From contig CAYHIR010000004.1 of the NCBI GenBank assembly GCA_964356815.1, forward strand, positions 842 through 64,841: a stretch of 64,000 nucleotides of DNA, in the 5' to 3' direction. The DNA comes from an uncultured Candidatus Saccharibacteria bacterium. GTDB taxonomy: Bacteria; Patescibacteriota; Minisyncoccia; Phycocordibacterales; DATGWK01. The notes under the pieces were generated by a model. The model saw only the letters and a list, made by a program, of their open reading frames with translations, was not told the DNA's origin and did not search any database. The position numbers were made by a program, and so were the translations under genes. Positions 1 to 64,000 of this stretch are shown here, one piece after another; positions within the stretch are counted from its first letter, which is position 1, and each line of letters opens with the position of its first letter.

Positions 1-2004
1 TCAGATGTGACCCTCGCCGAAGCCGCGTATCTCGCTGCCCTACCAAAAGCGCCGACATTCTATTCTCCATACGGCAAAAATCGCGAGCGTTTGGAGACAC
101 GCAAAAATTTAGTTTTGAGCCAAATGCTCGAAAATAAATTCATCAGCCGCGCCGAATATGATGCCGCTATTGCCGAAAAAATAGAGTTCCAACCGCAATC
201 GCCGTTTGGTATTAAAGCGCCGCACTTTGTGCTTTTTGTTAAAGATCAACTGACCGAAAAATATGGCGCGAGTGTGCTCGAAGAAGGTGGTTTGAAGGTC
301 ATCACCACGCTCGATTACGATTTGCAGAAAAAAGTTGAGGACATTGCGCGCGACTACGCCAAAGAAAATGAGAAAAATTTTGACGCCGAAAACGTAGCCG
401 CCGTAGCCATCGATCCAAAAAGTGGCGACATTCTCACGCTTGTAGGCTCGCGCGATTATTTCGACGACGAAATAGAGGGCAACTTCAACGTCGCCACAGC
501 CGCGCGTCAGCCGGGTTCATCTTTCAAACCCTTCGCCTATGCCGAAGCTTTCATTAAAGGCTACACGCCTGAGACGGTCGTGTTCGATTTGCCGACAGAG
601 TTCTCCACCACCTGCAATCCAGACGGCACGCCGCGCTCCGCTAGCTCAAATTGCTACAGCCCCGTCAATTACGACTCTATTTTCCGCGGGCCGATTTCCA
701 TGCGCGAGGCTTTGGCACAGTCTATCAACGTCCCGTCTGTGAAAACTCTCTACCTCGCCGGCCTCAAAGACACTCTTCAGCTCGCAAAAAATATGGGCAT
801 CACTACCCTCACCGATATCAATCGCTACGGCCTCACACTCGTACTCGGAGGCGGTGAAGTTTCCCTTCTCGATCTCACCAGCGCCTACAGCGTTTTTGCA
901 AACGACGGCAACCGAAATGAGTACCGATCTATTTTAGAAATCCGCGATCAGGACGGCGATGTTATAGAAAAAACCGATCCATCTCCATACCGCGTTTTGC
1001 CGGAAGAAGTCGCAAGGCAAATTTCTAGCGTTCTCTCCGACGAAGATGCTCGTGCGCCAGCCTTTAGCTACGGCTCGCCGCTCAATTTCCCCGGCCGAAG
1101 CGTGGCCGCCAAAACTGGTACGACAAACGATTACCGAGACGCATGGGTCGTCGGCTATTCACCAAATGTGGCAGTGGGCGTCTGGGCCGGCAACAACGAC
1201 AATCGCGCGATGAAAAAACAAGTTGCTCGCTACATCGTCGCGCCATTTTGGAATCTCGTCATGAAAGAAGCCATTTCTAAAGTACCCGACGAAGATTTTA
1301 TTCCACCCCAAAGCACGGCCAACGACTATTCTCTAAAGCCCGTCCTCCGTGGTGAGTGGCTCGGCGGCGGCTCTGTCCTCATTGATTCAATTTCCAAAAA
1401 ACGCGCCACAGCCGACACACCTTTAGAACTTCTTGATGAAATCTTGATAGGCGGTGTGCATTCCATTCTCTACTGGGTCAACAAAAACGATCCGCGCGGC
1501 ATCGGCCCAGAAAATCCAGACGACGATTCTCAATTCTCCCACTGGGAATACGGCGTGCAAAAATGGGCACGCGGGCGCGGCTACGATGAACTCGACGAAG
1601 GCGACATCCCCACAGAGTTCGACGACACTCACGGCGCTGAATATGCCCCCCGAGTTTCCATCACTGCGCCAAACTCTGCTTCTTCCGGCGCGTCATACCG
1701 TGCCAACGATAAAATTTCTGTCGAGCTTCGCGCTTCTGCATCCGACAGAAATTCGATTTCTAAAATTGACTACTTTCTTGGTGAAGAATTTATCGGCAAT
1801 ATTACAAACACAGCGGGGCAAACATCGGCACAAGGCACCGATAGCAGTGGCAATCGAGCCGCGAGCCGCGAGCGTTCATTCACCTTTTCATTCGTCCCTG
1901 CCGATCTCCAATCTTTCTCCGAAGGCGAAAACAATTTGCGAGTTGTCGTCTACGATAATGTGCAGAATAAAACTGAGGAGAGGGTGACTATTTTGGTGAG
2001 GTAG
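1..2004 (+). CDS. Class A penicillin-binding protein (PBP1A-like), C-terminal part; 5' end lies outside the window
   Basis: Transpeptidase motifs SSFK (SxxK), SIN (SxN) and KTGT are present. The N-terminal stretch LAEAAYLAALPKAPTFYSPYG matches the PBP1A linker. The ORF is open to the window edge. Confidence 0.85.
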   Translation, partial: SDVTLAEAAYLAALPKAPTFYSPYGKNRERLETRKNLVLSQMLENKFISRAEYDAAIAEKIEFQPQSPFGIKAPHFVLFVKDQLTEKYGASVLEEGGLKVITTLDYDLQKKVEDIARDYAKENEKNFDAENVAAVAIDPKSGDILTLVGSRDYFDDEIEGNFNVATAARQPGSSFKPFAYAEAFIKGYTPETVVFDLPTEFSTTCNPDGTPRSASSNCYSPVNYDSIFRGPISMREALAQSINVPSVKTLYLAGLKDTLQLAKNMGITTLTDINRYGLTLVLGGGEVSLLDLTSAYSVFANDGNRNEYRSILEIRDQDGDVIEKTDPSPYRVLPEEVARQISSVLSDEDARAPAFSYGSPLNFPGRSVAAKTGTTNDYRDAWVVGYSPNVAVGVWAGNNDNRAMKKQVARYIVAPFWNLVMKEAISKVPDEDFIPPQSTANDYSLKPVLRGEWLGGGSVLIDSISKKRATADTPLELLDEILIGGVHSILYWVNKNDPRGIGPENPDDDSQFSHWEYGVQKWARGRGYDELDEGDIPTEFDDTHGAEYAPRVSITAPNSASSGASYRANDKISVELRASASDRNSISKIDYFLGEEFIGNITNTAGQTSAQGTDSSGNRAASRERSFTFSFVPADLQSFSEGENNLRVVVYDNVQNKTEERVTILVR

Positions 2005-2010
2005 AAATTT

Positions 2011-3018
2011 CTATTTCAACCAATTAGGACGCTTAGGACTAGGCAACTTATTCATTCTCTGGTGAACCGGAATGTCTACCGCAGATGTAACTTTTGGTGG
2101 ATTTTCAATTGCGTCACAAATCCCCTCCTCGAGCTTAATATTCGGCACGAAACCAACGTCTTTTTCCATTTTTTGCATGCTGTAGACATGAGGTAGAGTT
2201 GTCATTTCCCAACCCTTCTTTTCTTGCCAAATTTGATCCATGGAGACAGCTTCTATATTCGAAATTCCACCGACCTGTTTAGCGATCTCGGCATAATAAT
2301 CTTTTGCTAATACCGGCTTAGGATTTACCAAGTTATACGCTTGTTTGAAAGTGTTTGGATTACCGATAATTTTGTAAATCGCCCCGGCGATATCTTTCGG
2401 ATGAATACAATTTAAAAAGATACTCCCACCATTGCAGAGCCTTAGAATTTCGCCATTTTTTATTTTTTCAATAAGTTTTGGATCTCTATTATGCTCTGGA
2501 ATACAACCGAGTAGGGATTCGGCGCCAAGAATGTGATACGGCCTGATCAGTGTCCAATTTACATCGGTTGTCGATTGCCAAAACTTCTCAAGTTTTACTT
2601 TCCCATCTACATAGCCGCCAAAGTGTCCTTCAGGCGCAAGTGGAGTATTTTCAGAAATAGGATCTGTGCTTTCTGTTGTCCGATCGTAAACAAGCGTGGT
2701 GCTCAAAGTAATGATGTGTTCGGAACAATTTTTAAAGAGCGAGTGGGTAATCTCTGCACTTTCCGCATCGAAAGCCACGACATCAACGACAACATCCCAT
2801 AAACCGACTTCAGAATTCAGTTTTTGAATTAAATTTTTGTACTCACCAATCGTTCGATCTGCGATATGTTGTTTTACATTTGAAGAAAAGTCTGTTTTTT
2901 CAAGAGCAATAGAATACACATTGTACTCATTGTTTTTAATGAGTTGCATGACCGTAGGCTTTCCTATAATTCCAGTGCCACCGATAACTAACGCGTTTTT
3001 TAATTTACGATCTGACAT
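2011..3018 (-). CDS. NAD(P)-dependent epimerase/dehydratase family protein
   Basis: N-terminal Rossmann motif VIGGTGIIGKPTV. Size is ~335 aa. Confidence 0.65.
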   Translation of the reverse strand: MSDRKLKNALVIGGTGIIGKPTVMQLIKNNEYNVYSIALEKTDFSSNVKQHIADRTIGEYKNLIQKLNSEVGLWDVVVDVVAFDAESAEITHSLFKNCSEHIITLSTTLVYDRTTESTDPISENTPLAPEGHFGGYVDGKVKLEKFWQSTTDVNWTLIRPYHILGAESLLGCIPEHNRDPKLIEKIKNGEILRLCNGGSIFLNCIHPKDIAGAIYKIIGNPNTFKQAYNLVNPKPVLAKDYYAEIAKQVGGISNIEAVSMDQIWQEKKGWEMTTLPHVYSMQKMEKDVGFVPNIKLEEGICDAIENPPKVTSAVDIPVHQRMNKLPSPKRPNWLK

Positions 3019-3625
3019 AAATTTGTGTGATCGCGGCGCGAACGATTGGTTGGTCTTTGTAACTTGTAGAAAATGTAAATTTTGATTGACCTTTTAGAAT
3101 AAAACCTTGTGATCCAAAGAATTCAGACACCATTTCAGGTTTATGAAAATAAGTTTCTCCATCGTGTACATACGAGCCACTTTTTTCTTCACCATCGTGA
3201 TAAATCCAGCTGGTACAAACCGATTTAGCTATTGCGGCCACTGAAGACAAATAATTTTTCGCGCCTGTGGGATTAATTTGATGAAAATTCAGCCAATCCA
3301 ACACATTAGAATTTAAAAATTCTTCATTGTTTTTTAGATCTTCCGTGGGCAAAATTCTAAAATCAATATCAGGAAATGATTCTTTGGCTTGCTTTATGGC
3401 CTCTTCCGAAATATCTGTTCCAACAATTTTCTGAAAACCTTGTTTATATAAACAATCCACAGTCTCTCCACTGCCGCAACCAACAACCAAGAGTAGCTCT
3501 TTTTTATCCAATGAACTTAAATGCTCACCAACTTCGGCAGAAAAAGGAATCCCAACCCAGGGCAAAGTGCCAGATTTTGTTTTATAAACCTTATTCCATA
3601 TTTCAGATTGCTCAGCTTTTGACAT
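3005..3625 (-). CDS. Class I SAM-dependent methyltransferase
   Basis: Motif I LLVVGCGSGETV followed by an acidic D in the VGTDISEEAI stretch. Confidence 0.6.
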   Translation of the reverse strand: MSKAEQSEIWNKVYKTKSGTLPWVGIPFSAEVGEHLSSLDKKELLLVVGCGSGETVDCLYKQGFQKIVGTDISEEAIKQAKESFPDIDFRILPTEDLKNNEEFLNSNVLDWLNFHQINPTGAKNYLSSVAAIAKSVCTSWIYHDGEEKSGSYVHDGETYFHKPEMVSEFFGSQGFILKGQSKFTFSTSYKDQPIVRAAITQIYVRS

Positions 3626-3633
3626 AAAATGTT

Positions 3634-4302
3634 TTAAAACTCCCTCTCATCCCCCTCAATCATCGCCACAAATTCAATACCAGCTGATGGCAAAATTTTT
3701 GCTGGTAAAGCATGGGCCGTGCCAAATCGTAGGCCATCATGCACTGGAAAAGCGACTTTTGGCTTGAGTAAGAGCGCGTAGTCGATCGCTTCGCCAATTT
3801 TCATCCACGGACCAGACACAGGCAATGCAAGAATCTCCACTGGCCTTTCTGGATTTGTAAAAGCGTCGCCTGGATACCACAATCGACCATCTATAAAAAA
3901 GCCGAGGTTTGATGAAAGCGGAATTGAGCTATGCATCTCAGCGTGCTTTTCGCCAATACCCACCACAGAAACTTCGCCGAGCAGAATAGATTCTCCGTGG
4001 CTCACGAGCGTGTGCTTTATTCCCTCTTTTGTGAGCAATTCGCTCACTGAGCTATTGGCATACACAGCCGCCTGCGAATTTCTCGCGAGCAAAATCTTAA
4101 GTGATTCTAAATGATAATGGTCGGCGTGCTCGTGCGTGAAAAGAATAAAATCAATATTTTCGAGCTTTGAGTGGGCTTCCACTGTGTAACTCCCGGGATC
4201 AGTGAGAATTTTTTTACCTTTGGTTTCTATGAGAAGGCAGCAGTGGCCAAGTTTGGTGATTTTCATGATGTTTTTAAAATTAGTTACATTTACTAGTTGC
4301 AA
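3634..4302 (-). CDS. MBL-fold metallo-hydrolase
   Basis: FTHEHADHYH metal-binding motif (HxHxDH). Confidence 0.75.
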   Translation of the reverse strand: MQLVNVTNFKNIMKITKLGHCCLLIETKGKKILTDPGSYTVEAHSKLENIDFILFTHEHADHYHLESLKILLARNSQAAVYANSSVSELLTKEGIKHTLVSHGESILLGEVSVVGIGEKHAEMHSSIPLSSNLGFFIDGRLWYPGDAFTNPERPVEILALPVSGPWMKIGEAIDYALLLKPKVAFPVHDGLRFGTAHALPAKILPSAGIEFVAMIEGDEREF

Positions 4303-4435
4303 TAGTCACTATTTTGCCATTTAGTTATGTTAATCATAACCGTTAAAAATGTCTAAAAAACATCTTTTTTCACGGTTTTAGCCAAAAATAACGTAAATAT
4401 TAGGCTAAAACATGGTAAATTTACGTTTTTTACCA

Positions 4436-5428
4436 TTATTTAGCAACCAGATTTAGAATCAGTGCAACAACCTTATCTTTGTCTTTAGGATCACTACTAG
4501 CAACTAGAATCGTAAGTGCTGTGAGTGCAGAAGGAGTGAGTTTGGAAACATCTAGAATTTTAACTTGTTTCAAAAACCACACAAAAGCAAACGCTCCGCT
4601 TCTTTTATTTCCATCAGTAAACGGATGATTTTTTACCATAAAATATAAAAGGTGTGCCGCCTTTTCTTCAGCACTCTCATACACATCTTTACCACCAAAA
4701 GATTGCATTACGTTACCAACAATTCCTGCAACCGACCCCGCACTTCTTTCTTGGCCAAAAATTTCGGTTGCCTCCGACTTGCGAACTAATTCTGTTTTTA
4801 ACTGAACAAGACTGCTGGAAATTTTTTCTGTAGTTAATTCAACTTTCTTTTTTGTTAGCTTCCCTTTTGGTAACGCGTCTCTGTCATAGGCATCGAGAGA
4901 AAGCCAAGTATCCGCAAAAAGTGAAACGAGCTCAATTGCGTCTTCAGTTTTTAAATTTTCCGCAGTCAATCCAGACGGCAGAAGTTTTTTGATGTCTTCT
5001 ACAACGCTTAAAAACTGGGTGTAGTTTTTAGCAATACGGCTTTTGTTTATCGCATATCCATCAACGATATAAAAACGAAGTGTCTTTGTTGCCCATTGAC
5101 GAAAAAGTGTTGCTTTTTTGCTATTAACTCGGTAACCAACAGATAAAATCATGTCGAGGTTGTAGTGTTTTGCATCTCGATTAACACTCCTATTTCCTTC
5201 TTTTTGAACTATCCGGAATTCCCGGATAGTTGCCTTTTCATTCAACTCTTCAGTATTAAGAATATTTTGAATATGTTCATTAATGGTTCGTACGTTTACA
5301 TCAAAAGCTTCGGCAATTTGTGCCTGAGTAGCCCAAACAGTCTTATGAGAAAAATCCCCACGAAGCTCAATCGCTCCACTTTTTGCCTGATAAACAATTA
5401 TCTTATTATTATAATTTTGTCTTTTCAT
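4436..5428 (-). CDS. Fic/DOC family protein with RhuM-like N-terminal domain
   Basis: Fic core motif HPFTDGNKRSGAFAFVWFL (HPFx[DE]GNxR). The N-terminal segment IVYQAKSGAIELRGDFSHKTVWATQAQIAEAF is typical of RhuM-family proteins. Confidence 0.7.
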   Translation of the reverse strand: MKRQNYNNKIIVYQAKSGAIELRGDFSHKTVWATQAQIAEAFDVNVRTINEHIQNILNTEELNEKATIREFRIVQKEGNRSVNRDAKHYNLDMILSVGYRVNSKKATLFRQWATKTLRFYIVDGYAINKSRIAKNYTQFLSVVEDIKKLLPSGLTAENLKTEDAIELVSLFADTWLSLDAYDRDALPKGKLTKKKVELTTEKISSSLVQLKTELVRKSEATEIFGQERSAGSVAGIVGNVMQSFGGKDVYESAEEKAAHLLYFMVKNHPFTDGNKRSGAFAFVWFLKQVKILDVSKLTPSALTALTILVASSDPKDKDKVVALILNLVAK

Positions 5429-5450
5429 ATTCTTTATCTGTCCGACCTTT

Positions 5451-5705
5451 CTACCTCACCCCCCGAAACTTCTTCCCCAACCGCTTTTCCACCGCCTCCA
5501 TTATTTTTCCACGATTCATAAAAATTTTTGCGCGTAAGGCTGACGAGCCAAGCACGATTATATCGTCGTTCTTGATGTTTATTTCCTCCGCAAGTACCCT
5601 CACTCCAATTACCTCAGAAATAACGCTGGCGATAGCGTCACGCTCTTCCAGCGCGGAAGTCAGCACGTGTTTGAACTTCGCAAAAAGTGAATCGAGTTTT
5701 ATCAT
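5451..5705 (-). CDS. Small hypothetical protein downstream of dnaN (possible DUF721/DciA-like)
   Basis: 84 aa with a 4-nt overlap onto the dnaN stop. The position after dnaN and a weak similarity pattern suggest the family; assignment is tentative. Confidence 0.35.
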   Translation of the reverse strand: MIKLDSLFAKFKHVLTSALEERDAIASVISEVIGVRVLAEEINIKNDDIIVLGSSALRAKIFMNRGKIMEAVEKRLGKKFRGVR

Positions 5706-6802
5706 CTATTCATCGGCATAACCAAACAGAGAAACGACTTATCACCCACGCCGCGAATGACGAGCGGCCGGCTAGCACCGTTGAAAGAGAAGGAAATGCT
5801 ATCGGCGTCGATCGATTGGAAACTGTCGGTGATGTATTTGTGATTGAAATTGACCGAAATGTCTTCGCCGGTAAGCACTGCATCAATCTTATTCACACTT
5901 TCCCCAAGATCTGAGTTGGTAGTTTTAATTTCTAAAGTTTTTTCTTTCGGCGATGCGTGGATGTTGGCCTGATTGAATTTATCGGAGAAAATATTGGCCA
6001 CTTTGAGCGCCTGCACCAAATCTTGCTTGAGCATTGTGGCTTCTGTTGTGCCGCTTTCGGGAATAATCTGGCGATAATCTGGAAAAACGCCATCGATGAC
6101 GCGTGAGGTGAGATAAATACTTGGGTGAGAGAAAGAAATTTGGTTTTTTGTGACAAACATCGTCACCTCACCAGAAACATCGCCGAGCAAGCGCATTATT
6201 TCTGGCACATTTTTAAATGGTACAAGTAAATGATCGCGGATTTTGTTTTTAAAACGGATTTTCTTTTCTGTGAGTCGGAATGAGTCTGTGGCTGCAAAAA
6301 CTAAATGCTCGTCGTCGGAAGCAATATACACGCTCGAGAGCTCAGGCTTCACACTCGATACAGCGGCGCTGTAATACACCGCCTTCAAACCGCTCACGAA
6401 GTCGCCCGCTTGGATTTTTATAGGCTGATCTTCTGGCACTCTCGGAATACTTGGAAAATCTTCATGTGGAAGGGTTTTAACAGTCGTCTTAGTTTTATTA
6501 CTGGTGATTTTTAGAAGATTATTTTCCGTTGTCTCAAAAATTACACTGCTGTCGCCGGTTATGCTATTTAGAAGATTGTTTAAAATCGCGCCGTGCACCG
6601 CCACCTTCCCCTCTTCCATCACTTTTGTAGGAATATTAAGCTCGAGGCCAATATCAAGATTTGTCGCTCGTACGATGAGATTGTTTTTCTCGGCTTCCAA
6701 AAGCACACAACTTAAAATAGGTAGTGAAAGATTTTTTCCTGTCACCCTTTCGGCTTGTGATATAGCTTTGCTGATTTTTTCTTTTACACATTCTATCTTC
6801 AT
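5702..6802 (-). CDS. dnaN: DNA polymerase III beta subunit (sliding clamp)
   Basis: Characteristic N-terminus MKIECVKEKISKAISQAERVTGKNLSLPILSCVLLEA. Size is 366 aa and it sits directly downstream of dnaA. Confidence 0.93.
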   Translation of the reverse strand: MKIECVKEKISKAISQAERVTGKNLSLPILSCVLLEAEKNNLIVRATNLDIGLELNIPTKVMEEGKVAVHGAILNNLLNSITGDSSVIFETTENNLLKITSNKTKTTVKTLPHEDFPSIPRVPEDQPIKIQAGDFVSGLKAVYYSAAVSSVKPELSSVYIASDDEHLVFAATDSFRLTEKKIRFKNKIRDHLLVPFKNVPEIMRLLGDVSGEVTMFVTKNQISFSHPSIYLTSRVIDGVFPDYRQIIPESGTTEATMLKQDLVQALKVANIFSDKFNQANIHASPKEKTLEIKTTNSDLGESVNKIDAVLTGEDISVNFNHKYITDSFQSIDADSISFSFNGASRPLVIRGVGDKSFLCLVMPMNR

Positions 6803-7001
6803 GGTGTGTATTCTATTTATATATAAATACTATTACTACTATTAGCTCTGTGTATATCTTGATAACCCCTGTAAAAGCCAATATTTAAGCCTTTTTTGCC
6901 GATTTTCTGTCCACAGGCATATGTGGATGAGGTGGATTTCGAAGGATAACTTTTTGTTTGGTTCATGTCGATTGGGTTTTTTGACCCGACTTTTCCGATA
7001 C

Positions 7002-7052
7002 TTATCCCCACTGTACCCTGTCTTATCCCCACTTATCCTAGACTTATCAACA
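7002..7052. promoter_or_regulatory. oriC-like cluster of four tandem DnaA-box 9-mers: TTATCCCCA x2, TTATCCTAG, TTATCAACA
   Basis: Same-orientation 9-mers start at 7002, 7023, 7033 and 7044 with ~10-11 bp phasing. They lie in the dnaN-dnaA intergenic region next to the AT-rich stretch 6810..6845. The 13-mer CATGTTGATAAGT also occurs inverted at 8578..8590 upstream of dnaA. Confidence 0.6.
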
Positions 7053-7080
7053 TGTTTTTCCAGAGAAACGGCCGAGCCGG

Positions 7081-8520
7081 TCAAGAAATCATCGATCGAA
7101 TCTGACTAATTTCCTGCCCAAGCGCCGAATTGTTCTTTAGGTCGTTCTTGATTTTTTCACATGAATGAATGACGGTGGTATGATCTCGGCCACCCATCTT
7201 CTCGCCGATCGAAGGATAAGAGATGCTAAAGTCTTCGCGCAAAATGTACATGCTTATTTGCCGTGGCTTTATCACCTCCTTCTTTCGAGTCTTCTCATAT
7301 ATAGAGTCTTCTTCTATATTGTAGAAGTCGGCGACGATTTTTACCACCTCCTTTGGCGAAAGGACCTTTTTCATCGGTTTATTGGTGTTTTTGATGAGGT
7401 TTTTTACCTCTTGAAGGGTTGGTTCTTGGCCTTTCATTTGTGTCTGCATCACAATGGCGTTCAAAGCACCTTCAAGCTCGCGAATATTTGTGACTACAGA
7501 AGCGGCGAGAAAGTCGATTACCTCTGGTGAGACGGAAAGATTTTGAGACAAAAGCTTGTTTTTGAGAATGGCCACACGAGATTCATGATCTGGTGCTGGA
7601 ATATCGACAATCATACCCGCGTGAAAGCGTGAACGAAGACGATCCTCAAGATTTGGAATGTAATTTGGGTGCTTGTCTGATGAGAAAATGATTTGTTTGT
7701 TGTTGTCATGCAAATAATTGAACAGATGGAAAAGCTCCTCTTGGGTTTTCTCAGTTTTTGAGAGGAATTGAATGTCGTCCATGATTAAAACATCATATTT
7801 TCGGTATTTTTCCTTGAAATTGTTTACTTTATTGGAAATACCCTGCGCGCCTTGGCCAGAGTGAACAGAATTTATGTAGTCGGTGGCAAAACGCTCGGAA
7901 GTGACATAATGCACGCGCATTTCTGGGTACTGTTTTTTTATTTGATTGCCGATAGCTTGTATGAGATGGGTTTTGCCGTGGCCAGTGCTTCCATATATAA
8001 AGACCGGATTGTAGACAATACCAGGCTTTTTGATAACAGCCTGCGCGGCGGCGTGAGCCAGCTCGTTGAAAGGGCCAACGACGAAAGAATCGAAGGTGTA
8101 GCGCGGATTGAGGCCATCTTCTTTATTTATATAATGGTCGGCTAGAGGCAATTCCCCACTGGCAGATGTGGCGATATCTGAATTAATGTTTGAATTTAGG
8201 CCATTTATGCCACTTGAGCCGCCATGCGAAACCCCACTACCATATTGGTCTGTAGATGGTTTTCTTCGCACATCTTCTCGGCTGATTATGTATTCCACAG
8301 AACGAATGAGTGGCGACTGGTCTCGAAGGGATCGAAGGATGGACGAGTGGTACTTTTTAAGGAGCCAATCTTTGACGAAATTGTTGGGCACATTCACAAA
8401 CACCACTCCATCTTCTTGGTGGGATATGCCGGTGTCTTTAAACCAAGTGGCAAAGCTAGGCTTGGAAACGGAGAGCTCCATTTCTACCAACACACTATCC
8501 CAAAGTTTTTTAGTATCCAT
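7081..8520 (-). CDS. dnaA: Chromosomal replication initiator protein DnaA
   Basis: AAA+ Walker A GSTGHGKTHL. C-terminal DNA-binding region HTTVIHSCEKI. Size is 479 aa. Confidence 0.95.
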   Translation of the reverse strand: MDTKKLWDSVLVEMELSVSKPSFATWFKDTGISHQEDGVVFVNVPNNFVKDWLLKKYHSSILRSLRDQSPLIRSVEYIISREDVRRKPSTDQYGSGVSHGGSSGINGLNSNINSDIATSASGELPLADHYINKEDGLNPRYTFDSFVVGPFNELAHAAAQAVIKKPGIVYNPVFIYGSTGHGKTHLIQAIGNQIKKQYPEMRVHYVTSERFATDYINSVHSGQGAQGISNKVNNFKEKYRKYDVLIMDDIQFLSKTEKTQEELFHLFNYLHDNNKQIIFSSDKHPNYIPNLEDRLRSRFHAGMIVDIPAPDHESRVAILKNKLLSQNLSVSPEVIDFLAASVVTNIRELEGALNAIVMQTQMKGQEPTLQEVKNLIKNTNKPMKKVLSPKEVVKIVADFYNIEEDSIYEKTRKKEVIKPRQISMYILREDFSISYPSIGEKMGGRDHTTVIHSCEKIKNDLKNNSALGQEISQIRSMIS

Positions 8521-8677
8521 GAGTCGACAAATTATATACTTGTCTCAAAATTATAGTACTTGTGGAACACCTGTCCGCATGTTGATAAGTTGTGAATAGG
8601 TTGTTGAGAGCCGAAAGTCGTTCCGCGACACGCCACTTATTGAGTTTTTTTGCAATCTAATATAGTATGGCGAGACT

Positions 8678-8812
8678 ATGTCATTCACATATAAACCAAA
8701 AAAGAGAAAACGAGCCCGCTCACACGGCTTTTTGGGTCGCCAAAAGACTGTTGGTGGAGCCAATGTTATCAAGCGTCGCCGAGCCAAAGGCCGCCGCAAG
8801 CTCTCTGTATAA
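8678..8812 (+). CDS. rpmH: 50S ribosomal protein L34
   Basis: Manual translation gives [44 protein letters not shown] (44 aa). It is absent from the ORF track because it is under 60 aa. Confidence 0.9.
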
Positions 8813-8841
8813 TCGGTCTAATTAATCGGTCTAACCGACCC

Positions 8842-9207
8842 ATGCTTTCTAAAAGCGAACGCCTCACAAAAAAGCAGGTAGAAGCTGTCTTGGCATCTGG
8901 CCGTCGACACTCTTCCGCGTACTTTTTTGCCACCGTTTTGGCCGCTCCCGTTGAATCGGCTTCAATCCCCACCTTTGCCATTGTTGTCTCTAAGAAAACT
9001 GCCGACACAGCCGTCGAGAGAAACAAACTCCGCCGCCGTACGTACAGCGCTATTCGCCAAGTAAAAAAAATTATATCCGCGCGGCCAAATGGCAAAGTCC
9101 TCCCCTTTTATGTTGTTGTAGTAGTAAAACGCGAAGCGAAGCCCGCGAAACTTCCCGATTTGATTGATGATTTGGGCCGTTTGATGAAAATTTCTGGTGT
9201 GATTTAG
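8842..9207 (+). CDS. rnpA: Ribonuclease P protein component
   Basis: Lies immediately after rpmH. The sequence is basic and begins LSKSERLTKKQVEAVLASGRR. Confidence 0.8.
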   Translation: MLSKSERLTKKQVEAVLASGRRHSSAYFFATVLAAPVESASIPTFAIVVSKKTADTAVERNKLRRRTYSAIRQVKKIISARPNGKVLPFYVVVVVKREAKPAKLPDLIDDLGRLMKISGVI

Positions 9208-9229
9208 AAAATCCAGTACAATACTATAA

Positions 9230-10033
9230 ATGATAGCTTTCTATAATACATTCATTTTCCAACCCATGTACAACGGGTTGATTTTTTTGATCGACATTTT
9301 GCCTTGGGCCGATGCTGGTGTGGCGATTATCGTTTTTACACTCATTATTAAGCTCATTCTTTTTCCTCTGTCGAAAAAGGCTGTCTACACTCAGCTAAAG
9401 ATGAAGAAAGTTGAGCCACAACTCAGAGCGATAAAGGAAAAATATAGTGGCAAGGATCAGGCGCAAGAACAGGCTAAACAAACGATGGCCTTTTACAAAC
9501 GCGAAGGCATAAGGCCATTTGCGGGAATTTTACTCATATTTATTCAGTTGCCAATACTTTTTGCTTTATACAAAGCGTTTCTCCACCCTGGTTTGCCAAA
9601 TATTGATGTCACCCTCCTCTACTCTTTCGTCATTGCACCAATGTCTGAAAGTATAAACATGCATTTTCTCGGTTTGTTTGATATCGCTGGCAAAAGCATC
9701 GCACTGGCTCTCATCGCCGCAGTCTCTACATATTTTCAAGTGCGTTTTTCTATGCCACCACTACCGCCGAAGAAAGCCACTTCTTTCGATAAAGACGGCA
9801 AGCCTATTCGGCCAAATTTTCAGGAAGATTTTGCTCGCGGTATGAACATTCAGATGAGATATGTTTTTCCGGTGATTGCCTTTTTTATTTCCTGGAGTAT
9901 TTCTGGTGCCATCGCTCTCTATTGGATCACGAGCAATCTTTTCACCATCGCTCAAGAGTTAGTGATTCGAAAAAGTTTTGCGCGTAACGAGAGTCGCGCC
10001 GAAGCTAAGAAAAATTTAAATCCCGCTGTCTAA
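9230..10033 (+). CDS. yidC: YidC/Oxa1-family membrane protein insertase (short form)
   Basis: rpmH-rnpA-yidC synteny. Multiple TM helices. Region KEKYSGKDQAQEQAKQTMAFYKREGIRPFAG is typical of YidC. Confidence 0.85.
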   Translation: MIAFYNTFIFQPMYNGLIFLIDILPWADAGVAIIVFTLIIKLILFPLSKKAVYTQLKMKKVEPQLRAIKEKYSGKDQAQEQAKQTMAFYKREGIRPFAGILLIFIQLPILFALYKAFLHPGLPNIDVTLLYSFVIAPMSESINMHFLGLFDIAGKSIALALIAAVSTYFQVRFSMPPLPPKKATSFDKDGKPIRPNFQEDFARGMNIQMRYVFPVIAFFISWSISGAIALYWITSNLFTIAQELVIRKSFARNESRAEAKKNLNPAV

Positions 10034-11313
10034 AAGTCGAAACCCCAAAGGCTTGAGTCTTTTTTGTTTGTGAAAATGAGAATTTTTTCGCTGGCGTCGA
10101 GCGCGAGATTTGTGGCGTCGATTTCTTCATTTGAGGTTGAGAGTGAGCGGAGGTCGGCAATAACTTGGGCTTCCCCACTGCCGGTGTCGATGCTCCAGAT
10201 GGAATCGTTGAAAGAAATCTGACCGTCGTACCAATTGTCTGGATAGTTGGCGCCTGGAAGAGTTTTTGGCACAGCGCAAATTATTTTTATACTGTCTTTC
10301 ATCCAAATACATTTATCGGCGAGAGTTTTGGTTTGAGTGAGCTCGGTTTTGACGCCAGTTTTTACATCAAAAAGTTTTAAGTTGAGAGAACTGCCGGCGG
10401 CCTCTGAGTATAAAATCTTGGTCATGTTGGGCGCAGGAGCAACAGAAAGGCCAGCAATGCCACCCAATAGCTTTGAGAGTGCGCCAGTGGCTGGGCTCAT
10501 TGTGTATGAATAGCCGAAAGCCGCCGCGCTTGGCTTTGTGGTGATTACTATCGTTGCTTCGCGAGGCCAAGAAGCCGTCCATTCATTTATTGGCGATTCA
10601 AAAATCTTGGCTGGATTTTTGCCGTCTATTAAAGCTGTGTAGCCCACTCCGCTCGCGCCACCGTTTTTAAGCATATAGAAAATCCGATCTTTTGCCGTGA
10701 AGTGGGCAATGTTTGTGATGTTGCCCGGGAGAAATGCGCCGCTCAGCTCTTGGAGGTTTGCTTCGGTGCTAGTCGCGCTTTGCATTGGCGCGACTTTAGC
10801 GTGCATAGTTTGGATGACGCCTGCATCGTTCACGTATCGGAGGATGACACCTGCGCCATTGCCCTGCCACAAAGCCTCTTTGATTTTTGGAATTGTTGTA
10901 TTTGAAATTCTCACAGGGCCGAATGCGCTCGCGCCGCCAGTGCTTCCGCTCATGCTCGCTTGCAAGGCTTCCCTGTTGCTCACTTGGGCTTCGTAAACAT
11001 TGCCCATGGCACTGTCTATGAAACGAACAAATGTTTCGGTGCCTTGAGTGAACAGACCAGTGCCAGCTTGTGGTGCGCTAGAAATTTTCCAGAGGCGAGT
11101 AATTGGTGCTGGTGCGGAAATAATTGGCTCTGTGTCGGCTGGCGTTTCTGTGATTGGTGCGGTGCCGCCAGTGCCGAAAGGAAAGAAATCACCGATGCTA
11201 ATGTTCCCCATGCTCGGGCCGCCATTTTCCTGACGATCGAAAAACCAATATGCTCCGAGGCCGAGTGCCGCGGCGAGAACGATGATTATTAATGTCCAAA
11301 AGATTTTTTTCAT
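10030..11313 (-). CDS. Secreted/membrane-anchored hypothetical protein (T4SS-like cluster member)
   Basis: N-terminal TM/signal MKKIFWTLIIIVLAAALGLGAYWF. Last gene of the co-directional cluster. Confidence 0.45.
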   Translation of the reverse strand: MKKIFWTLIIIVLAAALGLGAYWFFDRQENGGPSMGNISIGDFFPFGTGGTAPITETPADTEPIISAPAPITRLWKISSAPQAGTGLFTQGTETFVRFIDSAMGNVYEAQVSNREALQASMSGSTGGASAFGPVRISNTTIPKIKEALWQGNGAGVILRYVNDAGVIQTMHAKVAPMQSATSTEANLQELSGAFLPGNITNIAHFTAKDRIFYMLKNGGASGVGYTALIDGKNPAKIFESPINEWTASWPREATIVITTKPSAAAFGYSYTMSPATGALSKLLGGIAGLSVAPAPNMTKILYSEAAGSSLNLKLFDVKTGVKTELTQTKTLADKCIWMKDSIKIICAVPKTLPGANYPDNWYDGQISFNDSIWSIDTGSGEAQVIADLRSLSTSNEEIDATNLALDASEKILIFTNKKDSSLWGFDF

Positions 11314-12768
11314 TTAATTATTTGTTGGCGGAGCGGGCGTCGTGCTCGGGTCGAGGGTTGTCGTCAAAATATTTGGATCAATTGTGTTTAAAATGAGCCA
11401 AGAGCCGATCGCGAGGAGCAAACCGATAATAGCCTGATTGATTTTTTCTTTGCCGGCGGATTTGTTGCTGATGACGTCTGTTGTCATGTATTCAAGACCG
11501 CCGATGATGATCATAATCACTGCCAATACTGCCGCCGCGCCGATGAGAAAACGAAACATGGCCATGACGTATGTAGAGAAATCACTAATTTTATAGTCGC
11601 CGGTGGCGGCATTAAACAGGCCTGGCAATGGCACGAGCGGCTCGTACTCAAGCTGGTTTCCTTGAGCCAAGGCTGTTTGAGCGCCTAAAAATTTGTTCAA
11701 ATAACTTTTCTCGGGCAACAAACTCGTCTCACCGCCAGCGTTTTCAGCCGATTTAAATTCAATCGTAAACGGCGCGTCTGCTCCTTGGAGGTAATTGGTT
11801 TTGTGGCGGGCACTCACGCGCACAGAAGCTGAGCCACCGCCCTCGGCTGGTGCTCGGAAGACCACTTCATTGCTCTTCTGCGCGGTCTTTACACTGTTTT
11901 GAGTCCATGAGAAGTCGATATTGTTTGTGTCGTTGTCGTTTGTGGCAGTAAAGAAAAACGGCATGGCGGTGAACGTTGCCTCTGAGCGATCTTCAAAAGA
12001 AAAACTCCGGCCGTTCAAAGCACGCTCCATGCGTAGGCCGTAAAGCGGGCTGTTTTCGTATACCAAAAGCTTCGGGGAGACTTCAGAGACGACGGTTTTG
12101 CCAACGCCGCTGTATTCCCCACCTGTAGAAGACACTTCCACCTCCACTTCTATCGGCTTAGAGAGGACAGAAGGCACGACAGAGAAAGTTTTTCGGCCAT
12201 AGCCAGACGCCGCTTGCACGAGTGTGCCGTTTTGTTTCCATTTATACACGAGATTGGCGGAGTTGACCCTCACACCTTGAGTGGTAAGGAAAAACGGCTC
12301 AGCGACGACAGTCACGCGATCTTGATTGGAATGGAGAGCCTTACCTTCATATAGAGGAGGCACATACGAGCTGGCTTGCCAAAGCATGTCTATTTCCGCA
12401 GGGCGGATAGGAACGGTCTGCGATACTCCATCTATTGAAACGGTGACGTCTGAGACAGTACCCAATGCACCGGTAGTGAAGCTGTAGGTCTTCAAGCCCA
12501 CACCTCTCGCCGCTACTCTTCCACCTTGCGACCAAGAAATGTTCAAACCATTTATGTCGCGGGCGAAATCTTCCACCGTAACGCTAACTTTTTCAAAAGC
12601 TTTTGGATAACGCGGCATTACAGTTACTCGCATCGCCTGGCCTTCGGTGGCGTCTATGAAATCGAATTGGGCCCTCGCTATTTGTGGACTAAATTGCGGC
12701 GCAAAAGTGGTAAAAGCGGCAAAAACTAGAGCAACGCCCACAATGCCCAATAGATTTCTATAAAACAT
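11314..12768 (-). CDS. Secreted protein with C-terminal two-helix, VirB2/TrbC pilin-like, membrane module
   Basis: N-terminal signal peptide. The C-terminus carries two hydrophobic helices (AMFRFLIGAAAVLAVIMIIIGGLEY and AIIGLLLAIGSWLILNTI) separated by a short polar loop. Confidence 0.45.
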   Translation of the reverse strand: MFYRNLLGIVGVALVFAAFTTFAPQFSPQIARAQFDFIDATEGQAMRVTVMPRYPKAFEKVSVTVEDFARDINGLNISWSQGGRVAARGVGLKTYSFTTGALGTVSDVTVSIDGVSQTVPIRPAEIDMLWQASSYVPPLYEGKALHSNQDRVTVVAEPFFLTTQGVRVNSANLVYKWKQNGTLVQAASGYGRKTFSVVPSVLSKPIEVEVEVSSTGGEYSGVGKTVVSEVSPKLLVYENSPLYGLRMERALNGRSFSFEDRSEATFTAMPFFFTATNDNDTNNIDFSWTQNSVKTAQKSNEVVFRAPAEGGGSASVRVSARHKTNYLQGADAPFTIEFKSAENAGGETSLLPEKSYLNKFLGAQTALAQGNQLEYEPLVPLPGLFNAATGDYKISDFSTYVMAMFRFLIGAAAVLAVIMIIIGGLEYMTTDVISNKSAGKEKINQAIIGLLLAIGSWLILNTIDPNILTTTLDPSTTPAPPTNN

Positions 12769-12827
12769 GGTCTAATCTTAACACAGAGAAAGTACGCGGC
12801 TGTGGATGTTTGTTCACTAAGAAAGTG

Positions 12828-13373
12828 TTATTTTATGTATTTTAGTATCCCGGCACCTCTCAATTCCTCCAAAGCCAAATTAAATAACCTAACAATTTTC
12901 TTTTCGTGATGGTGGGCCATAAGTACGAAAATGGTCGCGATTGGAAAGATCTTAAAAAATGGTATGAATTCTATAATTATGACTACGACATATCTTTTCC
13001 AAAGCCAACGAATTATATATTTTTTCCAAAAACGACCTTTCAATTTACCTAAGCACCAAATGAACATGGTAATTGCGAATATAAAGGAAAATATTGTAGT
13101 CAAAATAATGCCGACAATAGAAAGGTCTAGGGAATCTAATACATCTTTTAATATCGCCGCCATTAACATGAGATAAGGGAAGTTTGGTTCTTCTGGTGGA
13201 TCTTCGACGATTAGTTCTTCGTCACCGTCTTCAAAATTCTCACCCTTATCGTTAAATATTTCTCGTACTCTTCCTAATATTCTTTGAAGTTCTTGTGTTT
13301 TTATATTTCCAGGTGCACGATATGCCGGTACAGCGGATGCTACCTCCTCTCCATTTTGTAAGTTTTCATCCAT
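12828..13373 (-). CDS. Hypothetical membrane protein
   Basis: Acidic N-terminus followed by two to three TM helices. Confidence 0.4.
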   Translation of the reverse strand: MDENLQNGEEVASAVPAYRAPGNIKTQELQRILGRVREIFNDKGENFEDGDEELIVEDPPEEPNFPYLMLMAAILKDVLDSLDLSIVGIILTTIFSFIFAITMFIWCLGKLKGRFWKKYIIRWLWKRYVVVIIIEFIPFFKIFPIATIFVLMAHHHEKKIVRLFNLALEELRGAGILKYIK

Positions 13374-13376
13374 AAG

Positions 13377-14138
13377 TTAAAATTCGCCGTCAATTGCTCG
13401 ATTGGTTTTCTTGCCAAGTAAAACATGAGAAATAATGTTGCCAATAATATGGATCATAAACCCGAGTAAAATATAACTGATAAATCTGGCGATCATAAAG
13501 ATGACTATACCGCCATAAGTTTGTGGAACTGTTGTAGAAATAGAGCCGCCGAGCAAAGCCTCTAGTGTCCACAACATACCAAGAGGTATATTTTCAAAGT
13601 GTGGAGTGTTGTGTTCAAAAATATAAACAAGGGTGCCTAATATTATGACAGTAAAAATGAGGGTAAAAAGGTAAATTTGCAAATTAAGTCGGATAATTGC
13701 CATTTTGTCTTCCTCGGAATGTTTTTCTAAATGTTCAAAACGAACAACTTTAGCCAAGCGCATCATTCTTAAAAAGCGGAGTATTCTCAGAGCTCGGAGT
13801 GATTTTAATGGAGTAAGGTTGGAGACGGAAAGTAATGTTGGTGTTATCGATACAAGATCAATAAGGCCAAAGAAGCTAAAGATATAAGAACTTTTTTTTG
13901 AACTCCCTACTATTCGACAAATGTATTCAACAGAAAAAATGAGAGCCGCTACGTATTCTATGATTAAGAAAATTTGATGGTAATTAGAAAACTGAGATAC
14001 GGATTCAAAAATTATCGCTAGTATTGAAATAACAATAACGATCGACAAAAAATCGTTTGTAACAACAAAAAGTCTCGAATTTGTATCGTAGAATGCTTTC
14101 CTACAAAACAGAGAGAAAGAGTGGAATATGTTTTTCAT
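13377..14138 (-). CDS. Voltage-gated ion channel family protein (single 6-TM domain, BacNaV/NaChBac-like)
   Basis: S4 voltage sensor LRALRILRFLRMMRLAKVVR, with Arg at every third position. Pore-like WTLEALLGG resembles the BacNaV TLESW filter. Size is 253 aa. Confidence 0.55.
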   Translation of the reverse strand: MKNIFHSFSLFCRKAFYDTNSRLFVVTNDFLSIVIVISILAIIFESVSQFSNYHQIFLIIEYVAALIFSVEYICRIVGSSKKSSYIFSFFGLIDLVSITPTLLSVSNLTPLKSLRALRILRFLRMMRLAKVVRFEHLEKHSEEDKMAIIRLNLQIYLFTLIFTVIILGTLVYIFEHNTPHFENIPLGMLWTLEALLGGSISTTVPQTYGGIVIFMIARFISYILLGFMIHIIGNIISHVLLGKKTNRAIDGEF

Positions 14139-14143
14139 ACATT

Positions 14144-16060
14144 TTACCCTCCCGTCGCCTCAAGCTCTTCCCTCGCCTTTTGGATGGAGAGGATTTGTGA
14201 TGGGTCGGAGGTGATGATTTGATCTTCAGTGTAAGACGCGATGGTTTTTATGGCCACGTGTTTTAAGCCGGCAAAGAAAATACCTTCGCCGACGCCAGAT
14301 TCAAGCAAAAGATATTTTTCTTCATCAGTTAGATTAAAAACTTGTTGTAGCTTGTCGATAGATGTTGGCGATTGCTTCATGAGCATTTGGATGGAAGAGT
14401 TGGTGATGATCGGCAAACCGTATGGCGATTTCAAAAAGTCGTCAACGTCTTGAGTGATTGTGGCGAGACCGAGGAAATATTTGCGACCACGTTTGGCGAG
14501 TGAGAGTAAGAAAGAAGCAGTGTCTTCAGATTTCATCATCCACCAGGCTTCGTCGATCACGAACAAACGCTTTTTTAATTCTTTGCGAATTGTGTTCCAA
14601 ATATAGTGCGTGACGATGTACATCGCGATCGGTTTGAGTTCGTCTTCCATGTCGCGGAGAGAAAAGACGACAAGTTTTTTATTGATATCAATATTCGTCG
14701 GGCGATTTATAAATCCCGACCAAGTGCCTTTAGTGTATTTTGAGAGCCGTTGTGCAAGTGATTCCCCACCTTCCATACCGGATAGGACGAGTTCGAAGTC
14801 GGACATAAGTGGCGGCTCGATATTTTGAAAATCAGATTCGGCAGTGATGTCTTTCAAGGCGTACGTCTCGGTGATCGCGCGATCCATAATGGCATCTTCT
14901 TCTGGTGTGAGGCCGCCCATCATCAAGCGGAAAAGGCCGATGAGATTGATGATATTTGAACGAAGAACAGACGCCGCAGATTCATCTTTGCCGGGCGGCG
15001 CGAGATCAAATGGGTTGATATGATGCTCAGAATTGAGAGAGATTTTAAAATATCGGCCGCCGACAGTCTCTGCCAAATATTCATATTCCCTTTCTGGATC
15101 GAGCACAATAACTTCTGTGTCGAACATCAGCGTGCGAATGATTTCGAGCTTCGTGGCATAAGATTTTCCGGCGCCAGACTTGGCGAAAGTGATGGAATTG
15201 TAATTTTCCAAAGAGAAACGATCGAAAAGCACGAGGCTGGAATTGTGGCGATTGATGCCGTAAAGCACGCCTTTGTCTGACGTGAGATCGAAAGAAATAA
15301 ATGGAAAGAGGCTCGAGAGCGGCGAGGAATTGAGCTTTGAGTGCACTTCGAGAAGATCTGTAGCGATTGGCATGACGCTTTTGAATGCCTGCTCTTGCTG
15401 GAAAAGCGCCGGCTTCACATAGACAAGTTTCGACTCAAGGATCGATTTCATTTCCGACTCTATTTTATCGAGTTCGGTTTCGTTTTCAGCATAGAGTGTG
15501 ATGTAGAGGCCAACATCGAAAAGTTTTTCTTGCGCTTGCTGAAGATTGTCGCGCAAATTTTCCAAGTCTTGATATGCCGTGTCGAGCATCGGATCGCGCA
15601 CCATGCCCTTGGCTTCCCGCTCATGTATTTGACTCTGCACCTCAGCGACCTTTTTTTGAAATTGGCGAAGAACTTTCACTGTGTCTACTGGATGAACGAA
15701 AATGGAAACGTCAAACATTTTGTCGAGATTGATGATCGGCGCAAACCAACTTTCATTTAAAAAACGCGGATATGAAATAACGAAAAATGTACGGACGAGT
15801 TTGTCGCCAAGATTCAAATCACGCGGACCAATCTTCAACGCACTCGGCGCGATAATATCTTTGAGCTCAAGAGTCTCGGCCTCATACACTTCGCGTGGCA
15901 AAAATGGCGCGACAGGAATCGGCCCGCGCTCTTTCTTTTTGAAAATGTTACTGAAGAATGACATTGTTTTTCGCCGTTTTTTACTAAACCCCCGCCGGCT
16001 CGGCGAGCTGAATCGGTTTCTCCATTTCGCCTGGGTTGAACACTTTGTACAAAAGCTCAA
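14144..16060 (-). CDS. VirB4/TraE-family type IV secretion ATPase, ATPase portion (likely start at Met 15964)
   Basis: Walker A FAKSGAGKSYATK. Walker B VIDEAWWMM. Central motif GDKLVRTFFVISYPRF is typical of the VirB4 linker. Confidence 0.8.
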   Translation of the reverse strand: MSFCTKCSTQAKWRNRFSSPSRRGFSKKRRKTMSFFSNIFKKKERGPIPVAPFLPREVYEAETLELKDIIAPSALKIGPRDLNLGDKLVRTFFVISYPRFLNESWFAPIINLDKMFDVSIFVHPVDTVKVLRQFQKKVAEVQSQIHEREAKGMVRDPMLDTAYQDLENLRDNLQQAQEKLFDVGLYITLYAENETELDKIESEMKSILESKLVYVKPALFQQEQAFKSVMPIATDLLEVHSKLNSSPLSSLFPFISFDLTSDKGVLYGINRHNSSLVLFDRFSLENYNSITFAKSGAGKSYATKLEIIRTLMFDTEVIVLDPEREYEYLAETVGGRYFKISLNSEHHINPFDLAPPGKDESAASVLRSNIINLIGLFRLMMGGLTPEEDAIMDRAITETYALKDITAESDFQNIEPPLMSDFELVLSGMEGGESLAQRLSKYTKGTWSGFINRPTNIDINKKLVVFSLRDMEDELKPIAMYIVTHYIWNTIRKELKKRLFVIDEAWWMMKSEDTASFLLSLAKRGRKYFLGLATITQDVDDFLKSPYGLPIITNSSIQMLMKQSPTSIDKLQQVFNLTDEEKYLLLESGVGEGIFFAGLKHVAIKTIASYTEDQIITSDPSQILSIQKAREELEATGG

Positions 16061-16652
16061 TCACCTCTTCTGTGCCAAGCTCAATGACGCGCACGCCACA
16101 ACGCACCAAGCCTTGCTCCACCACCGAAATTCTTTGCTCAAGCTGAGTGCGATATTCCTCGAAAAGTTCTTCACTGGCTTTGTTTTTGCTTCCACCACCG
16201 CGACCTTTGAAAAGCTGGCCAAAATCAGGCAATTTGCTCCCCGACTTAGATTGGAGCATGGCTGGAGAATACGGGATGACGATGAAAAAGTGCTTCGTCA
16301 TAATGCTCGTGCTCTCAGTGAAATTTTTGATGAAGCCAATGTATTCTTCGACTTGAATTTTCATCAAATCGTTGACCTGCTTTTTGCGCTGTTGCTCAAG
16401 GAGCGCAAGATATGGCCGAATGTCGAGACGACGCGACTGAATGAAAATTTGCACAGAAAAATCGAGCGAATTGAGAAAATCTTGGAAGGAATAGAGAATG
16501 GCTTCGCGTTCGTCGTTGGATTTTAACGAGAAATTGAGAGATGAAGCAATGACAACAGCTCGAAGTGTACCGTCTTTGAGCACCACGATGCCATCGCGGA
16601 CCTCTTTTATCGGCACAAATTCTTGCGTTGCTCCAGCTTTAGTTGTCGCCAT
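15984..16652 (-). CDS. VirB4 N-terminal domain encoded as a separate ORF
   Basis: EFVPIKEVRDGIVVLKDGTLRAVVIASSLNFSLKSNDEREAILYSFQDFLNSLDFSVQIF matches the N-terminal domain of Gram-positive VirB4 homologues. It is in a different frame from the ATPase ORF. Confidence 0.55.
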   Translation of the reverse strand: MATTKAGATQEFVPIKEVRDGIVVLKDGTLRAVVIASSLNFSLKSNDEREAILYSFQDFLNSLDFSVQIFIQSRRLDIRPYLALLEQQRKKQVNDLMKIQVEEYIGFIKNFTESTSIMTKHFFIVIPYSPAMLQSKSGSKLPDFGQLFKGRGGGSKNKASEELFEEYRTQLEQRISVVEQGLVRCGVRVIELGTEEVIELLYKVFNPGEMEKPIQLAEPAGV

Positions 16653-16692
16653 TGTTTTTGTCGCTTTATTATATCAGAACCAGCTACAAGAC

Positions 16693-17406
16693 TTATTTTA
16701 ATACTGACATATAATTTTTGAGTAAAAAGATGACCTCTTTTCGCAGGTGATTTTTGACCCAAGCTTTTTCTTTTTCATTTGGTAAAAGTTCAGCTAATCC
16801 TCGCAATATTTCATTGTCTTTGACCGCTTCCACAACCGGAATGCAATCGGCCATGTATTCTTCGATAGTCTTGCCGGTTCGAGCCTTTATCACCTCGGCA
16901 TTAATGTCCCAGTGATTTGCACCAAAAAACCAAATATCATAAATATCCCGCATAGCTGTTTCGCTTCGGGTGGTCAGAGCCGCGAGCTTGCTGGCAAAGA
17001 GATAATCTTTCTTGCCAGTAAGCATCGAGATACCAAGATATTCTTTCATTTCGTAGTGTTCTTTGATGTCTGGTATGAGATTTCGCATGCTCAATTCAAC
17101 TTTGACATTGTGATCAGTGTCGCCATAGGAGAGCAGGAAAAAGATGGTATTTTGCTTTATATAATTATCTTTGTTCTCTCCATATTTTCGGAGCATTCTG
17201 CCGATTTTTTCGTATACCAATTTTTGTGTGGCTTCATCAGTAGAGAAGAGGTCGAAGTCTAAGTCGACAGAAAATCTAGTTAGGTCATAGAAAAAGTAGG
17301 CACAGGTGCCACCTTTGAATCCAATGAGAGATGAGATAGAAGTATCGGAATAGATATCCCTCAAGATCTGTCCCATGATGAGCTGGTGTTTTTCTTTATT
17401 GAGCAT
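16693..17406 (-). CDS. AbiEii/AbiGii nucleotidyltransferase toxin (type IV TA)
   Basis: Motif GFKGGTCAYFFYDLTRFSVDLDFDL, DUF1814-like. Overlaps the upstream gene by 11 nt. Confidence 0.7.
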   Translation of the reverse strand: MLNKEKHQLIMGQILRDIYSDTSISSLIGFKGGTCAYFFYDLTRFSVDLDFDLFSTDEATQKLVYEKIGRMLRKYGENKDNYIKQNTIFFLLSYGDTDHNVKVELSMRNLIPDIKEHYEMKEYLGISMLTGKKDYLFASKLAALTTRSETAMRDIYDIWFFGANHWDINAEVIKARTGKTIEEYMADCIPVVEAVKDNEILRGLAELLPNEKEKAWVKNHLRKEVIFLLKNYMSVLK

Positions 17407-17983
17407 GTTTTCGGTAGTTAGCCCGGTACTTTTTTAGGCGCTTTATTAATTGCTTATTATCGTAAATTTTTACAAGCTCGAAGCAGATCTCCCAGTTGAT
17501 AGATCGTAGGTTGTCAAAATAAAATTTAGGAGATAAATAAATAGTGTCGAGGAATGCTCGCTCTGGTGTGGCGATACTGTAATTCTTTTCATTTTTTATA
17601 CCAATTGCATTGTAGAGCACACCGTCTTTTAGTTTTCTGAAGGTAATCGTTTTATCGCCAACCTTTTTTGTTGTAGGATAGGGACCAGCTACGAAGATCG
17701 CAGTCTGATGTTGGAAAATAATTCCGGCTTCTCGGAGGACCGTTTCAAAGCTGATGTATGAAGGGGTATAAATACTTGTTGCGAGTTCTTTGACATCATA
17801 TTCCTTGTTCTTGGCAAAAACGCCACGAGTCAGACGGATCAGTGATCCTTGTTTGGCGTAGTATTTGATCTTTGAGAAAAGATTGACGGTATTGGTTTCC
17901 TCCCAAATTAAAGCTATATCCTTTACGGTCAAGATTGTCTTGGGGGATTCGTATAATTTGGCAATAAGGTTGTCTGCAGCCAT
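17396..17983 (-). CDS. AbiEi-family antitoxin (wHTH)
   Basis: Paired with the AbiEii gene. Motif SLIRLTRGVF is typical of AbiEi N-terminal domains. Confidence 0.6.
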   Translation of the reverse strand: MAADNLIAKLYESPKTILTVKDIALIWEETNTVNLFSKIKYYAKQGSLIRLTRGVFAKNKEYDVKELATSIYTPSYISFETVLREAGIIFQHQTAIFVAGPYPTTKKVGDKTITFRKLKDGVLYNAIGIKNEKNYSIATPERAFLDTIYLSPKFYFDNLRSINWEICFELVKIYDNKQLIKRLKKYRANYRKHAQ

Positions 17984-18076
17984 ATATTAGTATGTTTAAT
18001 GGAAAGGTGATATCTCCACCCCTCCATTGTATATTATGATGAAAATCATGTAAATATGGCTAATTTTTGATCGCTA

Positions 18077-18592
18077 TCATTCCCACCCCTCAAGCTTCGG
18101 TTTTACAAACTTGTCGCTGTTTATGTCGCTAAATTTTTTGAAGTCGTCGTCTTCATCTCGCGTCACTGGATTCAAACTTTCTTTAACGTCGAGTGTCCAT
18201 GAAAGATCGCGGAGCTTGCTCTCGGAAAGTTTTGGCACAAACACCGCATTTTTTTTCGACTCTTCCCTTTCAGCGAGCGGTTTCGGCTCATGTTTCCATA
18301 TATAGAGCTTGTCTTTCACCGCATAGTGTAGAAAAGATTCAACAGCTCGAATGAATGGCCGATTGTTTATCTTGTAAAATGCGAGCGCCGTACCAAAAAC
18401 GCCTAGCAAAATAATGAGTGGCACAGCGATGAGAAATGGCAAAAAAGTGTACGCAATGATACACGCACCAGCCGCACCAGCCAGGTATATAAATTGTTTG
18501 AAGGTCAACGGTCCGATGACCTTATCCTCGACATCAGTGAATTGTGGAACTTGGAATCGCATTTTGTTTTGCCGCGCTCCGCGGCGATGCAC
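18077..18592 (-). CDS. PrgI-family / VirB3-like small membrane protein
   Basis: FQVPQFTDVEDKVIGPLTFKQFIYLAGAAGACIIAY, then a second TM helix. This matches PrgI (the VirB3 analogue), which is normally encoded just before VirB4. Confidence 0.6.
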   Translation of the reverse strand: MHRRGARQNKMRFQVPQFTDVEDKVIGPLTFKQFIYLAGAAGACIIAYTFLPFLIAVPLIILLGVFGTALAFYKINNRPFIRAVESFLHYAVKDKLYIWKHEPKPLAEREESKKNAVFVPKLSESKLRDLSWTLDVKESLNPVTRDEDDDFKKFSDINSDKFVKPKLEGWE

Positions 18593-18599
18593 GTTTAAA

Positions 18600-19364
18600 T
18601 TATTTTATCGGCTCGCGATACGGATCGCCGCCATTGTAGGTATTTTTTCTTTTCTCATCCACCTCCGTCTTCACCTGGCTCTCATCACGCTCCGTGCGCA
18701 CGAGTTTACTCAACTTCTGATCCACTATCGAACTAAATTTTGGCGCGAGTGGTTGTGGTACAGGAACGCTGGTTGTTGGCTTAAACGAAGCAGGTGCCGG
18801 TGTCATGACAGGTGCGACTGCTACAGAAGGCGTGACGGGCGCGACCGACTTAGAAAGTGACGGTGTAGAGAAAGCGGTTTTTATCGGCATTTTATTGCCA
18901 CCTTCTTTTGGCATGAGAGTTTGGCTGTGTAGATGCGGTTCGCGAATCATTTCATGTGATGGGAGGAGGTGGTTGGATGCAAGCATTTTTTCGCTAAGAT
19001 CATCAGGCCTAGATTTAACAGGTCTAGATTCTGATATTGCGCGTAATTCCTCCTCCATTTCCTTTAGAAGGCCCATCACCGGATCAAATATTTCTTTGTT
19101 TGTGTCAGAAGATATTTTAATTGCCTGGTCGTAAGACACTCCGACTTTCTCCACTGCGTTCGCTCTAAACTTGCTCAATGGTTCTAATCCAAAAAGCACA
19201 AAAAATGTTTCATTTTCCAAGGAATATTTTTGGTCTGTTGTCAAATTATATTTTGTTCCAATGGAGATTATTTTATCCTTGGTCAATGGATTTATAATCG
19301 TATCCTGGACATCAGAAGGCAGAACTTCAAAGTTTTCTTTTAATGTTTTTAATGTTTCGTCCAT
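18600..19364 (-). CDS. Hypothetical protein with Pro/Ala/Val-rich C-terminus (cluster member)
   Basis: No recognisable domain. Co-directional within the cluster. Confidence 0.4.
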   Translation of the reverse strand: MDETLKTLKENFEVLPSDVQDTIINPLTKDKIISIGTKYNLTTDQKYSLENETFFVLFGLEPLSKFRANAVEKVGVSYDQAIKISSDTNKEIFDPVMGLLKEMEEELRAISESRPVKSRPDDLSEKMLASNHLLPSHEMIREPHLHSQTLMPKEGGNKMPIKTAFSTPSLSKSVAPVTPSVAVAPVMTPAPASFKPTTSVPVPQPLAPKFSSIVDQKLSKLVRTERDESQVKTEVDEKRKNTYNGGDPYREPIK

Positions 19365-19371
19365 ATTTTTT

Positions 19372-21768
19372 TTATTCTTTATCGCCTTCGTCGTCTGGTT
19401 TTTTGGCTGGTTTTTCTACCCCGTCAGTCTTCCCTTTCTTTACAGCTTCAAAAAGTTTTTCCCACTGCTGATCCTCTTTGCCTTTTGAAAACTCACTTCT
19501 AATTTTCTGTGCTTCGTTGTAGCGCGTATTGCTAAACATAGGCCGGTTTTCTCCTAAAGTTTTTGGATTTTTGTATAATCTGAATGCACTTCTCCACGGT
19601 CTTTCCACAGCCTTTGATGCATATTCGAACGCCCTCAACTTAGATGGACTCTCTGTTTTGTTCTCTCTCACATATCTCTCTTCTTCGTTCTTCATAAATT
19701 CCTTTATCTTTTCCTTATCTCCCGCAAACCTAGCCTCAGCTTCTCTTTGAGACACACTTTTTGCACCAGAGTTTCCAAAGCGTTTTTTAGCTTCGTCTTC
19801 GGATATGCCTTTTAGCTCGTCAACTTTTCCTTGAGCAGACTTTCTGTCTTCTATAACGACCTTAAGTTCCTCTCCTATCTTTCCCTCGATCTTGATTCTC
19901 TGGTCTCTAATTTTTCCTAATGGAATTGAATCAATCTGTAGTTTATTAGAAAGTGTATTAATTCCAGCGGCTCTATCTGAAATATTTTTCTGAATTTGTG
20001 CTTTAGCGGTGTCTGGGATTCTGGCGTCTTTTAGTCTTTCCATATCAGCCAACTGCTCCTTCTTCATGTCTTCAAGTTTTTTCTCTGAAGGAGCTAGGCT
20101 ATCTTTAAGAGTTTTCTCTTGGGCGGCGATTAATTCTAGTGGAGTTTTGTAGCTCTCTCGGATAGCTCGTTCCCTTTCTTTCGTCCTCTCGACAGCTTGT
20201 TGTGCCTGATCCACTTTCACCTTGCTTGGACCAAGATCTTTCGCTCTATCAAGGGCAAGTTTTTCGCGTTCCTCCACAAATTTATCGTAACCATCTTTTC
20301 CTCCAGCTTTGCCTAAGCCACCGATAGTGCCAGCGAGTTCGCCGCCAATCTTTGTTGCTCTAACATCAAAACTAGATTTTGCGATATCTTTAGATTTGCC
20401 TCTTACAACGCCAGCCAAAGCTCCTCTCCAACCACCACTTGCCTCAGCTTTTTTAAGTGCTTCAGAGTCGGCGATATTTCTTCCTGTCCATCCGACAGTT
20501 CTTCTTCCTGCGTATCCTAGAGCACCAGCCGTTGCTCCACCAAAGTATCCCTGTGCACCGACCCTCAGCTTCTTGCCGAACTTCATTAGCCCGCCAGCTC
20601 CATGCGCACCGGCTTCCTTTGCAATGATAAGCGCGGCGACAGTGAAAGCGATGATTATGAAGAAGTTCATGAAAATTGCACCGGCGCTTGCACCAGCTCC
20701 GGTCGCTCCGTTTCCAAGACTGGCGACCATTGATGCAATGTTTTGATTTGGATCAGGAGTTGCGACAATCACATCAAGCAGCTGCAGCACTATCCAAAGA
20801 AGAGCGATACAGACTGGCGCAAAGATTACTTGATCCCAAAGAGCACTGAACCAACGGCCAGAATATTTGTCATTCGGCAAAGCCATCGCTGCAAATGCCA
20901 GCGGTGAGAGTATGAAAAGAAAAATAATAATTACAAATCGAGATATGAAAAGAATCGACATGGCGAAAAATATAAAGGCTGCCGTGCCCATGAAGATCAT
21001 GCCCAAGAATCCTACCTCGAGCATTTTTATCCAGTCTCCACCGGTCGCTGTTGCTATTACATTGCCTGCCGTGCCTGTATTGTACCAACTAGTAAAACCA
21101 AATTTCTGCATGTAAGCATTTGCAATGTTGGCACCCTCGCCACTGACACTGGCGTTTATTTGATTGTAAAAGACGACTGTGAGAGTGTTCGAACCGTCAA
21201 TGATTAGCTTCGTGAAAAACAAACTGAAGTTTAAAAGAAGAGCGACGATTATCACTCGAGTCAACATTTTTTTCATGTCGACGTTGCCCAACCCAAGAAT
21301 TGTGCCGATGGCTACATATAGAAGAATAAATATGAACGCCATGTTGGCGAGATCGCGGAATGTTGTCCATGTCTTATTTATAATGTTGTATAGGTCTCCG
21401 TTGGCGCCAACATGAGCAGACATATTTACTATCGTATAAGCCATTACATTATTTAGAAGGACGCCCGATATACCAAGTATCAAACTGCCAATAGTCAGAA
21501 GTCCTACGGCGATGTTGTTGACCAAAAGCTTCATACACTGGATCGGTGAAGTAATTCCGCAAACGAAAGGATTCGGCGGGCCAACTGGCAATACAGCTGG
21601 GGTGTTATAAGTCGCCTCAAATTCATCTGCCGGTATTTCTGTGATGGTTTGTGCACGGGTCACATTTGCTGGCGCTGCTGTGACAAAAATTCCTAGAAAA
21701 ATTGTTGAAATAAAAACAACTGATAAAGTTATCATCCAAATCTTTTTCTTTTTCAAAAAATTAAACAT
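19372..21768 (-). CDS. VirB6/TrbL-like polytopic membrane protein with long charged C-terminal tail
   Basis: Signal/TM start, six or more TM helices in the middle, a Gly-rich segment, then a ~300 aa K/E-rich tail. Confidence 0.5.
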   Translation of the reverse strand: MFNFLKKKKIWMITLSVVFISTIFLGIFVTAAPANVTRAQTITEIPADEFEATYNTPAVLPVGPPNPFVCGITSPIQCMKLLVNNIAVGLLTIGSLILGISGVLLNNVMAYTIVNMSAHVGANGDLYNIINKTWTTFRDLANMAFIFILLYVAIGTILGLGNVDMKKMLTRVIIVALLLNFSLFFTKLIIDGSNTLTVVFYNQINASVSGEGANIANAYMQKFGFTSWYNTGTAGNVIATATGGDWIKMLEVGFLGMIFMGTAAFIFFAMSILFISRFVIIIFLFILSPLAFAAMALPNDKYSGRWFSALWDQVIFAPVCIALLWIVLQLLDVIVATPDPNQNIASMVASLGNGATGAGASAGAIFMNFFIIIAFTVAALIIAKEAGAHGAGGLMKFGKKLRVGAQGYFGGATAGALGYAGRRTVGWTGRNIADSEALKKAEASGGWRGALAGVVRGKSKDIAKSSFDVRATKIGGELAGTIGGLGKAGGKDGYDKFVEEREKLALDRAKDLGPSKVKVDQAQQAVERTKERERAIRESYKTPLELIAAQEKTLKDSLAPSEKKLEDMKKEQLADMERLKDARIPDTAKAQIQKNISDRAAGINTLSNKLQIDSIPLGKIRDQRIKIEGKIGEELKVVIEDRKSAQGKVDELKGISEDEAKKRFGNSGAKSVSQREAEARFAGDKEKIKEFMKNEEERYVRENKTESPSKLRAFEYASKAVERPWRSAFRLYKNPKTLGENRPMFSNTRYNEAQKIRSEFSKGKEDQQWEKLFEAVKKGKTDGVEKPAKKPDDEGDKE

Positions 21769-21770
21769 TT

Positions 21771-23012
21771 TTATATCGTTATCCCCTGCACCGTTACAGT
21801 ATCAGAGCAAGTGAATGTCTTTGTTCGACCGTTGGCAGTAACTCTGACCTGAGCATTTTTTTCGCCAACAGATGGGTAACCCACAACCAGAGAGTTGGCA
21901 TTACCGAAAGATGTTGTTGTGCTTGTCGCCAGCTCTATTGGTGTACTGCCGCTCCAAACAAAAGTAGTTCTGTTGGATCGGCTACCGTTTACATAAGTTG
22001 TCCAAGTGACCGGCTCATTTATTTCGGCAATGCCAGTATCAGCAAAACAGTAGCCTGTGAAATTATTTTGGTCGCTTCCACTGCCGCTACCACTTTGCGC
22101 ACCAGAGAAACCGCCAATCACCTGTCGTACAAAATATCCCGCCAAAGCACCAACAACTTCATTAAACTCATCAGCTATTTCTAGACGATCTAGATTTGTG
22201 CCTAAGACATTTTCGAGTTGTGTTTCCACGACAGCTCCTGGCGTTTGGATCTGACCATTTTCATCTTCCCAAGAGAAGAAGCCATTACCCCAATCGAGCT
22301 TTAAGAGTTCTATGTTTTGAGAACCGGCGATGCGGACGCTCAACTCAGTATTTGCTTTTGCATACGCGCCGTATGGATTGTTGTTGGCATTTTGCGTCAT
22401 GCTAAACCAGCCGTCCCAGCCGCCCTGATTAAAATCACCTTCGGTAAATTTGGCAAAATTTTCGGCGTTGGCTATTACATCAGATAAAGAACAGTTGATG
22501 CGAAAATCTGAAGAGTGACTGAAATTGAGTGCGCCTCTGATTTGTAATTGAAAAGGATCACACATAAAGCCCAGCTCTGTGCCGGCGATAAATTCTCCTG
22601 CTACCTGATCAGCTACTCCACTGAGAAATTGTTCAGGATTAGTGACGAAAGCTGGTCCGCCTTCGAAGCCGCGATTAATCCAATTGACTATAGAGTTTGT
22701 AACGTTGTCTATTAGAATGTTGCCTGCTTGCCAAGCAAAAGCGTCGAGCCCGAGGCCAAAAATTCCCTGCTCTTTTAAGTTGTTTGGAACATCGTTTGTT
22801 GGTACAAGTAGAGCTGCGCCGATCCCCTGAGCTTGAGCGTGCGCTTTATTTACTGTTTGCGGATAAAAAATTCCAGAAAAAAGTGACGCCGATGTGGCGG
22901 TGATTGTTATGGCGGAAAAAATCAGAATGGCTAAAAGTGCGACCGACAGACGAGCGGACGATTTTTTTGTGTATGTTAAAAAGTCCATTTTTTGGCTCTT
23001 TGTCTCAATCAT
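21771..23012 (-). CDS. Secreted hypothetical protein (N-terminal TM anchor)
   Basis: N-terminal hydrophobic segment LSVALLAILIFSAITITA. No domain recognised. Confidence 0.45.
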   Translation of the reverse strand: MIETKSQKMDFLTYTKKSSARLSVALLAILIFSAITITATSASLFSGIFYPQTVNKAHAQAQGIGAALLVPTNDVPNNLKEQGIFGLGLDAFAWQAGNILIDNVTNSIVNWINRGFEGGPAFVTNPEQFLSGVADQVAGEFIAGTELGFMCDPFQLQIRGALNFSHSSDFRINCSLSDVIANAENFAKFTEGDFNQGGWDGWFSMTQNANNNPYGAYAKANTELSVRIAGSQNIELLKLDWGNGFFSWEDENGQIQTPGAVVETQLENVLGTNLDRLEIADEFNEVVGALAGYFVRQVIGGFSGAQSGSGSGSDQNNFTGYCFADTGIAEINEPVTWTTYVNGSRSNRTTFVWSGSTPIELATSTTTSFGNANSLVVGYPSVGEKNAQVRVTANGRTKTFTCSDTVTVQGITI

Positions 23013-24001
23013 ATCGCATTTGTAAGGGCGTAACCATATTCTGACTGTGTAAAGGTTATGTTTTGTGTGGCGAAAATATTTTTGAGTTCATCAATTGCAG
23101 AATTTAGAGCGGCGGTGTCTTCTCCGTATTTTTTTATGCTCGCCAAACCAACGATCGGATCAGAAAACATTTTTTTAAATCCGGAAACGTCGCCTTTAAT
23201 TGCCTCAAAACTATTTACAACTTCCAAATGAGCGAGAGCGGCGGCGACCGGCACTCCAGTCAATCTCAAACCCAGCACAATCCCCTCATATCGAGCGATA
23301 GACGCGTCTAGTCTTTGTAAATCAGAGGCCGATTTATCGTTGAGTGCCACATTTAGTATCTCGTACTCATTATTATTGGCCGTTATTTGATTGTTTAGAA
23401 GGACAAGACCGACGGAATTGCCGTATTTCTTCATGTTCTCCTCGTTTTCTTCGTCATTTTTGCCTTCCGGAACGAGTTTGAGGTCGGAAATTGAGTATTT
23501 TTTGCTCTGACCGACGGAAATATTGGCACTCGCGAGACTTTCTATGAGCTCTTCTTGGTTTACGGTGCCTGTGCGCTTAGCTTCTATATACTTAGCAAAG
23601 AATTCACGGCTAAATTTCTCGGTTTCTGAGAGGTTTTCTTCTATTTCTGCGCCCGCACCTGCGCCACCGCTCACGCCAGATGAGCCGCCCGCCGAGCCAT
23701 TCACGCCACCGCTCGCCTCTAGGCCGACAAGTGTTTCCTCCCAGTTTTTTATGCCGTCACCGTCGTCGTCTAAGTCGGAAATTTTCTTCAAAAACTCTGA
23801 ATCGACGGCATTTGATGGGTTGTTGCTGTCTTTTGTGTCGAAAATGCCCGATTTTTGGCCATTTTCAGCACTTTTTGAGCCGTTTGCACCATTGGCGCTA
23901 CTTGTGGTGGAATATTGAGCGGCAAAAACCACTGTGCCGAGCGCTAAAAGGCAGGCAATAAAAACGAAAGCGACCCTTTTGCTTGGTCGGAGAGAAGTCA
24001 T
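23009..24001 (-). CDS. Secreted hypothetical protein with Gly/Ser-rich linker (first gene of cluster)
   Basis: Signal peptide VAFVFIACLLALGTVVFA. Low-complexity GGSSGVSGGAGAGA stretch. Confidence 0.4.
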   Translation of the reverse strand: MTSLRPSKRVAFVFIACLLALGTVVFAAQYSTTSSANGANGSKSAENGQKSGIFDTKDSNNPSNAVDSEFLKKISDLDDDGDGIKNWEETLVGLEASGGVNGSAGGSSGVSGGAGAGAEIEENLSETEKFSREFFAKYIEAKRTGTVNQEELIESLASANISVGQSKKYSISDLKLVPEGKNDEENEENMKKYGNSVGLVLLNNQITANNNEYEILNVALNDKSASDLQRLDASIARYEGIVLGLRLTGVPVAAALAHLEVVNSFEAIKGDVSGFKKMFSDPIVGLASIKKYGEDTAALNSAIDELKNIFATQNITFTQSEYGYALTNAI

Positions 24002-24075
24002 TCTTATAGTATATCAAAAGAAATAGATTCGAGTTAGAATAGCGAGACGGAATAATCGGTCGACAGTCAATTAAG

Positions 24076-24474
24076 ATGCATAAAAATTACCTAAAAAATC
24101 TCATTGCTGTCGTCGCTCTCTTCGTAATAATATTTGTTCTTTTTTCCACTCTTCCAATTCAGGCGCACGGGTTCAATTTGCCTTTCGGCGGCAAGGTGAT
24201 ACTACCGCCTTTTTGGTGTTCTTGTACCGGAGCATGGCTTCTTACCATTGGTCCACCGAAAGGCGGCGAGTTTTTGTTTTTTCCACCCTTTTCTCAAAAA
24301 GCCTACTTCCAACTCCCATCTCTCGGTCCAGGCTTCGGCTCTTGGACGCTTGGTCTTTATACTCCCGTCGTTGGTCGTTGCTCTTTTTATACAGGAGAAG
24401 ATTGCTCTACCCGCGCTGTTACTCAGGGTGTTATATTTCAGCCAATTGTTGGCTCATCTTACGCGAGTTTTTAA
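24076..24474 (+). CDS. Small hypothetical exported protein
   Basis: N-terminal TM helix. No homology recognised; could be spurious. Confidence 0.3.
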   Translation: MHKNYLKNLIAVVALFVIIFVLFSTLPIQAHGFNLPFGGKVILPPFWCSCTGAWLLTIGPPKGGEFLFFPPFSQKAYFQLPSLGPGFGSWTLGLYTPVVGRCSFYTGEDCSTRAVTQGVIFQPIVGSSYASF

Positions 24475-24544
24475 GTAAAAAACTTGCTTTTTTTTCTAGA
24501 TCTGCTAAGTTATAAGTGATCGTAAGATCGCTAAATCTAAAGCT

Positions 24545-24570
24545 GAGGGGCCCCGGTAAGGGGTCCTTTG
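24545..24570. terminator. GC-rich hairpin (GGGGCCCC..GGGG) between convergent genes
   Basis: CCCC-GGTAA-GGGG stem-loop followed by TCCTTTG on the plus strand. It sits between the ends of 24076..24474(+) and 24576..25202(-). Confidence 0.3.
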
Positions 24571-24575
24571 TGCTA

Positions 24576-25202
24576 TTAGGAGCTTAGTTTGTTGAGCTCC
24601 CTGAGCTCTCTATTCCAACAGACAAACTTTTCCAAATCTCTTATATCAAAAATAATAAGTCCCGTAGGCCGTAGGCTATTTAATTCTTTGGATATACGTC
24701 CAGCTGTTGCAAATAGTGCAACTCTTTTATTAGCACTAAGGAGTTGTTGTATGGGGTTTGCAAAATCACTATCACCACTCCACAGTACAAAAGTGTCGGC
24801 ATTGTTGTGCTCAAGATCAAGAAGCATATTTACTCCAATTTCAACATCAAAATTGCATTTTTTATCTCGTAGTTTTCGTATACCTTGTTGATTTAGGTTT
24901 TGCAAATGCTGATTGAGACCTTCTATTTGATCCAATGTCATGGTTTTGAGTAGTGGAGTGCGAATAAAATCTGTCAAAAGATCCGATGATTGCATTGACT
25001 GCAAACTCGTTGCATCAATTGATAATTCCATTATTTTTACTGGTTTAGTATGTAGCTCGTACCCTTGATCTTCAAGATCTTTTATATTTCTTTCCGACTC
25101 TTTGTCTCCCACCAATGTTCCTTGATAGAAGTGAATCTTTTTAATTAGCTCTGTTTGTTCATCAGCAATCATTTTTATTTTGTCTGTTTTTGGACTAAAC
25201 AT
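24576..25202 (-). CDS. NYN-domain (LabA/PIN-like) protein
   Basis: KKCNFDVEIGVNMLLDLEHNNADTFVLWSGDSDFANPIQQLLSANKRVALF is the NYN catalytic-core signature. Confidence 0.6.
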   Translation of the reverse strand: MFSPKTDKIKMIADEQTELIKKIHFYQGTLVGDKESERNIKDLEDQGYELHTKPVKIMELSIDATSLQSMQSSDLLTDFIRTPLLKTMTLDQIEGLNQHLQNLNQQGIRKLRDKKCNFDVEIGVNMLLDLEHNNADTFVLWSGDSDFANPIQQLLSANKRVALFATAGRISKELNSLRPTGLIIFDIRDLEKFVCWNRELRELNKLSS

Positions 25203-25271
25203 GACGCTTATCTTATAGTTAAGATGTTAAAGATAAGTTTAATTTTTTCTTATTTTGATATCGTTTTACCC

Positions 25272-25514
25272 ATGTTAAACAACAAATTATTCTTTAATTT
25301 GCCCGTCGTCATTACTAAGCAAAATAAGCATTTTGTGGCGTATACTCCTGCACTCGATATTTCCACTTCTGGTAAATCTGAAAAGGATGTCAAAAAAAGG
25401 TTTGTTGAGCTGGTGAATATTTTTTTAGAGGAAATTATTGAGAAAAAAACTGTCGACGGCGTGCTTTATGAGTTGGGTTGGGAAAAAGAATATCTAAAAG
25501 CTATCTCGAGGTAA
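25272..25514 (+). CDS. HicB-like (UPF0150) small protein, putative antitoxin
   Basis: The start was moved to an internal Met. HFVAYTPALDISTSGKSEKDVKKRFVELVNIFLEE resembles the HicB fold consensus. No HicA partner is seen. Confidence 0.3.
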   Translation: MLNNKLFFNLPVVITKQNKHFVAYTPALDISTSGKSEKDVKKRFVELVNIFLEEIIEKKTVDGVLYELGWEKEYLKAISR

Positions 25515-26360
25515 TTTTTCCAGTAAGAGTTTCCAATCATTAAGATTCAAATCTTCAGCACGAGAATTTTCGTCTAGTCCAGACTCAGTAAAGATTTTTT
25601 CCAAATTTTCTTTTGCCGCAATTTCTTCCAAATTTCTAATCAACTTTTTTCTTTTGTGGGCAAAGCCGGCATGAAGTATTTCGAAAAATTTTTCTTCTGT
25701 GCCCGTTGTGCTGCTTGCGCCGCCAAATTCAAAAAACTTTTTAGAGATGTCGGCGATGAGCAAAATTGCAGAGTCAACATTTGGTGCTGGAGAAAAATCT
25801 TCGCGCTTCACAATCGCTATACGTTTCGGCACTCCGTATGCGCGTACTGCGAGTGAGAGCAAACTTCCCTTTCCGTCATGAGCGACGATGCGATCGGCAA
25901 CTTCTCTTTGCACCAAAAGTACCGCGCGGGATGGCTGACAGTCGCCCGACAAAAAATTGCGAATGATTTGACCGGTGATGTAATACGGAATGTTGGCAAC
26001 GAGTTTGTAACGACCAGCTTCGAGTCCGAGTGTTTGCGGTTTGGTTTCTAAAATGTCGCCGCCGGTGAGCTCCAAACGACCGTTCGCAATTTCCGTCGAA
26101 AATTTTTGTCGCAAAAATTCTACGAGCTCACCGTCTTTTTCTACAGCCACCACTCGCGCACCAGCTTCGAGTAGAAATTGTGTGAGTGCACCTTTGCCTG
26201 GTCCGATTTCTAAAATTTTTTCGCCAATCTCGCCACCATTTTCTTCGCCAGTTGCCTGCCCTATCGGATTTATTTCAGCCGCTAAAATAATTTGTCGCAG
26301 AGCGCGTTTTGATTTCAAAAAATTTTGTCCGAGGGTTTTATTTGCTTTGTGCGGGCGCAT
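25494..26360 (-). CDS. rsmA: 16S rRNA (adenine1518/1519-N6)-dimethyltransferase
   Basis: GQNFL motif and SAM-binding ILEIGPGKGALT. Size is 288 aa. Confidence 0.9.
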   Translation of the reverse strand: MRPHKANKTLGQNFLKSKRALRQIILAAEINPIGQATGEENGGEIGEKILEIGPGKGALTQFLLEAGARVVAVEKDGELVEFLRQKFSTEIANGRLELTGGDILETKPQTLGLEAGRYKLVANIPYYITGQIIRNFLSGDCQPSRAVLLVQREVADRIVAHDGKGSLLSLAVRAYGVPKRIAIVKREDFSPAPNVDSAILLIADISKKFFEFGGASSTTGTEEKFFEILHAGFAHKRKKLIRNLEEIAAKENLEKIFTESGLDENSRAEDLNLNDWKLLLEKLPRDSF

Positions 26361-26393
26361 GTTTTTTTTGCGGCGAAAAATTTCGCCGGCGGT

Positions 26394-28361
26394 TTAAAAA
26401 TATATTGTCTTAAGCGGCCGGCCGCCATCGCGCGGCTTGGTCACAAATTCCATCTCAGTGTGCTCCGGCGGAACATCAGAAAGAAATCGTGAGGGCAGAG
26501 TGGTGCGGCGTTCGCCAAAGATCGTGCGCATCGTAGCATAAGAAAGGAAAACTTTGTGCCTCGCACGCGTGAGAGCGACGTAAAAAAGTCGGCGTTCTTC
26601 CTCGGCCTCTTGCGAGCTGTCGCCCCTTGAGCTCGAGCGTTCGTGCGGGAACAAACCCTCTTCGAGACCCGTCACAAAAACATAATCAAACTCTAATCCT
26701 TTGGCGGCATGAACGGTCATTAAGCGCACAGCATCTGAGGCTACTTCGCCCGGCGTTTCTTCGGCGGCGGCGAGTGATGCGTCGGCGATCAGGAGCTCGA
26801 TTCCCTCGCCGATTGGTTCGCGGTCGTATCTTTTTGCGAGGGTAAGAAGTTCGCGGGCATTTTCGAGTCGCTCTTTATCTTGTTCGCTTCCGTGCTCAAG
26901 CAAATTTTCCATACCGCTTTCTTTGAGTACGAAGCGAATTGTTTCTGTCGGTGTTTGTGTTTGCGCCACAACTTTTATTCTTTCAAGTAGAGCGTAAAAG
27001 TTCTCTACTTTGGCGCGAAGTGTCGCTGAAAGCGCGGCTGTTTGTCCGGCCCAAATTTTTTCTAAAGTTTTGTCGCCAATGCCACGCGGAGGCACGTTTA
27101 TAATGCGTTCAACATCTCCTGGTGCGCCGCCATTTAATGCCGCGCGAATAAATGCGAGCGTGTCTTTAATTTCTTTGCGTTCGAAAAATTTTGTACCGAC
27201 CATCGCGTATGGCAAACCTTCAGCCGCAAACGCTTCTTCGAGCACGCGCGATTGAAAATTTGCGCGGTACAAAACGCTCATCTCACGAAGCGCCACACCT
27301 TTTTTCTGCAACTCTTTCACTTTGTTGGTTACAAAAAAAGCTTCCTCGGCCTCACTCCAACCTTCAAATACACCGATTTTTTCGCCGGTCACATTTTTCG
27401 TAAAAAGATTTTTCTCAATACGCACTTTATTTTTTTTGATGACGCTGTTGGCCGCCGCGAGAATTGTTTGTGTCGAGCGATAATTTTCTTCGAGTAAAAT
27501 AATTGTCGACTCAGGGTAATCTTTTTCGAAACGCATCATGTTGCTCATGTCTGCACCGCGCCAACTGTAAATATTTTGGTCCGTGTCGCCCACCGCGCAG
27601 ATGTTGTGGTGTTTGTCGGCGAGCAAAGAAACAATTTTGTACTGCACAGAATTTATATCCTGATACTCATCGATGTGAATATATTGCCAACGTTTCTGAT
27701 AGTACTCGCGCACTTCTAAATTTTTTTCTAAAAGTTTGGCAGTGACCAAAAGCAAGTCGTCGAAGTCGACAGCTTTTTCTTCGCGCAGTCGTGCCTCATA
27801 TTTTGGCCAAATCTGCGCTACGAGTCGCGGGAAAAATTCATTATTTACTCGCGTCGCGTATTGATCGGCCGTTACACAATTGCCTTTTTCGCGAGAAATG
27901 AAATGGAGAATTTTCGCTGGGTCGTTTTGCTTCGGGTCGAGGCCAAGAGAATTTAGAATATCTTTAACAATTCTTTTGCCGTCACCTGTATCATAAATGC
28001 TGAAAAAGCGTGGTAGGCCAATGAGCTCGGCTTGTTGCCTCATTATATGAACGCCCAGAGCATGAAAAGTGCTGACGAACGGGACAGGATGATGGTGTCG
28101 TGCGCGATCCTCCTCCGGGATGGATTTGTCGACAAGCATCCCCTCGATTCGCTCTTTCATCTCCCTGGCGGCCTTATTTGTGAAGGTGATGGCGAGAATA
28201 TTTCCCGGCGAGACACCTTTTTTAATGAGATGGAACATGCGGTGTGTGAGTGTTTTGGTTTTGCCCGCACCTGCTCCGGCCACGATGAGCACTGGGCCGT
28301 CGGTAGCCAAAACTGCTTCGAGTTGTTTGTCGTTTAGGTTGTGGAGGTGGGGTTCGTTCAT
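26394..28361 (-). CDS. pcrA: ATP-dependent DNA helicase PcrA/UvrD family
   Basis: Walker A AGAGAGKTKTLTHR. UvrD helicase motifs throughout. Size is 655 aa. Confidence 0.9.
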   Translation of the reverse strand: MNEPHLHNLNDKQLEAVLATDGPVLIVAGAGAGKTKTLTHRMFHLIKKGVSPGNILAITFTNKAAREMKERIEGMLVDKSIPEEDRARHHHPVPFVSTFHALGVHIMRQQAELIGLPRFFSIYDTGDGKRIVKDILNSLGLDPKQNDPAKILHFISREKGNCVTADQYATRVNNEFFPRLVAQIWPKYEARLREEKAVDFDDLLLVTAKLLEKNLEVREYYQKRWQYIHIDEYQDINSVQYKIVSLLADKHHNICAVGDTDQNIYSWRGADMSNMMRFEKDYPESTIILLEENYRSTQTILAAANSVIKKNKVRIEKNLFTKNVTGEKIGVFEGWSEAEEAFFVTNKVKELQKKGVALREMSVLYRANFQSRVLEEAFAAEGLPYAMVGTKFFERKEIKDTLAFIRAALNGGAPGDVERIINVPPRGIGDKTLEKIWAGQTAALSATLRAKVENFYALLERIKVVAQTQTPTETIRFVLKESGMENLLEHGSEQDKERLENARELLTLAKRYDREPIGEGIELLIADASLAAAEETPGEVASDAVRLMTVHAAKGLEFDYVFVTGLEEGLFPHERSSSRGDSSQEAEEERRLFYVALTRARHKVFLSYATMRTIFGERRTTLPSRFLSDVPPEHTEMEFVTKPRDGGRPLKTIYF

Positions 28362-28480
28362 TAAAATTTCGGTGAAAATTTTGGCGAAATAGTCTTCAAA
28401 CTATATCACGCGGCACTGGTCGCCAAAAACGCCATATTTTGCAACATATTTTGGCTATCCACAAGGTCTGGCGGCCCTCA

Positions 28481-28508
28481 TTGACCGCTTTTGGGGTGGG
28501 GGTATAAT
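28481..28508 (+). promoter_or_regulatory. Sigma70-like promoter TTGACC-16 nt-TATAAT
   Basis: Near-consensus -35 and -10 hexamers with a 16 nt spacer, about 180 nt upstream of the LysM/M23 gene. Confidence 0.5.
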
Positions 28509-28688
28509 AGACGAACACCCGAAATACCGAAAGACAGAATGGCTCAACGAAGCCATATTTTTCTGAAAGACTGCTTCGAAAACCGTTTACTATTAAATTA
28601 AAATTGTATTTTATCTAGATTCCCTTGGGCCCGTTTCGGTAATGGTAGAAAGGGCAACAATTTAAAATTTTTTGCCGGTGCGCTGATT

Positions 28689-29681
28689 TTGGTCTGCGCT
28701 CTCGCCGCTTTTAGTATTTTCGCCGCCAACACTGCCCATGCGAGTGTTTTTTCTTTTATTTCCGACATTTTTAATCAAGGAAAAACCGAAGCCTCTGTCA
28801 TCGAATACAATTCTCAAAAATTGCCGATCCTTGCCGCAGTGGCCGCTTCCTCCCTTTCTGTGGGTGGTGGCGATGTGGAGATTGTCGACGAAATTGCTCT
28901 CGTTTCGCAAGACAGCTCTTCTGATGGCGATGTTTTTCAGCCAAACAATGGCGAGATTAGTGTCTATGTTGTCCGCGCCGGCGACACGCTTTCACAGATT
29001 GCCAATATGTACGATGTTTCGGTCAATACTATTAAATGGGCCAACAATTTAGAGAAAAATGTCATTTCTGAAGGTCAGACGCTGGCCATTTTGCCTGTAT
29101 CTGGCGTGAGTCATACTGTAAAAGCTGGCGATACAGTGGCTAGTTTGGCCAAAAAGTATTCCGCTGATGCTGGTGAAATCATTCAGTTCAACGATCTAGA
29201 TGGCTCAAATCCAAAGTTGGCCGTTGGTTCTAAAATAATTGTGCCGGATGCCACTATCTCTGCCCCAGCTTCTTCGAGCGGCTCGTCTTCCGGTTCTAGC
29301 TCGGCTATCAAAAAGTTTGCTAGCCTCCCAGCTTACGAAGGCTACTACACAAAGCCAGTGGCAGGTGCTCGCAAGACCCAAGGCATTCACGGCTACAACG
29401 GCATCGATCTCGGCGCACCTATCGGCACTCCGGTTCTCGCCGCCGCTTCGGGTAAGGTCATTATTAGTAAAGACGCTGGCTACAACGGTGGTTATGGAAA
29501 CTACATCGTCGTCTATCACACAAACGGCACTCAAACTCTTTACGCTCATTTGAGTCGCAACGCTGTCGCCCAAAATACTGATGTTACAAAAGGTCAGGTC
29601 ATCGGCTATGTTGGTTCAACAGGAAAATCTACCGGTCCTCATCTGCATTTCGAAGTTCGTGGTGCGAAGAATCCTTTTTAG
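28689..29681 (+). CDS. LysM-domain M23 family peptidoglycan endopeptidase
   Basis: Two LysM repeats (DTLSQIANMYDVSVNTIKWAN and DTVASLAKKYSADAGEIIQFN). M23 motifs HGYNGIDLGAP and GSTGKSTGPHLHFE. The start is non-ATG (TTG) and the signal peptide may begin upstream. Confidence 0.85.
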   Translation: MVCALAAFSIFAANTAHASVFSFISDIFNQGKTEASVIEYNSQKLPILAAVAASSLSVGGGDVEIVDEIALVSQDSSSDGDVFQPNNGEISVYVVRAGDTLSQIANMYDVSVNTIKWANNLEKNVISEGQTLAILPVSGVSHTVKAGDTVASLAKKYSADAGEIIQFNDLDGSNPKLAVGSKIIVPDATISAPASSSGSSSGSSSAIKKFASLPAYEGYYTKPVAGARKTQGIHGYNGIDLGAPIGTPVLAAASGKVIISKDAGYNGGYGNYIVVYHTNGTQTLYAHLSRNAVAQNTDVTKGQVIGYVGSTGKSTGPHLHFEVRGAKNPF

Positions 29682-29780
29682 GTCGGCCGGCAAAATTTAG
29701 TGCAATAAGTTATTTTTAGGTGTATTATTGCCGCAGATTTTTATAGGTAATTTTATTAGGGGTTTTGCATTAAAAAATTT

Positions 29781-30932
29781 ATGAACAACACCGTAAAACT
29801 GATCGGCGGAATTATCGTCTTGGTTTTGATTGTTTGGGGCATTACAGCGTTTACAAATCCATCAGGAGCGCCGGTTTCTGAAACTGGTCCGATTAAGATT
29901 GGATTTATTGGCCCGCTTTCTGGTGATGCGGCAGTTTACGGAGAAACAGAAAAAAACGCAGTGGAAATCGCTTTAGAAGAAATTAACCAGAGCGGAGAGC
30001 TAAAAAGAAGACTTGAGGTTATTTATGAAGACGGAAAATGCTCTGGCAAAGATGCGGTCACGGCGGCTCAAAAATTGATTAATATCGACAAAGTTAGCAT
30101 TATTTTTGGTGGAGTGTGCAGCTCTGAAACATTGGGGTTGGCTCCAGTAGTAGAGTCGAATAAAGTCGTACTTTTCTCTGCTTTTTCTAGTAGTCCACTG
30201 ATTAGTCAGTCTGGAGATTATGTATTCCGCAACTCACCTTCTGATTCTGATTTTGGTAAAGCAGACGCAGAATTGATTGCATCACAAGGGATAAAGCGTG
30301 TTGCTATGATTAGCGAAAACTCTGATTACTCGCAAGGAGTGCGCGGAGTGATGAAAAATATTTTGCAACAGAAAAATATCGAACTTGTATCTGATGAGGT
30401 ATTTAATTCCGGCACAAAAGATTTTCGTACCAATCTAACTAAAATTAAATCAGCAAACCCAGAGGCTATTTATGTTAATTCTGGGACATCACCGGCGATA
30501 GCTGGGTCCATTCCAAAACAGATTGGAGAGTTGGGAATTAAGAACGTAAAAATATTCGGCAATTTCATGTTGGGAGATAAAGAAGCTCTAAGTGTCGGTG
30601 GTCAGGCAATGGAAGGAGTAATATTTAGTGACGCTAGAGATTTAACACAATCTGCCGGCTCCCTAATTGAAAAATATAAATCAAAATTTCAAAAGGATCC
30701 TGCTCACAATTATCCTATGGCAGCAAGATATGATTCAGTTTACATTATAAAAGACGCAATCAAGAGTTGTGGGGGAGATGATAGTAATTGTATAAAAAAA
30801 TATCTGTACGGTATGCCAGAGTATAGCGGCACGATTGGAATTTACAGATTTGATTCAAATGGGGATTTGTCGAGCGATCAGTTTGCTGTCCATAAAAAAA
30901 TTGTAAATGGGAAAGCCGTGGAAATAAAATAG
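29781..30932 (+). CDS. ABC transporter substrate-binding protein, branched-chain amino acid family (Peripla_BP_6), paralog 1
   Basis: N-terminal TM anchor, then IKIGFIGPLSGDAAVYGETEKNAVEIALEEIN, typical of LivJ/LivK-type binding proteins. Confidence 0.8.
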   Translation: MNNTVKLIGGIIVLVLIVWGITAFTNPSGAPVSETGPIKIGFIGPLSGDAAVYGETEKNAVEIALEEINQSGELKRRLEVIYEDGKCSGKDAVTAAQKLINIDKVSIIFGGVCSSETLGLAPVVESNKVVLFSAFSSSPLISQSGDYVFRNSPSDSDFGKADAELIASQGIKRVAMISENSDYSQGVRGVMKNILQQKNIELVSDEVFNSGTKDFRTNLTKIKSANPEAIYVNSGTSPAIAGSIPKQIGELGIKNVKIFGNFMLGDKEALSVGGQAMEGVIFSDARDLTQSAGSLIEKYKSKFQKDPAHNYPMAARYDSVYIIKDAIKSCGGDDSNCIKKYLYGMPEYSGTIGIYRFDSNGDLSSDQFAVHKKIVNGKAVEIK

Positions 30933-30958
30933 GATTTATCCCACTCTATTCTGTCTAT

Positions 30959-31510
30959 ATGGAATTGTTATTTTCTCTACCACTGATCATCCTGTACTCC
31001 ATCGCATTTGGAGTGGCAATGAAAGTCGCGGATTTGTTTAATGAGCATGGACTGAAGGAGCGTTTTCATGGTAATTCAATGATGTTTGGTGTTTTGTGCG
31101 GCATTTTCGGTGGTTTAATTGTTTGGAGCGATATTTATTTGGCTAATGCCGCCATGGCTTTAATGCTGGGTTATATTTTCAGGTTAAGAATTGACCATAG
31201 AAATCACGCAGTTGCGGCCGTGATTATAATTACAGCTTTCCTTTTTCGTGGCACGATCGATTTACCGACAATCATCTTTTTCTTTCTAACCTTCGCCATC
31301 TTTGGTGGCATAAGAGATTATCTTGACGATACCTTGCACAGCAAATCCGGCATCCAAAAAATATTTGAGGCCGGCTGGTATTTAATCATTCCACCCCTGA
31401 TTTATTCGTATTTCACAGGTCACTGGCTGGTGTCTTTGTTCCTAATTTTATTCATTGTCTCTTATGATGTTGTAAAATATGTGTGGGAAAAACCGATGAT
31501 TAATGCTTAA
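30959..31510 (+). CDS. Hypothetical polytopic membrane protein
   Basis: About five TM helices. Embedded in the transporter operon. Confidence 0.4.
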   Translation: MELLFSLPLIILYSIAFGVAMKVADLFNEHGLKERFHGNSMMFGVLCGIFGGLIVWSDIYLANAAMALMLGYIFRLRIDHRNHAVAAVIIITAFLFRGTIDLPTIIFFFLTFAIFGGIRDYLDDTLHSKSGIQKIFEAGWYLIIPPLIYSYFTGHWLVSLFLILFIVSYDVVKYVWEKPMINA

Positions 31511-31565
31511 TAATTCTGTGTAGTATATTTAACCCATTCTTTGTTTTTGTGCCCAATGTGTTTTT

Positions 31566-32432
31566 ATGGAAATCATTCCCCAACTCATAGTCAACAGCAT
31601 TATTGCCGGCGCGATTTATATGATGATTGCGCTTGGGTTTAATCTCATTTTCAGCACGGTTAAGTTTTTCGACCTTGGCTTCGGTGCGCTTGCGGCTGTT
31701 GGTGGTTATACAACTTTTTATTTTTCCAATCGCCTTGGCTGGAATATTTTTGTGGCGGTGGCGCTTGGTGTGTTGGTTGCGGGGCTTATTGGTTTTCTTA
31801 TAAACAAATTCGTCTATACTCGCCTATCGAAAAATAAGGCGTCGTCGATGGTGATGCTCGTGGCTTCGCTTGGTGTGCTCACGGCGGTGCAGGCTGTGAT
31901 CGCCATGCTTTTCACGAGTCAGTTTCAGGTGCTTTCTTCGGTCTTGAGTGCCACAAAGGTCTACAACATTTACACTGCGGCTATCACTGAGATTCAGCTC
32001 ATTATTCTCGCGTCGGGTTTGATAATTGCCGCTGGTTTAGCTTTGCTTCTCAAGTGGACGAAATTTGGCCGAGCAGTGCGAGCAATTGGTGACGATCGTG
32101 AGGTGTCGGAAATCGTCGGTATTGATACGCGAAAAGTGATCGGCCGGATTTTTTTCATCGGTTCGGCTATTGCGGGTTTGGCTGGCGTGCTCTTTGGCTT
32201 AGACACAGGCATTGAGCCAACGATGGGCCTCTCGCTTCTCCTCAAAGGTGTCATCGCTTCGATCATTGGCGGTGTGGGCAATGTCTGGGGCGGTGTCGCC
32301 GGTGCATTTATTCTCGGCTTTGTGGAAAATTTTGGCATCTGGAAAATTTCCGGTGAATGGAAAGATGCGATCGCTTTTGGGGTGTTGATTGTTTTCTTGC
32401 TGTTTCGACCAAACGGGCTTTTCAGGAAGTGA
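31566..32432 (+). CDS. livH: Branched-chain amino acid ABC transporter permease
   Basis: LivH-like N-terminus IIPQLIVNSIIAGAIYMMIALGFNLIF. Confidence 0.85.
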   Translation: MEIIPQLIVNSIIAGAIYMMIALGFNLIFSTVKFFDLGFGALAAVGGYTTFYFSNRLGWNIFVAVALGVLVAGLIGFLINKFVYTRLSKNKASSMVMLVASLGVLTAVQAVIAMLFTSQFQVLSSVLSATKVYNIYTAAITEIQLIILASGLIIAAGLALLLKWTKFGRAVRAIGDDREVSEIVGIDTRKVIGRIFFIGSAIAGLAGVLFGLDTGIEPTMGLSLLLKGVIASIIGGVGNVWGGVAGAFILGFVENFGIWKISGEWKDAIAFGVLIVFLLFRPNGLFRK

Positions 32433-32454
32433 GTCGGCGATTAAAATTTAACAA

Positions 32455-33321
32455 ATGGAATACTTAATTCATCTCGCAATCCTCGTCGGAATATACGCGA
32501 TGCTTGGCATATCGCTCAATTTGGTTGTGGGTTTCACTGGCCTGCTTTCCATCACTCAGGCGGCTTTCTATGGCATTGGTGGCTATGCGACGGCGATTTT
32601 GCTCACTGGTCTCGGTATGAATTTCTTTCTATCTGTCATCGCTGGTATCGTAATAACCGTTATTCTTAGCCTTATAATTGGCTTTGTGCTGAGCCGTTTT
32701 CGTGGCGACTTTTTCGCTCTCGGCTCTTTTGGTTTCAACATCATCATCTATAGCGTCCTTCTAAACTGGCAATCACTCACCCGCGGTCCGCTTGGCATTC
32801 CAGGCATTCCGCGCCCGTCACTTTTCGGCTATGTTTTTTCGGAAAACTTAAGCTTCTTGGTGCTCGTGATAGTTTTTGCCGCTCTCACCTATTTGCTCGC
32901 CCACTTTGTCACCCGATCTTCTTTCGGTCGCGTACTCAAAGCCATTCGCGAGGATGAAGAAGCGGCGGCGGTTTTTGGTTACAACACGCTCGTCTATAAG
33001 CTCACAATTTTCGTCATCTCAGCGGCTATTGCATCGGTTGCTGGTTCCCTTTTTGCTTCCTACATCACTTTCATCGACCCCTCGACTTTTGTTTTAAACG
33101 AATCGATCTTTATTCTTTCAATAATTATTCTCGGCGGCCTTTCTAGCCTGCGCGGCTCGGTACTCGGCGCGATCATTCTCATTCTTTTGCCCGAAATCTT
33201 GCGTTTTGTCGGTTTTCCAAGCGACATTGCCGCTCAAATGCGTCAATTTGTCTACGGTCTGCTTTTGGTTATACTGATGATGTATCGCCCTCAGGGCTTG
33301 GTTGGGGAGTATAAGCTTTAG
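32455..33321 (+). CDS. livM: Branched-chain amino acid ABC transporter permease
   Basis: LivM-like polytopic protein adjacent to livH. Confidence 0.8.
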   Translation: MEYLIHLAILVGIYAMLGISLNLVVGFTGLLSITQAAFYGIGGYATAILLTGLGMNFFLSVIAGIVITVILSLIIGFVLSRFRGDFFALGSFGFNIIIYSVLLNWQSLTRGPLGIPGIPRPSLFGYVFSENLSFLVLVIVFAALTYLLAHFVTRSSFGRVLKAIREDEEAAAVFGYNTLVYKLTIFVISAAIASVAGSLFASYITFIDPSTFVLNESIFILSIIILGGLSSLRGSVLGAIILILLPEILRFVGFPSDIAAQMRQFVYGLLLVILMMYRPQGLVGEYKL

Positions 33322-33361
33322 GGGGGGGTTATTAAAAAAGGCGGTAAATAGGGCGAAAAAT

Positions 33362-34510
33362 ATGAAAAACACAATAATCTGGATAGTCGCAGCAGCAGTA
33401 ATTCTCGGCGGAATCTGGCTGTATCAGACGAAAAATGGTGATCAGGTTGGAACATTGGAAAATGGTGATCAGAAAACTCTCAATATTGGCGCACTTCTTC
33501 CTTTTAGCGGTCCAGCGGCATTTTATGGCGATCAGGCAAGAATGGGCGTTGAGCTTGCCAAAGAAGAAATGGCCGCAACGTATCCAAATCTAAATATCGT
33601 TGTCTCCTACGAGGATTCTTTCTTTACTCCGAAAGGTGGTGTTGATGGTTATAACAAATTGAAAAATACCAGCGGGCTTGATGCAGTTATTACTGGCGGT
33701 AGCCCGGTTTCTATGGCTGTAGCAGCACTGAGTAAGCAAGATGATTTGCTCCAGATGGGAATTTTTAGTGCCACCGATCTGTATACTTCGCCAGACGATT
33801 TAACTTTTCGAGTTACTACCAGAGTCTCTGTTGACCTAGAAAACACAATTGCTTTTTATCTTGAGAAAAAATTTAGTCGCTTGGCCATTGTTTATCTTAA
33901 TAATGATTTTGGTGCAAGTTTCCGAAATTCGCTGAAACAAAAAATCGATCAGGATAAATTGCCGATAAGTGTTGTGGCCGATGAGGGATTCCTTCTTGAT
34001 GCCAGCGATTTCCGCACGATTCTTCTGAAGGTAAAACAAAGCAATCCTGATGTGATTTTCATTGCTGGCACCACGCCACACAATGCCAAACTTCTTGTTC
34101 AGGCCAAAGAACTTGGAATCAAAACACAGATTACAAGCGTGCGAACTATCGAGGATCCAAATTTGTTCAAGACCGCAGGTAATGCCGCCGACGGAGTAAT
34201 CTTTACGGCTATCTTTGATGCTGATTCGGATCATCAGCCGACTAAAGATTTTATCAAAAGTTTTTTTGAAAGATACAACACAACACCTGACACTTATGCC
34301 GCTGAAGGCTACGAAGGTATGAAACTTACTGCACGGGCTTTGGCAAAATGTACCTCCGTTGACGCAGAATGTCTTAAAGAGGTGATGGCGGACCTAAGCG
34401 ACCACTCACCAATGTTCAAAGATTTTCATTTCGACCAAAACGGTGATCCGTTGTATGCGTTGTTCCTGAAGACAATTAAAAACGGGCAGTTCGTTAAATT
34501 AGAAAATTAA
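33362..34510 (+). CDS. ABC transporter substrate-binding protein (Peripla_BP_6), paralog 2
   Basis: LNIGALLPFSGPAAFYGDQARMGVELAKEE. Start moved to the internal Met 33362. Confidence 0.8.
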   Translation: MKNTIIWIVAAAVILGGIWLYQTKNGDQVGTLENGDQKTLNIGALLPFSGPAAFYGDQARMGVELAKEEMAATYPNLNIVVSYEDSFFTPKGGVDGYNKLKNTSGLDAVITGGSPVSMAVAALSKQDDLLQMGIFSATDLYTSPDDLTFRVTTRVSVDLENTIAFYLEKKFSRLAIVYLNNDFGASFRNSLKQKIDQDKLPISVVADEGFLLDASDFRTILLKVKQSNPDVIFIAGTTPHNAKLLVQAKELGIKTQITSVRTIEDPNLFKTAGNAADGVIFTAIFDADSDHQPTKDFIKSFFERYNTTPDTYAAEGYEGMKLTARALAKCTSVDAECLKEVMADLSDHSPMFKDFHFDQNGDPLYALFLKTIKNGQFVKLEN

Positions 34511-34520
34511 AATAATCACG

Positions 34521-35645
34521 ATGAATAAAAAAACAGCAATCTGGATAATCGTCGCAATCGTAGTCATCGGTGGAATCTGGTTCTATCAGACGAAAACTGG
34601 CAGTCAAACAGCAACACAAAATACTGAAGGTAAGATCCTAAAAATCGGCGCCATCTTGCCTCTTAGCGGACCAATCGCCAGCGCTGGTGGCTTCGCTAAA
34701 AATGGTATAGAAGAAGCTCTCGCTGATATTGCTGAAGACAAAAATCTAAACATCGAAGTTATTTTTGAGGACGGCCAATACGATGCCAAAACGTCTGTTT
34801 CGGCTTACAACAAATTAAAAACTGTCGATGGTGTTGATGCGCTGATTGTTTTTGGCACACCGTCTGTTATGTCTATTGCTCCGCTTGTGAATGCCGATCG
34901 TATTCCCCTTCTCGGTTTGCTAGCCGCGCCAAATTATTCTAGCCCCGATGACTTCACCTTCCGCATGATGGGTCACTCAGACACCGAAGCCAAATTTGCT
35001 TCAGATATTTTGGTAGACAAACTTGGTAAAAAGAAAATCGCGGTTATGTATTTAAACAACGATTACGGCACTGGCGCTTTGGCTTCATTTAAAAAATATG
35101 TTGCTGGCCGAGCAACTGTCGTAGCCGAAGAGGGTTCAGCCCCTGGTACAACCGATTATCGCGCTCAGCTCACAAAGATCAAAAATACTGCCCCAGACGC
35201 AATTTTCCTCGCTACTCTCTATAAAGAAGGTGGTCTGATCGTCAAACAAGCTAAGGAAATGGGCATTGCTGGGCCGTTTATGTGTGGCCAGCCATGTGAT
35301 GTGCCAGAGCTTATTACCACTGCCGGCGCGGCATCCGAAGGCCTTATTGTGGTTGCGCCTACAGACAAAAACGGTACTGGTTTCATCGACGAATATCAAA
35401 AAATCTATGGTGCCCGCCCAAGCTATCTTGCTCTTAGAACTTACGACGCCACAAACATTCTAAACTCAATCGCTCCAAACTGTGCGTCGAGCAATTTCTC
35501 TGGCGACTGTCTCAAAAAACAAATTGACGATCTAAACGGTTTCCCCGGTCTTTCCTACCCCATCAACTTCGATAATAATGGCGACATAAATGATCAGTTT
35601 GTGGTGAAGGTTATTAAAAATGGTAAATATGAGGCTTATGAATAA
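34521..35645 (+). CDS. ABC transporter substrate-binding protein (Peripla_BP_6), paralog 3
   Basis: LKIGAILPLSGPIASAGGFAKNGIEEALADI. Confidence 0.8.
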   Translation: MNKKTAIWIIVAIVVIGGIWFYQTKTGSQTATQNTEGKILKIGAILPLSGPIASAGGFAKNGIEEALADIAEDKNLNIEVIFEDGQYDAKTSVSAYNKLKTVDGVDALIVFGTPSVMSIAPLVNADRIPLLGLLAAPNYSSPDDFTFRMMGHSDTEAKFASDILVDKLGKKKIAVMYLNNDYGTGALASFKKYVAGRATVVAEEGSAPGTTDYRAQLTKIKNTAPDAIFLATLYKEGGLIVKQAKEMGIAGPFMCGQPCDVPELITTAGAASEGLIVVAPTDKNGTGFIDEYQKIYGARPSYLALRTYDATNILNSIAPNCASSNFSGDCLKKQIDDLNGFPGLSYPINFDNNGDINDQFVVKVIKNGKYEAYE

Positions 35646-36792
35646 AGCAATCTGGACGATAGTCGTTGTCATCATATTAGTTCTCGCACTTGGCTTCATT
35701 GCTAAAGACAAAACGAGAAATTCAGAGTCGTCTGGTGAGCCGATAAAGATAGGTAGTATATCGGCACTGACTGGCGTTGGTGTAGCCGTTGGAGAAGAAG
35801 AAAGAAGGGGCGCAGAGCTTGCGGTTGAAGAGATAAATGAAAATGGTGGTGTGATTGGACGACCGCTAAAACTTATAAGCGAAGATCTTTCGATTGATAA
35901 ATTAAAAAATGCCGGTTTGGTAACCAGTAAGCTTATAAATGTTGATAAGGTGGTTGGGATTATTGGTGCCCAATGGGATGAGCCGGCAGCTGCTGTTCTA
36001 CCTATTATCGAAAAAGCCATGATTCCGATGATTGGTCCCAACGTTACTGACTCCATTGAAACAAACAACCTCGGCGACTATCTTTTTTCGACCTGGTATG
36101 ACAATCGTGTTGGTATAAACACGATTTTAGAATATGCAAAGCAAAAAGAATTTAAAACTGGCACTATAATTCGCATTTTTGACGGTGGTTTCTGGAAATT
36201 TACATCGGATCTTGTTGCAAAAAATGCCCCAGCATACGGCATAAAAATTATTGATGACATAAACATAAATAATCCATTGTCGAATGATTTTCGAACTTTT
36301 ATCACCAAAGCTAAAGCGAAAAATCCCGATTTTATTTTCTTTGTAACGTCAGACCCGAGCCAATGCGTTTTCTTCAAACAAATGAAAGAGCAAAATTTTG
36401 ATGTGCCTGTTCTTACAACCGAAGCGGCTGGCAACAGCGCTTCTCTCGCGCAATGTCCTGAGGATTTGGCTAATTTGTACTTCAGTACTCCTTCGCCGAA
36501 ACATGATAGATACAAGGTTTTTGAAAAGTCGTTTATTGAAAAATATGGCAGAAAACCACTCTTCCCCTCGGCAGTTACCGCCTATGACGCAGTACGTATA
36601 ATGGCTTCTGCTTTGGAAAAAACCAATGGAAAAAGCGGCAAAGATTTGCAGATAGCTCTATCAGAAACCAAAGATTTTCTAGGGGCCTCCTTGCCAAATA
36701 TCACATTCAAAGAAAATGGTTTTGTGCTTACCCCTGATGATATTTTTGAGATGCAGACTGTACGCGGTGGCGAGTTTGTGAGGGTCGAGTAG
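35638..36792 (+). CDS. ABC transporter substrate-binding protein (Peripla_BP_6), paralog 4
   Basis: IKIGSISALTGVGVAVGEEERRGAELAVEEINENGG. Its start overlaps the stop of paralog 3. Confidence 0.8.
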   Translation: MNKAIWTIVVVIILVLALGFIAKDKTRNSESSGEPIKIGSISALTGVGVAVGEEERRGAELAVEEINENGGVIGRPLKLISEDLSIDKLKNAGLVTSKLINVDKVVGIIGAQWDEPAAAVLPIIEKAMIPMIGPNVTDSIETNNLGDYLFSTWYDNRVGINTILEYAKQKEFKTGTIIRIFDGGFWKFTSDLVAKNAPAYGIKIIDDININNPLSNDFRTFITKAKAKNPDFIFFVTSDPSQCVFFKQMKEQNFDVPVLTTEAAGNSASLAQCPEDLANLYFSTPSPKHDRYKVFEKSFIEKYGRKPLFPSAVTAYDAVRIMASALEKTNGKSGKDLQIALSETKDFLGASLPNITFKENGFVLTPDDIFEMQTVRGGEFVRVE

Positions 36793-36800
36793 AACAATCA

Positions 36801-37469
36801 ATGAAAAAAGTAAATCCGGTAACGACAAAAAATCTACTAAGGGAAATAAAGACTCAGAAGTCTAAAATCAAATTCGTTAACGGTCTTCGGATTAAGGTTT
36901 GTCGCGGTGTTTTCCCGCCGCAAAGTCGGTGGTCTCGATCATCTAAACCCATTCACGACCTACTTGTCGATGTGAGTGGTAAAAAGGTTTTGGATATTGG
37001 CACGGGCACTGGTGTCCAAGCAATACACTCGGCTAAAAGCGGTGCTGAGATGGTCGTCGCTACAGACATAAATCCCGAAGCTGTTGAATGTGCAAAATTT
37101 AATGTCTCTCTAAACGGTTTCGAAAATAAAATCACTGTTTTTAAAAGCGATCTGTTTAAAAGTGTGCCGAAAGAAAAATTTGATGTCATCATTGCAAATT
37201 TACCTATAACCGACTATCTAGCCAAAGGTATTGTGTCTGCAGCTCTGTACGATCCGGACTATAAAATTCATAAAAGATTTTTCAAAAATGCCGGCGTATA
37301 TCTAAAAGCAGATGGATACATTCTCATGTCCCACATCAATTTTAAGGGCAAGGATGATTTCGACGACTTTGAAAAAATGATTGCAAAACATGGTTATAAA
37401 GTTGATAAATATGCAGACAAAAAGGCGTTGGGGTATACTTGGAGGATATATAAGATAAGTCGCAAATAA
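36801..37469 (+). CDS. Class I SAM-dependent methyltransferase (MTS-type small domain)
   Basis: VLDIGTGTGVQAIH, then DIN, then DVIIANLP. Confidence 0.6.
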   Translation: MKKVNPVTTKNLLREIKTQKSKIKFVNGLRIKVCRGVFPPQSRWSRSSKPIHDLLVDVSGKKVLDIGTGTGVQAIHSAKSGAEMVVATDINPEAVECAKFNVSLNGFENKITVFKSDLFKSVPKEKFDVIIANLPITDYLAKGIVSAALYDPDYKIHKRFFKNAGVYLKADGYILMSHINFKGKDDFDDFEKMIAKHGYKVDKYADKKALGYTWRIYKISRK

Positions 37470-37476
37470 TTTAAAA

Positions 37477-38211
37477 ATGTCTATTCTCCAAACCAAAAAC
37501 CTTCTCAAACAATTCGACAGCATCAAGGCTGTTGATCATCTTTCGATTACTATTCCTAAAGGCAAAATTACGGGCATAATCGGGCCAAATGGCTCGGGCA
37601 AAAGTACGCTCATAAATTTGCTCACAGGCATCATTCCGCTCACTGGCGGCGCTGTTGTGCTTCACGAAAAAATTCATCTAAGCCGCATCAAGTCGCATGA
37701 AGTGCCGGCCTATGGCATGACGCGCACTTTCCAGGACGTTCGCCTCTTCGAGCAAATGCCGGTGCTCGACAACGTCCTTCTCGCGCTTACCGAAAGAAAT
37801 GTTTGGAGTGCGATTTTTGAACGTCACAAAAAATTTCACCTCGAGCGCGCTGAAGAAGTTTTGAAACGCGTCGGCTTGTGGGAAAAGCGTGCTGAGCTTG
37901 CCGTCAATCTTTCCTACGGCCAGCGTAAGCTCTTAGAAATCGCTCGCGCTCTCGCCATGAACGCTGAAATCTATCTTTTCGACGAGCCTTTCGCCGGCCT
38001 TTTTCCTGAAATGATCAAAATCGTCGTCTCTATCGTTAAAGAACTCCGCGCCGCAGGCAAAACCATCATCCTCATCGAGCACAACATGACTCTCATCCGC
38101 GAACTTTCCGATCATGTCATCGTCATGGACAGCGGCAAACTTCTCGCCGAAGGCGAACCAGAAAAAGTCCTCCGCGAAAAACAAGTGGTGGAGGCGTATT
38201 TGGGGGAGTAA
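37477..38211 (+). CDS. livG: Branched-chain amino acid ABC transporter ATP-binding protein
   Basis: Walker A GPNGSGKST. LSYGQRKLLEIARAL signature. Walker B LFDEP. Confidence 0.85.
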   Translation: MSILQTKNLLKQFDSIKAVDHLSITIPKGKITGIIGPNGSGKSTLINLLTGIIPLTGGAVVLHEKIHLSRIKSHEVPAYGMTRTFQDVRLFEQMPVLDNVLLALTERNVWSAIFERHKKFHLERAEEVLKRVGLWEKRAELAVNLSYGQRKLLEIARALAMNAEIYLFDEPFAGLFPEMIKIVVSIVKELRAAGKTIILIEHNMTLIRELSDHVIVMDSGKLLAEGEPEKVLREKQVVEAYLGE

Positions 38212-38212
38212 A

Positions 38213-38956
38213 TTATTCCGTCTTCTTCCACATAATTTCAAAAATCTGTCGGAATGTTTTTGTAACGTCTGGATTTTCTATAATGATCGCTTGCAGATAA
38301 TTGTTAATAAAAATTCGAACGAATGTATCGGCAACTTCTATAGATGTGTTTGATGAATAATCACTCACTGGTAATTTTTTAAATATTCTTCCGTACTCCG
38401 CGTCCTTTTCTCTCCATTCTGTAAGCACTTCGTCGTCTGGTGCAAGTCCACGTACCTTTATTCCTCCTTCCATCATCACTTTTTTATTCAATCGTCTAAA
38501 AAACGACAAAAGTTCTGCGGGCGTGCCTTCGTCTGGCTTTGCATAAAATCCGACAACTTCTTTTCCCCTCAATTCTTTTGCTCGATATCTGATCGCTTCT
38601 TCCATACCTTTCAAACCCTCGAAGTAAAGAGTTTTCACTTCCACCTTGCTCTCATCGGCGACGCGCTCAAGCTCAGGCAAAACTTTTTTTGCTTGGCGCA
38701 TACGCTCTTCGGCGATAGCAAATACTTCGTGTGGTGGCTTAGCAATGAAAAGCTGTTTTTTGACACGCGGAATTTTAAATACAAAGCCCTTTTTTATGAG
38801 TTCTCCTATAACCACATACGCTGTGGGCTTCTTCAGGCCAGATTTCTCCGCCACTCCATAAGCGGATCCCCTTCCAAGGCCGAGTAGAGCGACGTAAACG
38901 CGCGCTTCTTTGTCTGAAAGGCCAAGCGTAAATAGAGCATTTGTTATTTCATCCAT
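38213..38956 (-). CDS. TrmB-family transcriptional regulator
   Basis: N-terminal wHTH LGLSDKEARVYVALLGLGRGSAYGVAEKSGLKKPTAYVVIGELIKKGFV. Confidence 0.65.
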   Translation of the reverse strand: MDEITNALFTLGLSDKEARVYVALLGLGRGSAYGVAEKSGLKKPTAYVVIGELIKKGFVFKIPRVKKQLFIAKPPHEVFAIAEERMRQAKKVLPELERVADESKVEVKTLYFEGLKGMEEAIRYRAKELRGKEVVGFYAKPDEGTPAELLSFFRRLNKKVMMEGGIKVRGLAPDDEVLTEWREKDAEYGRIFKKLPVSDYSSNTSIEVADTFVRIFINNYLQAIIIENPDVTKTFRQIFEIMWKKTE

Positions 38957-39135
38957 AAATTGTTGCTTTTGCGTATATCCTTATACTAGTCAAAAATGCA
39001 ATTTAGTCAATAAAGTTGATGATTTATCATAGAACCTTAAAAAATCCTTTGTTTAATTCATAAAATAGGTATTTTGTACTCAATCTTTATGTACTTATTT
39101 GGCACATTTGACGGCATACTATAACATGTTGTCAT

Positions 39136-40296
39136 ATGAATAATACAAACAATACGAAAAAGATTCTGATTGGCGTCGTGGTGCTTGTTTTGATTATCGG
39201 TTTTGTTGCCTATTTTTCTGCCACACTCTCTGATTCACCGGAAAAAGTGGCAAAAGAGCTGAACATTGGCCTGATTTCCATTCTCAGCGGCGATTATGCG
39301 GCTTCTGGAGAAAACATAAAGAACGGAGTCGTCCTTGCTTCTGAGCAATACAATAAAATTCACCCAGAGAGCCCCATTCACCTTTTTATTGAAGACGATG
39401 GATTTAGTAGCCGCAAAGGTGTGAGTGCGTATCAAAAACTCACCTCTCTCAATCATATTGATGGACTCATTAATGTCTCTACACCGACAATCGATTCTAT
39501 TTATGAGTCCGTAGTAAAAGATGGTATGCCAGTTATCCAAGGTGGTGAGCAAGGCAGTAAGCCGCTTGCCGACAATGTATTTGGTATTTTTCCAGACAAT
39601 GTTGATTCTGAATATGATTACGGCGTTTATCTTAGAGAAAAAGGTGTCAAAGAAATGGTGGTGGTTTATACGAGAAATGATGCGATGATTCGGTTTGTCG
39701 AAGCGTTTAAGGCTGGTTTTCAGGGGAAAACGACGGATTTTGTAATAGACGGAGCAGAGAAAGATTTTAAAACACATGCGCTTAAAGTTTTTGCCGCTCA
39801 CCCATCAACTGTCGGCTTATTTATTTTTCCACAGCAAGGTGCATTGTTTATAGAAGAATATCTTGCGCTTGAAAAAAATAATTCGCAAAGCTCGGGTCAA
39901 AACTCAGGGCAAAGTGCGCCGCAAAATAAAGCGCAATTATTTTTTGACGCCAATTTCCAATCCGGTTTTGTAGACTACAAACGTATTCTCGGCGACACGA
40001 AAATTCTAGATGGTGCAATTGTCGGCACGATTGATCTGGCTTCCAGTGAAGAATTTAAAAAGCTCTACACAGAGCGCTTCGGCACAGAGCCACCTTTTCT
40101 CGCAGATATTGGCTACGACATGTTTAATGTTCTTGTCGAAACTCACTCTCCAGACAAAAAGGAGTGGGTTGAAAATATTCAAAATCTACACACAGCTGGT
40201 GCGAGCGGCGATATCGAATTTGGTCTGACCGGCAATCGCAAGCCAAAAACCAAAATGATGACTGTGAGAGGTGGGGAGATTGTCGATCCGCTTTAG
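39136..40296 (+). CDS. ABC transporter substrate-binding protein (Peripla_BP_6-like), paralog 5
   Basis: LNIGLISILSGDYAASGENIKNGVVLASEQYN. Confidence 0.7.
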   Translation: MNNTNNTKKILIGVVVLVLIIGFVAYFSATLSDSPEKVAKELNIGLISILSGDYAASGENIKNGVVLASEQYNKIHPESPIHLFIEDDGFSSRKGVSAYQKLTSLNHIDGLINVSTPTIDSIYESVVKDGMPVIQGGEQGSKPLADNVFGIFPDNVDSEYDYGVYLREKGVKEMVVVYTRNDAMIRFVEAFKAGFQGKTTDFVIDGAEKDFKTHALKVFAAHPSTVGLFIFPQQGALFIEEYLALEKNNSQSSGQNSGQSAPQNKAQLFFDANFQSGFVDYKRILGDTKILDGAIVGTIDLASSEEFKKLYTERFGTEPPFLADIGYDMFNVLVETHSPDKKEWVENIQNLHTAGASGDIEFGLTGNRKPKTKMMTVRGGEIVDPL

Positions 40297-40341
40297 TCAA
40301 AATTAAAAGAAAGTTTATCCTCTTTATGCATTATTCTACTA

Positions 40342-40809
40342 ATGCAAAAGGATTTTGATACTTGGAACAAGGAGAAAAAGATGGTCGATCAAAAAACGGT
40401 TAATCGAGATCTATTTTTTCATGCACGAGAAATTTGGTGGTGTAGCGCCGGACTTAATGTTGGTGTTGAGGTAGATGGTAAAAATGAAAACTTCGAGAGA
40501 CCAATGCTTATTATCAAAAAATTTAATGCCGATATGCTTTGGGTGTTGCCACTCACAACAAAAGAAAAACAAAATAAGTATTTTTATGAGTTAAAACACG
40601 AGTTTATAAAGTCTCGGGTCTTGTTGTCTCAAATTAAAACTATCAGTACTAAAAGACTGTTGCGCAAATTTGGAACTGTAACGGAGTCAGATTTTAAACA
40701 GATTATTTCTACGATCCGAGATATCCTGATAAACGAAAACCCCCTTTCGGGGGCCTTCGCGGAGGCCGAAGCCACTAATGCACAAAGTATAGACGAAAAT
40801 AAAAAATAA
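40342..40809 (+). CDS. MazF/PemK-like endoribonuclease toxin (solitary)
   Basis: REIWWCSAGLNVGVEVDGKNENFERPMLIIKKFNADMLWVLPLTTK and SRVLLSQIKTISTKRL fit the PemK/MazF consensus. No antitoxin ORF is nearby. Confidence 0.5.
   Translation: MQKDFDTWNKEKKMVDQKTVNRDLFFHAREIWWCSAGLNVGVEVDGKNENFERPMLIIKKFNADMLWVLPLTTKEKQNKYFYELKHEFIKSRVLLSQIKTISTKRLLRKFGTVTESDFKQIISTIRDILINENPLSGAFAEAEATNAQSIDENKK
40740..40773 (+). repeat. Tandem GC-rich hairpins (CCCCCTTTCGGGGG; CTTCGCGGAGGCCGAAG) inside the 3' end of the MazF-like ORF
   Basis: Two consecutive self-complementary GC-rich segments in an otherwise AT-rich gene tail. Confidence 0.4.
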
Positions 40810-40886
40810 GTCAAGTCTTCGGTCTCAAACTTGCCTTTTGGGCGTTAATTGATAACCTTTAACTGTATTATTAACAACAGACTTTA

Positions 40887-42074
40887 ATGAATAAAACTCT
40901 AAAAATAGTAATCGGATTGGTAATTCTTGTTGTAATTGTCTGGGCGGTCTCATATTTTAAAGATAAAAATTCTTCTAATACGGGTGCAGATTCTGGTGGT
41001 GTTATAAAGATCGGTATAATTGCTCCTCTTACTGGCACAGCTTCTTCTTACGGCGTGGAAGGCAAAAATTCAGTCGTACTAGCATTTGATGAAATCAATG
41101 CATCTGGAGGTATTGCTGGGAAGAAAATTGAATACACTGTAGAAGACGGTAAATGTGATGCAAAAGCGTCTATTGATGCTTGGACCAAATTGGTTAGCGT
41201 AAATAAAGTCAGTATGGTTTTTGGCGGGCATTGTAGCACTGAAACCATGGCCATTGCCCCTCTTTCGGCGCGAGACAATGTTCCAGTGTTTGCTGTCTTT
41301 ACTACTACCCCAGTTATTCCAAATGAAGGTGAATGGCTTTTCCGACATGTTTCTACAAATGAGTACTACGGAACAATCCTAGCTGGGCAAGCTTTCAAAA
41401 GTGGCCACAAAAAGGCGGCGGTTTTAACGGAAGTTAAGGATTTCCCGGTAACTTATTCAGACGCTTTCATCAAGGCTTACAAGGCTTTAGGTGGCGAAAT
41501 CGTTCTTGATGAGCGCTTTGACCCACAAACAAAAGACTATCGAACAATTGCTCTTAAACTTAAAGGACTCAACTACGATACGTTGTTTATAAACACACAA
41601 GGTGCGGATGTTGCGGGTCTAATTACAAATCAAATTAAAGAGCTGGGTCTCGGTAAGGCGTATCTATACAATCACGCTTTTGCACCAGCAAAATTCTTGG
41701 AAATAACTAAAGGTTATATGCCCGCTGACTATATAATCGTCAGTCCGTTTACTGACCCTAATACGCCAAAGGTGAAGGCATTTAATTCGGCTTACACAGA
41801 AAAATTCGGAGACATTTATAAATTCTCGACGTTCTTCGTCACTGCTGATTATGATTTAGTCCACCGTGTTAAAGACGCGGCCGATGCGTGCCAAGCTTCT
41901 GTTGGTTACAGCATCGATTGTGTTCGCGATCAGTTTAAAGCTGCCACATCTTACGCTGGTGTTGCCGGTAATGTGACTGTTAGTTCCCAATACTCTCCAA
42001 AAGGTGTTTTGACCCCTGTCGGTCTTCTAAAGGTTGGTGTTGGTGGTGCGACTACTATAGAGCCGGTGAAATAG
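40887..42074 (+). CDS. ABC transporter substrate-binding protein (Peripla_BP_6), paralog 6
   Basis: IKIGIIAPLTGTASSYGVEGKNSVVLAFDEINASGG. Confidence 0.8.
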   Translation: MNKTLKIVIGLVILVVIVWAVSYFKDKNSSNTGADSGGVIKIGIIAPLTGTASSYGVEGKNSVVLAFDEINASGGIAGKKIEYTVEDGKCDAKASIDAWTKLVSVNKVSMVFGGHCSTETMAIAPLSARDNVPVFAVFTTTPVIPNEGEWLFRHVSTNEYYGTILAGQAFKSGHKKAAVLTEVKDFPVTYSDAFIKAYKALGGEIVLDERFDPQTKDYRTIALKLKGLNYDTLFINTQGADVAGLITNQIKELGLGKAYLYNHAFAPAKFLEITKGYMPADYIIVSPFTDPNTPKVKAFNSAYTEKFGDIYKFSTFFVTADYDLVHRVKDAADACQASVGYSIDCVRDQFKAATSYAGVAGNVTVSSQYSPKGVLTPVGLLKVGVGGATTIEPVK

Positions 42075-42101
42075 TGCAATTAATATTTTTCTGCTCGATT
42101 T

Positions 42102-43118
42102 ATGAACAACACCACAAAAACCGTCATCGGAATTGTCGTCCTGGCGCTGATCGTTTGGGGAATTGCCGCTCTCACTAAGTCAAAAAATGATGCAGAAAAT
42201 TCAACAGAAGGGCAAAAAATAAAGGTTGGCCTTATTGCTCCCCTTTCTGGACCCGTTGCTGATTACGGAGAAGAAATAAGAAAGGGTGCAGTTGCTGGTG
42301 CTGTTGAGGGAGTTGAGCTTGTCATCGAAGATGAAAAATGTGATCCAAAAGAGGCCGTTTCGGCTTTTCAGAAGCTGACCGATTTCCAAGATATTCATTT
42401 CATTTTAGGTCCAGAGTGTGGTTCGCCACAGGAAGCAATCGTACCCCTGCTTAAAGGCAAAGAAATTATTTCTATGGTTTCGGCCGCCGCATCTTCGGAT
42501 TTGTTTGCGCAAAGTGGCGGCAATTTTTTCAACGTCCAATATTCCCTTCAAGACGAATCAAAATACGTTGCTGAGAAAATGTATGAATTAGGATATCGAA
42601 ATGTTGCGTTGGTAAGCTACGGCAATGCTTTTTCGCAGGCTCACACTGATAGTTTTAGAAAATCGTTCAAAGGAAAAATTATCTTCGATACTACAATAAT
42701 CGATCCAGCGAGCGATGTTTCGACAGAAGTTGCCAAGATAAAAGCGGCTAAAGTTGACGCTATTTATTCTCCAGACATTTCCTTTTTCTTCGCGAGTGGA
42801 GCCGCAAAGCTAGAGCAATATAAGGTCACTGCCCCTGTATTTTCTACTTACGTTGCTGAGCTTCCGGCGGTTCGCACGCTTGTCCCAAATGTCTATTACT
42901 CATTTCCAGGTGACATAACTGGCGATCAGGGCGCTGTCTACGAGCTTTCCAAACAAGCTTCTGCCATACTCACTGGCGCAGTGGTAGATTGTGACGGCGA
43001 ATATCAGTGTGTTAAAAATAAGCTCGTCTCGTCTGGTTTATTTAACGAAAATGGAGTCTACAAACGCTCTATTGTGTTGAAGCAGATAAAAGGTGGGGTG
43101 CCGGTTGATGTAAAATAA
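42102..43118 (+). CDS. ABC transporter substrate-binding protein (Peripla_BP_6), paralog 7
   Basis: IKVGLIAPLSGPVADYGEEIRKGA. Confidence 0.75.
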   Translation: MNNTTKTVIGIVVLALIVWGIAALTKSKNDAENSTEGQKIKVGLIAPLSGPVADYGEEIRKGAVAGAVEGVELVIEDEKCDPKEAVSAFQKLTDFQDIHFILGPECGSPQEAIVPLLKGKEIISMVSAAASSDLFAQSGGNFFNVQYSLQDESKYVAEKMYELGYRNVALVSYGNAFSQAHTDSFRKSFKGKIIFDTTIIDPASDVSTEVAKIKAAKVDAIYSPDISFFFASGAAKLEQYKVTAPVFSTYVAELPAVRTLVPNVYYSFPGDITGDQGAVYELSKQASAILTGAVVDCDGEYQCVKNKLVSSGLFNENGVYKRSIVLKQIKGGVPVDVK

Positions 43119-43122
43119 TGAA

Positions 43123-44229
43123 ATGAAGAAAACTTTTTGGGTTGTAGCACTACTTATCATTCTGGGCGCTATTTGGTTTGCAACAAAAAACGGTACTAAT
43201 GATGTTACTCAAACATCAATAAAAATTGGTGGTAATTATGCTCTTAGTGGTTTTGGCGCTGGTTGGGCCGAAAATCAATTAAAGGGCGCAATGCTTGCTG
43301 TGAAAGAGATCAATATGGCTGGCGGGGTATTGGATAAACAACTCGAGTTTATTGCTGAAGACAACCACAGTGAGGCAAAAGGTTCCGTTTCTGCCGCCAA
43401 TAAGCTCATATCTGTAGACAAGGTAAAATTCATGCTCACGGGCTGGAGTGATCAGACCGAGCCAGTGATTCCTATTATCGATCAAAACAAGATTGTAACT
43501 ATTACGACTTCAGCGGGTGCTAGTGATTTAGCAAAAAAAAGTGAATACCTATTTGCAACATGGCCTGTTGATAGAATTGCTGTTAAATCGCTTGCGGATT
43601 ATTCTTCAATGAAAGGATTTGGACGTGTTGCTATTGCCAACAGTATTGGACCTTGGGAAAATTCTCTAGCGGAGTCGTTTAAAGAATTTGCTGGAAAAAA
43701 AGGGTTCCAGGTACTTCTCCATGTTTCTTTTCAGTTAGATACTGTAGATTTTAAAACTCAAATAGCCCAATTGAAAGAACAGAAAATCGACGCTGTTTTT
43801 ATTCCGATGACCGATGCCACTGTGGATAGATTTCTAAAACAAGCTGGCGAACTTGGTCTAAATGCTACGATGCTATACCCGGTTGATGCTATATCCGTTG
43901 GTATAGATGAGCAACCTGCCGCTTATATAAAAAATCTAGTATACGCTATCTACGCACCCTCAAAAGAAAAATTTGTTATGGCATTTAGAAAGGAATACGG
44001 AATAGATCCGGGTGCTTCAGCTGATACAGCCTACGACGCTGTTTATATGATTGCTCAGGCCATTGAAAAAGCTGGCACTACCGAGACTGACAAGGTTATA
44101 AATTCTTTCACTCCGTTTGACGGTGCTTCAGGGAAAACTGTTTTCGATCAATACGGAGACAGATCAGATGCAGAGGTCATTCTCATGGGTTTTGATGGTG
44201 TGACTAGAGTACCGCAAAAGATTAGATAG
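43123..44229 (+). CDS. ABC transporter substrate-binding protein (Peripla_BP_6), paralog 8
   Basis: IKIGGNYALSGFGAGWAENQLKGAMLAVKEINMAGG. Confidence 0.75.
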   Translation: MKKTFWVVALLIILGAIWFATKNGTNDVTQTSIKIGGNYALSGFGAGWAENQLKGAMLAVKEINMAGGVLDKQLEFIAEDNHSEAKGSVSAANKLISVDKVKFMLTGWSDQTEPVIPIIDQNKIVTITTSAGASDLAKKSEYLFATWPVDRIAVKSLADYSSMKGFGRVAIANSIGPWENSLAESFKEFAGKKGFQVLLHVSFQLDTVDFKTQIAQLKEQKIDAVFIPMTDATVDRFLKQAGELGLNATMLYPVDAISVGIDEQPAAYIKNLVYAIYAPSKEKFVMAFRKEYGIDPGASADTAYDAVYMIAQAIEKAGTTETDKVINSFTPFDGASGKTVFDQYGDRSDAEVILMGFDGVTRVPQKIR

Positions 44230-44255
44230 GAGAATATAACATCTCAAAAAACTCG

Positions 44256-44993
44256 ATGCTAACCAAAGAAACCCTCCTCAAAACCCACAATCTTCACGTC
44301 CACTACGGTGGTGTACGAGCACTCGATGGTGCTTCAGTGGAAATAGATGAGGGTGAGATTGTGGCACTTATGGGGCCAAATGGTGCGGGCAAATCTACTG
44401 TTTTGAAGGCGATTTTTGGTATTGCGCCGGTTGCTTCGGGCGAGATTTTTTGGCATGGCAAGCCGATCAAGCCGGTGCCTCACGAGGTGGTCTCGCTAGG
44501 CATTTCTTTTGTGCCCCAAGGTCGCCGGGTTTTTAAGCATCTGACCGTCTACGAAAACATCGAAATCGGTGGCTGGGCGGTGCCGGAGCGACATGTGGTG
44601 AAAGAGCGGATTGCCGAAGTCCTCGACCTCTTCCCCGCTCTCAAGGCCAAGCTCAGCGCCAAGTCGGGCACTCTCTCTGGTGGCCAACAGCAAATGGTGG
44701 CTCTCGCCCGCGGCCTCATGACCGATCCCAAAGTTCTTCTTCTCGACGAGCCATCTCTCGGCCTCGCTCCAAAAATCGTCAAAGAAGTTTTCGAAAAAAT
44801 TCGAGAAATAAATGAACGACGCAAAACCGCAATTGTTGTCGTTGAGCACAATATTAAATCTCTTCTCGAATTCACCGACCGCGCTTATGTTTTAGACAAA
44901 GGAAAGGTTGTCGCTGTGGCTCCTGGTAAAGATTTTCTAACCAACGACACACTCGAAAAAGTTTTTATGGGGCGATTTGTGGGACAGGTTTAG
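44256..44993 (+). CDS. livF: Branched-chain amino acid ABC transporter ATP-binding protein
   Basis: Walker A GPNGAGKST. LSGGQQQMVALARGL signature. LLLDEP. Confidence 0.85.
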   Translation: MLTKETLLKTHNLHVHYGGVRALDGASVEIDEGEIVALMGPNGAGKSTVLKAIFGIAPVASGEIFWHGKPIKPVPHEVVSLGISFVPQGRRVFKHLTVYENIEIGGWAVPERHVVKERIAEVLDLFPALKAKLSAKSGTLSGGQQQMVALARGLMTDPKVLLLDEPSLGLAPKIVKEVFEKIREINERRKTAIVVVEHNIKSLLEFTDRAYVLDKGKVVAVAPGKDFLTNDTLEKVFMGRFVGQV

Positions 44994-45060
44994 AGGTGGC
45001 TGTATGGTTTTATGGGTATTACCGGTCTTAGTGTTTGGTTATAACGTTTGTAGTAAAGCT

Positions 45061-45255
45061 TCATAGAGCTCCAACATAGGAAGCTATTTTTTTCGGCATG
45101 TGAGTGAGAAGTGGTGTGTCAGAACTTTTTTTTCTTGCTTGCAACACAGCTTCGCGCACAGTTTTGCCTGCGCCAAGTACGGTTTGTTCGTCTTTGGCTA
45201 GGGCTACCCATAGACCTTTGTATTTTTTGTGTATTTTTGTCCAATTTATGCTCAT
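45061..45255 (-). CDS. Small DUF5678-like protein
   Basis: KYKGLWVALAKDEQTVLGAGKTVREAVLQARKK pattern. 64 aa. Confidence 0.3.
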   Translation of the reverse strand: MSINWTKIHKKYKGLWVALAKDEQTVLGAGKTVREAVLQARKKSSDTPLLTHMPKKIASYVGAL

Positions 45256-45325
45256 ATTGTCGCTATCATAGCATCCTTTTTATATTTTAATAATCGACCT
45301 TTGTTTTCGTCATTTTTCTTTCTTT

Positions 45326-46942
45326 TCACCCATCATCTTCCTCACCGCGAAACTGTAATGCCTCCAGAACATGCCGCTCTTTTATAAATTTCTCGTCGTC
45401 TAAATCAGCAATCGTGCGAGCCACGCGCCAAGTGCGATGAAAAGCGCGCATTGAAAGGCCGAGCTTGTCACCAAACTCAATTAGTTTTTCTTCGGCCACT
45501 TTTTCTATTGGTGCGAGCTTGGCCAAATCGCGGCCGGCGATGTAGGCGTTTATTTTTGATTGCCGGGCGAGCTGACGACCTCGAGCCGCAGCAATTCTTT
45601 CGCGTGCTTTCTGGGTTTCTGTTTTTGTGTCAGTATTTGTATTGACTTTTATTTTTCTAAAATCAATTTCTCCAACTTCAATGCGCAAATCTATGCGATC
45701 GAGAATCGGCCCAGAAATTTTTTTGGTATAACGCGATTTATCTTTTAATGTGCAGATACAATTTTTGTTTTCACTTTTTGCATAACCACACGGGCAAGGG
45801 TTCATTGCGGCGACAAGCATGAAGTATGCCGGAAAAACCACACTGCCTTTTATCCTCGAAATAGAAACTCGGTGCTCTTCAAGAGGCTCGCGCAAGGCTT
45901 CAATCACGCGTCTGTCAAACTCGGGAAATTCGTCAAGAAAAAGTATGCCGTGATGAGCGAGCGTCATTTCGCCAGGCTTTGGATGTGTGCCACCGCCAGC
46001 GATGGCAATGTATGAAGATGTATGATGTGGCGAACGAAATGGTCGGATGGTGAAAATCGGCGAGCGGTTTTGTCCGGTAAAATTTTCAGCATGCAAAAAG
46101 GCACCGGCCACAGAATGAATCGCTGTGACCTCTAAAGATTCTTCAAAAGAAAGTGGGGGTAGAATTGTTTTTAGTGTTTTGGCGAGCATCGTTTTGCCGG
46201 CCCCTGGCGGCCCAACAAATAAAATATTGTGACCTCCAGCCGCCGCAATTTCGAGCGCCCGCTTTGCACTCTCCTGCCCTTTTATTTCCTCCAAATATAT
46301 TTCGTCGCCCGAGTTTGTCGAGTCTGAATCCGTCGCTTCCAAAAGCGCGAGCGACTCTGCCGAAAGCGACGCTTCTTCTACAAGCCGCGCGCTATGTACT
46401 GGCCCACTTTTTTCGCGTGAAAATTCTTCATCTACATGCCCAATCACTTCCGCCAAGCTTTGTGCACCGAAAATTTTTACATCTTGAATAAGCGCCGCTT
46501 CGCGGGCGTTTTCTTTCGGCAGAAAAATTTCTCGGAAGCCCAGCCGCTTTGCTTCGGCGACGATTGCCAGCGCGCCACTTATTGGCCGCAAGCGGCCGTC
46601 GAGCGAAAGTTCGCCGAGAAAAAGTTTTTCACGCGCTGTGAAACGAATTTCTCCTGCCGCCAAAAGATAGCCAATAGCCATAGCCAAATCGAAAGCCGGT
46701 CCAGCTTTGCGAACATCAGCCGGGGCTAGTGAGATGACTACTTTTTGATTTTTATACTTCGGCGACCGAAACCCAGAATTTTTTATGGCTGCCGATATTC
46801 TGTCGCGAGCTTCCTCTATGGCTTTGTCTCCCAAACCAACAACCGAAAAAGCGTGTAGACCCCTTGAGAGATCTATTTCAATGTCGATTATTTGGCCAGC
46901 AAGAAAACGCGTTTGCCCGCTATGAACTTTGGCAAATCCCAT
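45326..46942 (-). CDS. comM: YifB/ComM-family Mg-chelatase-like AAA+ ATPase
   Basis: Characteristic N-terminal MGFAKVHS..GL. Walker A GPPGAGKTMLAK. C-terminal ComM domain. Confidence 0.9.
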   Translation of the reverse strand: MGFAKVHSGQTRFLAGQIIDIEIDLSRGLHAFSVVGLGDKAIEEARDRISAAIKNSGFRSPKYKNQKVVISLAPADVRKAGPAFDLAMAIGYLLAAGEIRFTAREKLFLGELSLDGRLRPISGALAIVAEAKRLGFREIFLPKENAREAALIQDVKIFGAQSLAEVIGHVDEEFSREKSGPVHSARLVEEASLSAESLALLEATDSDSTNSGDEIYLEEIKGQESAKRALEIAAAGGHNILFVGPPGAGKTMLAKTLKTILPPLSFEESLEVTAIHSVAGAFLHAENFTGQNRSPIFTIRPFRSPHHTSSYIAIAGGGTHPKPGEMTLAHHGILFLDEFPEFDRRVIEALREPLEEHRVSISRIKGSVVFPAYFMLVAAMNPCPCGYAKSENKNCICTLKDKSRYTKKISGPILDRIDLRIEVGEIDFRKIKVNTNTDTKTETQKARERIAAARGRQLARQSKINAYIAGRDLAKLAPIEKVAEEKLIEFGDKLGLSMRAFHRTWRVARTIADLDDEKFIKERHVLEALQFRGEEDDG

Positions 46943-47035
46943 ATTTATGAGTTCTGTGAAACACGGCTAATCTAATGCCGTATTGATGTAGCTAAACACA
47001 AGATAGATAAAGAAACCTTTAAGAAATGTTAAAGG

Positions 47036-47389
47036 TTACTCCATATGTTTCACACAGGTAGTGGCTGCTGGGTTGGCTTCGAGTCGCGCTTCTTCTATTT
47101 GTTCCCCTCCTGTCGTGCAGATACCGAACGAACCGTCTTCAATCCTTTTTAGAGCGTGTTTTATTTCGTTATATCTAATTTCTAGTTGTTTTAAAATGCC
47201 AGTGTTTGTTTCGTAGCCGTCTATCTTATCGGCCACTTCATCTTCGTCTAGTTTCCAAATGTCGTTGTCTGGCACGGCCTCCCAATCCGCAGGATTTTCG
47301 GGATTTTTTCGGCCCACAGTCATGAGCTCGCTTTCAACGAGCTTCAGCTCCTCAGTCAATTTTTCTTTGTATCGTTCTGTATTTTGCAC
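47036..47389 (-). CDS. DksA/TraR-family (short C4-type degenerate zinc finger) protein
   Basis: C-terminal GSFGICTTGGEQIEEARLEANPAATTCVKH. N-terminal coiled-coil. Confidence 0.5.
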   Translation of the reverse strand: MQNTERYKEKLTEELKLVESELMTVGRKNPENPADWEAVPDNDIWKLDEDEVADKIDGYETNTGILKQLEIRYNEIKHALKRIEDGSFGICTTGGEQIEEARLEANPAATTCVKHME

Positions 47390-47452
47390 GAGACTATTAT
47401 ACCAAATGTCTACTAAGTCACGCCAGTCTAGCCAAGGTTTGCGCGCCGTGGC

Positions 47453-48661
47453 TTAGCGCACCAGCCCTCTTGAGAGATATCGAGCGACGATTTCGCGGAA
47501 AGTTTCTTCGTGGGTGGCGATCACGAGGTGACCCGTGTCGATAAAAGAATAAAGGATTAAAATTTTGCCATTCGAATCTCGGAGTACGCGAGTGTCGCGA
47601 CTTTTTACGATCAGGTCTTCAAATTTGTCGCGAGGTACAGCGTTTGAAAATACGATTGCACCCGGTGAAGTTGTTTTAAAAATTTTGCCGATGTCGCCAA
47701 GAATTTTTGGTTCCCATGCAAGCATCGCACTGTACGCGCTGTCGAAAGTTTCGAGTTCAAAAATAACAAAAGGCTCATTTATAAAAGGATCAACTTTCGG
47801 CAAACTATAAAAACCGAGCAACCAATTTTCGCCAAGTGCGCGACCCAAAGCCGAAGGCGCACTTTTTGCTAGTGCTCCAAAAAATTCTTCTGGCGTTATC
47901 GGCTCAGCCTCGGCGAAAGTGTTTATCAGTCTTTCTTTTTTTAAATCGATCTGTGTGAGCGTGCCGTTGCCACCATTTTCTTGTGTGGCTTTTTGAACCA
48001 ATTCTTCCACAATTTCTTTAGATAAAGATGTGAGCACAACTTCTTTCGAATCATCAATAGAAATTATGGTTTGCATCTCTACCTTCGATGGTGCCACTTG
48101 TCGATTTTTAAAATAAAATGTCACAGCTAATGTGCCAAGTGCAGCGGCGATAAGAATGCCGCTCATTATAAAAAGCAAACTCCCTCTCGCTACTTTTTCA
48201 CTCGCACTTTGTTCGGCGGAGAAACCACCGCCTGCACCACCGCTTCGATTTTGTTCGAGCCGCCGTTTCTGCTCGGCAAGATTTATACTCATCGTCGTTT
48301 CGCCGGCGCGGATTGAGTCTGCCACATCGCGCTCGTATGTGCGAAGAGATTGGATTATTGAATTTGTGTTTTCTTTCGGAACCTCTTCCGCCAATGTTTC
48401 TTCTTGTGTAGTTTCCTCCGCTACTGTCGGTACGGTCGCCACCGTTTCCACTTTCGGTGTAAATTCTTCTGGTTCAGGTTTTGGAACTTCGCTAGTTTGA
48501 TTTTCAGAGGTGTCTATATCGCCCGCCACTTGCGGCATAATCTCTATTCCCACATTTGCCAAAGCGCCTTTGAATTCTTGCTCGCCCCCTTTCTGAAGCG
48601 CGCTACTTATTTTAGAAATTTTGTCGTCTTCAAGTGAAAGACCGTTTTGGTCGTCATTCAT
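47453..48661 (-). CDS. Hypothetical single-pass membrane protein
   Basis: Acidic N-terminal region, a central TM helix (LLFIMSGILIAAALGTLAVTFYF), and a C-terminal globular region. Confidence 0.45.
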   Translation of the reverse strand: MNDDQNGLSLEDDKISKISSALQKGGEQEFKGALANVGIEIMPQVAGDIDTSENQTSEVPKPEPEEFTPKVETVATVPTVAEETTQEETLAEEVPKENTNSIIQSLRTYERDVADSIRAGETTMSINLAEQKRRLEQNRSGGAGGGFSAEQSASEKVARGSLLFIMSGILIAAALGTLAVTFYFKNRQVAPSKVEMQTIISIDDSKEVVLTSLSKEIVEELVQKATQENGGNGTLTQIDLKKERLINTFAEAEPITPEEFFGALAKSAPSALGRALGENWLLGFYSLPKVDPFINEPFVIFELETFDSAYSAMLAWEPKILGDIGKIFKTTSPGAIVFSNAVPRDKFEDLIVKSRDTRVLRDSNGKILILYSFIDTGHLVIATHEETFREIVARYLSRGLVR

Positions 48662-48714
48662 GAAATTATTATATCACCGCCGCAGATAATTTTCGGCGCA
48701 CTATCGGCGCGAAT

Positions 48715-49263
48715 TTATTCTGCAGATTTATCTTCTCTCTTGTCGCCGCGATTTTTGCCGATCATGAGATAACGGCGTGGATTTGAGTCGAGGTCGATGA
48801 AGTCGTCGACAGCTTCGATGAGGCGTGAAGAAGAAGATTTTCCAAAAGCGATGGCTTCTACCTGGCAACCTTCATTTGTTTTTAAATATTCGACGAGAGG
48901 AATAAAATCGCCGTCACCAGAAACGATCACAACTGTGTCGAGTTTTGGTGCGAGCTTTACGGCATCGATAGCGAGGCCAACGTCCCAATCGGCTTTCTTT
49001 GCACCGCCGGAAAAAATTTGGAGATTTTTGGTTTTAGTTTCGATTCCAACTTTGCTCAAAGCTTCGAAAAAGTTTTTTTCATCGCCGCTTTCTGTGGTGA
49101 TGACATAAGCCACGGCGCGAATGAGTGAACGGCCAGCGACCGCATCTTTCACAATCTGACCAAAATTTACTTTAGAGTGATAAAGATTTTTGGCGCTGTG
49201 ATAAAGATTTTGCGTGTCAATGAAGATTCCAACTCGTTGATTTTTGTGTTTTACGACGGGCAT
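48715..49263 (-). CDS. NYN-domain (LabA-like) protein
   Basis: RVGIFIDTQNLY, then DTVVIVSGDGDFIPLVEYLK. Confidence 0.75.
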   Translation of the reverse strand: MPVVKHKNQRVGIFIDTQNLYHSAKNLYHSKVNFGQIVKDAVAGRSLIRAVAYVITTESGDEKNFFEALSKVGIETKTKNLQIFSGGAKKADWDVGLAIDAVKLAPKLDTVVIVSGDGDFIPLVEYLKTNEGCQVEAIAFGKSSSSRLIEAVDDFIDLDSNPRRYLMIGKNRGDKREDKSAE

Positions 49264-49331
49264 TTTTAAATGATTTAAATGAGCTATTTATTAAAATTTG
49301 GCGACTTTCCCGGTGCCGGCGACTCGTGGCC

Positions 49332-49604
49332 TTACCCCTTCTTTTTCAACTCCAGCTTCTTCACAAGTGCATTATAACGGCTAGCGCTCTTTTTCTGAAG
49401 ATATTTCATGTGCTTTTGACGATTGGCAACCATAGCTAAGAGGCCACGACGAGAATGTTTGTCGTTGGTGTTTTTCTTCAAATGACTAGCCAATTCTTCG
49501 ATTCGCTTGCTTATAATGGCAATTTGCACCTCCGGTGAGCCGGTATCGGTGTCGTGAATCTTGACTTCTTTGATAGTTCGTTGTTTTTTTGTCTTGGTTA
49601 ACAT
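49332..49604 (-). CDS. rpsO: 30S ribosomal protein S15
   Basis: GSPEVQIAIISKRIEELASHLKKNTNDKHSRRGLL is the S15 signature. Confidence 0.9.
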   Translation of the reverse strand: MLTKTKKQRTIKEVKIHDTDTGSPEVQIAIISKRIEELASHLKKNTNDKHSRRGLLAMVANRQKHMKYLQKKSASRYNALVKKLELKKKG

Positions 49605-49689
49605 TGCCGAGCAATCTTATCACAAAAGGTAAAAGTTGTAAACTGCGGCCAAAATTAAAGAGAAACCCCAGTGCCGATGGCTACTGGGG

Positions 49690-49884
49690 TCATTGGAGGC
49701 GTCTCACGAGGTGGAGCTTTTCGGCCAGTACCATTAGGATGGTGTATAGCAGGGCGAAGAGGAAAACAGCCAAAAAAGCTAGAGCAGCGATGTTGGAAAC
49801 GAGGAAGTTTTTGCCCGTGAGTGGCACATCGATGTCGCCTACCCGCTCGAAGGGTCTGGCGAGAGCTTTGCTGAGTCGGCTCAT
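49690..49884 (-). CDS. Small hydrophobic peptide (64 aa), second of a coupled pair
   Basis: Single TM helix. Start overlaps the stop of the upstream 50-aa ORF (ATGA). Confidence 0.3.
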   Translation of the reverse strand: MSRLSKALARPFERVGDIDVPLTGKNFLVSNIAALAFLAVFLFALLYTILMVLAEKLHLVRRLQ

Positions 49885-50033
49885 TTCTGAACTCCTTGTT
49901 TGTCACCCGCCCTTATTCCTGGCATAAGGGCATTCTTCACAAAAAAGGCCAGGCCAATCATGATGGACAGAAACAAGACAATTTCAAGCACCGATATTCT
50001 GGGGAACGACCAGCCGGTTCTATTTTTCGACAT
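49881..50033 (-). CDS. Small hydrophobic peptide (50 aa), first of a coupled pair
   Basis: Manual translation gives MSKNRTGWSFPRISVLEIVLFLSIMIGLAFFVKNALMPGIRAGDKQGVQK. Single TM helix; not in the ORF track. Confidence 0.25.
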   Translation of the reverse strand: MSKNRTGWSFPRISVLEIVLFLSIMIGLAFFVKNALMPGIRAGDKQGVQK

Positions 50034-50136
50034 ACAGCCAGTCCTTTCCTTGAGTCGTACGTTGCGGTGTGATTGGCGACATTCGCCTTTCTGTCTGCCA
50101 CAATTATCTAATTAAAAACAGCTCGTTGTCAATGGC

Positions 50137-51141
50137 GTGTCGCACAATGCTATAATTTTCGTAATGAAACTCTCGGAGCTCAAGCGTGAATTTTTGGAAT
50201 ATGTGGAAATTGAGCGTGGCCGTTCGCTCAAAACTGTCGAAAATTATGATCTCTATCTCACCCGCTTTCTTGAGTTTGCGAAAACGGAAAATCCTAAAGC
50301 TCTCACAGAAAATTTGCTCCGCGAATATCGCCTTTGGCTCAATCGACAGTCTGTGGGCGCACGCGGTGGTGCTGGCTCTAGCTCGGCTCGCGCGGCTGGT
50401 GGTGGCGCGCCCGCGACACTCAAAAAAAAGACGCAGAATTATTATCTCATCGCTCTGCGGGCGTTTCTAAAATATTTGGCAAAGCGTGGCGTTGTTTCCC
50501 TCTCGCCCGATAAAATAGAGCTCGCAAAAGTGCCAGAACGTTCGCTCGATCTCATTTCTCCGGAAGAATTAGAGCGACTTATGGCCGCGCCACAAGGCGA
50601 CGATTTGAAAACTTTGCGCGATCGCGCCATGCTCGAGCTCCTATTCTCTACCGGTCTGCGTGTCTCTGAGCTCTGCTCTCTCACTTGCGACATAAACTTA
50701 AAAAATGATGAGCTCTCGGTGCGCGGCAAGGGCGAAAAAATTCGCGTCGTTTTTATTTCTCCGTCTGCAAAAGAGGCTCTCAAAAAATATTTAGACAAAC
50801 GCACGGATATGGCCGAGCCGCTCTTTGTGCAATTTGGGAAAAATGGCGGCGACAAAGGCGGCGGTGAAAAATCTGCCGGAAAAAGTGGCGATGGCGCGCT
50901 CACTCCCCGTTCTGTGGAAAGAATCATTAAGCACTATGCGATAAAAGCCGGTATTACTAGAAAAGTCACGCCGCATGTTATTCGTCACAGCTTCGCCACA
51001 GACCTTCTCCGCAATGGCGCCGATCTTCGTTCTGTGCAAATGCTTCTCGGTCATGCAAATATCGGCACGACACAAATTTACACCCACATTACAGATAAAG
51101 AATTACGCGAGGTTCATAAAAAATTTCACAATAAAAATTGA
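50137..51141 (+). CDS. Tyrosine recombinase XerC/XerD family
   Basis: N-terminal SAM-like domain. C-terminal catalytic HVIRHSFAT..LLGHANIGTTQIYTH. Contains unusual Gly/Ala-rich insertions. Confidence 0.85.
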   Translation: MSHNAIIFVMKLSELKREFLEYVEIERGRSLKTVENYDLYLTRFLEFAKTENPKALTENLLREYRLWLNRQSVGARGGAGSSSARAAGGGAPATLKKKTQNYYLIALRAFLKYLAKRGVVSLSPDKIELAKVPERSLDLISPEELERLMAAPQGDDLKTLRDRAMLELLFSTGLRVSELCSLTCDINLKNDELSVRGKGEKIRVVFISPSAKEALKKYLDKRTDMAEPLFVQFGKNGGDKGGGEKSAGKSGDGALTPRSVERIIKHYAIKAGITRKVTPHVIRHSFATDLLRNGADLRSVQMLLGHANIGTTQIYTHITDKELREVHKKFHNKN

Positions 51142-51187
51142 AATGTGCTGATATGTTTAGCGCCATGTCCGCCGTGAAATTTTTGCA

Positions 51188-51230
51188 AGAAAAAAACCGG
51201 ATCGGCACTCAGAGAGCGCCAGATCCGGCT
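51188..51230 (-). terminator. Rho-independent terminator (GCCGGATC..GATCCGG hairpin + T7 on minus strand)
   Basis: Perfect 7-8 bp GC-rich stem followed by TTTTTTT on the minus strand. It is downstream of 51299..51874(-) and also between it and the xerC-family gene. Confidence 0.55.
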
Positions 51231-51298
51231 TCCGGGGGGCAAGATGAACTAAAGGAACTGACAGTATCCTAGCTCTAGGCTTAGGATTTGTCAACCGG

Positions 51299-51874
51299 TC
51301 AGCGGTCGCCAAGGTCACGTTTTGCCTGATCGTCGATGAACAGGTTGAGCTCTTCTCCCATTTTGGCGAGTAGCCTGATGTGCTCTGTCCCGCCATCTGA
51401 TAAGACAATCACTCCCTTTTCTCCGTACTCATCACCCCAGAAAGTTTCGATGCTTCCGGTCCAGCTCATAGCATCGAGCGTGCCGTCCTTCTCTTTGTGA
51501 ACCCAGAAGACTGTCTCGACATCGCCCGTCTTGTAGAAAAGGATGTCGTCGATCTTCACCCTCATCGCCAAGAGTCTTTTGCCGACATCGATCTTCCTCT
51601 GCTTCACCTGTTCGGTTTGTTGTTGCTGAAGACCCTCTAGCGTCACTCCTCCATCCCCTTCGAAGCCTTGGTGGAGTAGAGCGACGGCGAGAGCAACAGA
51701 AACGGCCACCGCTAACATCGTTATCGCCAATCCATCCCATGACCGTTTTTTGTGGACCGGCTGACCGAAGACTCCGTTGTTTGCGTAGGTATCGGTGCGG
51801 ACGCATTTGCAACGTCCGTCACAGCGACGACACCCATCGGTGATAGCGAAACTTCTTGACGAGCTCATACCCAC
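51299..51874 (-). CDS. Hypothetical membrane-anchored protein with N-terminal Cys cluster
   Basis: CRRCDGRCKC, then a TM helix LAITMLAVAVSVALAVALL. Locally GC-rich. Confidence 0.4.
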   Translation of the reverse strand: MGMSSSRSFAITDGCRRCDGRCKCVRTDTYANNGVFGQPVHKKRSWDGLAITMLAVAVSVALAVALLHQGFEGDGGVTLEGLQQQQTEQVKQRKIDVGKRLLAMRVKIDDILFYKTGDVETVFWVHKEKDGTLDAMSWTGSIETFWGDEYGEKGVIVLSDGGTEHIRLLAKMGEELNLFIDDQAKRDLGDR

Positions 51875-51984
51875 CTCCCATTCTCGTGTTTTCCCGTGTG
51901 CTTTTTTGGCTACTTACGTTCGCCAAATTTCACCAGACTTCGTCAATTCCAGCTTTAGGCTAACCTTTCTGTTACAATTTATCA

Positions 51985-52791
51985 ATGATTAAAATAATCT
52001 CCTGGAATGTAAACGGCATTCGCGCCATCCACAAAAAAGGCAAATGGGCGGAAATTTTAGCTGAAGACCCAGATATTCTTTGCCTCCAGGAAACCAAAGC
52101 CAATCCAGATCAACTCGGCGAAGACATTCTCCATCCGCCCGGCTACGAATCCTTTTTCGATTTTCCTAAAGTAAAAAAAGGTTATAGCGGCGTGGCTATT
52201 TATGTAAAAACGGGCAAAGTTGCCGCGACAAAAAAAATCCAGCCACAAAAAGTCGAATACATCATGGGCGTGCCGACTCTCGACGACGAGGGTCGTCTCA
52301 TCGCTGTCTATTTCGAAAATTTTTGCCTCATAAACGTCTATTTCCCTAATGGCGGTGGTGGCCCGGAGCGACTCAAATACAAGCTCGATTTTTATAAAGA
52401 ATTTCTAAAGTTTATCCAAAAAACCCGAAAAACCCAGCCAAATATAGTGTTTTGCGGCGACATAAACACGGCTCACAACGAAATCGACCTCGCTCGACCA
52501 AAAGAAAATTCAGAAAACACAGGCTTCTTGCCTATTGAGCGCGCGTGGCTCGATGAAGTTGTCGCCGCGGGCTATGTCGATACTTTTCGTTACTTCTTCC
52601 CCACTACAGCGAGTGCTTACACATATTGGGATATGAAAACTTTTGCTCGCGAAAGAAATGTTGGTTGGCGCATCGATTATTTTTTTGTTTCAAAAGAATT
52701 TTTGCCACACATCAAATCCACAAAAATTCACGAAGATTTTTTTGGCTCCGACCACTGCCCGATTTCTATCGAGGTAAATTTAGACAAATAA
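51985..52791 (+). CDS. xth: Exodeoxyribonuclease III (AP endonuclease)
   Basis: IISWNVNGIRA..CLQETK N-terminus. C-terminal SDHCPI. Confidence 0.9.
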   Translation: MIKIISWNVNGIRAIHKKGKWAEILAEDPDILCLQETKANPDQLGEDILHPPGYESFFDFPKVKKGYSGVAIYVKTGKVAATKKIQPQKVEYIMGVPTLDDEGRLIAVYFENFCLINVYFPNGGGGPERLKYKLDFYKEFLKFIQKTRKTQPNIVFCGDINTAHNEIDLARPKENSENTGFLPIERAWLDEVVAAGYVDTFRYFFPTTASAYTYWDMKTFARERNVGWRIDYFFVSKEFLPHIKSTKIHEDFFGSDHCPISIEVNLDK

Positions 52792-52823
52792 AGTCGTCAG
52801 CTTTTTCCGCGCTGCCGGTGCTT

Positions 52824-53038
52824 TATAAAGGACAAAGTTGACATAAAAAGACAAGTTATCCCCAACCGCGCAAGCAAAATGTCTTTTATTATTTTGCACC
52901 GGTGTTAGTATAAAGGACAGAGGTTCGGTTGGATGTCCCAGACTCTATCTCGGGCGGAATTCCGAACATTGGTTCTTTCGAAGAGTGGTGCACACTCACG
53001 AAAGGTTTTTCTGGTAAAGGACATAATTACGGGGTATG
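52824..53038. repeat. TATAAAGGACA motif copies in the xth-cca intergenic region (52824, 52909; variant GTAAAGGACAT 53024)
   Basis: Exact 11-mer TATAAAGGACA occurs twice plus one variant within a 215 bp stretch of a 500 bp non-coding gap. Confidence 0.45.
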
Positions 53039-53290
53039 TATATCTCTCAACCATATCCTTTATAAAAGAAGATATCGCTTCGATTATCTCTCTCACTGGA
53101 TGACGCTTTCACAACCGCCTGAGCCATCGCCTTTGGATTCGGGCGGTTTCTTTTTGCCAAAATTTTACTCGTTTTTTCTAAGGTTTCGTTAGTTGGATTT
53201 TGAGTCACTCTCGGAGGCCGACGGGCCGAGAGTGAGTGAAAATTTTAGCAAAAAATTTATCGCGGTGACGAAAAATGCAACTAACGAAAC

Positions 53291-54853
53291 CTATTCCACC
53301 CAGTGCCTTTTCCTTATTTCCCCCACAGCCTTATCCTCCTCCTCTTTCTTTTTAGCTTTTCCAGCGTCGCCAATTTTTTGGAGTTCGGTGTCGCTTAGGC
53401 CAGCGAATTCACCGGCGAGTTTTTCGAGTTTTTCGGCCTCGTTCAACTTTGGATCCTCGAGCACTTCCTCTAAGAGAGCGTGCAAAATATAGCCGATTCT
53501 CGGTCCTGGCTTCTCGTCGGCCACCTCGATGATTTTCGCACCGTTTATCTTGAGCATGGCGACAGAAATCGGGTCGCGCATCGCTTCGTCTACCATAGAG
53601 TGGTATTTGCGGAGGCGATATGGGCTCTCTTTCGGCCGGCCGGTGCCAATACGGTCGCAAATGCGTACATTCATAAGGTCCCAGACATTTTCAGGGCCAA
53701 CATTAGCCACCAAACGGCGCACGGCCGAAAGCGTGATCTTCTCTGTATCCGAGAAAAACATATGCCAACGCACCAGTTTCACTACCCTATCAATCAAATC
53801 ATTCGGATATTTGAGGTTTTTTAGCACCTGTTCGGCCACGCGTGCGCCCACCACATCGTGTCCGTGAAACGTCCAGTCTTTCTTTTCGTCAGACCAACGG
53901 CGCGTCTCAGGCTTGGAAATATCATGAAGCAGAGCCGCCAAACGAATATGCAAAGGCCAGCCTTTCTTGGCTGAGTGCTCCAGTGTCTTTAAGAGATGTG
54001 TCCATACATCAAATGAATGAGCCTGATTTTGTTTCACATCAATCGCGGCCGGTAGCTCAGGAATTATAAAGGACAAAATGCCGAGCTCTTGGCATAGCTC
54101 AATCGCCTCTTTTGGGTGTGGCGACATAATAATCCGCGAAAATTCCTCACGGACACGCTCTTTGGCAATGTGTTTGAGCAGACCAGCATGTTCTTTCATC
54201 GCCGCTTGGGTCGCCGGGTCTATAGAGAAGCCAAGCTCAGCATGAATACGTACGGCACGCAAAATACGAAGCGCGTCCTCACTAAATCGCTCTGTCGGCT
54301 CCCCCACTGCCCGCACAATCTTCTTGTCTAAATCTTTCAAACCATCAAAAAGGTCAACAATCTGGCCATTTTCTACATCGTAAGCCACAGCATTGAATGT
54401 GAAATCACGTCTTTTAAGATCGTCCTCAATTTTTTTGCTAAAGGACACTTTATCCGGCCGACGTTTGTCCGAATAACCAGATTCTACTCTGTACGGTGTG
54501 ACCTCAATGACTTTTAGAGACTCATCTATCGGCGCGGCCGTTACTTCATCGCCATCACCTGCGTCTTTCGCGGCCGCTCCTGTCTCCTCATTCACCACAC
54601 CCACCGTGCCGTAATCGTTTTCGTAAAAAGTCTTTGGGAATATGGCCACGATTTGCTCTGGAGTCGCATTGGTGGTGACATCCCAATCTTTTGGCGTTCT
54701 ACCAATAAACAGGTCGCGCACGCAGCCACCGACGATATAGGCCTCGTAGCCATGCTTTTTGAGCGTACTTGTGACTTGCGCAACTTCTTTTGGGATGGAG
54801 AAAGTGTCAGGACTGATTTTTGCGGTCGATTTCATTATCACAAATCTTATCAC
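53291..54853 (-). CDS. cca: CCA-adding tRNA nucleotidyltransferase with HD domain
   Basis: GGCVRDLFIG..DWDVTT polymerase-beta head. C-terminal HD domain (HDISK). Confidence 0.85.
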   Translation of the reverse strand: MIRFVIMKSTAKISPDTFSIPKEVAQVTSTLKKHGYEAYIVGGCVRDLFIGRTPKDWDVTTNATPEQIVAIFPKTFYENDYGTVGVVNEETGAAAKDAGDGDEVTAAPIDESLKVIEVTPYRVESGYSDKRRPDKVSFSKKIEDDLKRRDFTFNAVAYDVENGQIVDLFDGLKDLDKKIVRAVGEPTERFSEDALRILRAVRIHAELGFSIDPATQAAMKEHAGLLKHIAKERVREEFSRIIMSPHPKEAIELCQELGILSFIIPELPAAIDVKQNQAHSFDVWTHLLKTLEHSAKKGWPLHIRLAALLHDISKPETRRWSDEKKDWTFHGHDVVGARVAEQVLKNLKYPNDLIDRVVKLVRWHMFFSDTEKITLSAVRRLVANVGPENVWDLMNVRICDRIGTGRPKESPYRLRKYHSMVDEAMRDPISVAMLKINGAKIIEVADEKPGPRIGYILHALLEEVLEDPKLNEAEKLEKLAGEFAGLSDTELQKIGDAGKAKKKEEEDKAVGEIRKRHWVE

Positions 54854-54931
54854 CTCACAATTTTACTCACAAACTGAGATGATCGCTTGGCAAAAACTTT
54901 TGGTAGCGTATTATAACGAAGTGTAGGGTTT

Positions 54932-55003
54932 GCGCCCATGGTGAAATGGATATCACAAGCGACTTCGGATCGCTTATTGTGGGTTCGAGTCCTGCTGGGC
55001 GCA
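54932..55003 (+). tRNA. tRNA-Arg (anticodon TCG)
   Basis: Manual cloverleaf. Acceptor GCGCCCA/TGGGCGC, U8, D-arm, anticodon stem AGCGA/TCGCT, loop CTTCGGA, T-arm GTGGG-TTCGAGT-CCTGC. Confidence 0.7.
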
Positions 55004-55035
55004 CTGCGAAGACAGATATAAGACAAGTTTCATAC

Positions 55036-55106
55036 GCGGGTATGGTTTAGTGGTAGAATGCGTCCTTGCCAAGGACGAGACGAGAGTTCGATTCTCTCTA
55101 CCCGCA
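55036..55106 (+). tRNA. tRNA-Gly (anticodon GCC)
   Basis: Acceptor GCGGGTA/TACCCGC. Anticodon stem CGTCC/GGACG with loop TTGCCAA. T-loop GTTCGATTC. Confidence 0.85.
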
Positions 55107-55180
55107 CACTAAAGGACCATAGGGGTCAAAAGACAGTAAAAAGGCCAAAACTGTGGATAAGTCTGGGGACATGTGTATAA
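55098..55180. repeat. Further TAAAGGAC motif copies (CTAAAGGACCA 55100; TATAAAGGACAT 55166) directly after tRNA-Gly
   Basis: The same core recurs in the xth-cca gap and twice inside cca. Confidence 0.4.
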
Positions 55181-55265
55181 AGGACATTTTCGTAAAAGTC
55201 AGTGATTTTTTGTCCTATATCTATTAAATGGCTATAAACAAAGGTTTTTGAGAGTTTTCTCTGTG

Positions 55266-55385
55266 TTTCACGTGAAAAACGGTGCGTTTGAGACTGTTTT
55301 GGGGCAATTTTAGGCATATTTAAACGAAAAAGTGTTTCTTAAGAAACGTTTCGACCCTTCTCCTGGGGGGGTATTTCACGTGAAA
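55266..55385. repeat. Palindromic GTTTC-N4-GAAAC sites: TTTCACGTGAAA at 55266 and 55374; GTTTCTTAAGAAAC at 55333
   Basis: Three perfect 12-14 bp palindromes clustered within 180 bp upstream of the YraN-like gene start. Confidence 0.55.
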
Positions 55386-55445
55386 CGCCATCTTTAACCA
55401 TTCTTAAAGTTTTCTTTAGGGTGTTTATGCTAATTTTCTGTAATT

Positions 55446-56006
55446 ATGACCACAAAACAAATTTCAAAGAAGGTAAACGCTAGAAAATGGGCAATTATAA
55501 GGAATAAAAAGAAAAAGGAGGCATCTGGCGGATCTGAGAATCAAAAGCTAGGATTTGTAGGGGAACAGGTAACTAAGAAACATCTTTTGTCTAAAGGATT
55601 GGAGTTCGTTTCTTCCAATTTTCGCCGAAAATATGGCGAAATTGATCTAATAATGAAGGTTCCTGCTGGAGCTGGTGTGGCCGGTAGGGGCAGAGAAAGA
55701 CTGATGTTTTTCGAGGTCAAAACTGTTTCACGTGAAAGGTTCGATGGTTCTTTGGTGGGGAATCGGCCAGACATTTCACGTGAAACATCAAAAGGCCGCA
55801 CTTTTGGGGAGGGTTTTAATGATTATCGCCCCGAAGACAACGTTAGTGTCTCAAAAATTAGAAAGACTCGGAGGATTATAAAAATATGGCTGGAGGAGAA
55901 CAAAATGTCTGAATCGGCCGACTGGAGCTTTAATGTAGCGCTCGTGTATCTATCTAAGTCTGAAAAGAAGTTTTATATAAAGATTTTGTGGGATGTCATC
56001 CTCTGA
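55446..56006 (+). CDS. YraN-family (UPF0102) endonuclease-like protein with internal insertion
   Basis: LSKGLEFVSSNFRRKYGEIDLIM..LMFFEVKT matches the YraN core (GEIDLI..FVEVKTR). Two TTTCACGTGAAA palindromes lie inside the ORF. Confidence 0.5.
   Translation: MTTKQISKKVNARKWAIIRNKKKKEASGGSENQKLGFVGEQVTKKHLLSKGLEFVSSNFRRKYGEIDLIMKVPAGAGVAGRGRERLMFFEVKTVSRERFDGSLVGNRPDISRETSKGRTFGEGFNDYRPEDNVSVSKIRKTRRIIKIWLEENKMSESADWSFNVALVYLSKSEKKFYIKILWDVIL
55726..55785. repeat. Two more TTTCACGTGAAA palindromes (55726, 55774) inside the YraN-like coding sequence
   Basis: The identical 12-mer recurs 48 nt apart and flanks a ~16-codon segment that looks like an insertion. Confidence 0.5.
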
Positions 56007-56084
56007 TTTTCGATTTTCAATCTCCTATGCTACGATAGCCATTGTCCTTTAAGCGCAAAAACGCGCCGACGGCAACTAGCTAAA

Positions 56085-56156
56085 CGGGGCGTGGTGTAAC
56101 GGTAACATGCTTGACTTGGGATCAAGTGACTCCGGGTTCGAATCCCGGCGCCCCGA
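56085..56156 (+). tRNA. tRNA-Pro (anticodon TGG)
   Basis: Acceptor CGGGGCG/CGCCCCG, U8. Anticodon stem CTTGA/TCAAG with loop CTTGGGA. T-arm CCGGG-TTCGAAT-CCCGG. Confidence 0.85.
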
Positions 56157-56299
56157 AATCATATAGACCAGGGATTATTAAAACAAGGTTTTCCTTGACA
56201 TGGGCTGAAGGCTGTGATATTTTCTTTGAGTTATTGTATCAAAATGATAACCTCGCTACGGAGGGTCGTAGCAACAGTTCTTTCAAAAAGGAGGAAATC

Positions 56300-57064
56300 T
56301 TGGCTAGAATAAAATCAAAACAGACCACTCTCGCACCATTCTTGGTTGAGAGTGGGCAACGCGGCGGAAACATTTTTCGAGTCGTGTCTGTGGCTGATGG
56401 CGTAACTCGCGAGCAGATCGAAACGCTGCTTACGAAGTTACCGATCCGTTTTAAGATTCACAGGTTCCCGTCGTGTTATCAAGAGCACAGTATCAACGAG
56501 CCGCTCGAGGTTCATGTTGAAGGAAGTATCGTCTACATCTATCCAACTAAAGATCGGATCATCGCTTGCACGACGCTCGATTCGTGGGGATCTGCTGATG
56601 TGGTGAGTCAGATGCATGTCGACAACATGATGGACACGCTTAGTCCTGGCCGAGGACAGCTTCGAACGTGCATCCACTTCGACCCGAAAGTTCTCGGCAT
56701 TGAAGGTTGGCCAAACACCTCGGAGGCCACGGCTGAGCTTGAGGTCGATATCCATGTCTATTCGATTGGAAAGACGTTGGAGCCTCAGATGCGTCCGCCC
56801 CAACTCGACAAATTCCAGCTACGCGATCTTCTTCAACTGATCGCTGGAAAAGAGCGGTCAATCTCAGTCCGGCAATTTGATCGCTGGAGGGATCTGATCA
56901 TGTATTCCGTCGCACACATGCGATTTGTCTACGAAGGTATGCCGGGAGATGATCCTACCCGTGACTACTATGGAATGGTGTGGAGAGAGTTTGATGCGGC
57001 CACTGACAGCGAAGGTGTGGTTCGGGCACTGGATTCTCTTGTCAGTGCGATTAACTATCAGTGA
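56300..57064 (+). CDS. Hypothetical protein (TTG start with AAGGAGG RBS); the track ORF start at 56111 overlaps tRNA-Pro
   Basis: RBS AAGGAGG lies 5 nt before an in-frame TTG. GC content is higher than the flanks. No domain recognised. Confidence 0.4.
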   Translation: MARIKSKQTTLAPFLVESGQRGGNIFRVVSVADGVTREQIETLLTKLPIRFKIHRFPSCYQEHSINEPLEVHVEGSIVYIYPTKDRIIACTTLDSWGSADVVSQMHVDNMMDTLSPGRGQLRTCIHFDPKVLGIEGWPNTSEATAELEVDIHVYSIGKTLEPQMRPPQLDKFQLRDLLQLIAGKERSISVRQFDRWRDLIMYSVAHMRFVYEGMPGDDPTRDYYGMVWREFDAATDSEGVVRALDSLVSAINYQ

Positions 57065-57137
57065 CTCGTTTTGTTCGTTCTGCCAACTTCAAGAGCGCGT
57101 GTAGAGAAAAAAATCTATACGCGCCTTTTCATTTGAA

Positions 57138-57482
57138 GTGTTAAACTTAATAAACAATCTTATGTTCAAGAAAACCCGCGAAGATTTTAAGTGCGGCAAA
57201 TGTGGCCTGCCCATGGAAGGGGACGGTTTTACAAATCATTGCTCCGCGTGTTTGTGGAGCAAGCACGTTGATATTCATCCGGGCGATAGGGAAATGGTCG
57301 ACAAATGCGGTGGCTTTATGGAGCCGGTGCGCATCGAAGGTGGTACCGACGCGAAGGGTGATGTCACCAAATACACCATCGTGCATGTTTGTGAAAGTTG
57401 CGGCTTTGAGCGACGCAATAAGGTGTCGGAGCGTGACAATTTTGAAACTGTGCTTAATATAGTGGAAGAGGCGGCGAAATAG
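57138..57482 (+). CDS. Small Cys-rich zinc-ribbon protein (RNHCP-like)
   Basis: CGKCG..FTNHCSACLWSKHVD..CESCG Cys pairs. 114 aa. Confidence 0.4.
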   Translation: MLNLINNLMFKKTREDFKCGKCGLPMEGDGFTNHCSACLWSKHVDIHPGDREMVDKCGGFMEPVRIEGGTDAKGDVTKYTIVHVCESCGFERRNKVSERDNFETVLNIVEEAAK

Positions 57483-57500
57483 CTGTTGCCGCCGAAAATC

Positions 57501-57571
57501 GCGGGTATGGTTTAGTGGTAGAATGACTGCCTTCCAAGCAGTAGACGAGAGTTCGATTCTCTCTACCCGCA
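57501..57571 (+). tRNA. tRNA-Gly (anticodon TCC)
   Basis: Same acceptor, D and T arms as the GCC isoacceptor. Anticodon stem ACTGC/GCAGT with loop CTTCCAA. Confidence 0.85.
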
Positions 57572-57655
57572 CACTTTAGTTACAGAGATTGAGAGACTTT
57601 AAGTTGTTAGGTGGTTTTAATAAAGTATTTATTTAAGCTAGTATTGGAGGGATTT

Positions 57656-58507
57656 ATGATAAAGAAAGAATTCACAGATGTAGAGGATATTCTGGAGAAA
57701 CGCCTCAATGAGCAGGTTCAATCTGGCAAATTAGAAGGCGAACAATGGTTCAGAAATCCTCTCGGATGGCTTCTTGTGTGTTTCAATAATCCTCTGAATT
57801 TCAAGAATCCAAACGGAGAATTAGTGGTGCTTCAAAACAATCAGAATGAGATATCAAAATATATAAAGGGCTTAAACCAAATACACTACGGTGTTGGTGT
57901 AGGAGAAACAGAATTAGAAATTGTAAGATTTGAGTTAGAGCAATCGAAGGTGGTTTCATTGGAAGGGATTGATATAAACAAAACCTTTATCGAGCTTTTT
58001 GGAGAGAACCTTAAAGACAAAGAGTTTGAATTCGGGAAAAATTCTATCCAAGCAAAGCTCATCCAGGATTTATTCCAAAATTACCAGCCCTCATTTAACG
58101 GCAATACGTTGCATGTGTGCCTTGGGGGAACATTAGGAAACTTTGATGATTCAAGTAGCGAGCTCTGGAGTATTTTTCAAAAGAATTCAAAATCGGGAGA
58201 TTGCCTACTGGTTGGAGTAAAGATGGATAAATATGTAGATATAGATTTCAAGAAATATCAGACCAATTATTATTATCCAGCGTTTGTTTTGTCTCATATT
58301 AAGAACGTGGATGCATCACTTATCAAATGGCGAAAAGATGAGAATAATTATTTTAGGATGAGCTATGACGGTATTGAGGTTTTCAGAACAAGACGATTCA
58401 ATAAAGATAACCTTATAAAAGAAGCGGGTACTCATGGTTTCAAATTCGCAGATTCTTGGACATGCGAGTATGAACATTCATTAGTGGTGCTCTTTAAGAG
58501 AAACTAG
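57656..58507 (+). CDS. Hypothetical protein (AT-rich island)
   Basis: GGAGG RBS lies 6 nt before the ATG. Low GC. No recognisable domain. Confidence 0.45.
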   Translation: MIKKEFTDVEDILEKRLNEQVQSGKLEGEQWFRNPLGWLLVCFNNPLNFKNPNGELVVLQNNQNEISKYIKGLNQIHYGVGVGETELEIVRFELEQSKVVSLEGIDINKTFIELFGENLKDKEFEFGKNSIQAKLIQDLFQNYQPSFNGNTLHVCLGGTLGNFDDSSSELWSIFQKNSKSGDCLLVGVKMDKYVDIDFKKYQTNYYYPAFVLSHIKNVDASLIKWRKDENNYFRMSYDGIEVFRTRRFNKDNLIKEAGTHGFKFADSWTCEYEHSLVVLFKRN

Positions 58508-58534
58508 TTAGACCGAGGTGTTTCAGTTCGAGCT

Positions 58535-59203
58535 GTGAGCTATAATTTTCTCATGAAACATTTTGCCGAAGGTTTCCAATACAAAGTTTACGACATTGGG
58601 AACAACCGAGTTTTGAAGAAAACACAGTCGTATCTCTACACCTTCTTCAAAGTATTTGTTCTGGTAAGAGAGCGAGAAAACGCTTCTATTTTTAAAGCTT
58701 TCGTTGTCGCAGTAAATTCTAATAAAGAAAATAAAAGAGCCTTGCAAAAAATGAAAGAGAAAATGAAAGTAATTCCCCTAGATTTATTTGCTAACCCTGA
58801 ATTTATTGGAGACACCCTGAACTTTACTCAAGATAAAGTTACGCCAGTTGAGGATTATTTAATTCAAAGCAGTTTGGAAAATAATAAAAAAATTGTTGAT
58901 GGCTATATTGAATTGCAAAAATTATTTTGGTCATACGGTATTCACGATTCGGTGTATAAATTTCAACCAAATTATGGAGTTAATTCTCAGGGGAAAGTCG
59001 TTTGCATAGATTTCGGAGAATTTATATTTACAAAACTGGAGGCATTAAAGAATCTAGAAAAAGGGAAGTGGTTTTTCAGATTGTCTTACAAGAAATGGGC
59101 TGAGAGTGAAATAAAAACTTACTATACGGACGCAATGAAAAGAACCATGGTTAAAGATGTATTGCAGAAGTATTGGAATACAAAAATTCCTAACTCTGTT
59201 TAA
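58535..59203 (+). CDS. Hypothetical protein (AT-rich island)
   Basis: 222 aa. No recognisable domain. Confidence 0.45.
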   Translation: MSYNFLMKHFAEGFQYKVYDIGNNRVLKKTQSYLYTFFKVFVLVRERENASIFKAFVVAVNSNKENKRALQKMKEKMKVIPLDLFANPEFIGDTLNFTQDKVTPVEDYLIQSSLENNKKIVDGYIELQKLFWSYGIHDSVYKFQPNYGVNSQGKVVCIDFGEFIFTKLEALKNLEKGKWFFRLSYKKWAESEIKTYYTDAMKRTMVKDVLQKYWNTKIPNSV

Positions 59204-60195
59204 TTCTTTCTCATCTCAAACCACTCAATAGTTTTCTTTAATCCCTCTTCAAATTTTACTTTTGGTTTGTAGCCGAGAATTTTGTTGGCCTTGGAAATGT
59301 CGGCGTAAGAGTGGCGGACATCGCCGATACGTGTTGGGCGTTTTTCTAAATTGAGTTTTTTACCGGTGTGCGCCGTGAACCGCTCGATCATTTTCGCAGT
59401 TTGGTTGAGACTGATTCGACTGCCGCAGGCAATGTTGAAAGCCTCGCCACCGAGCCGTTTTTTTGATTTCATTGCGAGGATATTTGCCGAAACCACATTT
59501 TCGATAAAACAAAAATCACGGGTCTGATTGCCGTCGCCCTCGATGTAACCTCTAAGGAATTTTTTGTCGCCGCGGCTGGTTTTTGCGGGGAAGATTGTCT
59601 CGAGCCAAGCGGGGATTACTGCGGCGTAAGCAGTGCCGGCATATTGGCCAGGACCGAAGACGTTGAAATAGCGGAGACAGACTGTATCGAGTGATGAAAT
59701 TTCACTGGCAATGCGGCAGAAGATTTCACCGGCATATTTTTGGGCACCATACGGAGATTTTGGATTGGGAGCATTTTCCGATTCTTTGGTGGGCATTTTG
59801 GCTGCGCCGCCGTATACAGCAGATGAAGCGGAATAAATAAATCTTTTCACGTTGTGTTTTTGTGAGGTCTCAAGAAGGGCGACTGTTCCTATGGTGTTTA
59901 TCTCACTCGTTTCTCGTGGGTGTTCTATTGAGTAGGAAACGCGAGGTAGGGCGGCAAAATGAAAAATAAATTCCGGCTTGTGTTTGGCAAAAATTTTCTC
60001 AAGAAGTGCGGCGTCGAGAATTGATCCTCTGTAGAAGGTGATTGATGGCTCAATTGCACTGCGGCGGCCGGTTGAAAGATTGTCTATGCCGACTATTTCT
60101 GTGTTTGGAAATTCTTTTCTAAACTGTTTGCAGAAATTACCGCCAATAAAGCCGGCGCAACCGGTAACGAGGATGGATTTTGGTTTTGTCGACAC
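59200..60195 (-). CDS. NAD-dependent epimerase/dehydratase (UDP-sugar 4-epimerase-like)
   Basis: ILVTGCAGFIGGNF Rossmann motif and a YxxxK-type SDR fold. Size is 331 aa. Confidence 0.8.
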   Translation of the reverse strand: MSTKPKSILVTGCAGFIGGNFCKQFRKEFPNTEIVGIDNLSTGRRSAIEPSITFYRGSILDAALLEKIFAKHKPEFIFHFAALPRVSYSIEHPRETSEINTIGTVALLETSQKHNVKRFIYSASSAVYGGAAKMPTKESENAPNPKSPYGAQKYAGEIFCRIASEISSLDTVCLRYFNVFGPGQYAGTAYAAVIPAWLETIFPAKTSRGDKKFLRGYIEGDGNQTRDFCFIENVVSANILAMKSKKRLGGEAFNIACGSRISLNQTAKMIERFTAHTGKKLNLEKRPTRIGDVRHSYADISKANKILGYKPKVKFEEGLKKTIEWFEMRKN

Positions 60196-60198
60196 TTT

Positions 60199-60471
60199 TT
60201 ATTTCACCGAATCCTTGAGAGCTTTGGCGGCGCGGAATTTTGGCACGCGCATGGCTGGCACGCTGATTGCTTCGCCAGTGCGAGGATTGCGGGCTTGGCG
60301 GGCGGCGCGCATCTTGGTGGAGAAAATACCGAGACCAGCGATAGAAACCTCACCGCCACCCTTGAGAGTATCAACGATAGAGTTGATTATCATGTCAACA
60401 ACTTCTTCAGCTTGGACTTTCGTACCGCCGAGTTTTGTGTGCACAGCTTCTACGATTCCTTGTTTGTTCAT
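60199..60471 (-). CDS. hup: HU-family DNA-binding protein
   Basis: [59 protein letters not shown]. Confidence 0.9.
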   Translation of the reverse strand: [90 protein letters not shown]

Positions 60472-60616
60472 TTTTTTTGAGCTTAATTTTAAGGCTTCTT
60501 ATAATGTTTCGTAATGCTCTTTTCGCTTTAGATTATATTATAGGCCGTTTTTTAAGCAAGCGGCGACAGGATTGCCATAGAATATGGCTAATATAGGATT
60601 TTGCATCATCTGTACT

Positions 60617-61396
60617 CTAAAGTTTCCTCGCTGTGTTAAACATGTAGTCAAATATTTTTTCAAATGTTTCTCGCACACTTTCATTTTCAATAATTGTGGT
60701 AATTATGTTGTTTTTAAAGTCGATAATCGCCACCTTGTTACCATATATTGTTATCTGTGCGGGGACATCAAAATCGTCAACGATTCGCCGATCAACCAAA
60801 AACGAAGCGTCTTCTTTTCTCTGTATTTCAATGTCTGCTTCTTCTCTATTTTCACTTAAAGCGCCTGGTAATGCTCCAACAATTTTTGTTTTTAATCCAG
60901 CTGATACTCTAAGACCCCGCTGTTTTTTTATTAAAGCTTTGTTTTCAGGAAAGGTTCTGTCTAAGTGGGAACGAAACAGCTTTATGTCCTCCCCGCTCCT
61001 TATGATGTCCTGATGCAACTCTTCTAAACCGCTTAATCCCTCTCCAAAACGAACGCTAGGTTTGCCGATCGTAATGTTGTATGAAGAAATGGCGTTACCG
61101 ATTTCTGCCCTTATTTGATTGAATGAATTCTCAATAATCACCCGTTTCTCCTCTACCATATCGAGGATTCTCTGGGGGTGTTCGGCCCTGAAGATGGCAA
61201 TCTCTCCCTTATTTTCTATTTTTTGGGCGAGCTTGAGAGATGTAAGTTGATTTAAAATCTTATATACAAAACTCCTCTCCATCTCACAGAGCCTAGAAAT
61301 TCTACTTGCCGGCAAGCCTTTATTTTTAAGAAGAGCATCGTAAATTTTTGCTTGTTCTTCGGTCAATCCAGCTGATAAAAAGAGTTTTTGATACAT
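60617..61396 (-). CDS. TrmB-family transcriptional regulator
   Basis: N-terminal wHTH LTEEQAKIYDALLKNKGLPASRISRLCEMERSFVYKILNQL. Confidence 0.6.
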   Translation of the reverse strand: MYQKLFLSAGLTEEQAKIYDALLKNKGLPASRISRLCEMERSFVYKILNQLTSLKLAQKIENKGEIAIFRAEHPQRILDMVEEKRVIIENSFNQIRAEIGNAISSYNITIGKPSVRFGEGLSGLEELHQDIIRSGEDIKLFRSHLDRTFPENKALIKKQRGLRVSAGLKTKIVGALPGALSENREEADIEIQRKEDASFLVDRRIVDDFDVPAQITIYGNKVAIIDFKNNIITTIIENESVRETFEKIFDYMFNTARKL

Positions 61397-61566
61397 GGTC
61401 TTTATAAATTGTTATAGATTTGTAACAAATATATCGTATAGAAATAACGAAAAAAGTCAACATGTTATGGGTAATATAACACTAAAATTATAAAATGTTA
61501 TAAATACATTGACAAATTTAATGAATGTGATAGTGTATCTGCAGAAAGTTTTTATCTGCCTCCCTA

Positions 61567-61602
61567 AGGGGCTTCTACCCAGTAATATATCGTAGAAGCC
61601 CA
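61567..61602 (+). ncRNA. Long perfect hairpin GGGGCTTCTAC-N13-GTAGAAGCCC in the cassette leader (function unknown)
   Basis: 10 bp perfect stem, extended by CCCTAAGG/TTAAGGGG flanks. It sits where the other cassette units carry a hammerhead ribozyme. Confidence 0.4.
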
Positions 61603-61651
61603 TTAAGGGGGACGGATATGTGTTCTTTAAACCTTTTATAGGAGATTTGAA

Positions 61652-61756
61652 ATGGCCCAAGGAAAAGGTTTTGTGTTACGAATTGGCACAAGTTTAACAG
61701 TCGTCATCGTCTGTGGCCAAATGGTGAGCCTGGAAAAGCAGTGTTCCCGAAGTTGA
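61652..61756 (+). CDS. Tiny ORF (34 aa) behind the conserved GTGTTCTTT..AGGAGATTT leader
   Basis: The leader is near-identical to the one preceding ORF 62683. Manual translation gives MAQGKGFVLRIGTSLTVVIVCGQMVSLEKQCSRS. Confidence 0.3.
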   Translation: MAQGKGFVLRIGTSLTVVIVCGQMVSLEKQCSRS

Positions 61757-61775
61757 GAGCTTCGATGGAAACTCT

Positions 61776-61828
61776 CTCTGTCGCAAAGTGTGTACTTTGC
61801 CTGACGAGCTTGAAAGGGCGAAACAGAG
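61776..61828 (+). ncRNA. Type III hammerhead ribozyme (copy A)
   Basis: GUC cleavage triplet. Stem I hairpin GCAAAGU-GUGU-ACUUUGC. Core CUGACGA. Stem II GCUU-GAAA-GGGC. GAA. Stem III ACAGAG pairs with upstream CUCUGU, with an A15.1-U16.1 pair. Confidence 0.8.
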
Positions 61829-61863
61829 ATGTTCTTTCAAAAGAATTTAGCAGGAGTTCTACC

Positions 61864-62220
61864 ATGAAGGTATGCCATATCTGTGGAAACCATGGATCCG
61901 TGACCATCATTGAAATGGTCACTTGTTCCAAGGGTTGCTGCAAAGCAACTCGCAACCAATTTGGATTGAAGATCGTTGAAGGAGGAGACCCGAGCAAGTG
62001 TGGCGGTGCAGAAAAGCATGCCGCAGTCGGGATTTGTGGGAGGTGTGTTGAAGAAAAAACCTGCGGAAGATACAGTCATCTTCCAATTCCAGGAGGAAAA
62101 CAGGCACCACCCCCTGCTCTTCCACCTCGATCTTCTTCGAATTCGAAATCAGTTGTGTCTGACACATCTGATCTAGAACGACGGAGGAGAAATACTTCGG
62201 TTAGATTCCGGAGCGCTTGA
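61864..62220 (+). CDS. Cys-rich small protein (118 aa) downstream of hammerhead A
   Basis: RBS GCAGGAG then ATG. Multiple CxxC/CC pairs (CHICGN..CSKGCC..CGRCVEEKTC). The track ORF 61741 start would overlap the ribozyme. Confidence 0.5.
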   Translation: MKVCHICGNHGSVTIIEMVTCSKGCCKATRNQFGLKIVEGGDPSKCGGAEKHAAVGICGRCVEEKTCGRYSHLPIPGGKQAPPPALPPRSSSNSKSVVSDTSDLERRRRNTSVRFRSA

Positions 62221-62266
62221 TAAGCGAGTACTATCGGAAGTTTTGGGAGACTTCAAAAAAATCTCC

Positions 62267-62318
62267 CTCTGTCGTGAAGTGTGTACTTCACCTGATGAGT
62301 CTGAAAAGACGAAACAGA
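62267..62318 (+). ncRNA. Type III hammerhead ribozyme (copy B)
   Basis: GUC. Stem I GUGAAGU-GUGU-ACUUCAC. CUGAUGA. Stem II GUCU-GAAA-AGAC. GAA. Stem III ACAGA/UCUGU. Stems co-vary relative to copy A. Confidence 0.85.
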
Positions 62319-62359
62319 AAAAGTTCTTTGAATTTACACCACTGTATTGGGAGATAAAC

Positions 62360-62638
62360 ATGATGATCAAGAAGGATCAGGTTCATGCCGATTTTCTCAT
62401 TGGTGCGTGCATCCGGACAGGGTGGCCGACGGAAGAGGTGATCCCGCTTGTTTACGGGGCGTCTCAACCAGAGGTGGATCGCCTTGTCGAGCACTGTCTC
62501 GAGAGAAAAGAGTTCTCGTTGGCTTTCGACGCTACGTACCTTGGTGCGTCAGAGGCAATGAAGGACCGTGTGGTGACGGCTCACATTCAAAACCGCCGCC
62601 CATTCCCACCCGGACCACCGTCGTGGTTCCGGGAATAA
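62360..62638 (+). CDS. Small hypothetical protein (92 aa) downstream of hammerhead B
   Basis: RBS GGGAG then ATGATG. Higher-GC composition. Confidence 0.45.
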   Translation: MMIKKDQVHADFLIGACIRTGWPTEEVIPLVYGASQPEVDRLVEHCLERKEFSLAFDATYLGASEAMKDRVVTAHIQNRRPFPPGPPSWFRE

Positions 62639-62682
62639 AGACGAAACAGAAGTGTTCTTTTCACCACCACAGGAGATTTCAC

Positions 62683-62916
62683 ATGGAATTTGTCGTTATT
62701 GTGATCAAAAACACCGGTCCGGAAGGTTCGTTTGAGAGCCGTGTCAACGTCCTAGACAACACCCTCCAACCTCTCGGGTCCATTGTTTGTGTTCACCACC
62801 CCGACGATCCATCCGACCAGCGCCGGGTGCAGCTACACAACCCTTGGCATGCCGCGGATGTAGAGGAACACATCGCACGGCAAGGTTTCAAGGTGGTGAA
62901 GAGATATCGTGGTTAA
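62683..62916 (+). CDS. Small hypothetical protein (77 aa) behind a degenerate hammerhead 3' half
   Basis: Leader AGACGAAACAGAAGTGTTCTTT..AGGAGATTTCAC, then ATG. Confidence 0.45.
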   Translation: MEFVVIVIKNTGPEGSFESRVNVLDNTLQPLGSIVCVHHPDDPSDQRRVQLHNPWHAADVEEHIARQGFKVVKRYRG

Positions 62917-62957
62917 GTCCACAAACGTTTTCGGTTCACGTTAAGCAACCGAAGCCA

Positions 62958-62980
62958 CGATCAATTGATCGGGTTTTTTT
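62958..62980 (+). terminator. Rho-independent terminator (CGATCAATTGATCG hairpin + GGTTTTTTT)
   Basis: Perfect palindrome followed by a T7 run, right after the last cassette ORF. Confidence 0.55.
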
Positions 62981-63000
62981 ATTATATTTTTACCGAAAAA

Positions 63001-64000
63001 TTATCTGGCAAACTCAGTGGCCCTCATCTCGCGGATGACGTTGACCTTTATCTCGCCTGGGTATTTGAGCTCGTTTTCGACGCGTAAAGCTATATTTCTA
63101 GCCATTTCTTTGGCTTCGAGGTCGGAAACTTGGGCAGGGAATACGAAGACGCGGATTTCGCGGCCGGCTTGGAGAGCGTACGATTTTTCTACGCCGGCAA
63201 AGGAGCTGGCTACTGCCTCGAGCTCGGAAAGGCGCTTGAGATAGTTTTCAACGCTATCGCGGCGGGCGCCAGGGCGACTACCAGAGATGGCGTCGGCAGT
63301 TTGGACAATAATAGACTCAATAGTCTCATACGGATATTCTCCATGATGAGCCTGCATGGCTTTGATGATTTCTTCGCTGGCGCCAAATTTTTGCAAGATG
63401 CGGCGGCCGATTTCTACATGCGAGCCAGCCACTTCATGATCGACAGCTTTGCCGATATCGTGAAGAAGGGCGCCAGCTTTTGCCACGGCCACATTTGCGC
63501 CGAGCTCTTCAGCGAGCATGCCGGCGATATGTGTCATTTCTATAGAATGCTGAAGCACATTTTGTCCGTAGCTTGTGCGGAAATGAAGGCGGCCGACGAT
63601 AGAAACAATGCGCGGGTCTAAGTTGAACACTCCCGCTTCATAAACGGCTTGTTCACCTTTTTCTTTTATAATTTTGTCTATCTCTTGTTTGGCTTTTTCA
63701 ACCATCTCCTCAATTTTCGCAGGTTGAATACGTCCATCTTGAATGAGATTTTCGAGAGCAACGCGCGCTAGCTGGCGGCGTACTGGGTCGAAAGAGGAGA
63801 TAGTGATGGCGCCTGGTGTATCGTCGACAATTATTTCCACACCCGTAGCGCGCTCGAAGGCCTTGATGTTTCGTCCTTCTTTACCAATAATTTTGCCCTT
63901 CACTTCGTCTGAAGGAATCGGCACGATGGTCGTCATAATTTCCGAAGACACAGAAGTGGCAAGGCGTTGAATAGTGACAGCCAAAATATCTTTGGCGCGG
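63001..64000 (-). CDS. rny: Ribonuclease Y, C-terminal part; N-terminus lies outside the window
   Basis: KH domain (KGKIIGKEGRNIKAFERATGVEIIVDDTPGAITISSFDPVRRQLARVALENLIQDGRIQPAKIEEMVEKAK). HD domain (LLHDIGKAVDHE). Confidence 0.85.
   Translation of the reverse strand, partial: RAKDILAVTIQRLATSVSSEIMTTIVPIPSDEVKGKIIGKEGRNIKAFERATGVEIIVDDTPGAITISSFDPVRRQLARVALENLIQDGRIQPAKIEEMVEKAKQEIDKIIKEKGEQAVYEAGVFNLDPRIVSIVGRLHFRTSYGQNVLQHSIEMTHIAGMLAEELGANVAVAKAGALLHDIGKAVDHEVAGSHVEIGRRILQKFGASEEIIKAMQAHHGEYPYETIESIIVQTADAISGSRPGARRDSVENYLKRLSELEAVASSFAGVEKSYALQAGREIRVFVFPAQVSDLEAKEMARNIALRVENELKYPGEIKVNVIREMRATEFAR

What the first reader, a model, noticed from the sequence alone, without database searches (positions are those of the whole stretch)
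55266..55785. Five copies of a GTTTC-N4-GAAAC palindrome (TTTCACGTGAAA x4, GTTTCTTAAGAAAC x1) upstream of and inside the YraN-like gene
The perfect 12-bp palindrome TTTCACGTGAAA occurs at 55266, 55374, 55726 and 55774. The related 14-bp palindrome is at 55333. Three copies lie in the 180 bp before the ORF, like an operator array for a dimeric regulator. Two lie inside the ORF, 48 nt apart, bracketing an apparent ~16-codon insertion that repeats the peptide SRE(R/T). The cluster is either a regulator binding-site array or a small palindromic mobile repeat that has invaded the coding sequence.
Basis: seen in the sequence. Interest (0 to 1): 0.55.

Follow-up and report, generated by a model that had tools for sequence, protein, structure and literature searches.

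The report
Chromosome centromere (parS) built into yraN
The repeated palindrome is the standard bacterial centromere sequence (parS, the ParB docking site), here four copies around and inside a small nuclease-like gene about 48 kb from the replication origin of a groundwater CPR bacterium; the same layout is kept across its relatives strongly enough to fix part of the protein's sequence.

Summary
TTTCACGTGAAA occurs four times in 520 bp and nowhere else in 64 kb (0 expected). Extended to 16 bp, each copy matches the chromosomal parS consensus TGTTTCACGTGAAACA with 1-2 mismatches, all in the outer two positions. The best explanation is a centromere: an array of ParB-binding sites.

It lies about 48 kb from oriC, which I located in the dnaA-dnaN spacer (AT-rich tract, six DnaA-trios, tandem DnaA boxes).

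In 160 related Patescibacteria loci the same yraN-like gene carries parS-like sites just upstream and at two in-frame positions. Density is about 20 times that of the flanks. The conserved peptide VSRE uses the parS codons GTT-TCA-CGT-GAA far above expectation (29/42 against 1.3%). Other invariant residues of the same gene use mixed codons. So the DNA motif dictates the peptide, which sits in a disordered loop.

A conserved triple DnaA box lies about 100 bp upstream of the array.

This is not a mobile repeat, not an ordinary operator, and not the origin itself.

Main gap: no parB gene was found in the DNA available, so ParB binding is inferred.

Verdict: a new member of a known kind, with an unusual conserved gene-embedded layout. 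Moderate interest.

The parts
55264..55279 (.). parS-1, TGTTTCACGTGAAAAA (1 mismatch to TGTTTCACGTGAAACA). Non-coding, 182 bp upstream of the yraN-like start codon.
   Evidence: Conserved with the identical sequence in L093.
55372..55387 (.). parS-2, TATTTCACGTGAAACG (2 mismatches). Non-coding, 74 bp upstream of the start codon.
   Evidence: An upstream non-coding parS is present in most related loci.
55724..55739 (.). parS-3, TGTTTCACGTGAAAGG (2 mismatches). Inside the ORF and in frame; codons 94-98 = V S R E R, directly after the catalytic E-V-K motif.
   Evidence: Codon test.
55772..55787 (.). parS-4, CATTTCACGTGAAACA (2 mismatches). Inside the ORF and in frame; codons 110-114 = I S R E T, in the disordered loop.
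   Evidence: (an in-frame second motif in 46/79 loci against 1/79 out of frame).
55334..55347 (.). GTTTCTTAAGAAAC palindrome. It has parS-like outer arms but a TTAA centre. Status unresolved; probably not a high-affinity ParB site.
   Evidence: Conserved in window, L093 and L094 only. A TTAA centre was seen once among about 240 GTTTC-N4-GAAAC near the gene in other loci.
55152..55186 (+). Conserved block TGTGGATAAGTCTGGGGACATGTGTATAAAGGACA: three head-to-tail DnaA-box-like 9-mers. Box 1 is an exact TTATCCACA on the minus strand. It flanks the parS array.
   Evidence: Recognisable in 146/161 related loci. DnaA boxes reach 3-6 per kb here against about 0.3 per kb background.
55446..56006 (+). 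yraN-like (UPF0102, PD-(D/E)xK nuclease fold) gene that hosts parS-3 and parS-4.
   Evidence: Pfam PF02021 E 4.5e-13. PDB 3FOV matched by sequence profile and by fold. Loop 97-125 has pLDDT below 50.
6816..7052 (+). Context: oriC in the dnaA-dnaN spacer. AT-rich tract, DnaA-trios TAC TAT TAC TAC TAT TAG (6828-6845), a 3-bp spacer, then tandem boxes TGTGTATAT / TCTTGATAA and further boxes to 7052. It defines the roughly 48 kb origin-to-centromere distance.
   Evidence: Definition of the module from PMC8287927.

Best explanation
The four palindromes are parS sites, the centromere-like loading sites for the chromosome-partition protein ParB. They form the origin-proximal centromere of this Patescibacteria (CPR, Paceibacteria-type) chromosome.

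Inferred mechanism, from the established ParABS pathway: a ParB dimer recognises each 16-bp palindrome through its helix-turn-helix. It binds CTP, closes into a clamp and slides onto flanking DNA. Repeated loading at four closely spaced sites builds a partition complex over this roughly 0.5-1 kb region. That complex is segregated by ParA and/or loads SMC.

Shown here:
- sequence identity to the parS consensus;
- restriction to one cluster about 48 kb from oriC;
- conservation of the cluster at this gene across a large clade;
- selection acting on the DNA motif rather than on the encoded peptide.

Inferred, not shown: that a ParB is encoded in these genomes and binds these sites.

The array has been fixed around and inside the yraN-like gene. 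Two sites are tolerated in frame because they fall at the start of, and within, a disordered surface loop. A conserved triple DnaA box about 100 bp upstream suggests that DnaA also binds at this centromere.
For: (1) All four sites equal TGTTTCACGTGAAACA with 1, 2, 2 and 2 mismatches, confined to positions 1-2 and 15-16. There is no other match within 3 mismatches in 64 kb (0.46 expected). That 16-mer is the published chromosomal parS consensus (PMC7022226 Table 1; 14 papers).

(2) Origin-proximal, as parS sites generally are (ori domain). oriC with a canonical DnaA-trio/DnaA-box module is at 6816-7052, next to dnaA and dnaN.

(3) Conservation in 80 genome loci: sites within 2 mismatches run at 2.1 per kb within -300..+500 of the gene against 0.107 per kb in the flanks. 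64 of 80 loci have at least 1 and 38 have at least 2. This is replicated in 80 independent metagenome loci with 10-kb flanks: 1.1-1.5 per kb at the gene and about 0 beyond 5 kb. The median is 3 sites (within 3 mismatches) per 1.5 kb against 0.009 expected.

(4) DNA-level selection. At the conserved VSRE, V is GTT in 76/80, S is TCA in 45/69 and never AGY, R is CGT in 46/51, and E is GAA in 66/69. The exact 12-mer occurs in 29/42 against 1.3% expected (p about 1e-45). Invariant residues elsewhere in the same gene use mixed codons; for example the R of RPEDN uses all six. The third residue varies R/C/H/Y = CGT/TGT/CAT/TAT, single transitions at the central CpG, so the DNA is constrained more than the amino acid.

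(5) The 81 non-coding upstream sites recover the full 16-bp consensus, including T1, G2, C15 and A16. 28 of them have 0-1 mismatch.

(6) The encoded segment is a low-confidence, length-variable loop (pLDDT below 50 for residues 97-125).
Against: No parB or parA gene was found in the window, in the next 9 kb of the source contig, or by motif search and tblastn in 1.35 Mb of related loci.

Whether these genomes encode ParB elsewhere could not be tested, and the held literature says nothing on ParB or parS in CPR.

None of the four window sites is a perfect 16-mer.

No binding data exist.

Loci within each comparative set are phylogenetically related, so the p-values overstate independence.
Confidence: 0.8

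Rival explanations
1. Operator array for a dedicated, non-ParB dimeric transcription factor that controls the yraN-like gene.
For: Two to three palindromes lie between a conserved upstream block and the start codon. The position of the upstream site relative to the gene start is stereotyped across loci.
Against: The sites match a specific, well-characterised 16-bp consensus. Half of them lie inside the ORF, and in relatives some lie downstream of it. No regulator gene is adjacent in the window or in syntenic L095. The motif is absent upstream of any other gene in 64 kb, so there is no regulon.
Confidence: 0.06
2. The locus is (part of) a replication origin. The DnaA boxes plus flanking parS would mark the real or a second oriC, and the palindromes would be origin-associated elements.
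For: A triple DnaA box is conserved in 146/161 loci. There is a local GC dip and a GC-skew sign change in 56/57 short loci. Co-oriented and head-on genes differ in GC3 skew.
Against: With 10-kb flanks the left side shows no mirror polarity (p 0.81; per-locus mean -0.011 against +0.105 on the right). There is no DnaA-trio periodicity and no distinct AT-rich unwinding block. The only canonical box-trio-AT module in the window is in the dnaA-dnaN spacer. The right-flank asymmetry may come from highly expressed minus-strand genes (HU, RNase Y, ClpP, Tig, NusA).
Confidence: 0.07
3. The palindromes are by-products of protein coding. The YraN-like family needs the peptide VSRE/ISRET, and the DNA similarity to parS is coincidental.
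For: V94 and S95 are invariant, and R96 and E97 nearly so, in the protein alignment.
Against: Codon choice is locked to the parS codons while other invariant residues use mixed codons. The third residue is chemically promiscuous (R/C/H/Y) but always one transition from CGT. Non-coding copies with the full 16-bp consensus flank the gene in most loci. The peptide lies in a disordered loop. The solved UPF0102 homologue 3FOV has 'EVKA--RG' there.
Confidence: 0.03
4. A small palindromic mobile repeat (REP/MITE-like) has invaded the intergenic region and the gene.
For: There are several near-identical short palindromes in a small region.
Against: The repeat unit is only 14-17 nt with unrelated flanks. 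There are no copies elsewhere in 73 kb. The copies are in frame and at orthologous codons in proteins about 30% identical. Sites are essentially absent from about 250 kb of distal flanks in other genomes.
Confidence: 0.01
5. The sites are bound by a ParB paralogue with another role (Noc-like nucleoid occlusion or KorB-like silencing) rather than by the partition ParB.
For: ParB-family paralogues recognise related palindromes. No partition genes are linked to the array.
Against: The centre is CACGTG, not the CCCGGG of the Noc site, and there are no matches to the Noc-binding consensus within 3 mismatches. A single origin-proximal cluster is the centromere pattern, whereas Noc sites are dispersed (established knowledge).
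Confidence: 0.03

Closest known systems
Chromosomal parS / ParB (Spo0J) centromeres of Bacillus, Caulobacter, Hyphomonas and others
   Same: The same 16-bp palindrome consensus TGTTTCACGTGAAACA. A few to many copies, clustered in the origin-proximal domain.
   Different: Four sites are packed into 520 bp, and up to 13 in 1.5 kb in relatives. The array is anchored to one particular gene across a whole clade. The par genes are not linked to it, whereas par operons usually lie close to oriC and parS.
parS inside the B. subtilis spo0J coding sequence (recalled from memory; not verified with the tools)
   Same: A functional parS can sit inside an ORF.
   Different: Here there are two in-frame sites at conserved codons of an unrelated gene. 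They are maintained across orthologues of about 30% identity and visibly fix codon choice and peptide sequence.
Caulobacter crescentus centromere with DnaA boxes (Mera et al. 2014, as summarised in PMC6399470)
   Same: DnaA boxes sit within or next to the parS centromere, separate from the origin. Here a conserved triple DnaA box lies about 100 bp from parS-1 and 48 kb from oriC.
   Different: DnaA binding is untested here. The arrangement (three head-to-tail boxes with a fixed orientation relative to the gene) is stereotyped across 146/161 loci. The lineage is unrelated.
Noc-binding sites (NBS, tATTTCCCGGGAAATa) of Firmicutes
   Same: Related palindrome with the same outer arms, bound by a ParB paralogue.
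   Different: The central bases differ (CACGTG here). There are no NBS matches in the window. NBS are dispersed over the chromosome arms, not clustered (established knowledge).
DnaA-box clusters outside oriC (E. coli datA and DARS; B. subtilis DBCs). From established knowledge; not tested here.
   Same: A small cluster of DnaA boxes away from oriC and in the origin-proximal region.
   Different: Those are not known to be coupled to parS. Function here is unknown.

Membership tests
Chromosomal parS (ParB-binding centromere) | 16-bp inverted repeat matching tGTTNCACGTGAAACa | tested here: met
   1, 2, 2 and 2 mismatches, all in positions 1-2 or 15-16. Consensus from PMC7022226.
Chromosomal parS (ParB-binding centromere) | [quoted passage not shown] | tested here: met
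   About 48 kb from the DnaA-trio/DnaA-box oriC at 6816-7052. Genome size is unknown; if it is in the 0.6-1.2 Mb range I recall for CPR genomes, 48 kb would be about 4-8%.
Chromosomal parS (ParB-binding centromere) | Few, clustered copies rather than genome-wide dispersal | tested here: met
   No other site within 3 mismatches in 64 kb, none in the 9-kb extension, and about 0 beyond 5 kb in 80 loci. The whole genome was not available.
Chromosomal parS (ParB-binding centromere) | Sequence maintained by selection on the DNA itself | tested here: met
   Codon-locking at VSRE against mixed codons at control residues. The full consensus is recovered in non-coding copies.
Chromosomal parS (ParB-binding centromere) | Cognate ParB (and usually ParA) encoded in the genome | tested here: inconclusive
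   None in the window, the extension or 1.35 Mb of related loci.
Chromosomal parS (ParB-binding centromere) | ParB binds, and spreads or slides from, the sites | not testable with these tools
   Needs ChIP-seq, EMSA or BLI.
Noc-binding site | tATTTCCCGGGAAATa palindrome | tested here: not met
   0 matches within 3 mismatches.
REP/MITE-type mobile palindromic repeat | Many dispersed copies with a longer shared unit, mostly intergenic | tested here: not met
   Unit of 14-17 nt with unrelated flanks. A single cluster. Orthologous in-frame positions.
Transcription-factor operator array | Sites confined to the promoter region, with a linked regulator or regulon | tested here: not met
   Sites lie inside and downstream of the ORF. 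No adjacent regulator. No other occurrences in the window.
oriC basal unwinding system (applies to the adjacent DnaA-box block) | DnaA box(es), a spacer of 16 bp or less, at least 3 DnaA-trios (NAN) and an AT-rich region | tested here: not met
   No trio periodicity or AT block at 55.1-55.3 kb. The module is present only at 6822-6865. Definition.
UPF0102 / YraN (host gene) | Pfam PF02021 match, PD-(D/E)xK-type fold with G-E-I-D and E-V-K motifs | tested here: met
   E 4.5e-13. Motifs invariant. 3FOV matched by profile (3.9e-6) and by fold (TM 0.79 on the target).

The most novel reading that the evidence does not exclude
Paceibacteria-type CPR bacteria carry a fixed composite module: a triple DnaA box, then a dense parS array, written around and into the yraN-like gene. 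In this reading the replication initiator and the partition protein act on the same roughly 0.6-kb stretch of DNA about 50 kb from oriC. DnaA would license or time segregation there (as proposed for Caulobacter), or the site would titrate or reactivate DnaA. The centromere has shaped the sequence and length of a loop in the host protein. This would be the first defined centromere for the CPR radiation, and a case of a cis-acting chromosome element dictating a conserved peptide motif across a large clade.
Probability: 0.3. Interest if true: 0.6.

Novelty: new member of a known kind. Interest (0 to 1): 0.42.

Why it matters
It assigns a concrete function to what looked like an odd palindrome cluster.

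I found no description of a centromere for Patescibacteria/CPR in the held literature. These organisms are almost entirely uncultured, and their cell-cycle machinery is largely inferred from gene lists.

The locus is a compact, testable unit of about 0.6 kb holding three DnaA boxes and four parS sites. It could be cloned and probed with recombinant DnaA and ParB.

It is also a clean example of a cis-acting DNA element overriding codon choice and fixing a peptide motif ('VSRE', 'ISRET') in a protein. That matters for anyone interpreting conserved motifs in UPF0102 proteins or building family profiles from CPR sequences.

For genome annotation, the yraN-linked array together with the dnaA-dnaN trio module gives two landmarks for orienting CPR assemblies.

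Tried and rejected
(1) oriC at this locus. This was prompted by the conserved DnaA boxes and an apparent GC-skew switch. I rejected it after 10-kb flanks showed no mirror polarity on the left, after no trios or AT block were found, and after a canonical origin module turned up in the dnaA-dnaN spacer.

(2) A promoter reading of the TGTGGATAA...TATAAA block. The consensus scan found no sigma-70-like site there, and 35 bp of near-invariance across distant relatives is more than promoters show. It is left open as a possible DnaA-regulated promoter.

(3) An RNA gene in the 338-bp spacer. Rfam at E up to 1 found only the flanking tRNAs.

(4) Locating ParB/ParA. I tried Pfam scans of window ORFs, walking the source contig, a syntenic 20-kb locus, GERRxRA motif scans and tblastn with Spo0J/Soj. 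All were negative, and none can speak for the whole genome.

(5) Literature on parS, ParB or origins in CPR. Nothing relevant.

(6) Mobile element and Noc site. Both negative.

(7) Half-parS enrichment. The overall count is at chance. A local excess at 46.6-54.0 kb was picked out after seeing the data and is not used as evidence.

Full report
WHAT IS THERE

The 12-mer TTTCACGTGAAA occurs at 55266, 55374, 55726 and 55774 and nowhere else in the 64-kb window. No shuffle of the window produced a single copy.

It is the only GTTTC-N4-GAAAC in the window, but 16% of shuffles give one, so alone it is not significant.

Extended to 16 bp the four copies read:
- TGTTTCACGTGAAAAA
- TATTTCACGTGAAACG
- TGTTTCACGTGAAAGG
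- CATTTCACGTGAAACA

These are 1, 2, 2 and 2 mismatches from TGTTTCACGTGAAACA, all in the outermost two positions. They are the only matches within 3 mismatches in the window. That 16-mer is the published consensus of the chromosomal parS site, the target of the ParB/Spo0J partition protein (PMC7022226 Table 1).

Two copies lie in the 338-bp spacer between tRNA-Gly(GCC) and a 186-aa ORF (55446-56006). Two lie inside that ORF, 48 nt apart and in the same frame. The ORF is a UPF0102/YraN-family protein:
- Pfam E 4.5e-13;
- profile match to PDB 3FOV;
- fold match with TM 0.79 on the target.

GENOMIC SETTING

The window is identical to an overlapping 94.5-kb contig from a groundwater metagenome (Hainich aquifer, well H41). 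Its relatives are all Patescibacteria/CPR MAGs of the Paceibacteria type.

dnaA (7081-8520, minus strand), dnaN (5702-6802, minus strand) and yidC are in the window.

The dnaA-dnaN spacer contains a textbook origin unwinding module as defined by Pelliciari et al. (PMC8287927). It has an AT-rich tract, six in-phase trios TAC TAT TAC TAC TAT TAG, a 3-bp spacer, tandem boxes TGTGTATAT/TCTTGATAA, and further boxes up to 7052. It is the only such module in the window.

The palindrome cluster therefore lies about 48 kb from oriC. That is inside the origin-proximal domain where parS sites are normally found.

No parA or parB is encoded in the window, in the next 9 kb of the source contig, or around dnaA.

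COMPARATIVE EVIDENCE

Homologues of the protein share 'EVK(T/S)VSRE', and many share a second '(V/I)SRET' a few residues later.

In 80 genome loci, 16-mers within 2 mismatches of parS occur at 2.1 per kb from -300 to +500 of the gene, against 0.107 per kb in the 3-kb flanks. 64, 38 and 18 loci have at least 1, 2 and 3 sites.

An independent set of 80 metagenome loci with flanks of up to 10 kb gives 1.1-1.5 per kb at the gene, a shoulder of 0.3-0.4 per kb at -2.5 to -1 kb, and essentially none elsewhere.

Over 127 loci with complete context the median is 3 sites (within 3 mismatches) per 1.5 kb against 0.009 expected. The maximum is 13.

The layout is stereotyped: DnaA boxes, then about 100-150 bp, then an upstream parS, the start codon, and in-frame parS about 161 and 185 nt into the tblastn match, which begins near residue 30 of the protein. 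In some lineages there are more sites downstream.

IS THE DNA OR THE PEPTIDE UNDER SELECTION?

At the conserved VSRE the codons are:
- V: GTT in 76/80;
- S: TCA in 45/69, with no AGY at all;
- R: CGT in 46/51;
- E: GAA in 66/69.

The exact 12-mer GTTTCACGTGAA encodes 29 of 42 VSRE motifs, against 1.3% expected from local codon usage.

Invariant residues elsewhere in the same gene use mixed synonymous codons. G of GEID uses all four. V of EVK is mostly GTA. R of RPEDN uses all six.

The third residue varies among R, C, H and Y (CGT, TGT, CAT, TAT). These are single transitions at the central CpG, so the nucleotide pattern is kept while the amino acid is not.

A second in-frame match within 3 mismatches of GTTTCACGTGAAACA is present in 46/79 loci, against 1/79 out of frame. 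The modal offset is 8 codons (24 bp), compared with 16 codons in the window.

The 81 non-coding upstream sites recover the whole 16-bp consensus, and 28 of them have 0-1 mismatch. These sites were selected at 3 mismatches or fewer, so only the distribution of mismatches across positions is informative.

An AlphaFold model places E-V-K at the end of strand 85-95. Residues 97-125 form an unstructured loop with pLDDT below 50. So parS-3 (codons 94-98) sits at the strand-to-loop junction and parS-4 (codons 110-114) inside the loop. The loop length varies from 8 to 49 aa in the family, with a mode of 17 and a value of 34 in the window.

INTERPRETATION

The array is best explained as the chromosome's centromere. 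ParB dimers load at the four sites and form a partition complex.

The shown steps are motif identity, clustering, origin proximity, clade-wide conservation and DNA-level selection. The inferred step is ParB itself.

I could not show that these genomes encode ParB. Motif scans and tblastn over 1.35 Mb of fetched CPR DNA were negative. This only shows that par genes are not linked to the array. The held literature says nothing on ParB or parS in CPR.

Because the consensus is the canonical one down to the outer bases, a canonical ParB helix-turn-helix is the economical inference. I put 0.8 on this explanation.

THE NEIGHBOURING DnaA BOXES

A 35-bp block at 55152-55186 reads TGTGGATAAGTCTGGGGACATGTGTATAAAGGACA. 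It is invariant in relatives down to 45% protein identity and recognisable in 146/161 loci as three head-to-tail DnaA boxes. It is preceded by AAAAC and A-tracts phased about 10 bp apart, and followed by GGACA/TGTCC repeats. DnaA-box density there is 3-6 per kb against about 0.3 per kb.

I tested whether this is the origin.
- Short flanks suggested a skew switch.
- 10-kb flanks showed polarity only on the right.
- There are no trios and no AT-rich block.
- The window's canonical origin is at dnaA-dnaN.

So this is a separate DnaA-box cluster beside the centromere. The closest precedent is DnaA binding to boxes within the Caulobacter parS region (Mera et al. 2014, as summarised in PMC6399470). 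Its role here is unknown. Candidates are segregation licensing, DnaA titration or reactivation, and DnaA control of the yraN promoter.

ALTERNATIVES

- A dedicated operator array: sites lie inside and downstream of the ORF, there is no linked regulator, and there is no regulon.
- A mobile palindrome: the unit is 14-17 nt with unrelated flanks, it forms one cluster, and the copies sit at orthologous in-frame positions.
- A Noc-type site: no match.
- Pure coding constraint: excluded by the codon controls and the non-coding copies.

The 14-bp GTTTCTTAAGAAAC is conserved only in the three closest relatives. Its TTAA centre is almost unseen elsewhere. I leave it unassigned.

CAVEATS

- Loci within each set are related by descent and share synteny, so the statistics overstate independence.
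- Genes in the loci were called as longest non-overlapping ORFs.
- The genome size of the source organism is unknown.

VERDICT

This is a real, non-random feature whose identity is a known kind of element, the parS centromere, in a lineage where I found none described. Three features are unusual: it is conserved inside one gene, it has a visible imprint on the protein, and it is coupled to a DnaA-box cluster. It is of moderate interest, and directly testable in vitro.

Noticed in passing
window 6816-7052: Canonical oriC in the dnaA-dnaN spacer: AT-rich tract, six DnaA-trios (TAC TAT TAC TAC TAT TAG), a 3-bp spacer, tandem DnaA boxes and at least five further box-like sites. It is the only such module in the window.
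   Followed up: yes
window 55152-55186; 146/161 related loci: Conserved triple head-to-tail DnaA box with an AAAAC prefix, about 10-bp phased A-tracts to its left and GGACA/TGTCC repeats to its right, always in the same orientation relative to the yraN-like gene. Function unknown.
   Followed up: partly
loci L001-L080 and L097-L176, relative to the yraN-like gene: Step in strand compositional asymmetry at the site (GC3 polarity about +0.1 on the right, about 0 on the left). It may reflect highly expressed minus-strand genes on the right (HU, RNase Y, ClpP, trigger factor, NusA) rather than replication.
   Followed up: partly
window 55142-55154 and 55714-55726: The 13-mer AGG(C/T)CAAAACTGT precedes both DnaA box 1 and the intragenic parS-3. 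This may be coincidence.
   Followed up: no
window 46630-54045: Six of the eight isolated half-parS heptamers (GTTTCAC) in the window lie in the 7.4 kb just upstream of the cluster. The total count is at chance and the local excess was picked out after seeing the data.
   Followed up: partly
L059, L052, L073 (and others): Some relatives carry far denser arrays, with up to 13 parS-like sites in 1.5 kb spanning upstream, intragenic and downstream positions. Many loci also have a secondary group of sites 1-2.5 kb upstream.
   Followed up: partly
window 11314-18592: Type IV secretion-like block (T4SS pilin-like, TraG P-loop ATPase, PrgI) with an AbiEii toxin at 16693-17406. It may be an integrated conjugative element close to oriC.
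   Followed up: no
window 29781-44993: Two Liv-type branched-chain amino-acid ABC transporter sets with five periplasmic binding-protein genes. This is unusually many for a reduced genome.
   Followed up: no
window 4436-5428, 40342-40809, 48715-49263, 24576-25202: Toxin- or defence-like genes scattered through the window: RhuM/Fic, a MazF-like toxin and two NYN-domain proteins.
   Followed up: no
window 50137-51141: XerC/D-like tyrosine recombinase with a Gly/Ala/Ser-rich low-complexity insert (…GARGGAGSSSARAAGGGAP…). It is conserved in synteny with L095.
   Followed up: no
window 56111-57064 and 57611-59203 compared with L095: Relative to the syntenic locus L095, the window has extra genes between yraN and HU: a 317-aa ORF with no Pfam match that overlaps tRNA-Pro, a Methyltransf_33 protein and a 222-aa ORF. 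This suggests insertions next to the centromere.
   Followed up: no

Follow-up and report, generated by a model that had tools for sequence, protein, structure and literature searches.

Genes and features of the locus

The window, the whole stretch of 64,000 nucleotides that was analysed, comes from an ultra-small groundwater bacterium and carries at 61500-62990 four tiny genes in a 1.4-kb operon. These four small open reading frames (P1 to P4), each led by a Shine-Dalgarno (SD) sequence, are accompanied by two complete type III hammerhead ribozymes (HH1 and HH2), one gutted hammerhead copy, a 5' leader hairpin and a modest terminator. The features are listed below in window coordinates; designations of the form L001 refer to related loci.

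60617..61396, minus strand: TrmB-family regulator gene, 259 aa, divergent from the cassette (PF01978, 37.2 bits; cut-off 25.6)
61397..61558, no strand assigned: divergent control region, holding the minus-strand TrmB promoter, a plus-strand -35-like box and repeats
61559..61611, plus strand: leader hairpin of the primary transcript, 20-nt arms (-36.3 kcal/mol, z -3.4)
61605..61651, plus strand: unit 1 leader, a degenerate copy of the ribozyme 3' end and of the tail (repeat family D2; 71% identity with the HH1 copy)
61652..61756, plus strand: P1, 34-aa putative open reading frame, called as a gene in L004; no homologues, no family
61748..61776, plus strand: pseudoknot 1, CGAAG-uu-GAGAG-CUUCG-auggaaa-CUCUC, read from sequence
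61776..61830 (with tail to 61842), plus strand: HH1, type III hammerhead with intact core
61864..62220, plus strand: P2, 118-aa Cys-rich protein with a homologue in L001
62237..62267, plus strand: pseudoknot 2, GAAG-uuuu-GGGAGA-CUUC-aaaaaaa-UCUCCC, read from sequence and in the pseudoknot class of the family scan
62267..62320 (with tail to 62334), plus strand: HH2, type III hammerhead
62360..62638, plus strand: P3, 92-aa protein, predicted five-helix bundle
62616..62665, plus strand: gutted hammerhead of the third unit (repeat D2, 83%)
62683..62916, plus strand: P4, 77-aa protein, annotated by NCBI as a hypothetical protein of a Patescibacteria MAG
62958..62980, plus strand: intrinsic-terminator-like site, a 5-bp stem CGATC/GATCG (62958-62971) followed by T7 (62974-62980)
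63001..64000, minus strand: RNase Y gene (rny; PF12072, KH, HD), the convergent right flank, cut by the window end

The four reading frames (34, 118, 92 and 77 aa) and the unit starts at about 61555, 61776, 62267 and 62637 are as the initial annotation had given them, with a GGAG-type SD sequence 6-9 nt before each of P1-P4. Its statement that the proteins belong to no recognisable family also holds, as P1-P4 have no matches in Pfam, PHROGs or PADLOC and relatives were found only for P2. More specifically, a search of 5.8 billion proteins returned only self matches and a single P2 homologue, a P2 profile search recovered only five clusters among 1.84 billion representatives, and no homologues of P1, P3 or P4 were found. 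The P2 homologue in L001 shares 52% identity, starts at the same Met, keeps the Cys pattern and is followed by a hammerhead, the layout around it being the same as in the window. In public annotation P2 is lengthened to 151 aa, through HH1. Five of the eight substitutions that separate P3 from its L006 counterpart fall at third codon positions. An AF2 model of P3 reached a pLDDT of 71, and a fold search with it against PDB and BFVD gave no match with an E below 0.2; the AF2 model of P2 (pLDDT 43) was unusable.

The cassette follows a TrmB-family regulator, as had been noted, with an N-terminal winged-helix domain (residues 10-72) that scores above the Pfam cut-off; this protein is likely to be the regulator of the array. 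Its promoter, TTGTCA-17-TATAAT, runs on the minus strand from 61515 to 61487, and a perfect -35-like TTGACA lies on the plus strand at 61509-61514. Because no recognisable consensus -10 was found on the plus strand of the control region, the cassette promoter can only be inferred. The control region also holds, at 61410-61502, three copies of TGTTATA and a palindromic TGTAACA, and the latter adjoins the TrmB start in L087, L172 and L085 as well.

Unit 1 has the 10-bp perfect hairpin previously described (61569-61578/61592-61601, fold z-score -3.4), which lies within 20-nt arms (61559-61578/61592-61611) that are 85% complementary. Loci with an orthologous TrmB gene (L087, L172, L169 and L085) have a long hairpin in their 5' leader as well. 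The conserved leader of L087 and L172 was considered as a permuted hammerhead and rejected, its motif order fitting no hammerhead topology; it is a 9-bp hairpin. At the other end of the cassette, the terminator reported at 62958-62980 is present but had been overstated as strong, its stem being only 5 bp. The cassette ends at this site, and so does its block of high identity with L006.

The GC content of the cassette (48.4%) is higher than that of the TrmB gene on its left (38.5%), and to this extent the earlier description of a higher-GC cassette is correct; it is not higher than that of rny (50%), and the cassette stands at the 89.5th percentile among 1.43-kb windows within the 64-kb window. 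A foreign composition was rejected, since the GC content of the cassette is no outlier and falls inside the range of the genome.

Hammerheads, pseudoknots and the conserved tail

HH1 and HH2, which had been called intact, are genuine in both sequence and structure. Each has the full core (CUGAYGA, GAAA, A15.1-U16.1 and a GUC site), read as CUGACGA...GAAAC in HH1 and CUGAUGA...GAAAC in HH2, and cleavage is predicted between C61782 and G61783 and between C62273 and G62274, respectively. These are the residues expected of a type III hammerhead, C3-U4-G5-A6-N7-G8-A9, G12-A13-A14 and A15.1-U16.1, with a cleavage site after H17. A covariance model built from 58 relatives (R1) scores them at 80.4 bits (E 9e-18) and 78.7 bits (E 2.5e-17). 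With the Rfam model of the type III hammerhead (RF00008, gathering score 48.5 bits), HH2 scores 44.3 bits (E 6e-8) and thus falls below gathering, and no cmscan match was reported for HH1; this shortfall is a threshold issue and not a structural failure. Stem II of HH1 has 4 bp, two of them G-U, and when the regions are folded in isolation their minimum free energies are not significantly lower than those of shuffled sequences (z -1.4). The two ribozymes lie 491 nt apart on the same strand with P2 between them, and their longest identical run is 12 bases or fewer.

The third unit contains the ribozyme remnant that had been proposed, and R1 sees it as a remnant only (12.9 bits, E 0.87). What survives is GUCGUG, followed by AAAGACGAAACAGAAG (62637-62652) and by the tail, GUUCUUU, at 62654-62660; the stretch AGACGAAACAGAAG (62639-62652) matches the 3' part of HH2 in every base. 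The CUGAUGA core has been lost together with the 3' half of stem I, and the P3 reading frame extends into what is left. This gutted hammerhead is predicted to be inactive.

The hammerheads of the window belong to a large family. R1 matched 237 sequences in 120 sources, arranged in same-strand arrays of up to six, and an invariant catalytic core with covarying helices is found across about 200 copies. Many Saccharibacteria MAGs were among the genomes with matches. Among the 58 relatives, 94% of alignment cells are paired (33-46% in slid controls), with 264 double-change cells as against 76 in shuffles, and none of 500 shuffles was as high. Stem I is 99.7% paired with all six pairs covarying, stem II 100% and stem III 85%, values that none of the 500 shuffles reached; mutual information recovers these three helices only. 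Stems I and II are loop-closed and stem III is open. The subtype is defined by a 6-bp stem I with a UGUGUA loop, a 4-bp stem II with an RAAA loop, a 5' hairpin and an SD sequence soon after. Spacing from one hammerhead to the next is mostly 271-2000 nt, usually with one reading frame of 60-200 aa that starts 5-100 nt past the ribozyme; this reading frame, usually one to an array unit, is small and hyper-diverse. In 15 array-rich loci only one of about 65 copies passes the RF00008 gathering threshold, and because scores mostly fall below it standard annotation misses the array hammerheads. A literature search found, among the papers covered, no description of hammerheads in CPR/Patescibacteria, and this locus type, widespread in Patescibacteria, is apparently undescribed.

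A hairpin abuts stem III in 193 of 203 related hammerheads, and 57 of these 193 hairpins (about 30%, both window copies included) can form an H-type pseudoknot, as against 19.7 +/- 3.9 and a maximum of 29 in 300 permutations. Loop 3 of the pseudoknot is 61% A across the family. Both window copies have the order S1a-S2a-S1b-S2b, and many different S1 sequences occur in the family; the counterpart of pseudoknot 2 in L001 keeps both helices by means of different bases. Pseudoknot 1 takes in the stop codon of P1 and directly adjoins stem III of HH1. The H-type pseudoknot 5' of the ribozyme is a predicted fold, which the initial annotation lacked, as it did the fact that the locus is one instance of a lineage-wide array system.

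On the 3' side, GUUCUUU(R)AA follows the ribozyme by 6-7 nt in related hammerheads of Patescibacteria or metagenomes (about 200 copies from about 120 loci); the 62 phage hammerheads that share the subtype all lack it. In the window GUUCUUU lies at 61831-61837 after HH1, at 62323-62329 after HH2 and at 61622-61628 in the unit 1 leader (SD AGGAGA at 61640-61645), and the repeated leader occurs as four copies of a 24-nt repeat with 67-83% identity. Because the tail is conserved family-wide, the shared leader module that had been described is a real conserved element and not low-complexity chance. Its conservation also exceeds what the search pattern required, positions +4 to +6 being 77-95% U, and the tail is present in hammerheads that were not chosen by that pattern. 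A long hairpin between tail and SD is found in 36% of relatives and is absent from the window copies. As a promoter -35 element the tail was rejected, a sequence logo and inspection having revealed no conserved -10 at the right distance; as a TrmB operator it is unlikely, given that the control region has other repeats (TGTTATA, TGTAACA) and that the tail always has the same strand and spacing relative to the ribozyme. A partner in cis was sought in the hairpin loop, the 5' flank and as a stem III alternative, with no enrichment of complementary k-mers; mutual information of the tail was nil, and position 15.2 did not covary with tail position +7. Because the search identified no pairing partner, a role of the tail in insulation is a guess.

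Chromosomal setting and exchange of cassettes

TrmB-like reading frames lie 0.3-2 kb from the hammerheads in 37 of 124 related loci as against none of 58 viral loci, and account for 17 of 135 flank reading frames in a family-wide scan. The flanks carry TrmB, HU, epimerase, RNase Y, ClpP and trigger factor genes; rny adjoins the array in L195, L186, L166 and L076 as well, and RNase Y, ClpP, trigger factor and CCA-adding enzyme recur as neighbours across related loci. With a TrmB-like regulator upstream in at least 30% of loci and with RNase Y, ClpP and trigger factor as recurrent neighbours, the locus is a conserved chromosomal hot spot and not a prophage. The earlier suggestion of a phage-derived module is not supported: the position recurs across Patescibacteria, the 25 commonest of 73 Pfam flank families include no phage structural or integrase family, and the composition is not anomalous. 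Repeat analysis found no att-like direct repeats bounding the cassette.

That cassettes are exchanged is evident from comparisons of genomes, in which the arrays resemble each other much more closely than the flanks do (98.8% versus 87% identity in one comparison, 97.8% versus 76.5% in another). The window cassette is 97-100% identical to that of L006, whereas the adjacent rny genes are 85-89% identical, with a sharp break at about 63000. Between L172 and L169 the identity of 97.8% extends over 3.9 kb and starts at the 5' edge of a hammerhead, whereas identity is 76.5% in TrmB plus the leader, and the two loci have unrelated first cassettes. Different hammerheads of one array share 100%-identical stretches of 32-33 nt, P3 is flanked by direct repeats of a ribozyme 3' end plus tail (62305-62328 and 62637-62660), and HH2 is a break point of assembly graphs in three runs. 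The module had earlier been called mobile, which is apt in that cassettes are exchanged much faster than their flanks diverge, but not in the phage sense.

Interpretation and relation to known systems

The best explanation of the locus, with a probability of about 0.68, is a TrmB-linked operon of interchangeable small-gene cassettes in which ribozymes would cut the transcript into insulated single-gene mRNAs; cleavage into individual mRNAs, as the initial annotation had suggested, is most likely the correct reading of the sequence. The window region is a small representative of a locus type found throughout Patescibacteria, which consists of a TrmB-like regulator beside a divergently transcribed operon of cassettes, with junction modules in the order hairpin or H-type pseudoknot, type III hammerhead, tail GUUCUUURAA, short leader and SD. 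A single transcript, from a single putative promoter, would start near 61540 and end at about 62980. HH1 and HH2 would cut themselves on folding in the cell, after C61782 and C62273, to yield three RNAs carrying P1, P2 and P3-P4; the last would remain dicistronic because the third ribozyme, its core lost, is predicted to be inactive. Each upstream product would have a 2',3'-cyclic phosphate as its 3' terminus, six nt past a pseudoknot with an A-rich loop, which would be expected to stabilise it by hindering 3' exonucleases, and each downstream product would start with a 5'-OH and a compact ribozyme fold, which would be expected to hinder 5'-end-dependent decay. Every gene would thereby receive the same leader regardless of the sequence upstream, and such a natural insulator could allow unrelated genes to be swapped within one operon.

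Several other explanations bear on the same observations. The hammerhead modules may act mainly on DNA, as portable homology for the gain, loss and exchange of cassettes, with RNA cleavage secondary. The module is the only sequence common to otherwise unrelated cassettes, and the sharp break against rny in the L006 comparison, the identity block of L172 and L169 that starts at a hammerhead edge, the identical stretches among hammerheads within one array, the direct repeats around P3 and the assembly breaks at HH2 all point in this direction. However, covarying helices and a conserved core indicate selection on the RNA fold and not on DNA identity alone, HH1 and HH2 share no identical run beyond 12 bases, and break points cannot be placed inside as opposed to outside the ribozyme because both partners have a ribozyme there. 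This view, which is compatible with the insulated-cassette operon, is possible but on balance unlikely. A related and rather doubtful combination would be a hitherto unrecognised cassette platform of Patescibacteria, TrmB-controlled and chromosomally fixed, in which the pseudoknot-hammerhead-tail border serves as both RNA insulator and exchange joint, a ribozyme-based functional analogue of the integron, possibly with circular or cleaved RNA intermediates. That the cassette is instead a remnant of a prophage or mobile element between trmB and rny, with phage-inherited ribozymes, was the view of the initial annotation; it would account for the occurrence of this hammerhead subtype on 58 IMG/VR contigs, of which some carry 3-4 copies, for the orphan cassette proteins and for a cassette nearly identical in a genome whose rny differs by 13%. 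It is improbable given a TrmB-adjacent and in several genomes rny-adjacent position that recurs in distant Patescibacteria, the lack of phage structural and integrase families among the most frequent flank families, phage copies that all lack the tail and the TrmB linkage, and a cassette of ordinary GC with no att-like repeats at its bounds.

Hammerhead-made ends, a 5'-OH and a 2',3'-cyclic phosphate, are substrates of RtcB-type ligases. Units bounded by two ribozymes, such as the 491-nt P2 unit, might therefore be excised and ligated into circular mRNAs or RNA-mediated intermediates of cassette movement, as in retrozymes and viroid-like agents. In HH2 the 5' strand of stem III (CUCUGU) can pair without a mismatch to the HH1 3' strand (ACAGAG), a better fit than with its own 3' strand, and DNA identity blocks start at a ribozyme edge. 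Nevertheless, this proposal is very improbable: the units are chromosomal and encode SD-led reading frames, no reverse transcriptase was found among cassette or flank families, neighbouring ribozymes in L001 have non-matching stem III strands, and clustered bacterial hammerheads gave no circular or spliced products when these were sought (PMC3088659). Least credible of all is that the ribozymes are decaying, non-functional repeats and the small reading frames not genes. One of three copies is already destroyed, P1, P3 and P4 lack homologues and both ribozymes fall under the Rfam gathering score; yet the core is invariant and all helices covary over about 200 copies, P2 retains its Cys pattern in a homologue of 52% identity, substitutions in P3 are biased to third codon positions and an SD sequence precedes every reading frame.

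The closest known precedent for the insulated-cassette operon is the clustered same-strand hammerheads described around single genes in bacterial prophages (Perreault et al. 2011, PLoS Comput Biol, PMC3088659), for which a role in cutting a long transcript into single-gene or operon-length mRNAs was proposed. Such clusters have been shown to cleave polycistronic RNAs in vitro and in vivo, and the species for which cleavage was demonstrated are A. tumefaciens, A. caulinodans and C. scindens (PMC3088659). The present arrays are alike in placing several same-strand hammerheads between varying genes of one transcription unit. They differ in being chromosomal, at a recurrent TrmB/rny-linked site of Patescibacteria with no prophage or integrase context, in having copies that are all type III and of one subtype with a lineage-specific tail and 5' pseudoknot, and in reaching six units of mostly orphan small genes. 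The kind is known (PMC3088659), and the lineage-wide Patescibacteria variant appears to be undescribed. With the RF00008 hammerheads of viroids, satellites, plants and phages the present copies share the core, three-helix junction, open stem III and GUC site; unlike them they are mostly sub-threshold, with stem I fixed at 6 bp and its UGUGUA loop.

In RiboJ-type insulators a hammerhead removes variable upstream RNA and leaves a defined leader, often with a hairpin, that gives context-independent expression. The present module is proposed to work alike, and 36% of relatives have the long hairpin between tail and SD; unlike RiboJ, the system is natural and serial within one operon, and its 5' pseudoknot would come to lie at the 3' end of the RNA cut off upstream. 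MALAT1/PAN-type protection, in which a higher-order A-rich structure shields the neighbouring end that RNA processing has produced, offers an analogy only, the element here being a predicted H-type pseudoknot six nt before the ribozyme-made end. Retrozymes and viroid-like RNAs have hammerhead-bounded units that give non-coding circular RNA and rely on a reverse transcriptase or on RNA replication. The present units are hammerhead-bounded as well, but they encode SD-led reading frames, with no reverse transcriptase among cassette and flank families. In integron arrays, too, small genes that are hyper-diverse, promoterless and mostly single all face the same way at a fixed site on the chromosome, with expression from one end and rapid exchange; unlike the integron junction, the junction here is a sense-RNA ribozyme module and not a recombination hairpin with R and L boxes. 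The window flanks have no integron integrase (IntI) and no attC sites, and GTTCTTT does not fit GTTRRRY.

The role of bacterial hammerheads has been open since 2011, and this locus type offers hundreds of natural replicates, with a ribozyme at every junction of a fast-changing gene array and two added conserved parts, the 5' pseudoknot and the 3' tail, whose roles are directly testable. It points to how genome-reduced, host-dependent Patescibacteria may retain a variable stock of accessory genes and express them; a few of these genes look like degraders of nucleotide signals (Csx3, DHH, HIT and CYTH). The module may also serve as a ready-made natural insulator for synthetic operons. Current annotation does not show the arrays, because nearly all copies fall short of the Rfam thresholds, and it wrongly lengthens some reading frames through the ribozyme.

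Probable self-cleavage and the organization of the cassette

Co-transcriptional self-cleavage, yielding insulated mRNAs from one transcript, is the best-supported reading of the small-gene operon at 61500-62990. A single TrmB-controlled transcript would cut itself as it is made into mRNAs for P1, P2 and P3-P4, the ends of which would be guarded by a pseudoknot with a cyclic phosphate and by the ribozyme fold carrying a 5'-OH. Transcript cutting has been proposed, and partly demonstrated, as a role for clustered bacterial hammerheads (PMC3088659); the hammerhead class and the idea of operon RNA cutting are already known. No description was found in the searchable literature of the combination of lineage-wide spread, a fixed site linked to TrmB and the RNase Y gene (rny), pseudoknot, tail and hyper-variable exchanged cassettes.

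The DNA belongs to a Patescibacteria (CPR) MAG from Hainich groundwater well H41, on a contig of 94.5 kb (ENA ERZ1292619), with the following features:

60617-61396, minus strand: TrmB-family regulator gene (Pfam PF01978, 37.2 bits), left flank of the cassette
61748-61776: pseudoknot 1, CGAAG-uu-GAGAG-CUUCG-auggaaa-CUCUC, overlapping the P1 stop codon, before hammerhead HH1
62237-62267: pseudoknot 2, GAAG-uuuu-GGGAGA-CUUC-aaaaaaa-UCUCCC, before hammerhead HH2
from 63001, convergent with the cassette: rny, right flank

Further neighbours are HU, NAD-dependent epimerase, ClpP, trigger factor and NusA. Downstream of rny on the same contig, about 3.6 kb past the window end, ClpP and RsmE are separated by a transposase gene of the rve family (L003:13948-14808). 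Four tRNA genes fall within 2.7 kb at 54932-57571, with about 3 kb separating them from the TrmB gene downstream; three also lie just upstream of TrmB in L107/L156, a further contig of Hainich Patescibacteria, where TrmB heads an array of six ribozymes.

The four small ORFs P1-P4 are present in the sequence with their Shine-Dalgarno (SD) sequences and with the lengths first described (34, 118, 92 and 77 aa). The terminator after the cassette is real but modest rather than strong, and the higher GC content holds against the left flank only: the cassette has 48.4% GC, which is the 89.5th percentile within the window, and rny has 50%. The homologue search recommended in the initial annotation, among 5.8 billion proteins, returned one relative of P2 (52% identity) and none of P1, P3 or P4, the last being a "hypothetical protein [Patescibacteria group bacterium]" in NCBI. 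The P2 family comprises five clusters among 1.84 billion representatives. The one P2 homologue from the protein search lies on L001, a 1.7-kb contig with the same layout as the window: P2-like gene, pseudoknot, hammerhead, tail, next gene, and the same module again. Public gene calls give P2 151 aa from the ATG at 61765 (61765-62220, equivalent to L003:9083-9538), a start that would put pseudoknot 1 and HH1 inside the coding sequence; the L001 homologue and the SD support the predicted 118-aa start at 61864.

HH1 and HH2 are intact, as first described, with complete catalytic cores and scores of 80.4 and 78.7 bits against a family covariance model built on 58 relatives. Against the Rfam type III hammerhead, HH2 (62267-62320) scores 44.3 bits (E 6e-8; gathering score 48.5), and HH1 is absent from the cmscan output. 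Cleavage is predicted after C61782 (HH1) and C62273 (HH2). The third unit is indeed a remnant, keeping GUCGUG, then AAAGACGAAACAGAAG and the tail (62616-62665); the CUGAUGA core is gone, as is the 3' half of stem I, and the family model gives it 12.9 bits (E 0.87). The P3 reading frame stops inside this hammerhead, which should be inactive. Unit 1 has the hairpin first described, and downstream of it come a degenerate version of the ribozyme 3' end and the tail.

The ribozyme family, its tail and its pseudoknot

A scan with a pattern demanding GTTC 6-7 nt 3' of GAAAY recovered 87 loci from metagenomes and 41 from genomes, the latter on contigs of up to 997 kb and almost all from Patescibacteria (Paceibacterota, Saccharibacteria, Nomurabacteria, Taylorbacteria, Zambryskiibacteriota). 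On a gapless alignment of 58 sequences, 94% of helix cells are paired, against 33-46% in slid controls, and double-sided changes number 264 versus 76 in shuffles, none of 500 shuffles being as high. Of about 65 copies examined across 15 array-rich loci, a single one passes the Rfam thresholds. The family model finds 148 plus 89 matches in 120 sources, and a locus has at most six of them on one strand. Successive copies are mostly 271-2000 nt apart, usually with one ORF of 60-200 aa per unit. The array proteins are hyper-diverse: only 19 of 94 cluster, in eight small clusters, and about a dozen of 66 match Pfam, each a different family (among them GT8, uridine kinase, Band 7, TrmB, Csx3, CYTH, histidine phosphatase, DnaJ Cys-rich, receiver and HTH). 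PADLOC flags a few as CRISPR type III ancillary-like (Csx3, Csx3-AAA, DHH, Csx20, HIT).

The repeated leader proposed initially is genuine: the bases past the required GTTC are 77-95% U-U-U, then R-A-A, in pattern matches. Hammerheads of the same loci found by the model, outside this selection, often carry the tail or near variants such as GAUCUUUGA and GCUCUUU, and window units 1 and 3 keep it despite having no working ribozyme. A search for a pairing partner of the tail found none; it is a primary-sequence motif. With 11 nt between the base of stem III and UUU|G, the geometry is consistent with a hairpin-stabilised transcription pause, during which the ribozyme could fold.

Of 203 unique copies, 193 have a hairpin that stops 0-1 nt 5' of stem III, and in 57 of these 193 the 5' part of its loop pairs with the segment just upstream as an H-type pseudoknot (300 permutations lead one to expect 19.7 +/- 3.9, with a maximum of 29). 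Loop 1 is short and pyrimidine-rich and loop 3 is 61% A. After cleavage, the predicted pseudoknot would lie six nucleotides from the new 3' end. Between tail and SD, a perfect hairpin of at least 12 bp occurs in 36% of units versus 2.5% in shuffles; the window copies have no such long hairpin. Among the long hairpins, a subgroup with the conserved base UUGGUUGG...CCACCAAC (L097, L112, L116, L117, L128, L151, L173) stands 10-20 nt past the tail and precedes small ORFs, some of them membrane-like; it may represent an RNA element, or a family of cassettes, in its own right.

Some hammerheads (L001:1360-1414; also L099, L105, L131, L139, L179) have the core variant CCGAUGA, with U4 changed to C and the helices otherwise intact and covarying. 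Because U4 is normally invariant, cleavage by these copies may be slow or may depend on conditions.

Chromosomal site and exchange of cassettes

The initial annotation saw a mobile or phage-derived module, and a scan for the subtype pattern (6-bp stem I with UGUGUA loop, 4-bp stem II with RAAA loop) places this hammerhead subtype on 58 IMG/VR phage contigs. The phage copies usually have a 5' hairpin and an SD soon after, and never the tail (0 of 62). Of 124 loci, many of them short, 37 have a TrmB-like ORF 0.3-2 kb from a hammerhead, versus none of 58 phage loci; in most of the 37 it lies upstream and points away from the array, which is also the window's arrangement. The commonest families among 135 flank ORFs are TrmB (17), HD (8), trigger factor (5), ClpP (4), RNase Y (4) and CCA-adding enzyme (3); rny adjoins the array in L195, in the order of the window, and in L186, L166 and L076. 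This recurrence of TrmB, rny, ClpP and trigger factor as flanks, together with the lack of TrmB linkage in phage loci, argues against a prophage origin. The cassette appears instead to occupy a conserved chromosomal site. Three "viral" IMG/VR records of 322-377 nt (L032, L040, L067) carry the same subtype and are presumably viroid-like or satellite RNAs with no relation to the arrays.

In L087, L169, L172, L085 and L106 the array is headed by an orthologue of the window TrmB (E about 1e-50); these arrays, too, have a TTGACA promoter and a long leader hairpin, and their first cassette lacks a ribozyme. Promoter and leader hairpin are common to L087:11234-11940, L169:2861-3566, L085 (reverse strand) and L172:976-1995, the hairpin being CAGAAACGAUAGG...CUGUCGUUU, where L172 shows a compensatory change. 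First cassettes differ between L087, L169 and L085 as one set and L172 as the other: one set encodes a protein of about 115 aa ('YFGFGIAPSMFP...NPSHKATI'), the other one of about 130 aa found also in L102 and L186 cassettes. The intergenic region between TrmB and the cassette (61410-61502) contains three TGTTATA and a palindromic TGTAACA (61421-61427), with an 18-nt direct repeat at 61402-61419 and 61488-61505; TGTAACA also adjoins the TrmB start in L087, L172 and L085. These repeats could serve as TrmB operators. Across the whole window the motif shows no enrichment (24 matches versus 22.7 expected).

Relative to the window, L006, from another sequencing run, is 97-100% identical in the cassette and 85-89% in rny, with a break near 63000. 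Between L172 and L169, TrmB and leader are 76.5% identical and the first cassettes unrelated; from the hammerhead 5' edge onward identity is 97.8% across 3.9 kb. Cassettes therefore move between lineages, and hammerhead modules appear to mark, or mediate, their joints.

Three contigs from independent runs (L005, L007, L008) begin 3 nt before the HH2 cleavage site (62271), and L002 ends inside HH2 (62297), which suggests that the assembly graph branches at the ribozyme, with strains differing in the upstream cassette.

Follow-up and report, generated by a model that had tools for sequence, protein, structure and literature searches.

Candidate type III hammerhead ribozymes in leaders between the genes of a Patescibacteria operon

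Polycistronic transcripts of the early genes of phage T7 are split at intercistronic RNase III hairpins, which leave the mRNAs with stable hairpin ends, and the engineered insulator RiboJ sets the sTRSV hammerhead and a designed hairpin before a ribosome-binding site. Closest to the locus considered here are the hammerhead arrays described by Perreault et al. (2011) in prophages of Clostridium scindens, Azorhizobium caulinodans and, at ardA, Agrobacterium tumefaciens, for which the cutting of a long RNA into single-gene mRNAs was proposed (PMC3088659). Tandem hammerheads around single genes cleave polycistronic RNAs of about 2 kb in vitro, and in the haloviruses HF1 and HF2 the HHphage variant lies 13 nt before the start codon of a helicase, with a mapped mRNA 5' end at most 3 nt from the cleavage site, consistent with cleavage in vivo (PMC3088659). 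The biological purpose of bacterial hammerheads is regarded as unresolved (PMC6765202).

We analyzed a 64-kb stretch of DNA (the window) in which four small plus-strand genes (61652-62916) lie between a TrmB-like regulator and RNase Y, in a predicted operon extending from about 61545 to 62980. The host, a member of the Patescibacteria (CPR), is an ultra-small groundwater bacterium. Two elements in the intercistronic leaders of this operon, copies A and B, are probably catalytically competent type III hammerhead ribozymes. The features of the locus are as follows.

60617..61396, minus strand: TrmB-like helix-turn-helix protein, probable regulator, divergent from the operon (Pfam TrmB, E 2.7e-9)
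61509..61536, plus strand: putative promoter read from the sequence (TTGACA, 16-nt spacer, TGaTAGTGT)
61553..61618, plus strand: unit 1, long hairpin predicted by MFE folding, interrupted by an internal loop, at the head of the operon leader
61622..61628, plus strand: GUUCUUU copy 1, leader of ORF1, with 23 nt between motif and ATG
61652..61756, plus strand: ORF1, 34 aa, called as a gene in L002
61755..61776, plus strand: hairpin H0-A (GAGAG/CUCUC, 12-nt loop), read from the sequence, abutting stem III
61775..61829, plus strand: type III hammerhead ribozyme A (RF00008 and model R1), predicted cleavage C61782/G61783
61831..61837, plus strand: GUUCUUU copy 2, leader of ORF2, with 26 nt between motif and ATG
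61864..62220, plus strand: ORF2, 118 aa, Cys-rich, with five homologues at about 52% identity
62245..62267, plus strand: hairpin H0-B (GGGAGA/UCUCCC, 11-nt A-rich loop), abutting stem III
62268..62318, plus strand: type III hammerhead ribozyme B (RF00008 and model R1), predicted cleavage C62273/G62274
62323..62329, plus strand: GUUCUUU copy 3, leader of ORF3, with 30 nt between motif and ATG
62360..62638, plus strand: ORF3, 92 aa, orphan, only itself found among 5.8 billion proteins
62637..62652, plus strand: unit 4, hammerhead 3' half (AAAGACGAAACAGAAG) lacking a 5' half
62654..62660, plus strand: GUUCUUU copy 4, leader of ORF4, with 22 nt between motif and ATG
62683..62916, plus strand: ORF4, 77 aa, orphan, homologue search returning only itself
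62958..62980, plus strand: terminator-like hairpin with U-run at the operon end

Like the prophage arrays, this locus combines several same-strand intercistronic hammerheads with variable, mostly hypothetical genes, and the role proposed is the same. A and B flank ORF2 among four plus-strand ORFs with a single terminator-like site, 3' of ORF4. It differs in lying on a Patescibacteria chromosome between TrmB-like and RNase Y genes; the neighbors of the operon are the TrmB-like regulator, HU, an epimerase and RNase Y, with integrase and prophage genes not adjacent, and in L001 the nearest rve-family gene is about 3.6 kb past the operon, with housekeeping genes between. A further difference is the module of H0 hairpin, ribozyme and GUUCUUU leader, which was absent from all 120 viral loci examined. 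With the HF1/HF2 variant the locus shares placement of a hammerhead directly before a start codon, but that variant is archaeal-viral and has an atypical core insertion, whereas A and B have a canonical core and lie 34 to 41 nt before an ATG. The likeness to RiboJ is that of a 5' UTR hammerhead that would trim upstream sequence and leave a fixed, context-independent leader; RiboJ is engineered and followed by a hairpin, whereas the present elements are natural and followed by GUUCUUU, and their insulating effect is hypothetical.

Direct reading gives copy A as 5'-UCUCUGUC/GCAAAGU-GUGU-ACUUUGC-CUGACGA-GCUU-GAAA-GGGC-GAA-ACAGAGA and copy B as 5'-UCUGUC/GUGAAGU-GUGU-ACUUCAC-CUGAUGA-GUCU-GAAA-AGAC-GAA-ACAGA, the slash marking predicted cleavage. 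The core strand C3-U4-G5-A6-N7-G8-A9 is intact in both (CUGACGA, 61801-61807, in A; CUGAUGA, 62292-62298, in B), with C in A and U in B at position 7, the variable position. G12-A13-A14 occupy 61820-61822 in A and 62311-62313 in B, the A15.1-U16.1 pair is formed by A61823 with U61781 and by A62314 with U62272, and C17 is 61782 and 62273, respectively. Both copies have the GUC cleavage triplet, with the required non-G at position 17, and the G10.1-C11.1 closing pair, and neither carries a single core substitution. Stem I (7 bp) and stem II (4 bp) are capped by loop 1, GUGU (UGUGUA with the closing U-A pair), and loop 2, GAAA, and flanking RNA enters and leaves through stem III, as the type III topology demands; for copy A the MFE fold is the hammerhead fold. 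A preliminary description of this DNA had proposed two type III hammerheads with this complete core, the GUC triplet and the A15.1-U16.1 pair, and had quoted the sequences of stems I and II; all of these were found as described. It also gave stem III as 6 bp in A and 5 bp in B; our reading is 6 to 7 bp in A and 5 bp in B.

Cleavage rates could be modest, given the two G-U pairs in stem II of copy A and the 5-bp stem III of copy B. Across 39 independent copies, loop 1 (U-GUGU-R) and loop 2 (RAAA) show strong conservation, which suggests a possible tertiary contact between stems I and II, of the kind expected of hammerheads active at physiological Mg2+.

Rfam sets the gathering score for Hammerhead_3 (RF00008) at 48.5 bits, an operational annotation cut-off and not a biochemical definition. 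Both copies align with the full model, B at 44.3 bits (E 1e-7 when 3 kb are searched, 2e-6 for all of the window) and A at 32.3 bits (E 1e-5 in the 121 nt searched), and because these scores lie below the threshold, an Rfam scan at the gathering cut-off reports neither hammerhead and standard annotation misses them. Nine related copies that match RF00008 are likewise sub-threshold, so that together with A and B they span 32 to 46 bits, and related Patescibacteria copies score 35.7 to 46 bits. The catalytic core, three-helix junction, open stem III, capped stems I and II and GUC triplet are those of RF00008, whereas the consensus loops of that family are longer and different; the geometry seen here, with a UGUGUA loop 1, a GAAA loop 2 and a 4-bp stem II, is common to at least 33 distinct phage hammerheads.

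A second covariance model (model R1), trained on 39 hammerheads from outside the window, separates the two copies from background when run with filters off: B scores 77.7 bits (E 2e-21) and A 67.6 bits (E 2.9e-18), whereas the next-best match in the 64 kb reaches 10.7 bits, and R1 detects no further hammerhead in the window. A loose core pattern, CTGANGA..CGAAAC, occurs three times in the window against 0.43 expected; the third match, at 36458, was rejected as a hammerhead, R1 giving nothing above 10.7 bits away from A and B. The full-length covariance-model matches bear out the type III assignment, and the Infernal scan that the preliminary description offered as a check, and whose failure it counted towards refutation, returned significant scores, though under the curated threshold of Rfam. 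There is an annotation blind spot here, in which a whole class of canonical hammerheads falls below the Rfam threshold and gene callers translate through them.

Copy A illustrates the latter point. Automatic gene calls stretch ORF2 to 151 aa, reading straight through the ribozyme, but the ORF2 homologues begin at the position of M42 of that call, and copy A is therefore untranslated leader. The spurious peptide LSVAKCVLCL in the 151-aa call is translated ribozyme, and its conservation is due solely to that of the ribozyme. The 3' ends of A and B lie 34 nt before the ATG at 61864 and 41 nt before that at 62360, each preceded by a Shine-Dalgarno (SD) sequence, and the earlier placement of both hammerheads in the 5' leaders of small ORFs is correct. 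No Pfam or PHROG family matches ORF1 to ORF4. The homologues of ORF2 keep eight Cys and one His invariant; its AlphaFold model has a pLDDT of 56, and Foldseek against the PDB gives nothing with E below 1.

Evidence for selection on structure extends well beyond the compensatory stem differences between A and B from which the preliminary description had argued for it. Among eight hammerheads from the window and from contigs carrying ORF2 homologues, both sides have changed at 15 of 18 pairs, and the paired fraction of cells is 91.7%, a result reached by none of 500 shuffles, with slid controls at 55% or less. When 148 distinct Patescibacteria copies are aligned by fitting to the model, pairing holds in 97.4% of cells, with covariation at 14 of 16 pairs. 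In relatives with a TrmB-like protein of 59 to 64% identity, the slot between TrmB and RNase Y contains three hammerheads each time, on the cassette strand; these share an identical stem I with copy A, and their stem II, read by eye, departs from copy A by pairing-preserving transitions only. The differences of A and B from their relatives are compensatory or wobble-preserving.

Elements at the start of the operon are shared with relatives as well. The divergent TrmB-like arrangement recurs in the relatives L218 and L219, and a putative promoter block, TGTTATAAAT..TTGACAAAT, with a -10-like hexamer is common to the window, L218, L219 and L126; a consensus promoter scan did not call the putative promoter at 61509..61536 on the plus strand. 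The hairpin of unit 1 has a predicted MFE of -33.5 kcal/mol (z -4.6), matched by none of 200 shuffles, and is kept in L218, where an A-U pair replaces a C/A mismatch. Considered as a twister, pistol, hatchet or other ribozyme, unit 1 was rejected, Rfam giving only spurious matches to miRNA hairpins.

In a scan of species-representative genomes, the hammerhead-plus-leader module proved almost exclusive to Patescibacteria, with 186 model hits at 87 loci in that group. An ORF lies downstream of 120 of the 150 aligned hits, at a median of 52 nt from hammerhead to start and with a median length of 107 aa, and arrays elsewhere comprise three to eight ribozymes at very variable spacing. We found no relevant paper on hammerheads in CPR/Patescibacteria, although absence from the searched literature is not proof. 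Hammerhead arrays are known in kind, but the lineage-wide composite module looks undescribed, and the hammerhead-punctuated arrangement is very common in Patescibacteria and apparently undescribed there. Its frequency bears on the open question of what bacterial hammerheads are for (PMC6765202).

The most likely function of A and B is co-transcriptional self-cleavage, which would yield single-gene mRNAs with defined ends, a reading that presupposes both cleavage and an operon transcript and that agrees with the published interpretation of hammerhead arrays (PMC3088659). Each ribozyme would fold as the operon is transcribed, stem III closing the motif, and would cut itself after C17, between 61782 and 61783 in A and between 62273 and 62274 in B. 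The upstream fragment would end in a 2',3'-cyclic phosphate just 3' of the H0 hairpin, and the downstream fragment would have its 5'-OH where stem I starts and would retain the folded ribozyme, GUUCUUU, SD and ATG. One transcript would thus become separate mRNAs for ORF1, ORF2 and ORF3-ORF4, each with standardized, structure-protected ends, and stability and translation might then be independent of the neighboring genes. Cleavage is not obligatory for expression, since the junction between ORF3 and ORF4 works without a ribozyme.

That junction instead holds unit 4, which repeats 62305-62319 of copy B exactly in its first 15 nt. CUGANGA is absent from 62330-62640, and R1 shows no third hammerhead. 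A split or discontinuous hammerhead was considered for unit 4 and rejected: ORF3 contains no CUGANGA, and the sole available partner is the 5' half of copy B. Because pairing with that half would give the same cut site, unit 4 is read as a relic.

Two further elements accompany the ribozymes. Of 146 Patescibacteria hammerheads, 112 have an equivalent of H0 with at least 6 bp, compared with 45 of 146 control positions. GUUCUUU precedes every one of the four ORFs, followed by SD and ATG, with 22 to 30 nt from leader to ATG. As a genome-wide translation signal the motif was rejected, its 18 copies in the window comparing with 18.1 expected; only the four cassette copies precede start codons at a fixed distance. 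Among 51 hammerheads not picked for the leader, 35 have it, against 5.8% of controls.

The leader and H0 raise an alternative in which cleavage is conditional: either element would form a competing pairing that unfolds the ribozyme, and cleavage, or product release and re-ligation, would become adjustable, perhaps through the loading of ribosomes onto the leader. The enrichment of the leader at hammerheads counts in its favor, as does complementarity of the leader to loop 2 and the 3' strand of stem II (AAA-GRRC), with 7/7 positions pairing in 72% of 105 Patescibacteria copies (mean 6.7/7). In the cleaved copy A leader, the MFE fold contains exactly that leader helix, of 10 bp, replacing stem II, and the outer 2 bp of stem III share sequence with the 3' arm of H0-A. 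However, the leader is nearly invariant and its pairing with stem II therefore has no covariation support; a mismatch falls at the conserved C of the leader in copy B and in roughly one copy in four, and the leader also occurs at units 1 and 4, where there is no complete ribozyme. Leaderless phage hammerheads have the same purine-rich strand, and 64% of them would pair at 7/7 (Fisher p 0.41), so that as a test for constraint on this pairing the comparison does not discriminate. We regard conditional cleavage as unlikely.

Turnover of the genes between the ribozymes invites a different account, in which the modules are mainly DNA junctions for exchange of gene cassettes, about 90 nt of homology serving to swap small ORFs, with RNA cleavage secondary. 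In the slot between TrmB and RNase Y, the hammerheads persist although gene content varies from one relative to another; both ORF3 and ORF4 are orphans; and the 116 ORFs found 3' of Patescibacteria hammerheads include only 27 Pfam families, with one to three members each. ORF3 is moreover bracketed by the identical 15-nt repeat at 62305-62319 and 62637-62651, the second copy of which is a hammerhead 3' half, as would be expected from recombination within a ribozyme. Against this account stand the absence of a recombinase adjoining the array in the window and purifying selection on RNA pairing and on every catalytic nucleotide, which a mere patch of homology would not need. As the principal role of the modules, cassette exchange seems improbable, although it is compatible with self-cleavage and does not exclude it.

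Hammerheads in direct repeat yield 5'-OH and 2',3'-cyclic-phosphate ends, which RtcB-type ligases join. A and B would leave such ends 491 nt apart on a segment containing one complete ORF, and the RNA from 61783 to 62273 could in principle be excised and ligated into a circle encoding ORF2, in the manner of a retrozyme, viroid-like RNA or Obelisk-like element. Retrozymes and viroid-like loci are marked by long direct repeats, a non-coding segment and target-site duplications, whereas here the repeat spans only 68 nt, with 78% identity, the segment in between is coding and holds ORF2 and its own SD, and neither LTR-like repeats nor target-site duplications were found. The unit is also part of an operon in the chromosome that has SD sequences and a terminator of its own, the spacing of three to eight ribozymes in arrays elsewhere is very variable, and circular or spliced products sought from such arrays by Perreault et al. 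were not found (PMC3088659). A circular RNA is very unlikely. Chance resemblance or non-functional decay, to which the sub-threshold Rfam scores and the one decayed copy at 62637-62652 might point, is effectively refuted by covariation and model scores (E 1e-18 to 1e-21 against a background of at most 10.7 bits), by the unaltered cores and by the compensatory or wobble-keeping changes among relatives, and is barely credible.

Self-cleavage of the operon transcript may be one instance of a broader arrangement. We propose, tentatively, that Patescibacteria possess an undescribed, lineage-wide modular intercistronic RNA cassette that punctuates fast-turnover arrays of small orphan genes. Its order might be H0 hairpin, processing element, GUUCUUU leader, SD and ATG, and the processing slot could conceivably be filled interchangeably by a type III hammerhead, by a long hairpin such as 61553-61618, or by an element of related loci that we call motif 2 (YUUU-AUW-GAGUYC..hairpin..GRAUUC-WUWGAG), in which 11 of 16 pairs covary and which has no Rfam match. 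The RNase III sites of T7 are conceptually closest to the unit 1 and motif 2 hairpins in the hammerhead slot; those sites depend on a protein, whereas hammerheads cleave themselves. Should the cassette exist as proposed, motif 2 would represent either another class of self-cleaving RNA, a new one, or a site for a dedicated nuclease, and the leader a ribozyme-resolving or translation element. In any case, the presence of motif 2 in the ribozyme slot of related loci is a lead to a possibly new RNA element.

A conserved, regulator-linked slot in which genes turn over while ribozyme modules stay in place leads to the testable hypothesis of an insulated, portable 5' UTR. Saccharibacteria are now genetically manipulable (PMC10633639) and offer a possible host for such a test. 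A link between U15.2 stems and GAUC leaders was considered and dropped, the cases being few and probably orthologous. In a check for population variation, three other contigs carrying the locus were 100% identical over the part covered.

Exact protein matches assign the window to a 94.6-kb contig from Hainich groundwater, the organism being listed by NCBI as a Patescibacteria group bacterium. Between two minus-strand genes of the window lies a compact plus-strand unit of four small ORFs that holds two complete type III hammerhead ribozymes, read from the sequence at 61772-61832 (copy A) and 62263-62323 (copy B). Both are intact, significant as matches and covarying, both lie in intercistronic leaders, and relatives retain the same-strand array as such. 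In order, the features are as follows, with H0 denoting a small hairpin that abuts stem III upstream of each hammerhead.

60617-61396, minus: TrmB-like regulator
about 61509-61536, plus: putative promoter-like TTGACA/-10 block
61553-61618, plus: strong hairpin (z -4.6)
61622-61628, plus: GUUCUUU, followed by ORF1 (34 aa), H0-A and hammerhead A
61831-61837, plus: GUUCUUU, followed by ORF2 (118 aa), H0-B and hammerhead B
62323-62329, plus: GUUCUUU, followed by ORF3 (92 aa)
62637-62652, plus: 3' half of a hammerhead whose 5' half is missing, between ORF3 and ORF4
62654-62660, plus: GUUCUUU, followed by ORF4 (77 aa)
62958-62980, plus: terminator-like site
63001-63984, minus: RNase Y

The two ribozymes read, segment by segment:

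Copy A: UCUCUGUC GCAAAGU GUGU ACUUUGC CUGACGA GCUU GAAA GGGC GAA ACAGAGA
Copy B: UCUGUC GUGAAGU GUGU ACUUCAC CUGAUGA GUCU GAAA AGAC GAA ACAGA

The invariant C3, U4, G5, A6, G8 and A9 and G12, A13 and A14 are intact in both copies, as are the A15.1-U16.1 pair, the G10.1-C11.1 pair and C17, in agreement with the preliminary description, which had claimed two complete type III hammerheads and had predicted the same scissile bonds (between 61782 and 61783 and between 62273 and 62274). For copy A, the hammerhead secondary structure is the exact thermodynamic minimum free energy (MFE) fold. The geometry, with a 4-bp stem II under an RAAA loop and a stem I that is 7 bp long if the U-A pair closing the GUGU tetraloop is included, is common to at least 33 distinct phage hammerheads. 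Judged from sequence, copies A and B have every structural feature of type III hammerheads and are predicted to be active; they fall short only of the operational score cut-off of Rfam.

A default Rfam scan of the window returned four tRNAs only and no hammerhead, because both copies fall under the 48.5-bit gathering score of RF00008 (Hammerhead_3). With E-value reporting, copy B scored 44.3 bits, with E 1e-7 for a 3-kb search and 2e-6 for all 64 kb, and copy A scored 32.3 bits, with E 1e-5 for a 121-nt segment, each over the full length of the model. The match to Hammerhead_3 by Infernal that had been anticipated is thus found as regards length and E-value (1e-5 to 1e-7) and fails at the gathering score. 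As an independent test, we derived R1, a covariance model, from 39 hammerheads (33 from viral contigs and 6 from metagenome contigs), none of them from the window. An R1 search of the full 64 kb without filters found exactly two hammerheads, copy B at 77.7 bits (E 2e-21) and copy A at 67.6 bits (E 2.9e-18), with the runner-up at 10.7 bits (E 1.3); the E-values are rough owing to a shortened calibration, and the score gap is unambiguous.

Placement of the ribozymes relative to coding sequence follows from ORF2, which has five homologs (~52% identity); a protein search found none for ORF3 and ORF4. Automatic gene calls stretched ORF2 to 151 aa (61765-62220, corresponding to 4406-4861 of L001, a retrieved locus that contains the same sequence), reading through hammerhead A. 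All five homologs start where ORF2 has M42, which makes hammerhead A an untranslated leader and not coding sequence, as first proposed. The spurious peptide LSVAKCVLCLTSLKGRNR from the extended ORF2 has a 76% "homolog" in the related locus L218, a match due solely to conservation of the ribozyme RNA. On the short contigs of the ORF2 homologs, small ORFs again form same-strand arrays, and the spacers hold hammerheads with the geometry and leader seen in the window.

Copies A and B were aligned without gaps to six hammerheads from these contigs. In this alignment 91.7% of cells are paired and double-sided changes occur in 15 of 18 pairs; none of 500 shuffles was as good, and slid controls reached at most 55% paired. 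The selection on structure suspected at the outset is thereby borne out, and chance resemblance or decay is excluded by the shuffles together with the R1 scores (67.6 and 77.7 versus 10.7 bits). A second alignment, of 148 distinct Patescibacteria copies, is biased towards structure because it was fitted to the model; there, 97.4% of cells are paired and 14 of 16 pairs covary.

The locus itself is retained in two relatives, L218 and L219, where the TrmB-like protein is 59-64% identical and the slot between it and RNase Y holds three hammerheads each on the cassette strand (52.9-75.5 bits). Both share the promoter block with the window. Their stem I is identical to that of copy A, and their stem II is GCUC/GAGC versus GCUU/GGGC in copy A, two transitions that keep the pairing. 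The slot genes differ, encoding proteins of 227/228 aa, a 62-aa Cys-rich protein, and proteins of 120 and 73 aa. More widely, a scan of one genome per species with the hammerhead 3' half plus leader yielded 87 loci, nearly all from Patescibacteria metagenome-assembled genomes, including Saccharibacteria, Paceibacterota, and Nomura-, Taylor-, Kaiser-, Wolfe-, Giovannoni-, Magasanik- and Zambryskii-bacteria. R1 identified 186 hammerheads in these loci, up to ~8 on one strand of one 8-kb locus. ORFs downstream of the hammerheads are short, with a median length of 107 aa, and almost all uncharacterized; among 116 of them, only 27 Pfam families gave matches, each to one to three ORFs.

All four ORFs have GUUCUUU in front of them, followed by a Shine-Dalgarno sequence and, 22-30 nt on, the ATG. 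The motif occurs 18 times in the window versus 18.1 expected, so the four cassette copies are a local feature. GUUCUUU stands at most Patescibacteria hammerheads and, allowing up to one mismatch, at 35 of 51 hammerheads outside the scan-pattern selection, versus 5.8% of controls; among phage hammerheads of this geometry, 0 of 39 checked carry it. Directly upstream of stem III, 112 of 146 copies have a hairpin with 6 bp or more, compared with 45 of 146 controls. GUUCUUU is complementary to loop 2 plus the 3' side of stem II, and this helix forms in the MFE structure of the cleaved copy A leader, so the leader might act as a conditional switch that tunes cleavage. We consider this unlikely, as the pairing lacks covariation and the same purine bias occurs in leaderless phage hammerheads.

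We favor a model of constitutive processing, in which the whole array would be transcribed as one RNA and each ribozyme would cleave itself cotranscriptionally after C17. The upstream product would end in a 2',3'-cyclic phosphate just past H0, and the 5'-OH of the downstream product would lie at stem I, this product retaining ribozyme, leader, Shine-Dalgarno sequence and ORF. A 5'-OH end with 5' structure is a poor substrate for RNases stimulated by 5' monophosphate, and a 3' hairpin retards 3' exonucleases. Once the RNA is cleaved, neighboring cistrons should thus become independent of one another in stability and translation. Perreault et al. gave the same interpretation for tandem hammerheads in prophage regions, where polycistronic RNAs of ~2 kb were cleaved in vitro (PMC3088659), and a 2019 review regards the purpose of bacterial hammerheads as still unresolved (PMC6765202). 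The arrangement belongs to this known class of intercistronic hammerhead arrays, but without adjacent phage or integrase genes, and can be likened to the way the synthetic RiboJ insulator works. A literature search returned no relevant paper joining hammerhead ribozymes with Patescibacteria or CPR. That such ribozymes are abundant in Patescibacteria appears to be undescribed, as does the composite module in which an H0 hairpin, a ribozyme and the GUUCUUU leader are combined.

An identical 15-nt direct repeat, AAAGACGAAACAGAA, at 62305-62319 and 62637-62651 brackets the leader and ORF3. As its second copy is a hammerhead 3' half alone, the arrangement suggests that recombination within a ribozyme brought ORF3 in. 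This repeat and the gene turnover fit a role at the DNA level, with ribozyme modules as cassette junctions, which is improbable as the primary explanation, since it leaves selection on the catalytic core unexplained, and which can coexist with the cleavage model. Excision of a 491-nt circular RNA is very improbable, the locus lacking the features of retrozyme or viroid-like elements.

The divergent promoter region (61398-61540) contains AT-rich inverted repeats (TGTTATAA-type half-sites) adjoining a conserved TTGACAAAT, features also found in L218, L219 and another retrieved locus, L126. The repeats are probably an operator of the adjacent TrmB-like regulator, in which case the ribozyme operon would be a regulated unit. 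The very stable hairpin that opens the operon leader (61553-61618; internal loop UAA/AUUAA) is kept in L218 with one compensating change and matches no known ribozyme family in Rfam.

Other arrays contain variant members (L124:1357-1417, L128:1049-1109, L160:2596-2656 and L208:2355-2415) with U4C ("CCGAUGA") or U/U in place of G10.1/C11.1. These changes should weaken cleavage, so that arrays would mix decaying or slow copies with canonical ones. A structured noncoding stretch of ~290 nt (MFE about -116 to -120 kcal/mol), absent from the window and without an Rfam match, lies directly after the last hammerhead in L218 (3966-4260, minus) and directly before the first in L219 (3388-3672, minus). 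In a further small-ORF array, a truncated tmRNA-like segment (L130:1397-1530; Rfam tmRNA, 38 bits, below gathering) adjoins a weak TrbC match and may be what a mobile element left behind at its integration site.

Instead of a hammerhead, related arrays often carry between H0 and leader a second conserved RNA structure, motif 2, of the form YUUU-AUW-GAGUYC, variable hairpin, GRAUUC-WUWGAG, then GUUCUUU (L130:425-479, L125:1347-1398, L124:224-280, and, on the minus strand, L243:2355-2408 and L221:1036-1088). The window contains none, and five loci tested gave no Rfam match. A metagenome scan for motif 2 yielded 86 loci, and across all nonviral loci retrieved, 59 distinct well-paired instances passed a relaxed pattern combined with a hairpin filter. 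RNAalifold on 38 instances predicts an inner helix of 12 bp and an outer helix of 4 bp with a small conserved internal loop, and compensatory change occurs in 11 of 16 pairs. Motif 2 may represent either a site for an RNase III-type nuclease or a new class of self-cleaving RNA. Loci selected solely by motif 2 contain 33 hammerhead matches, and the two elements co-occur in arrays.

The four tRNA genes of the window lie at 54932-57571, all on the plus strand. Apart from the anticodon arm, the genes at 55036 and 57501 have near-identical sequences and, with anticodons GCC and UCC, are probably Gly isoacceptors.
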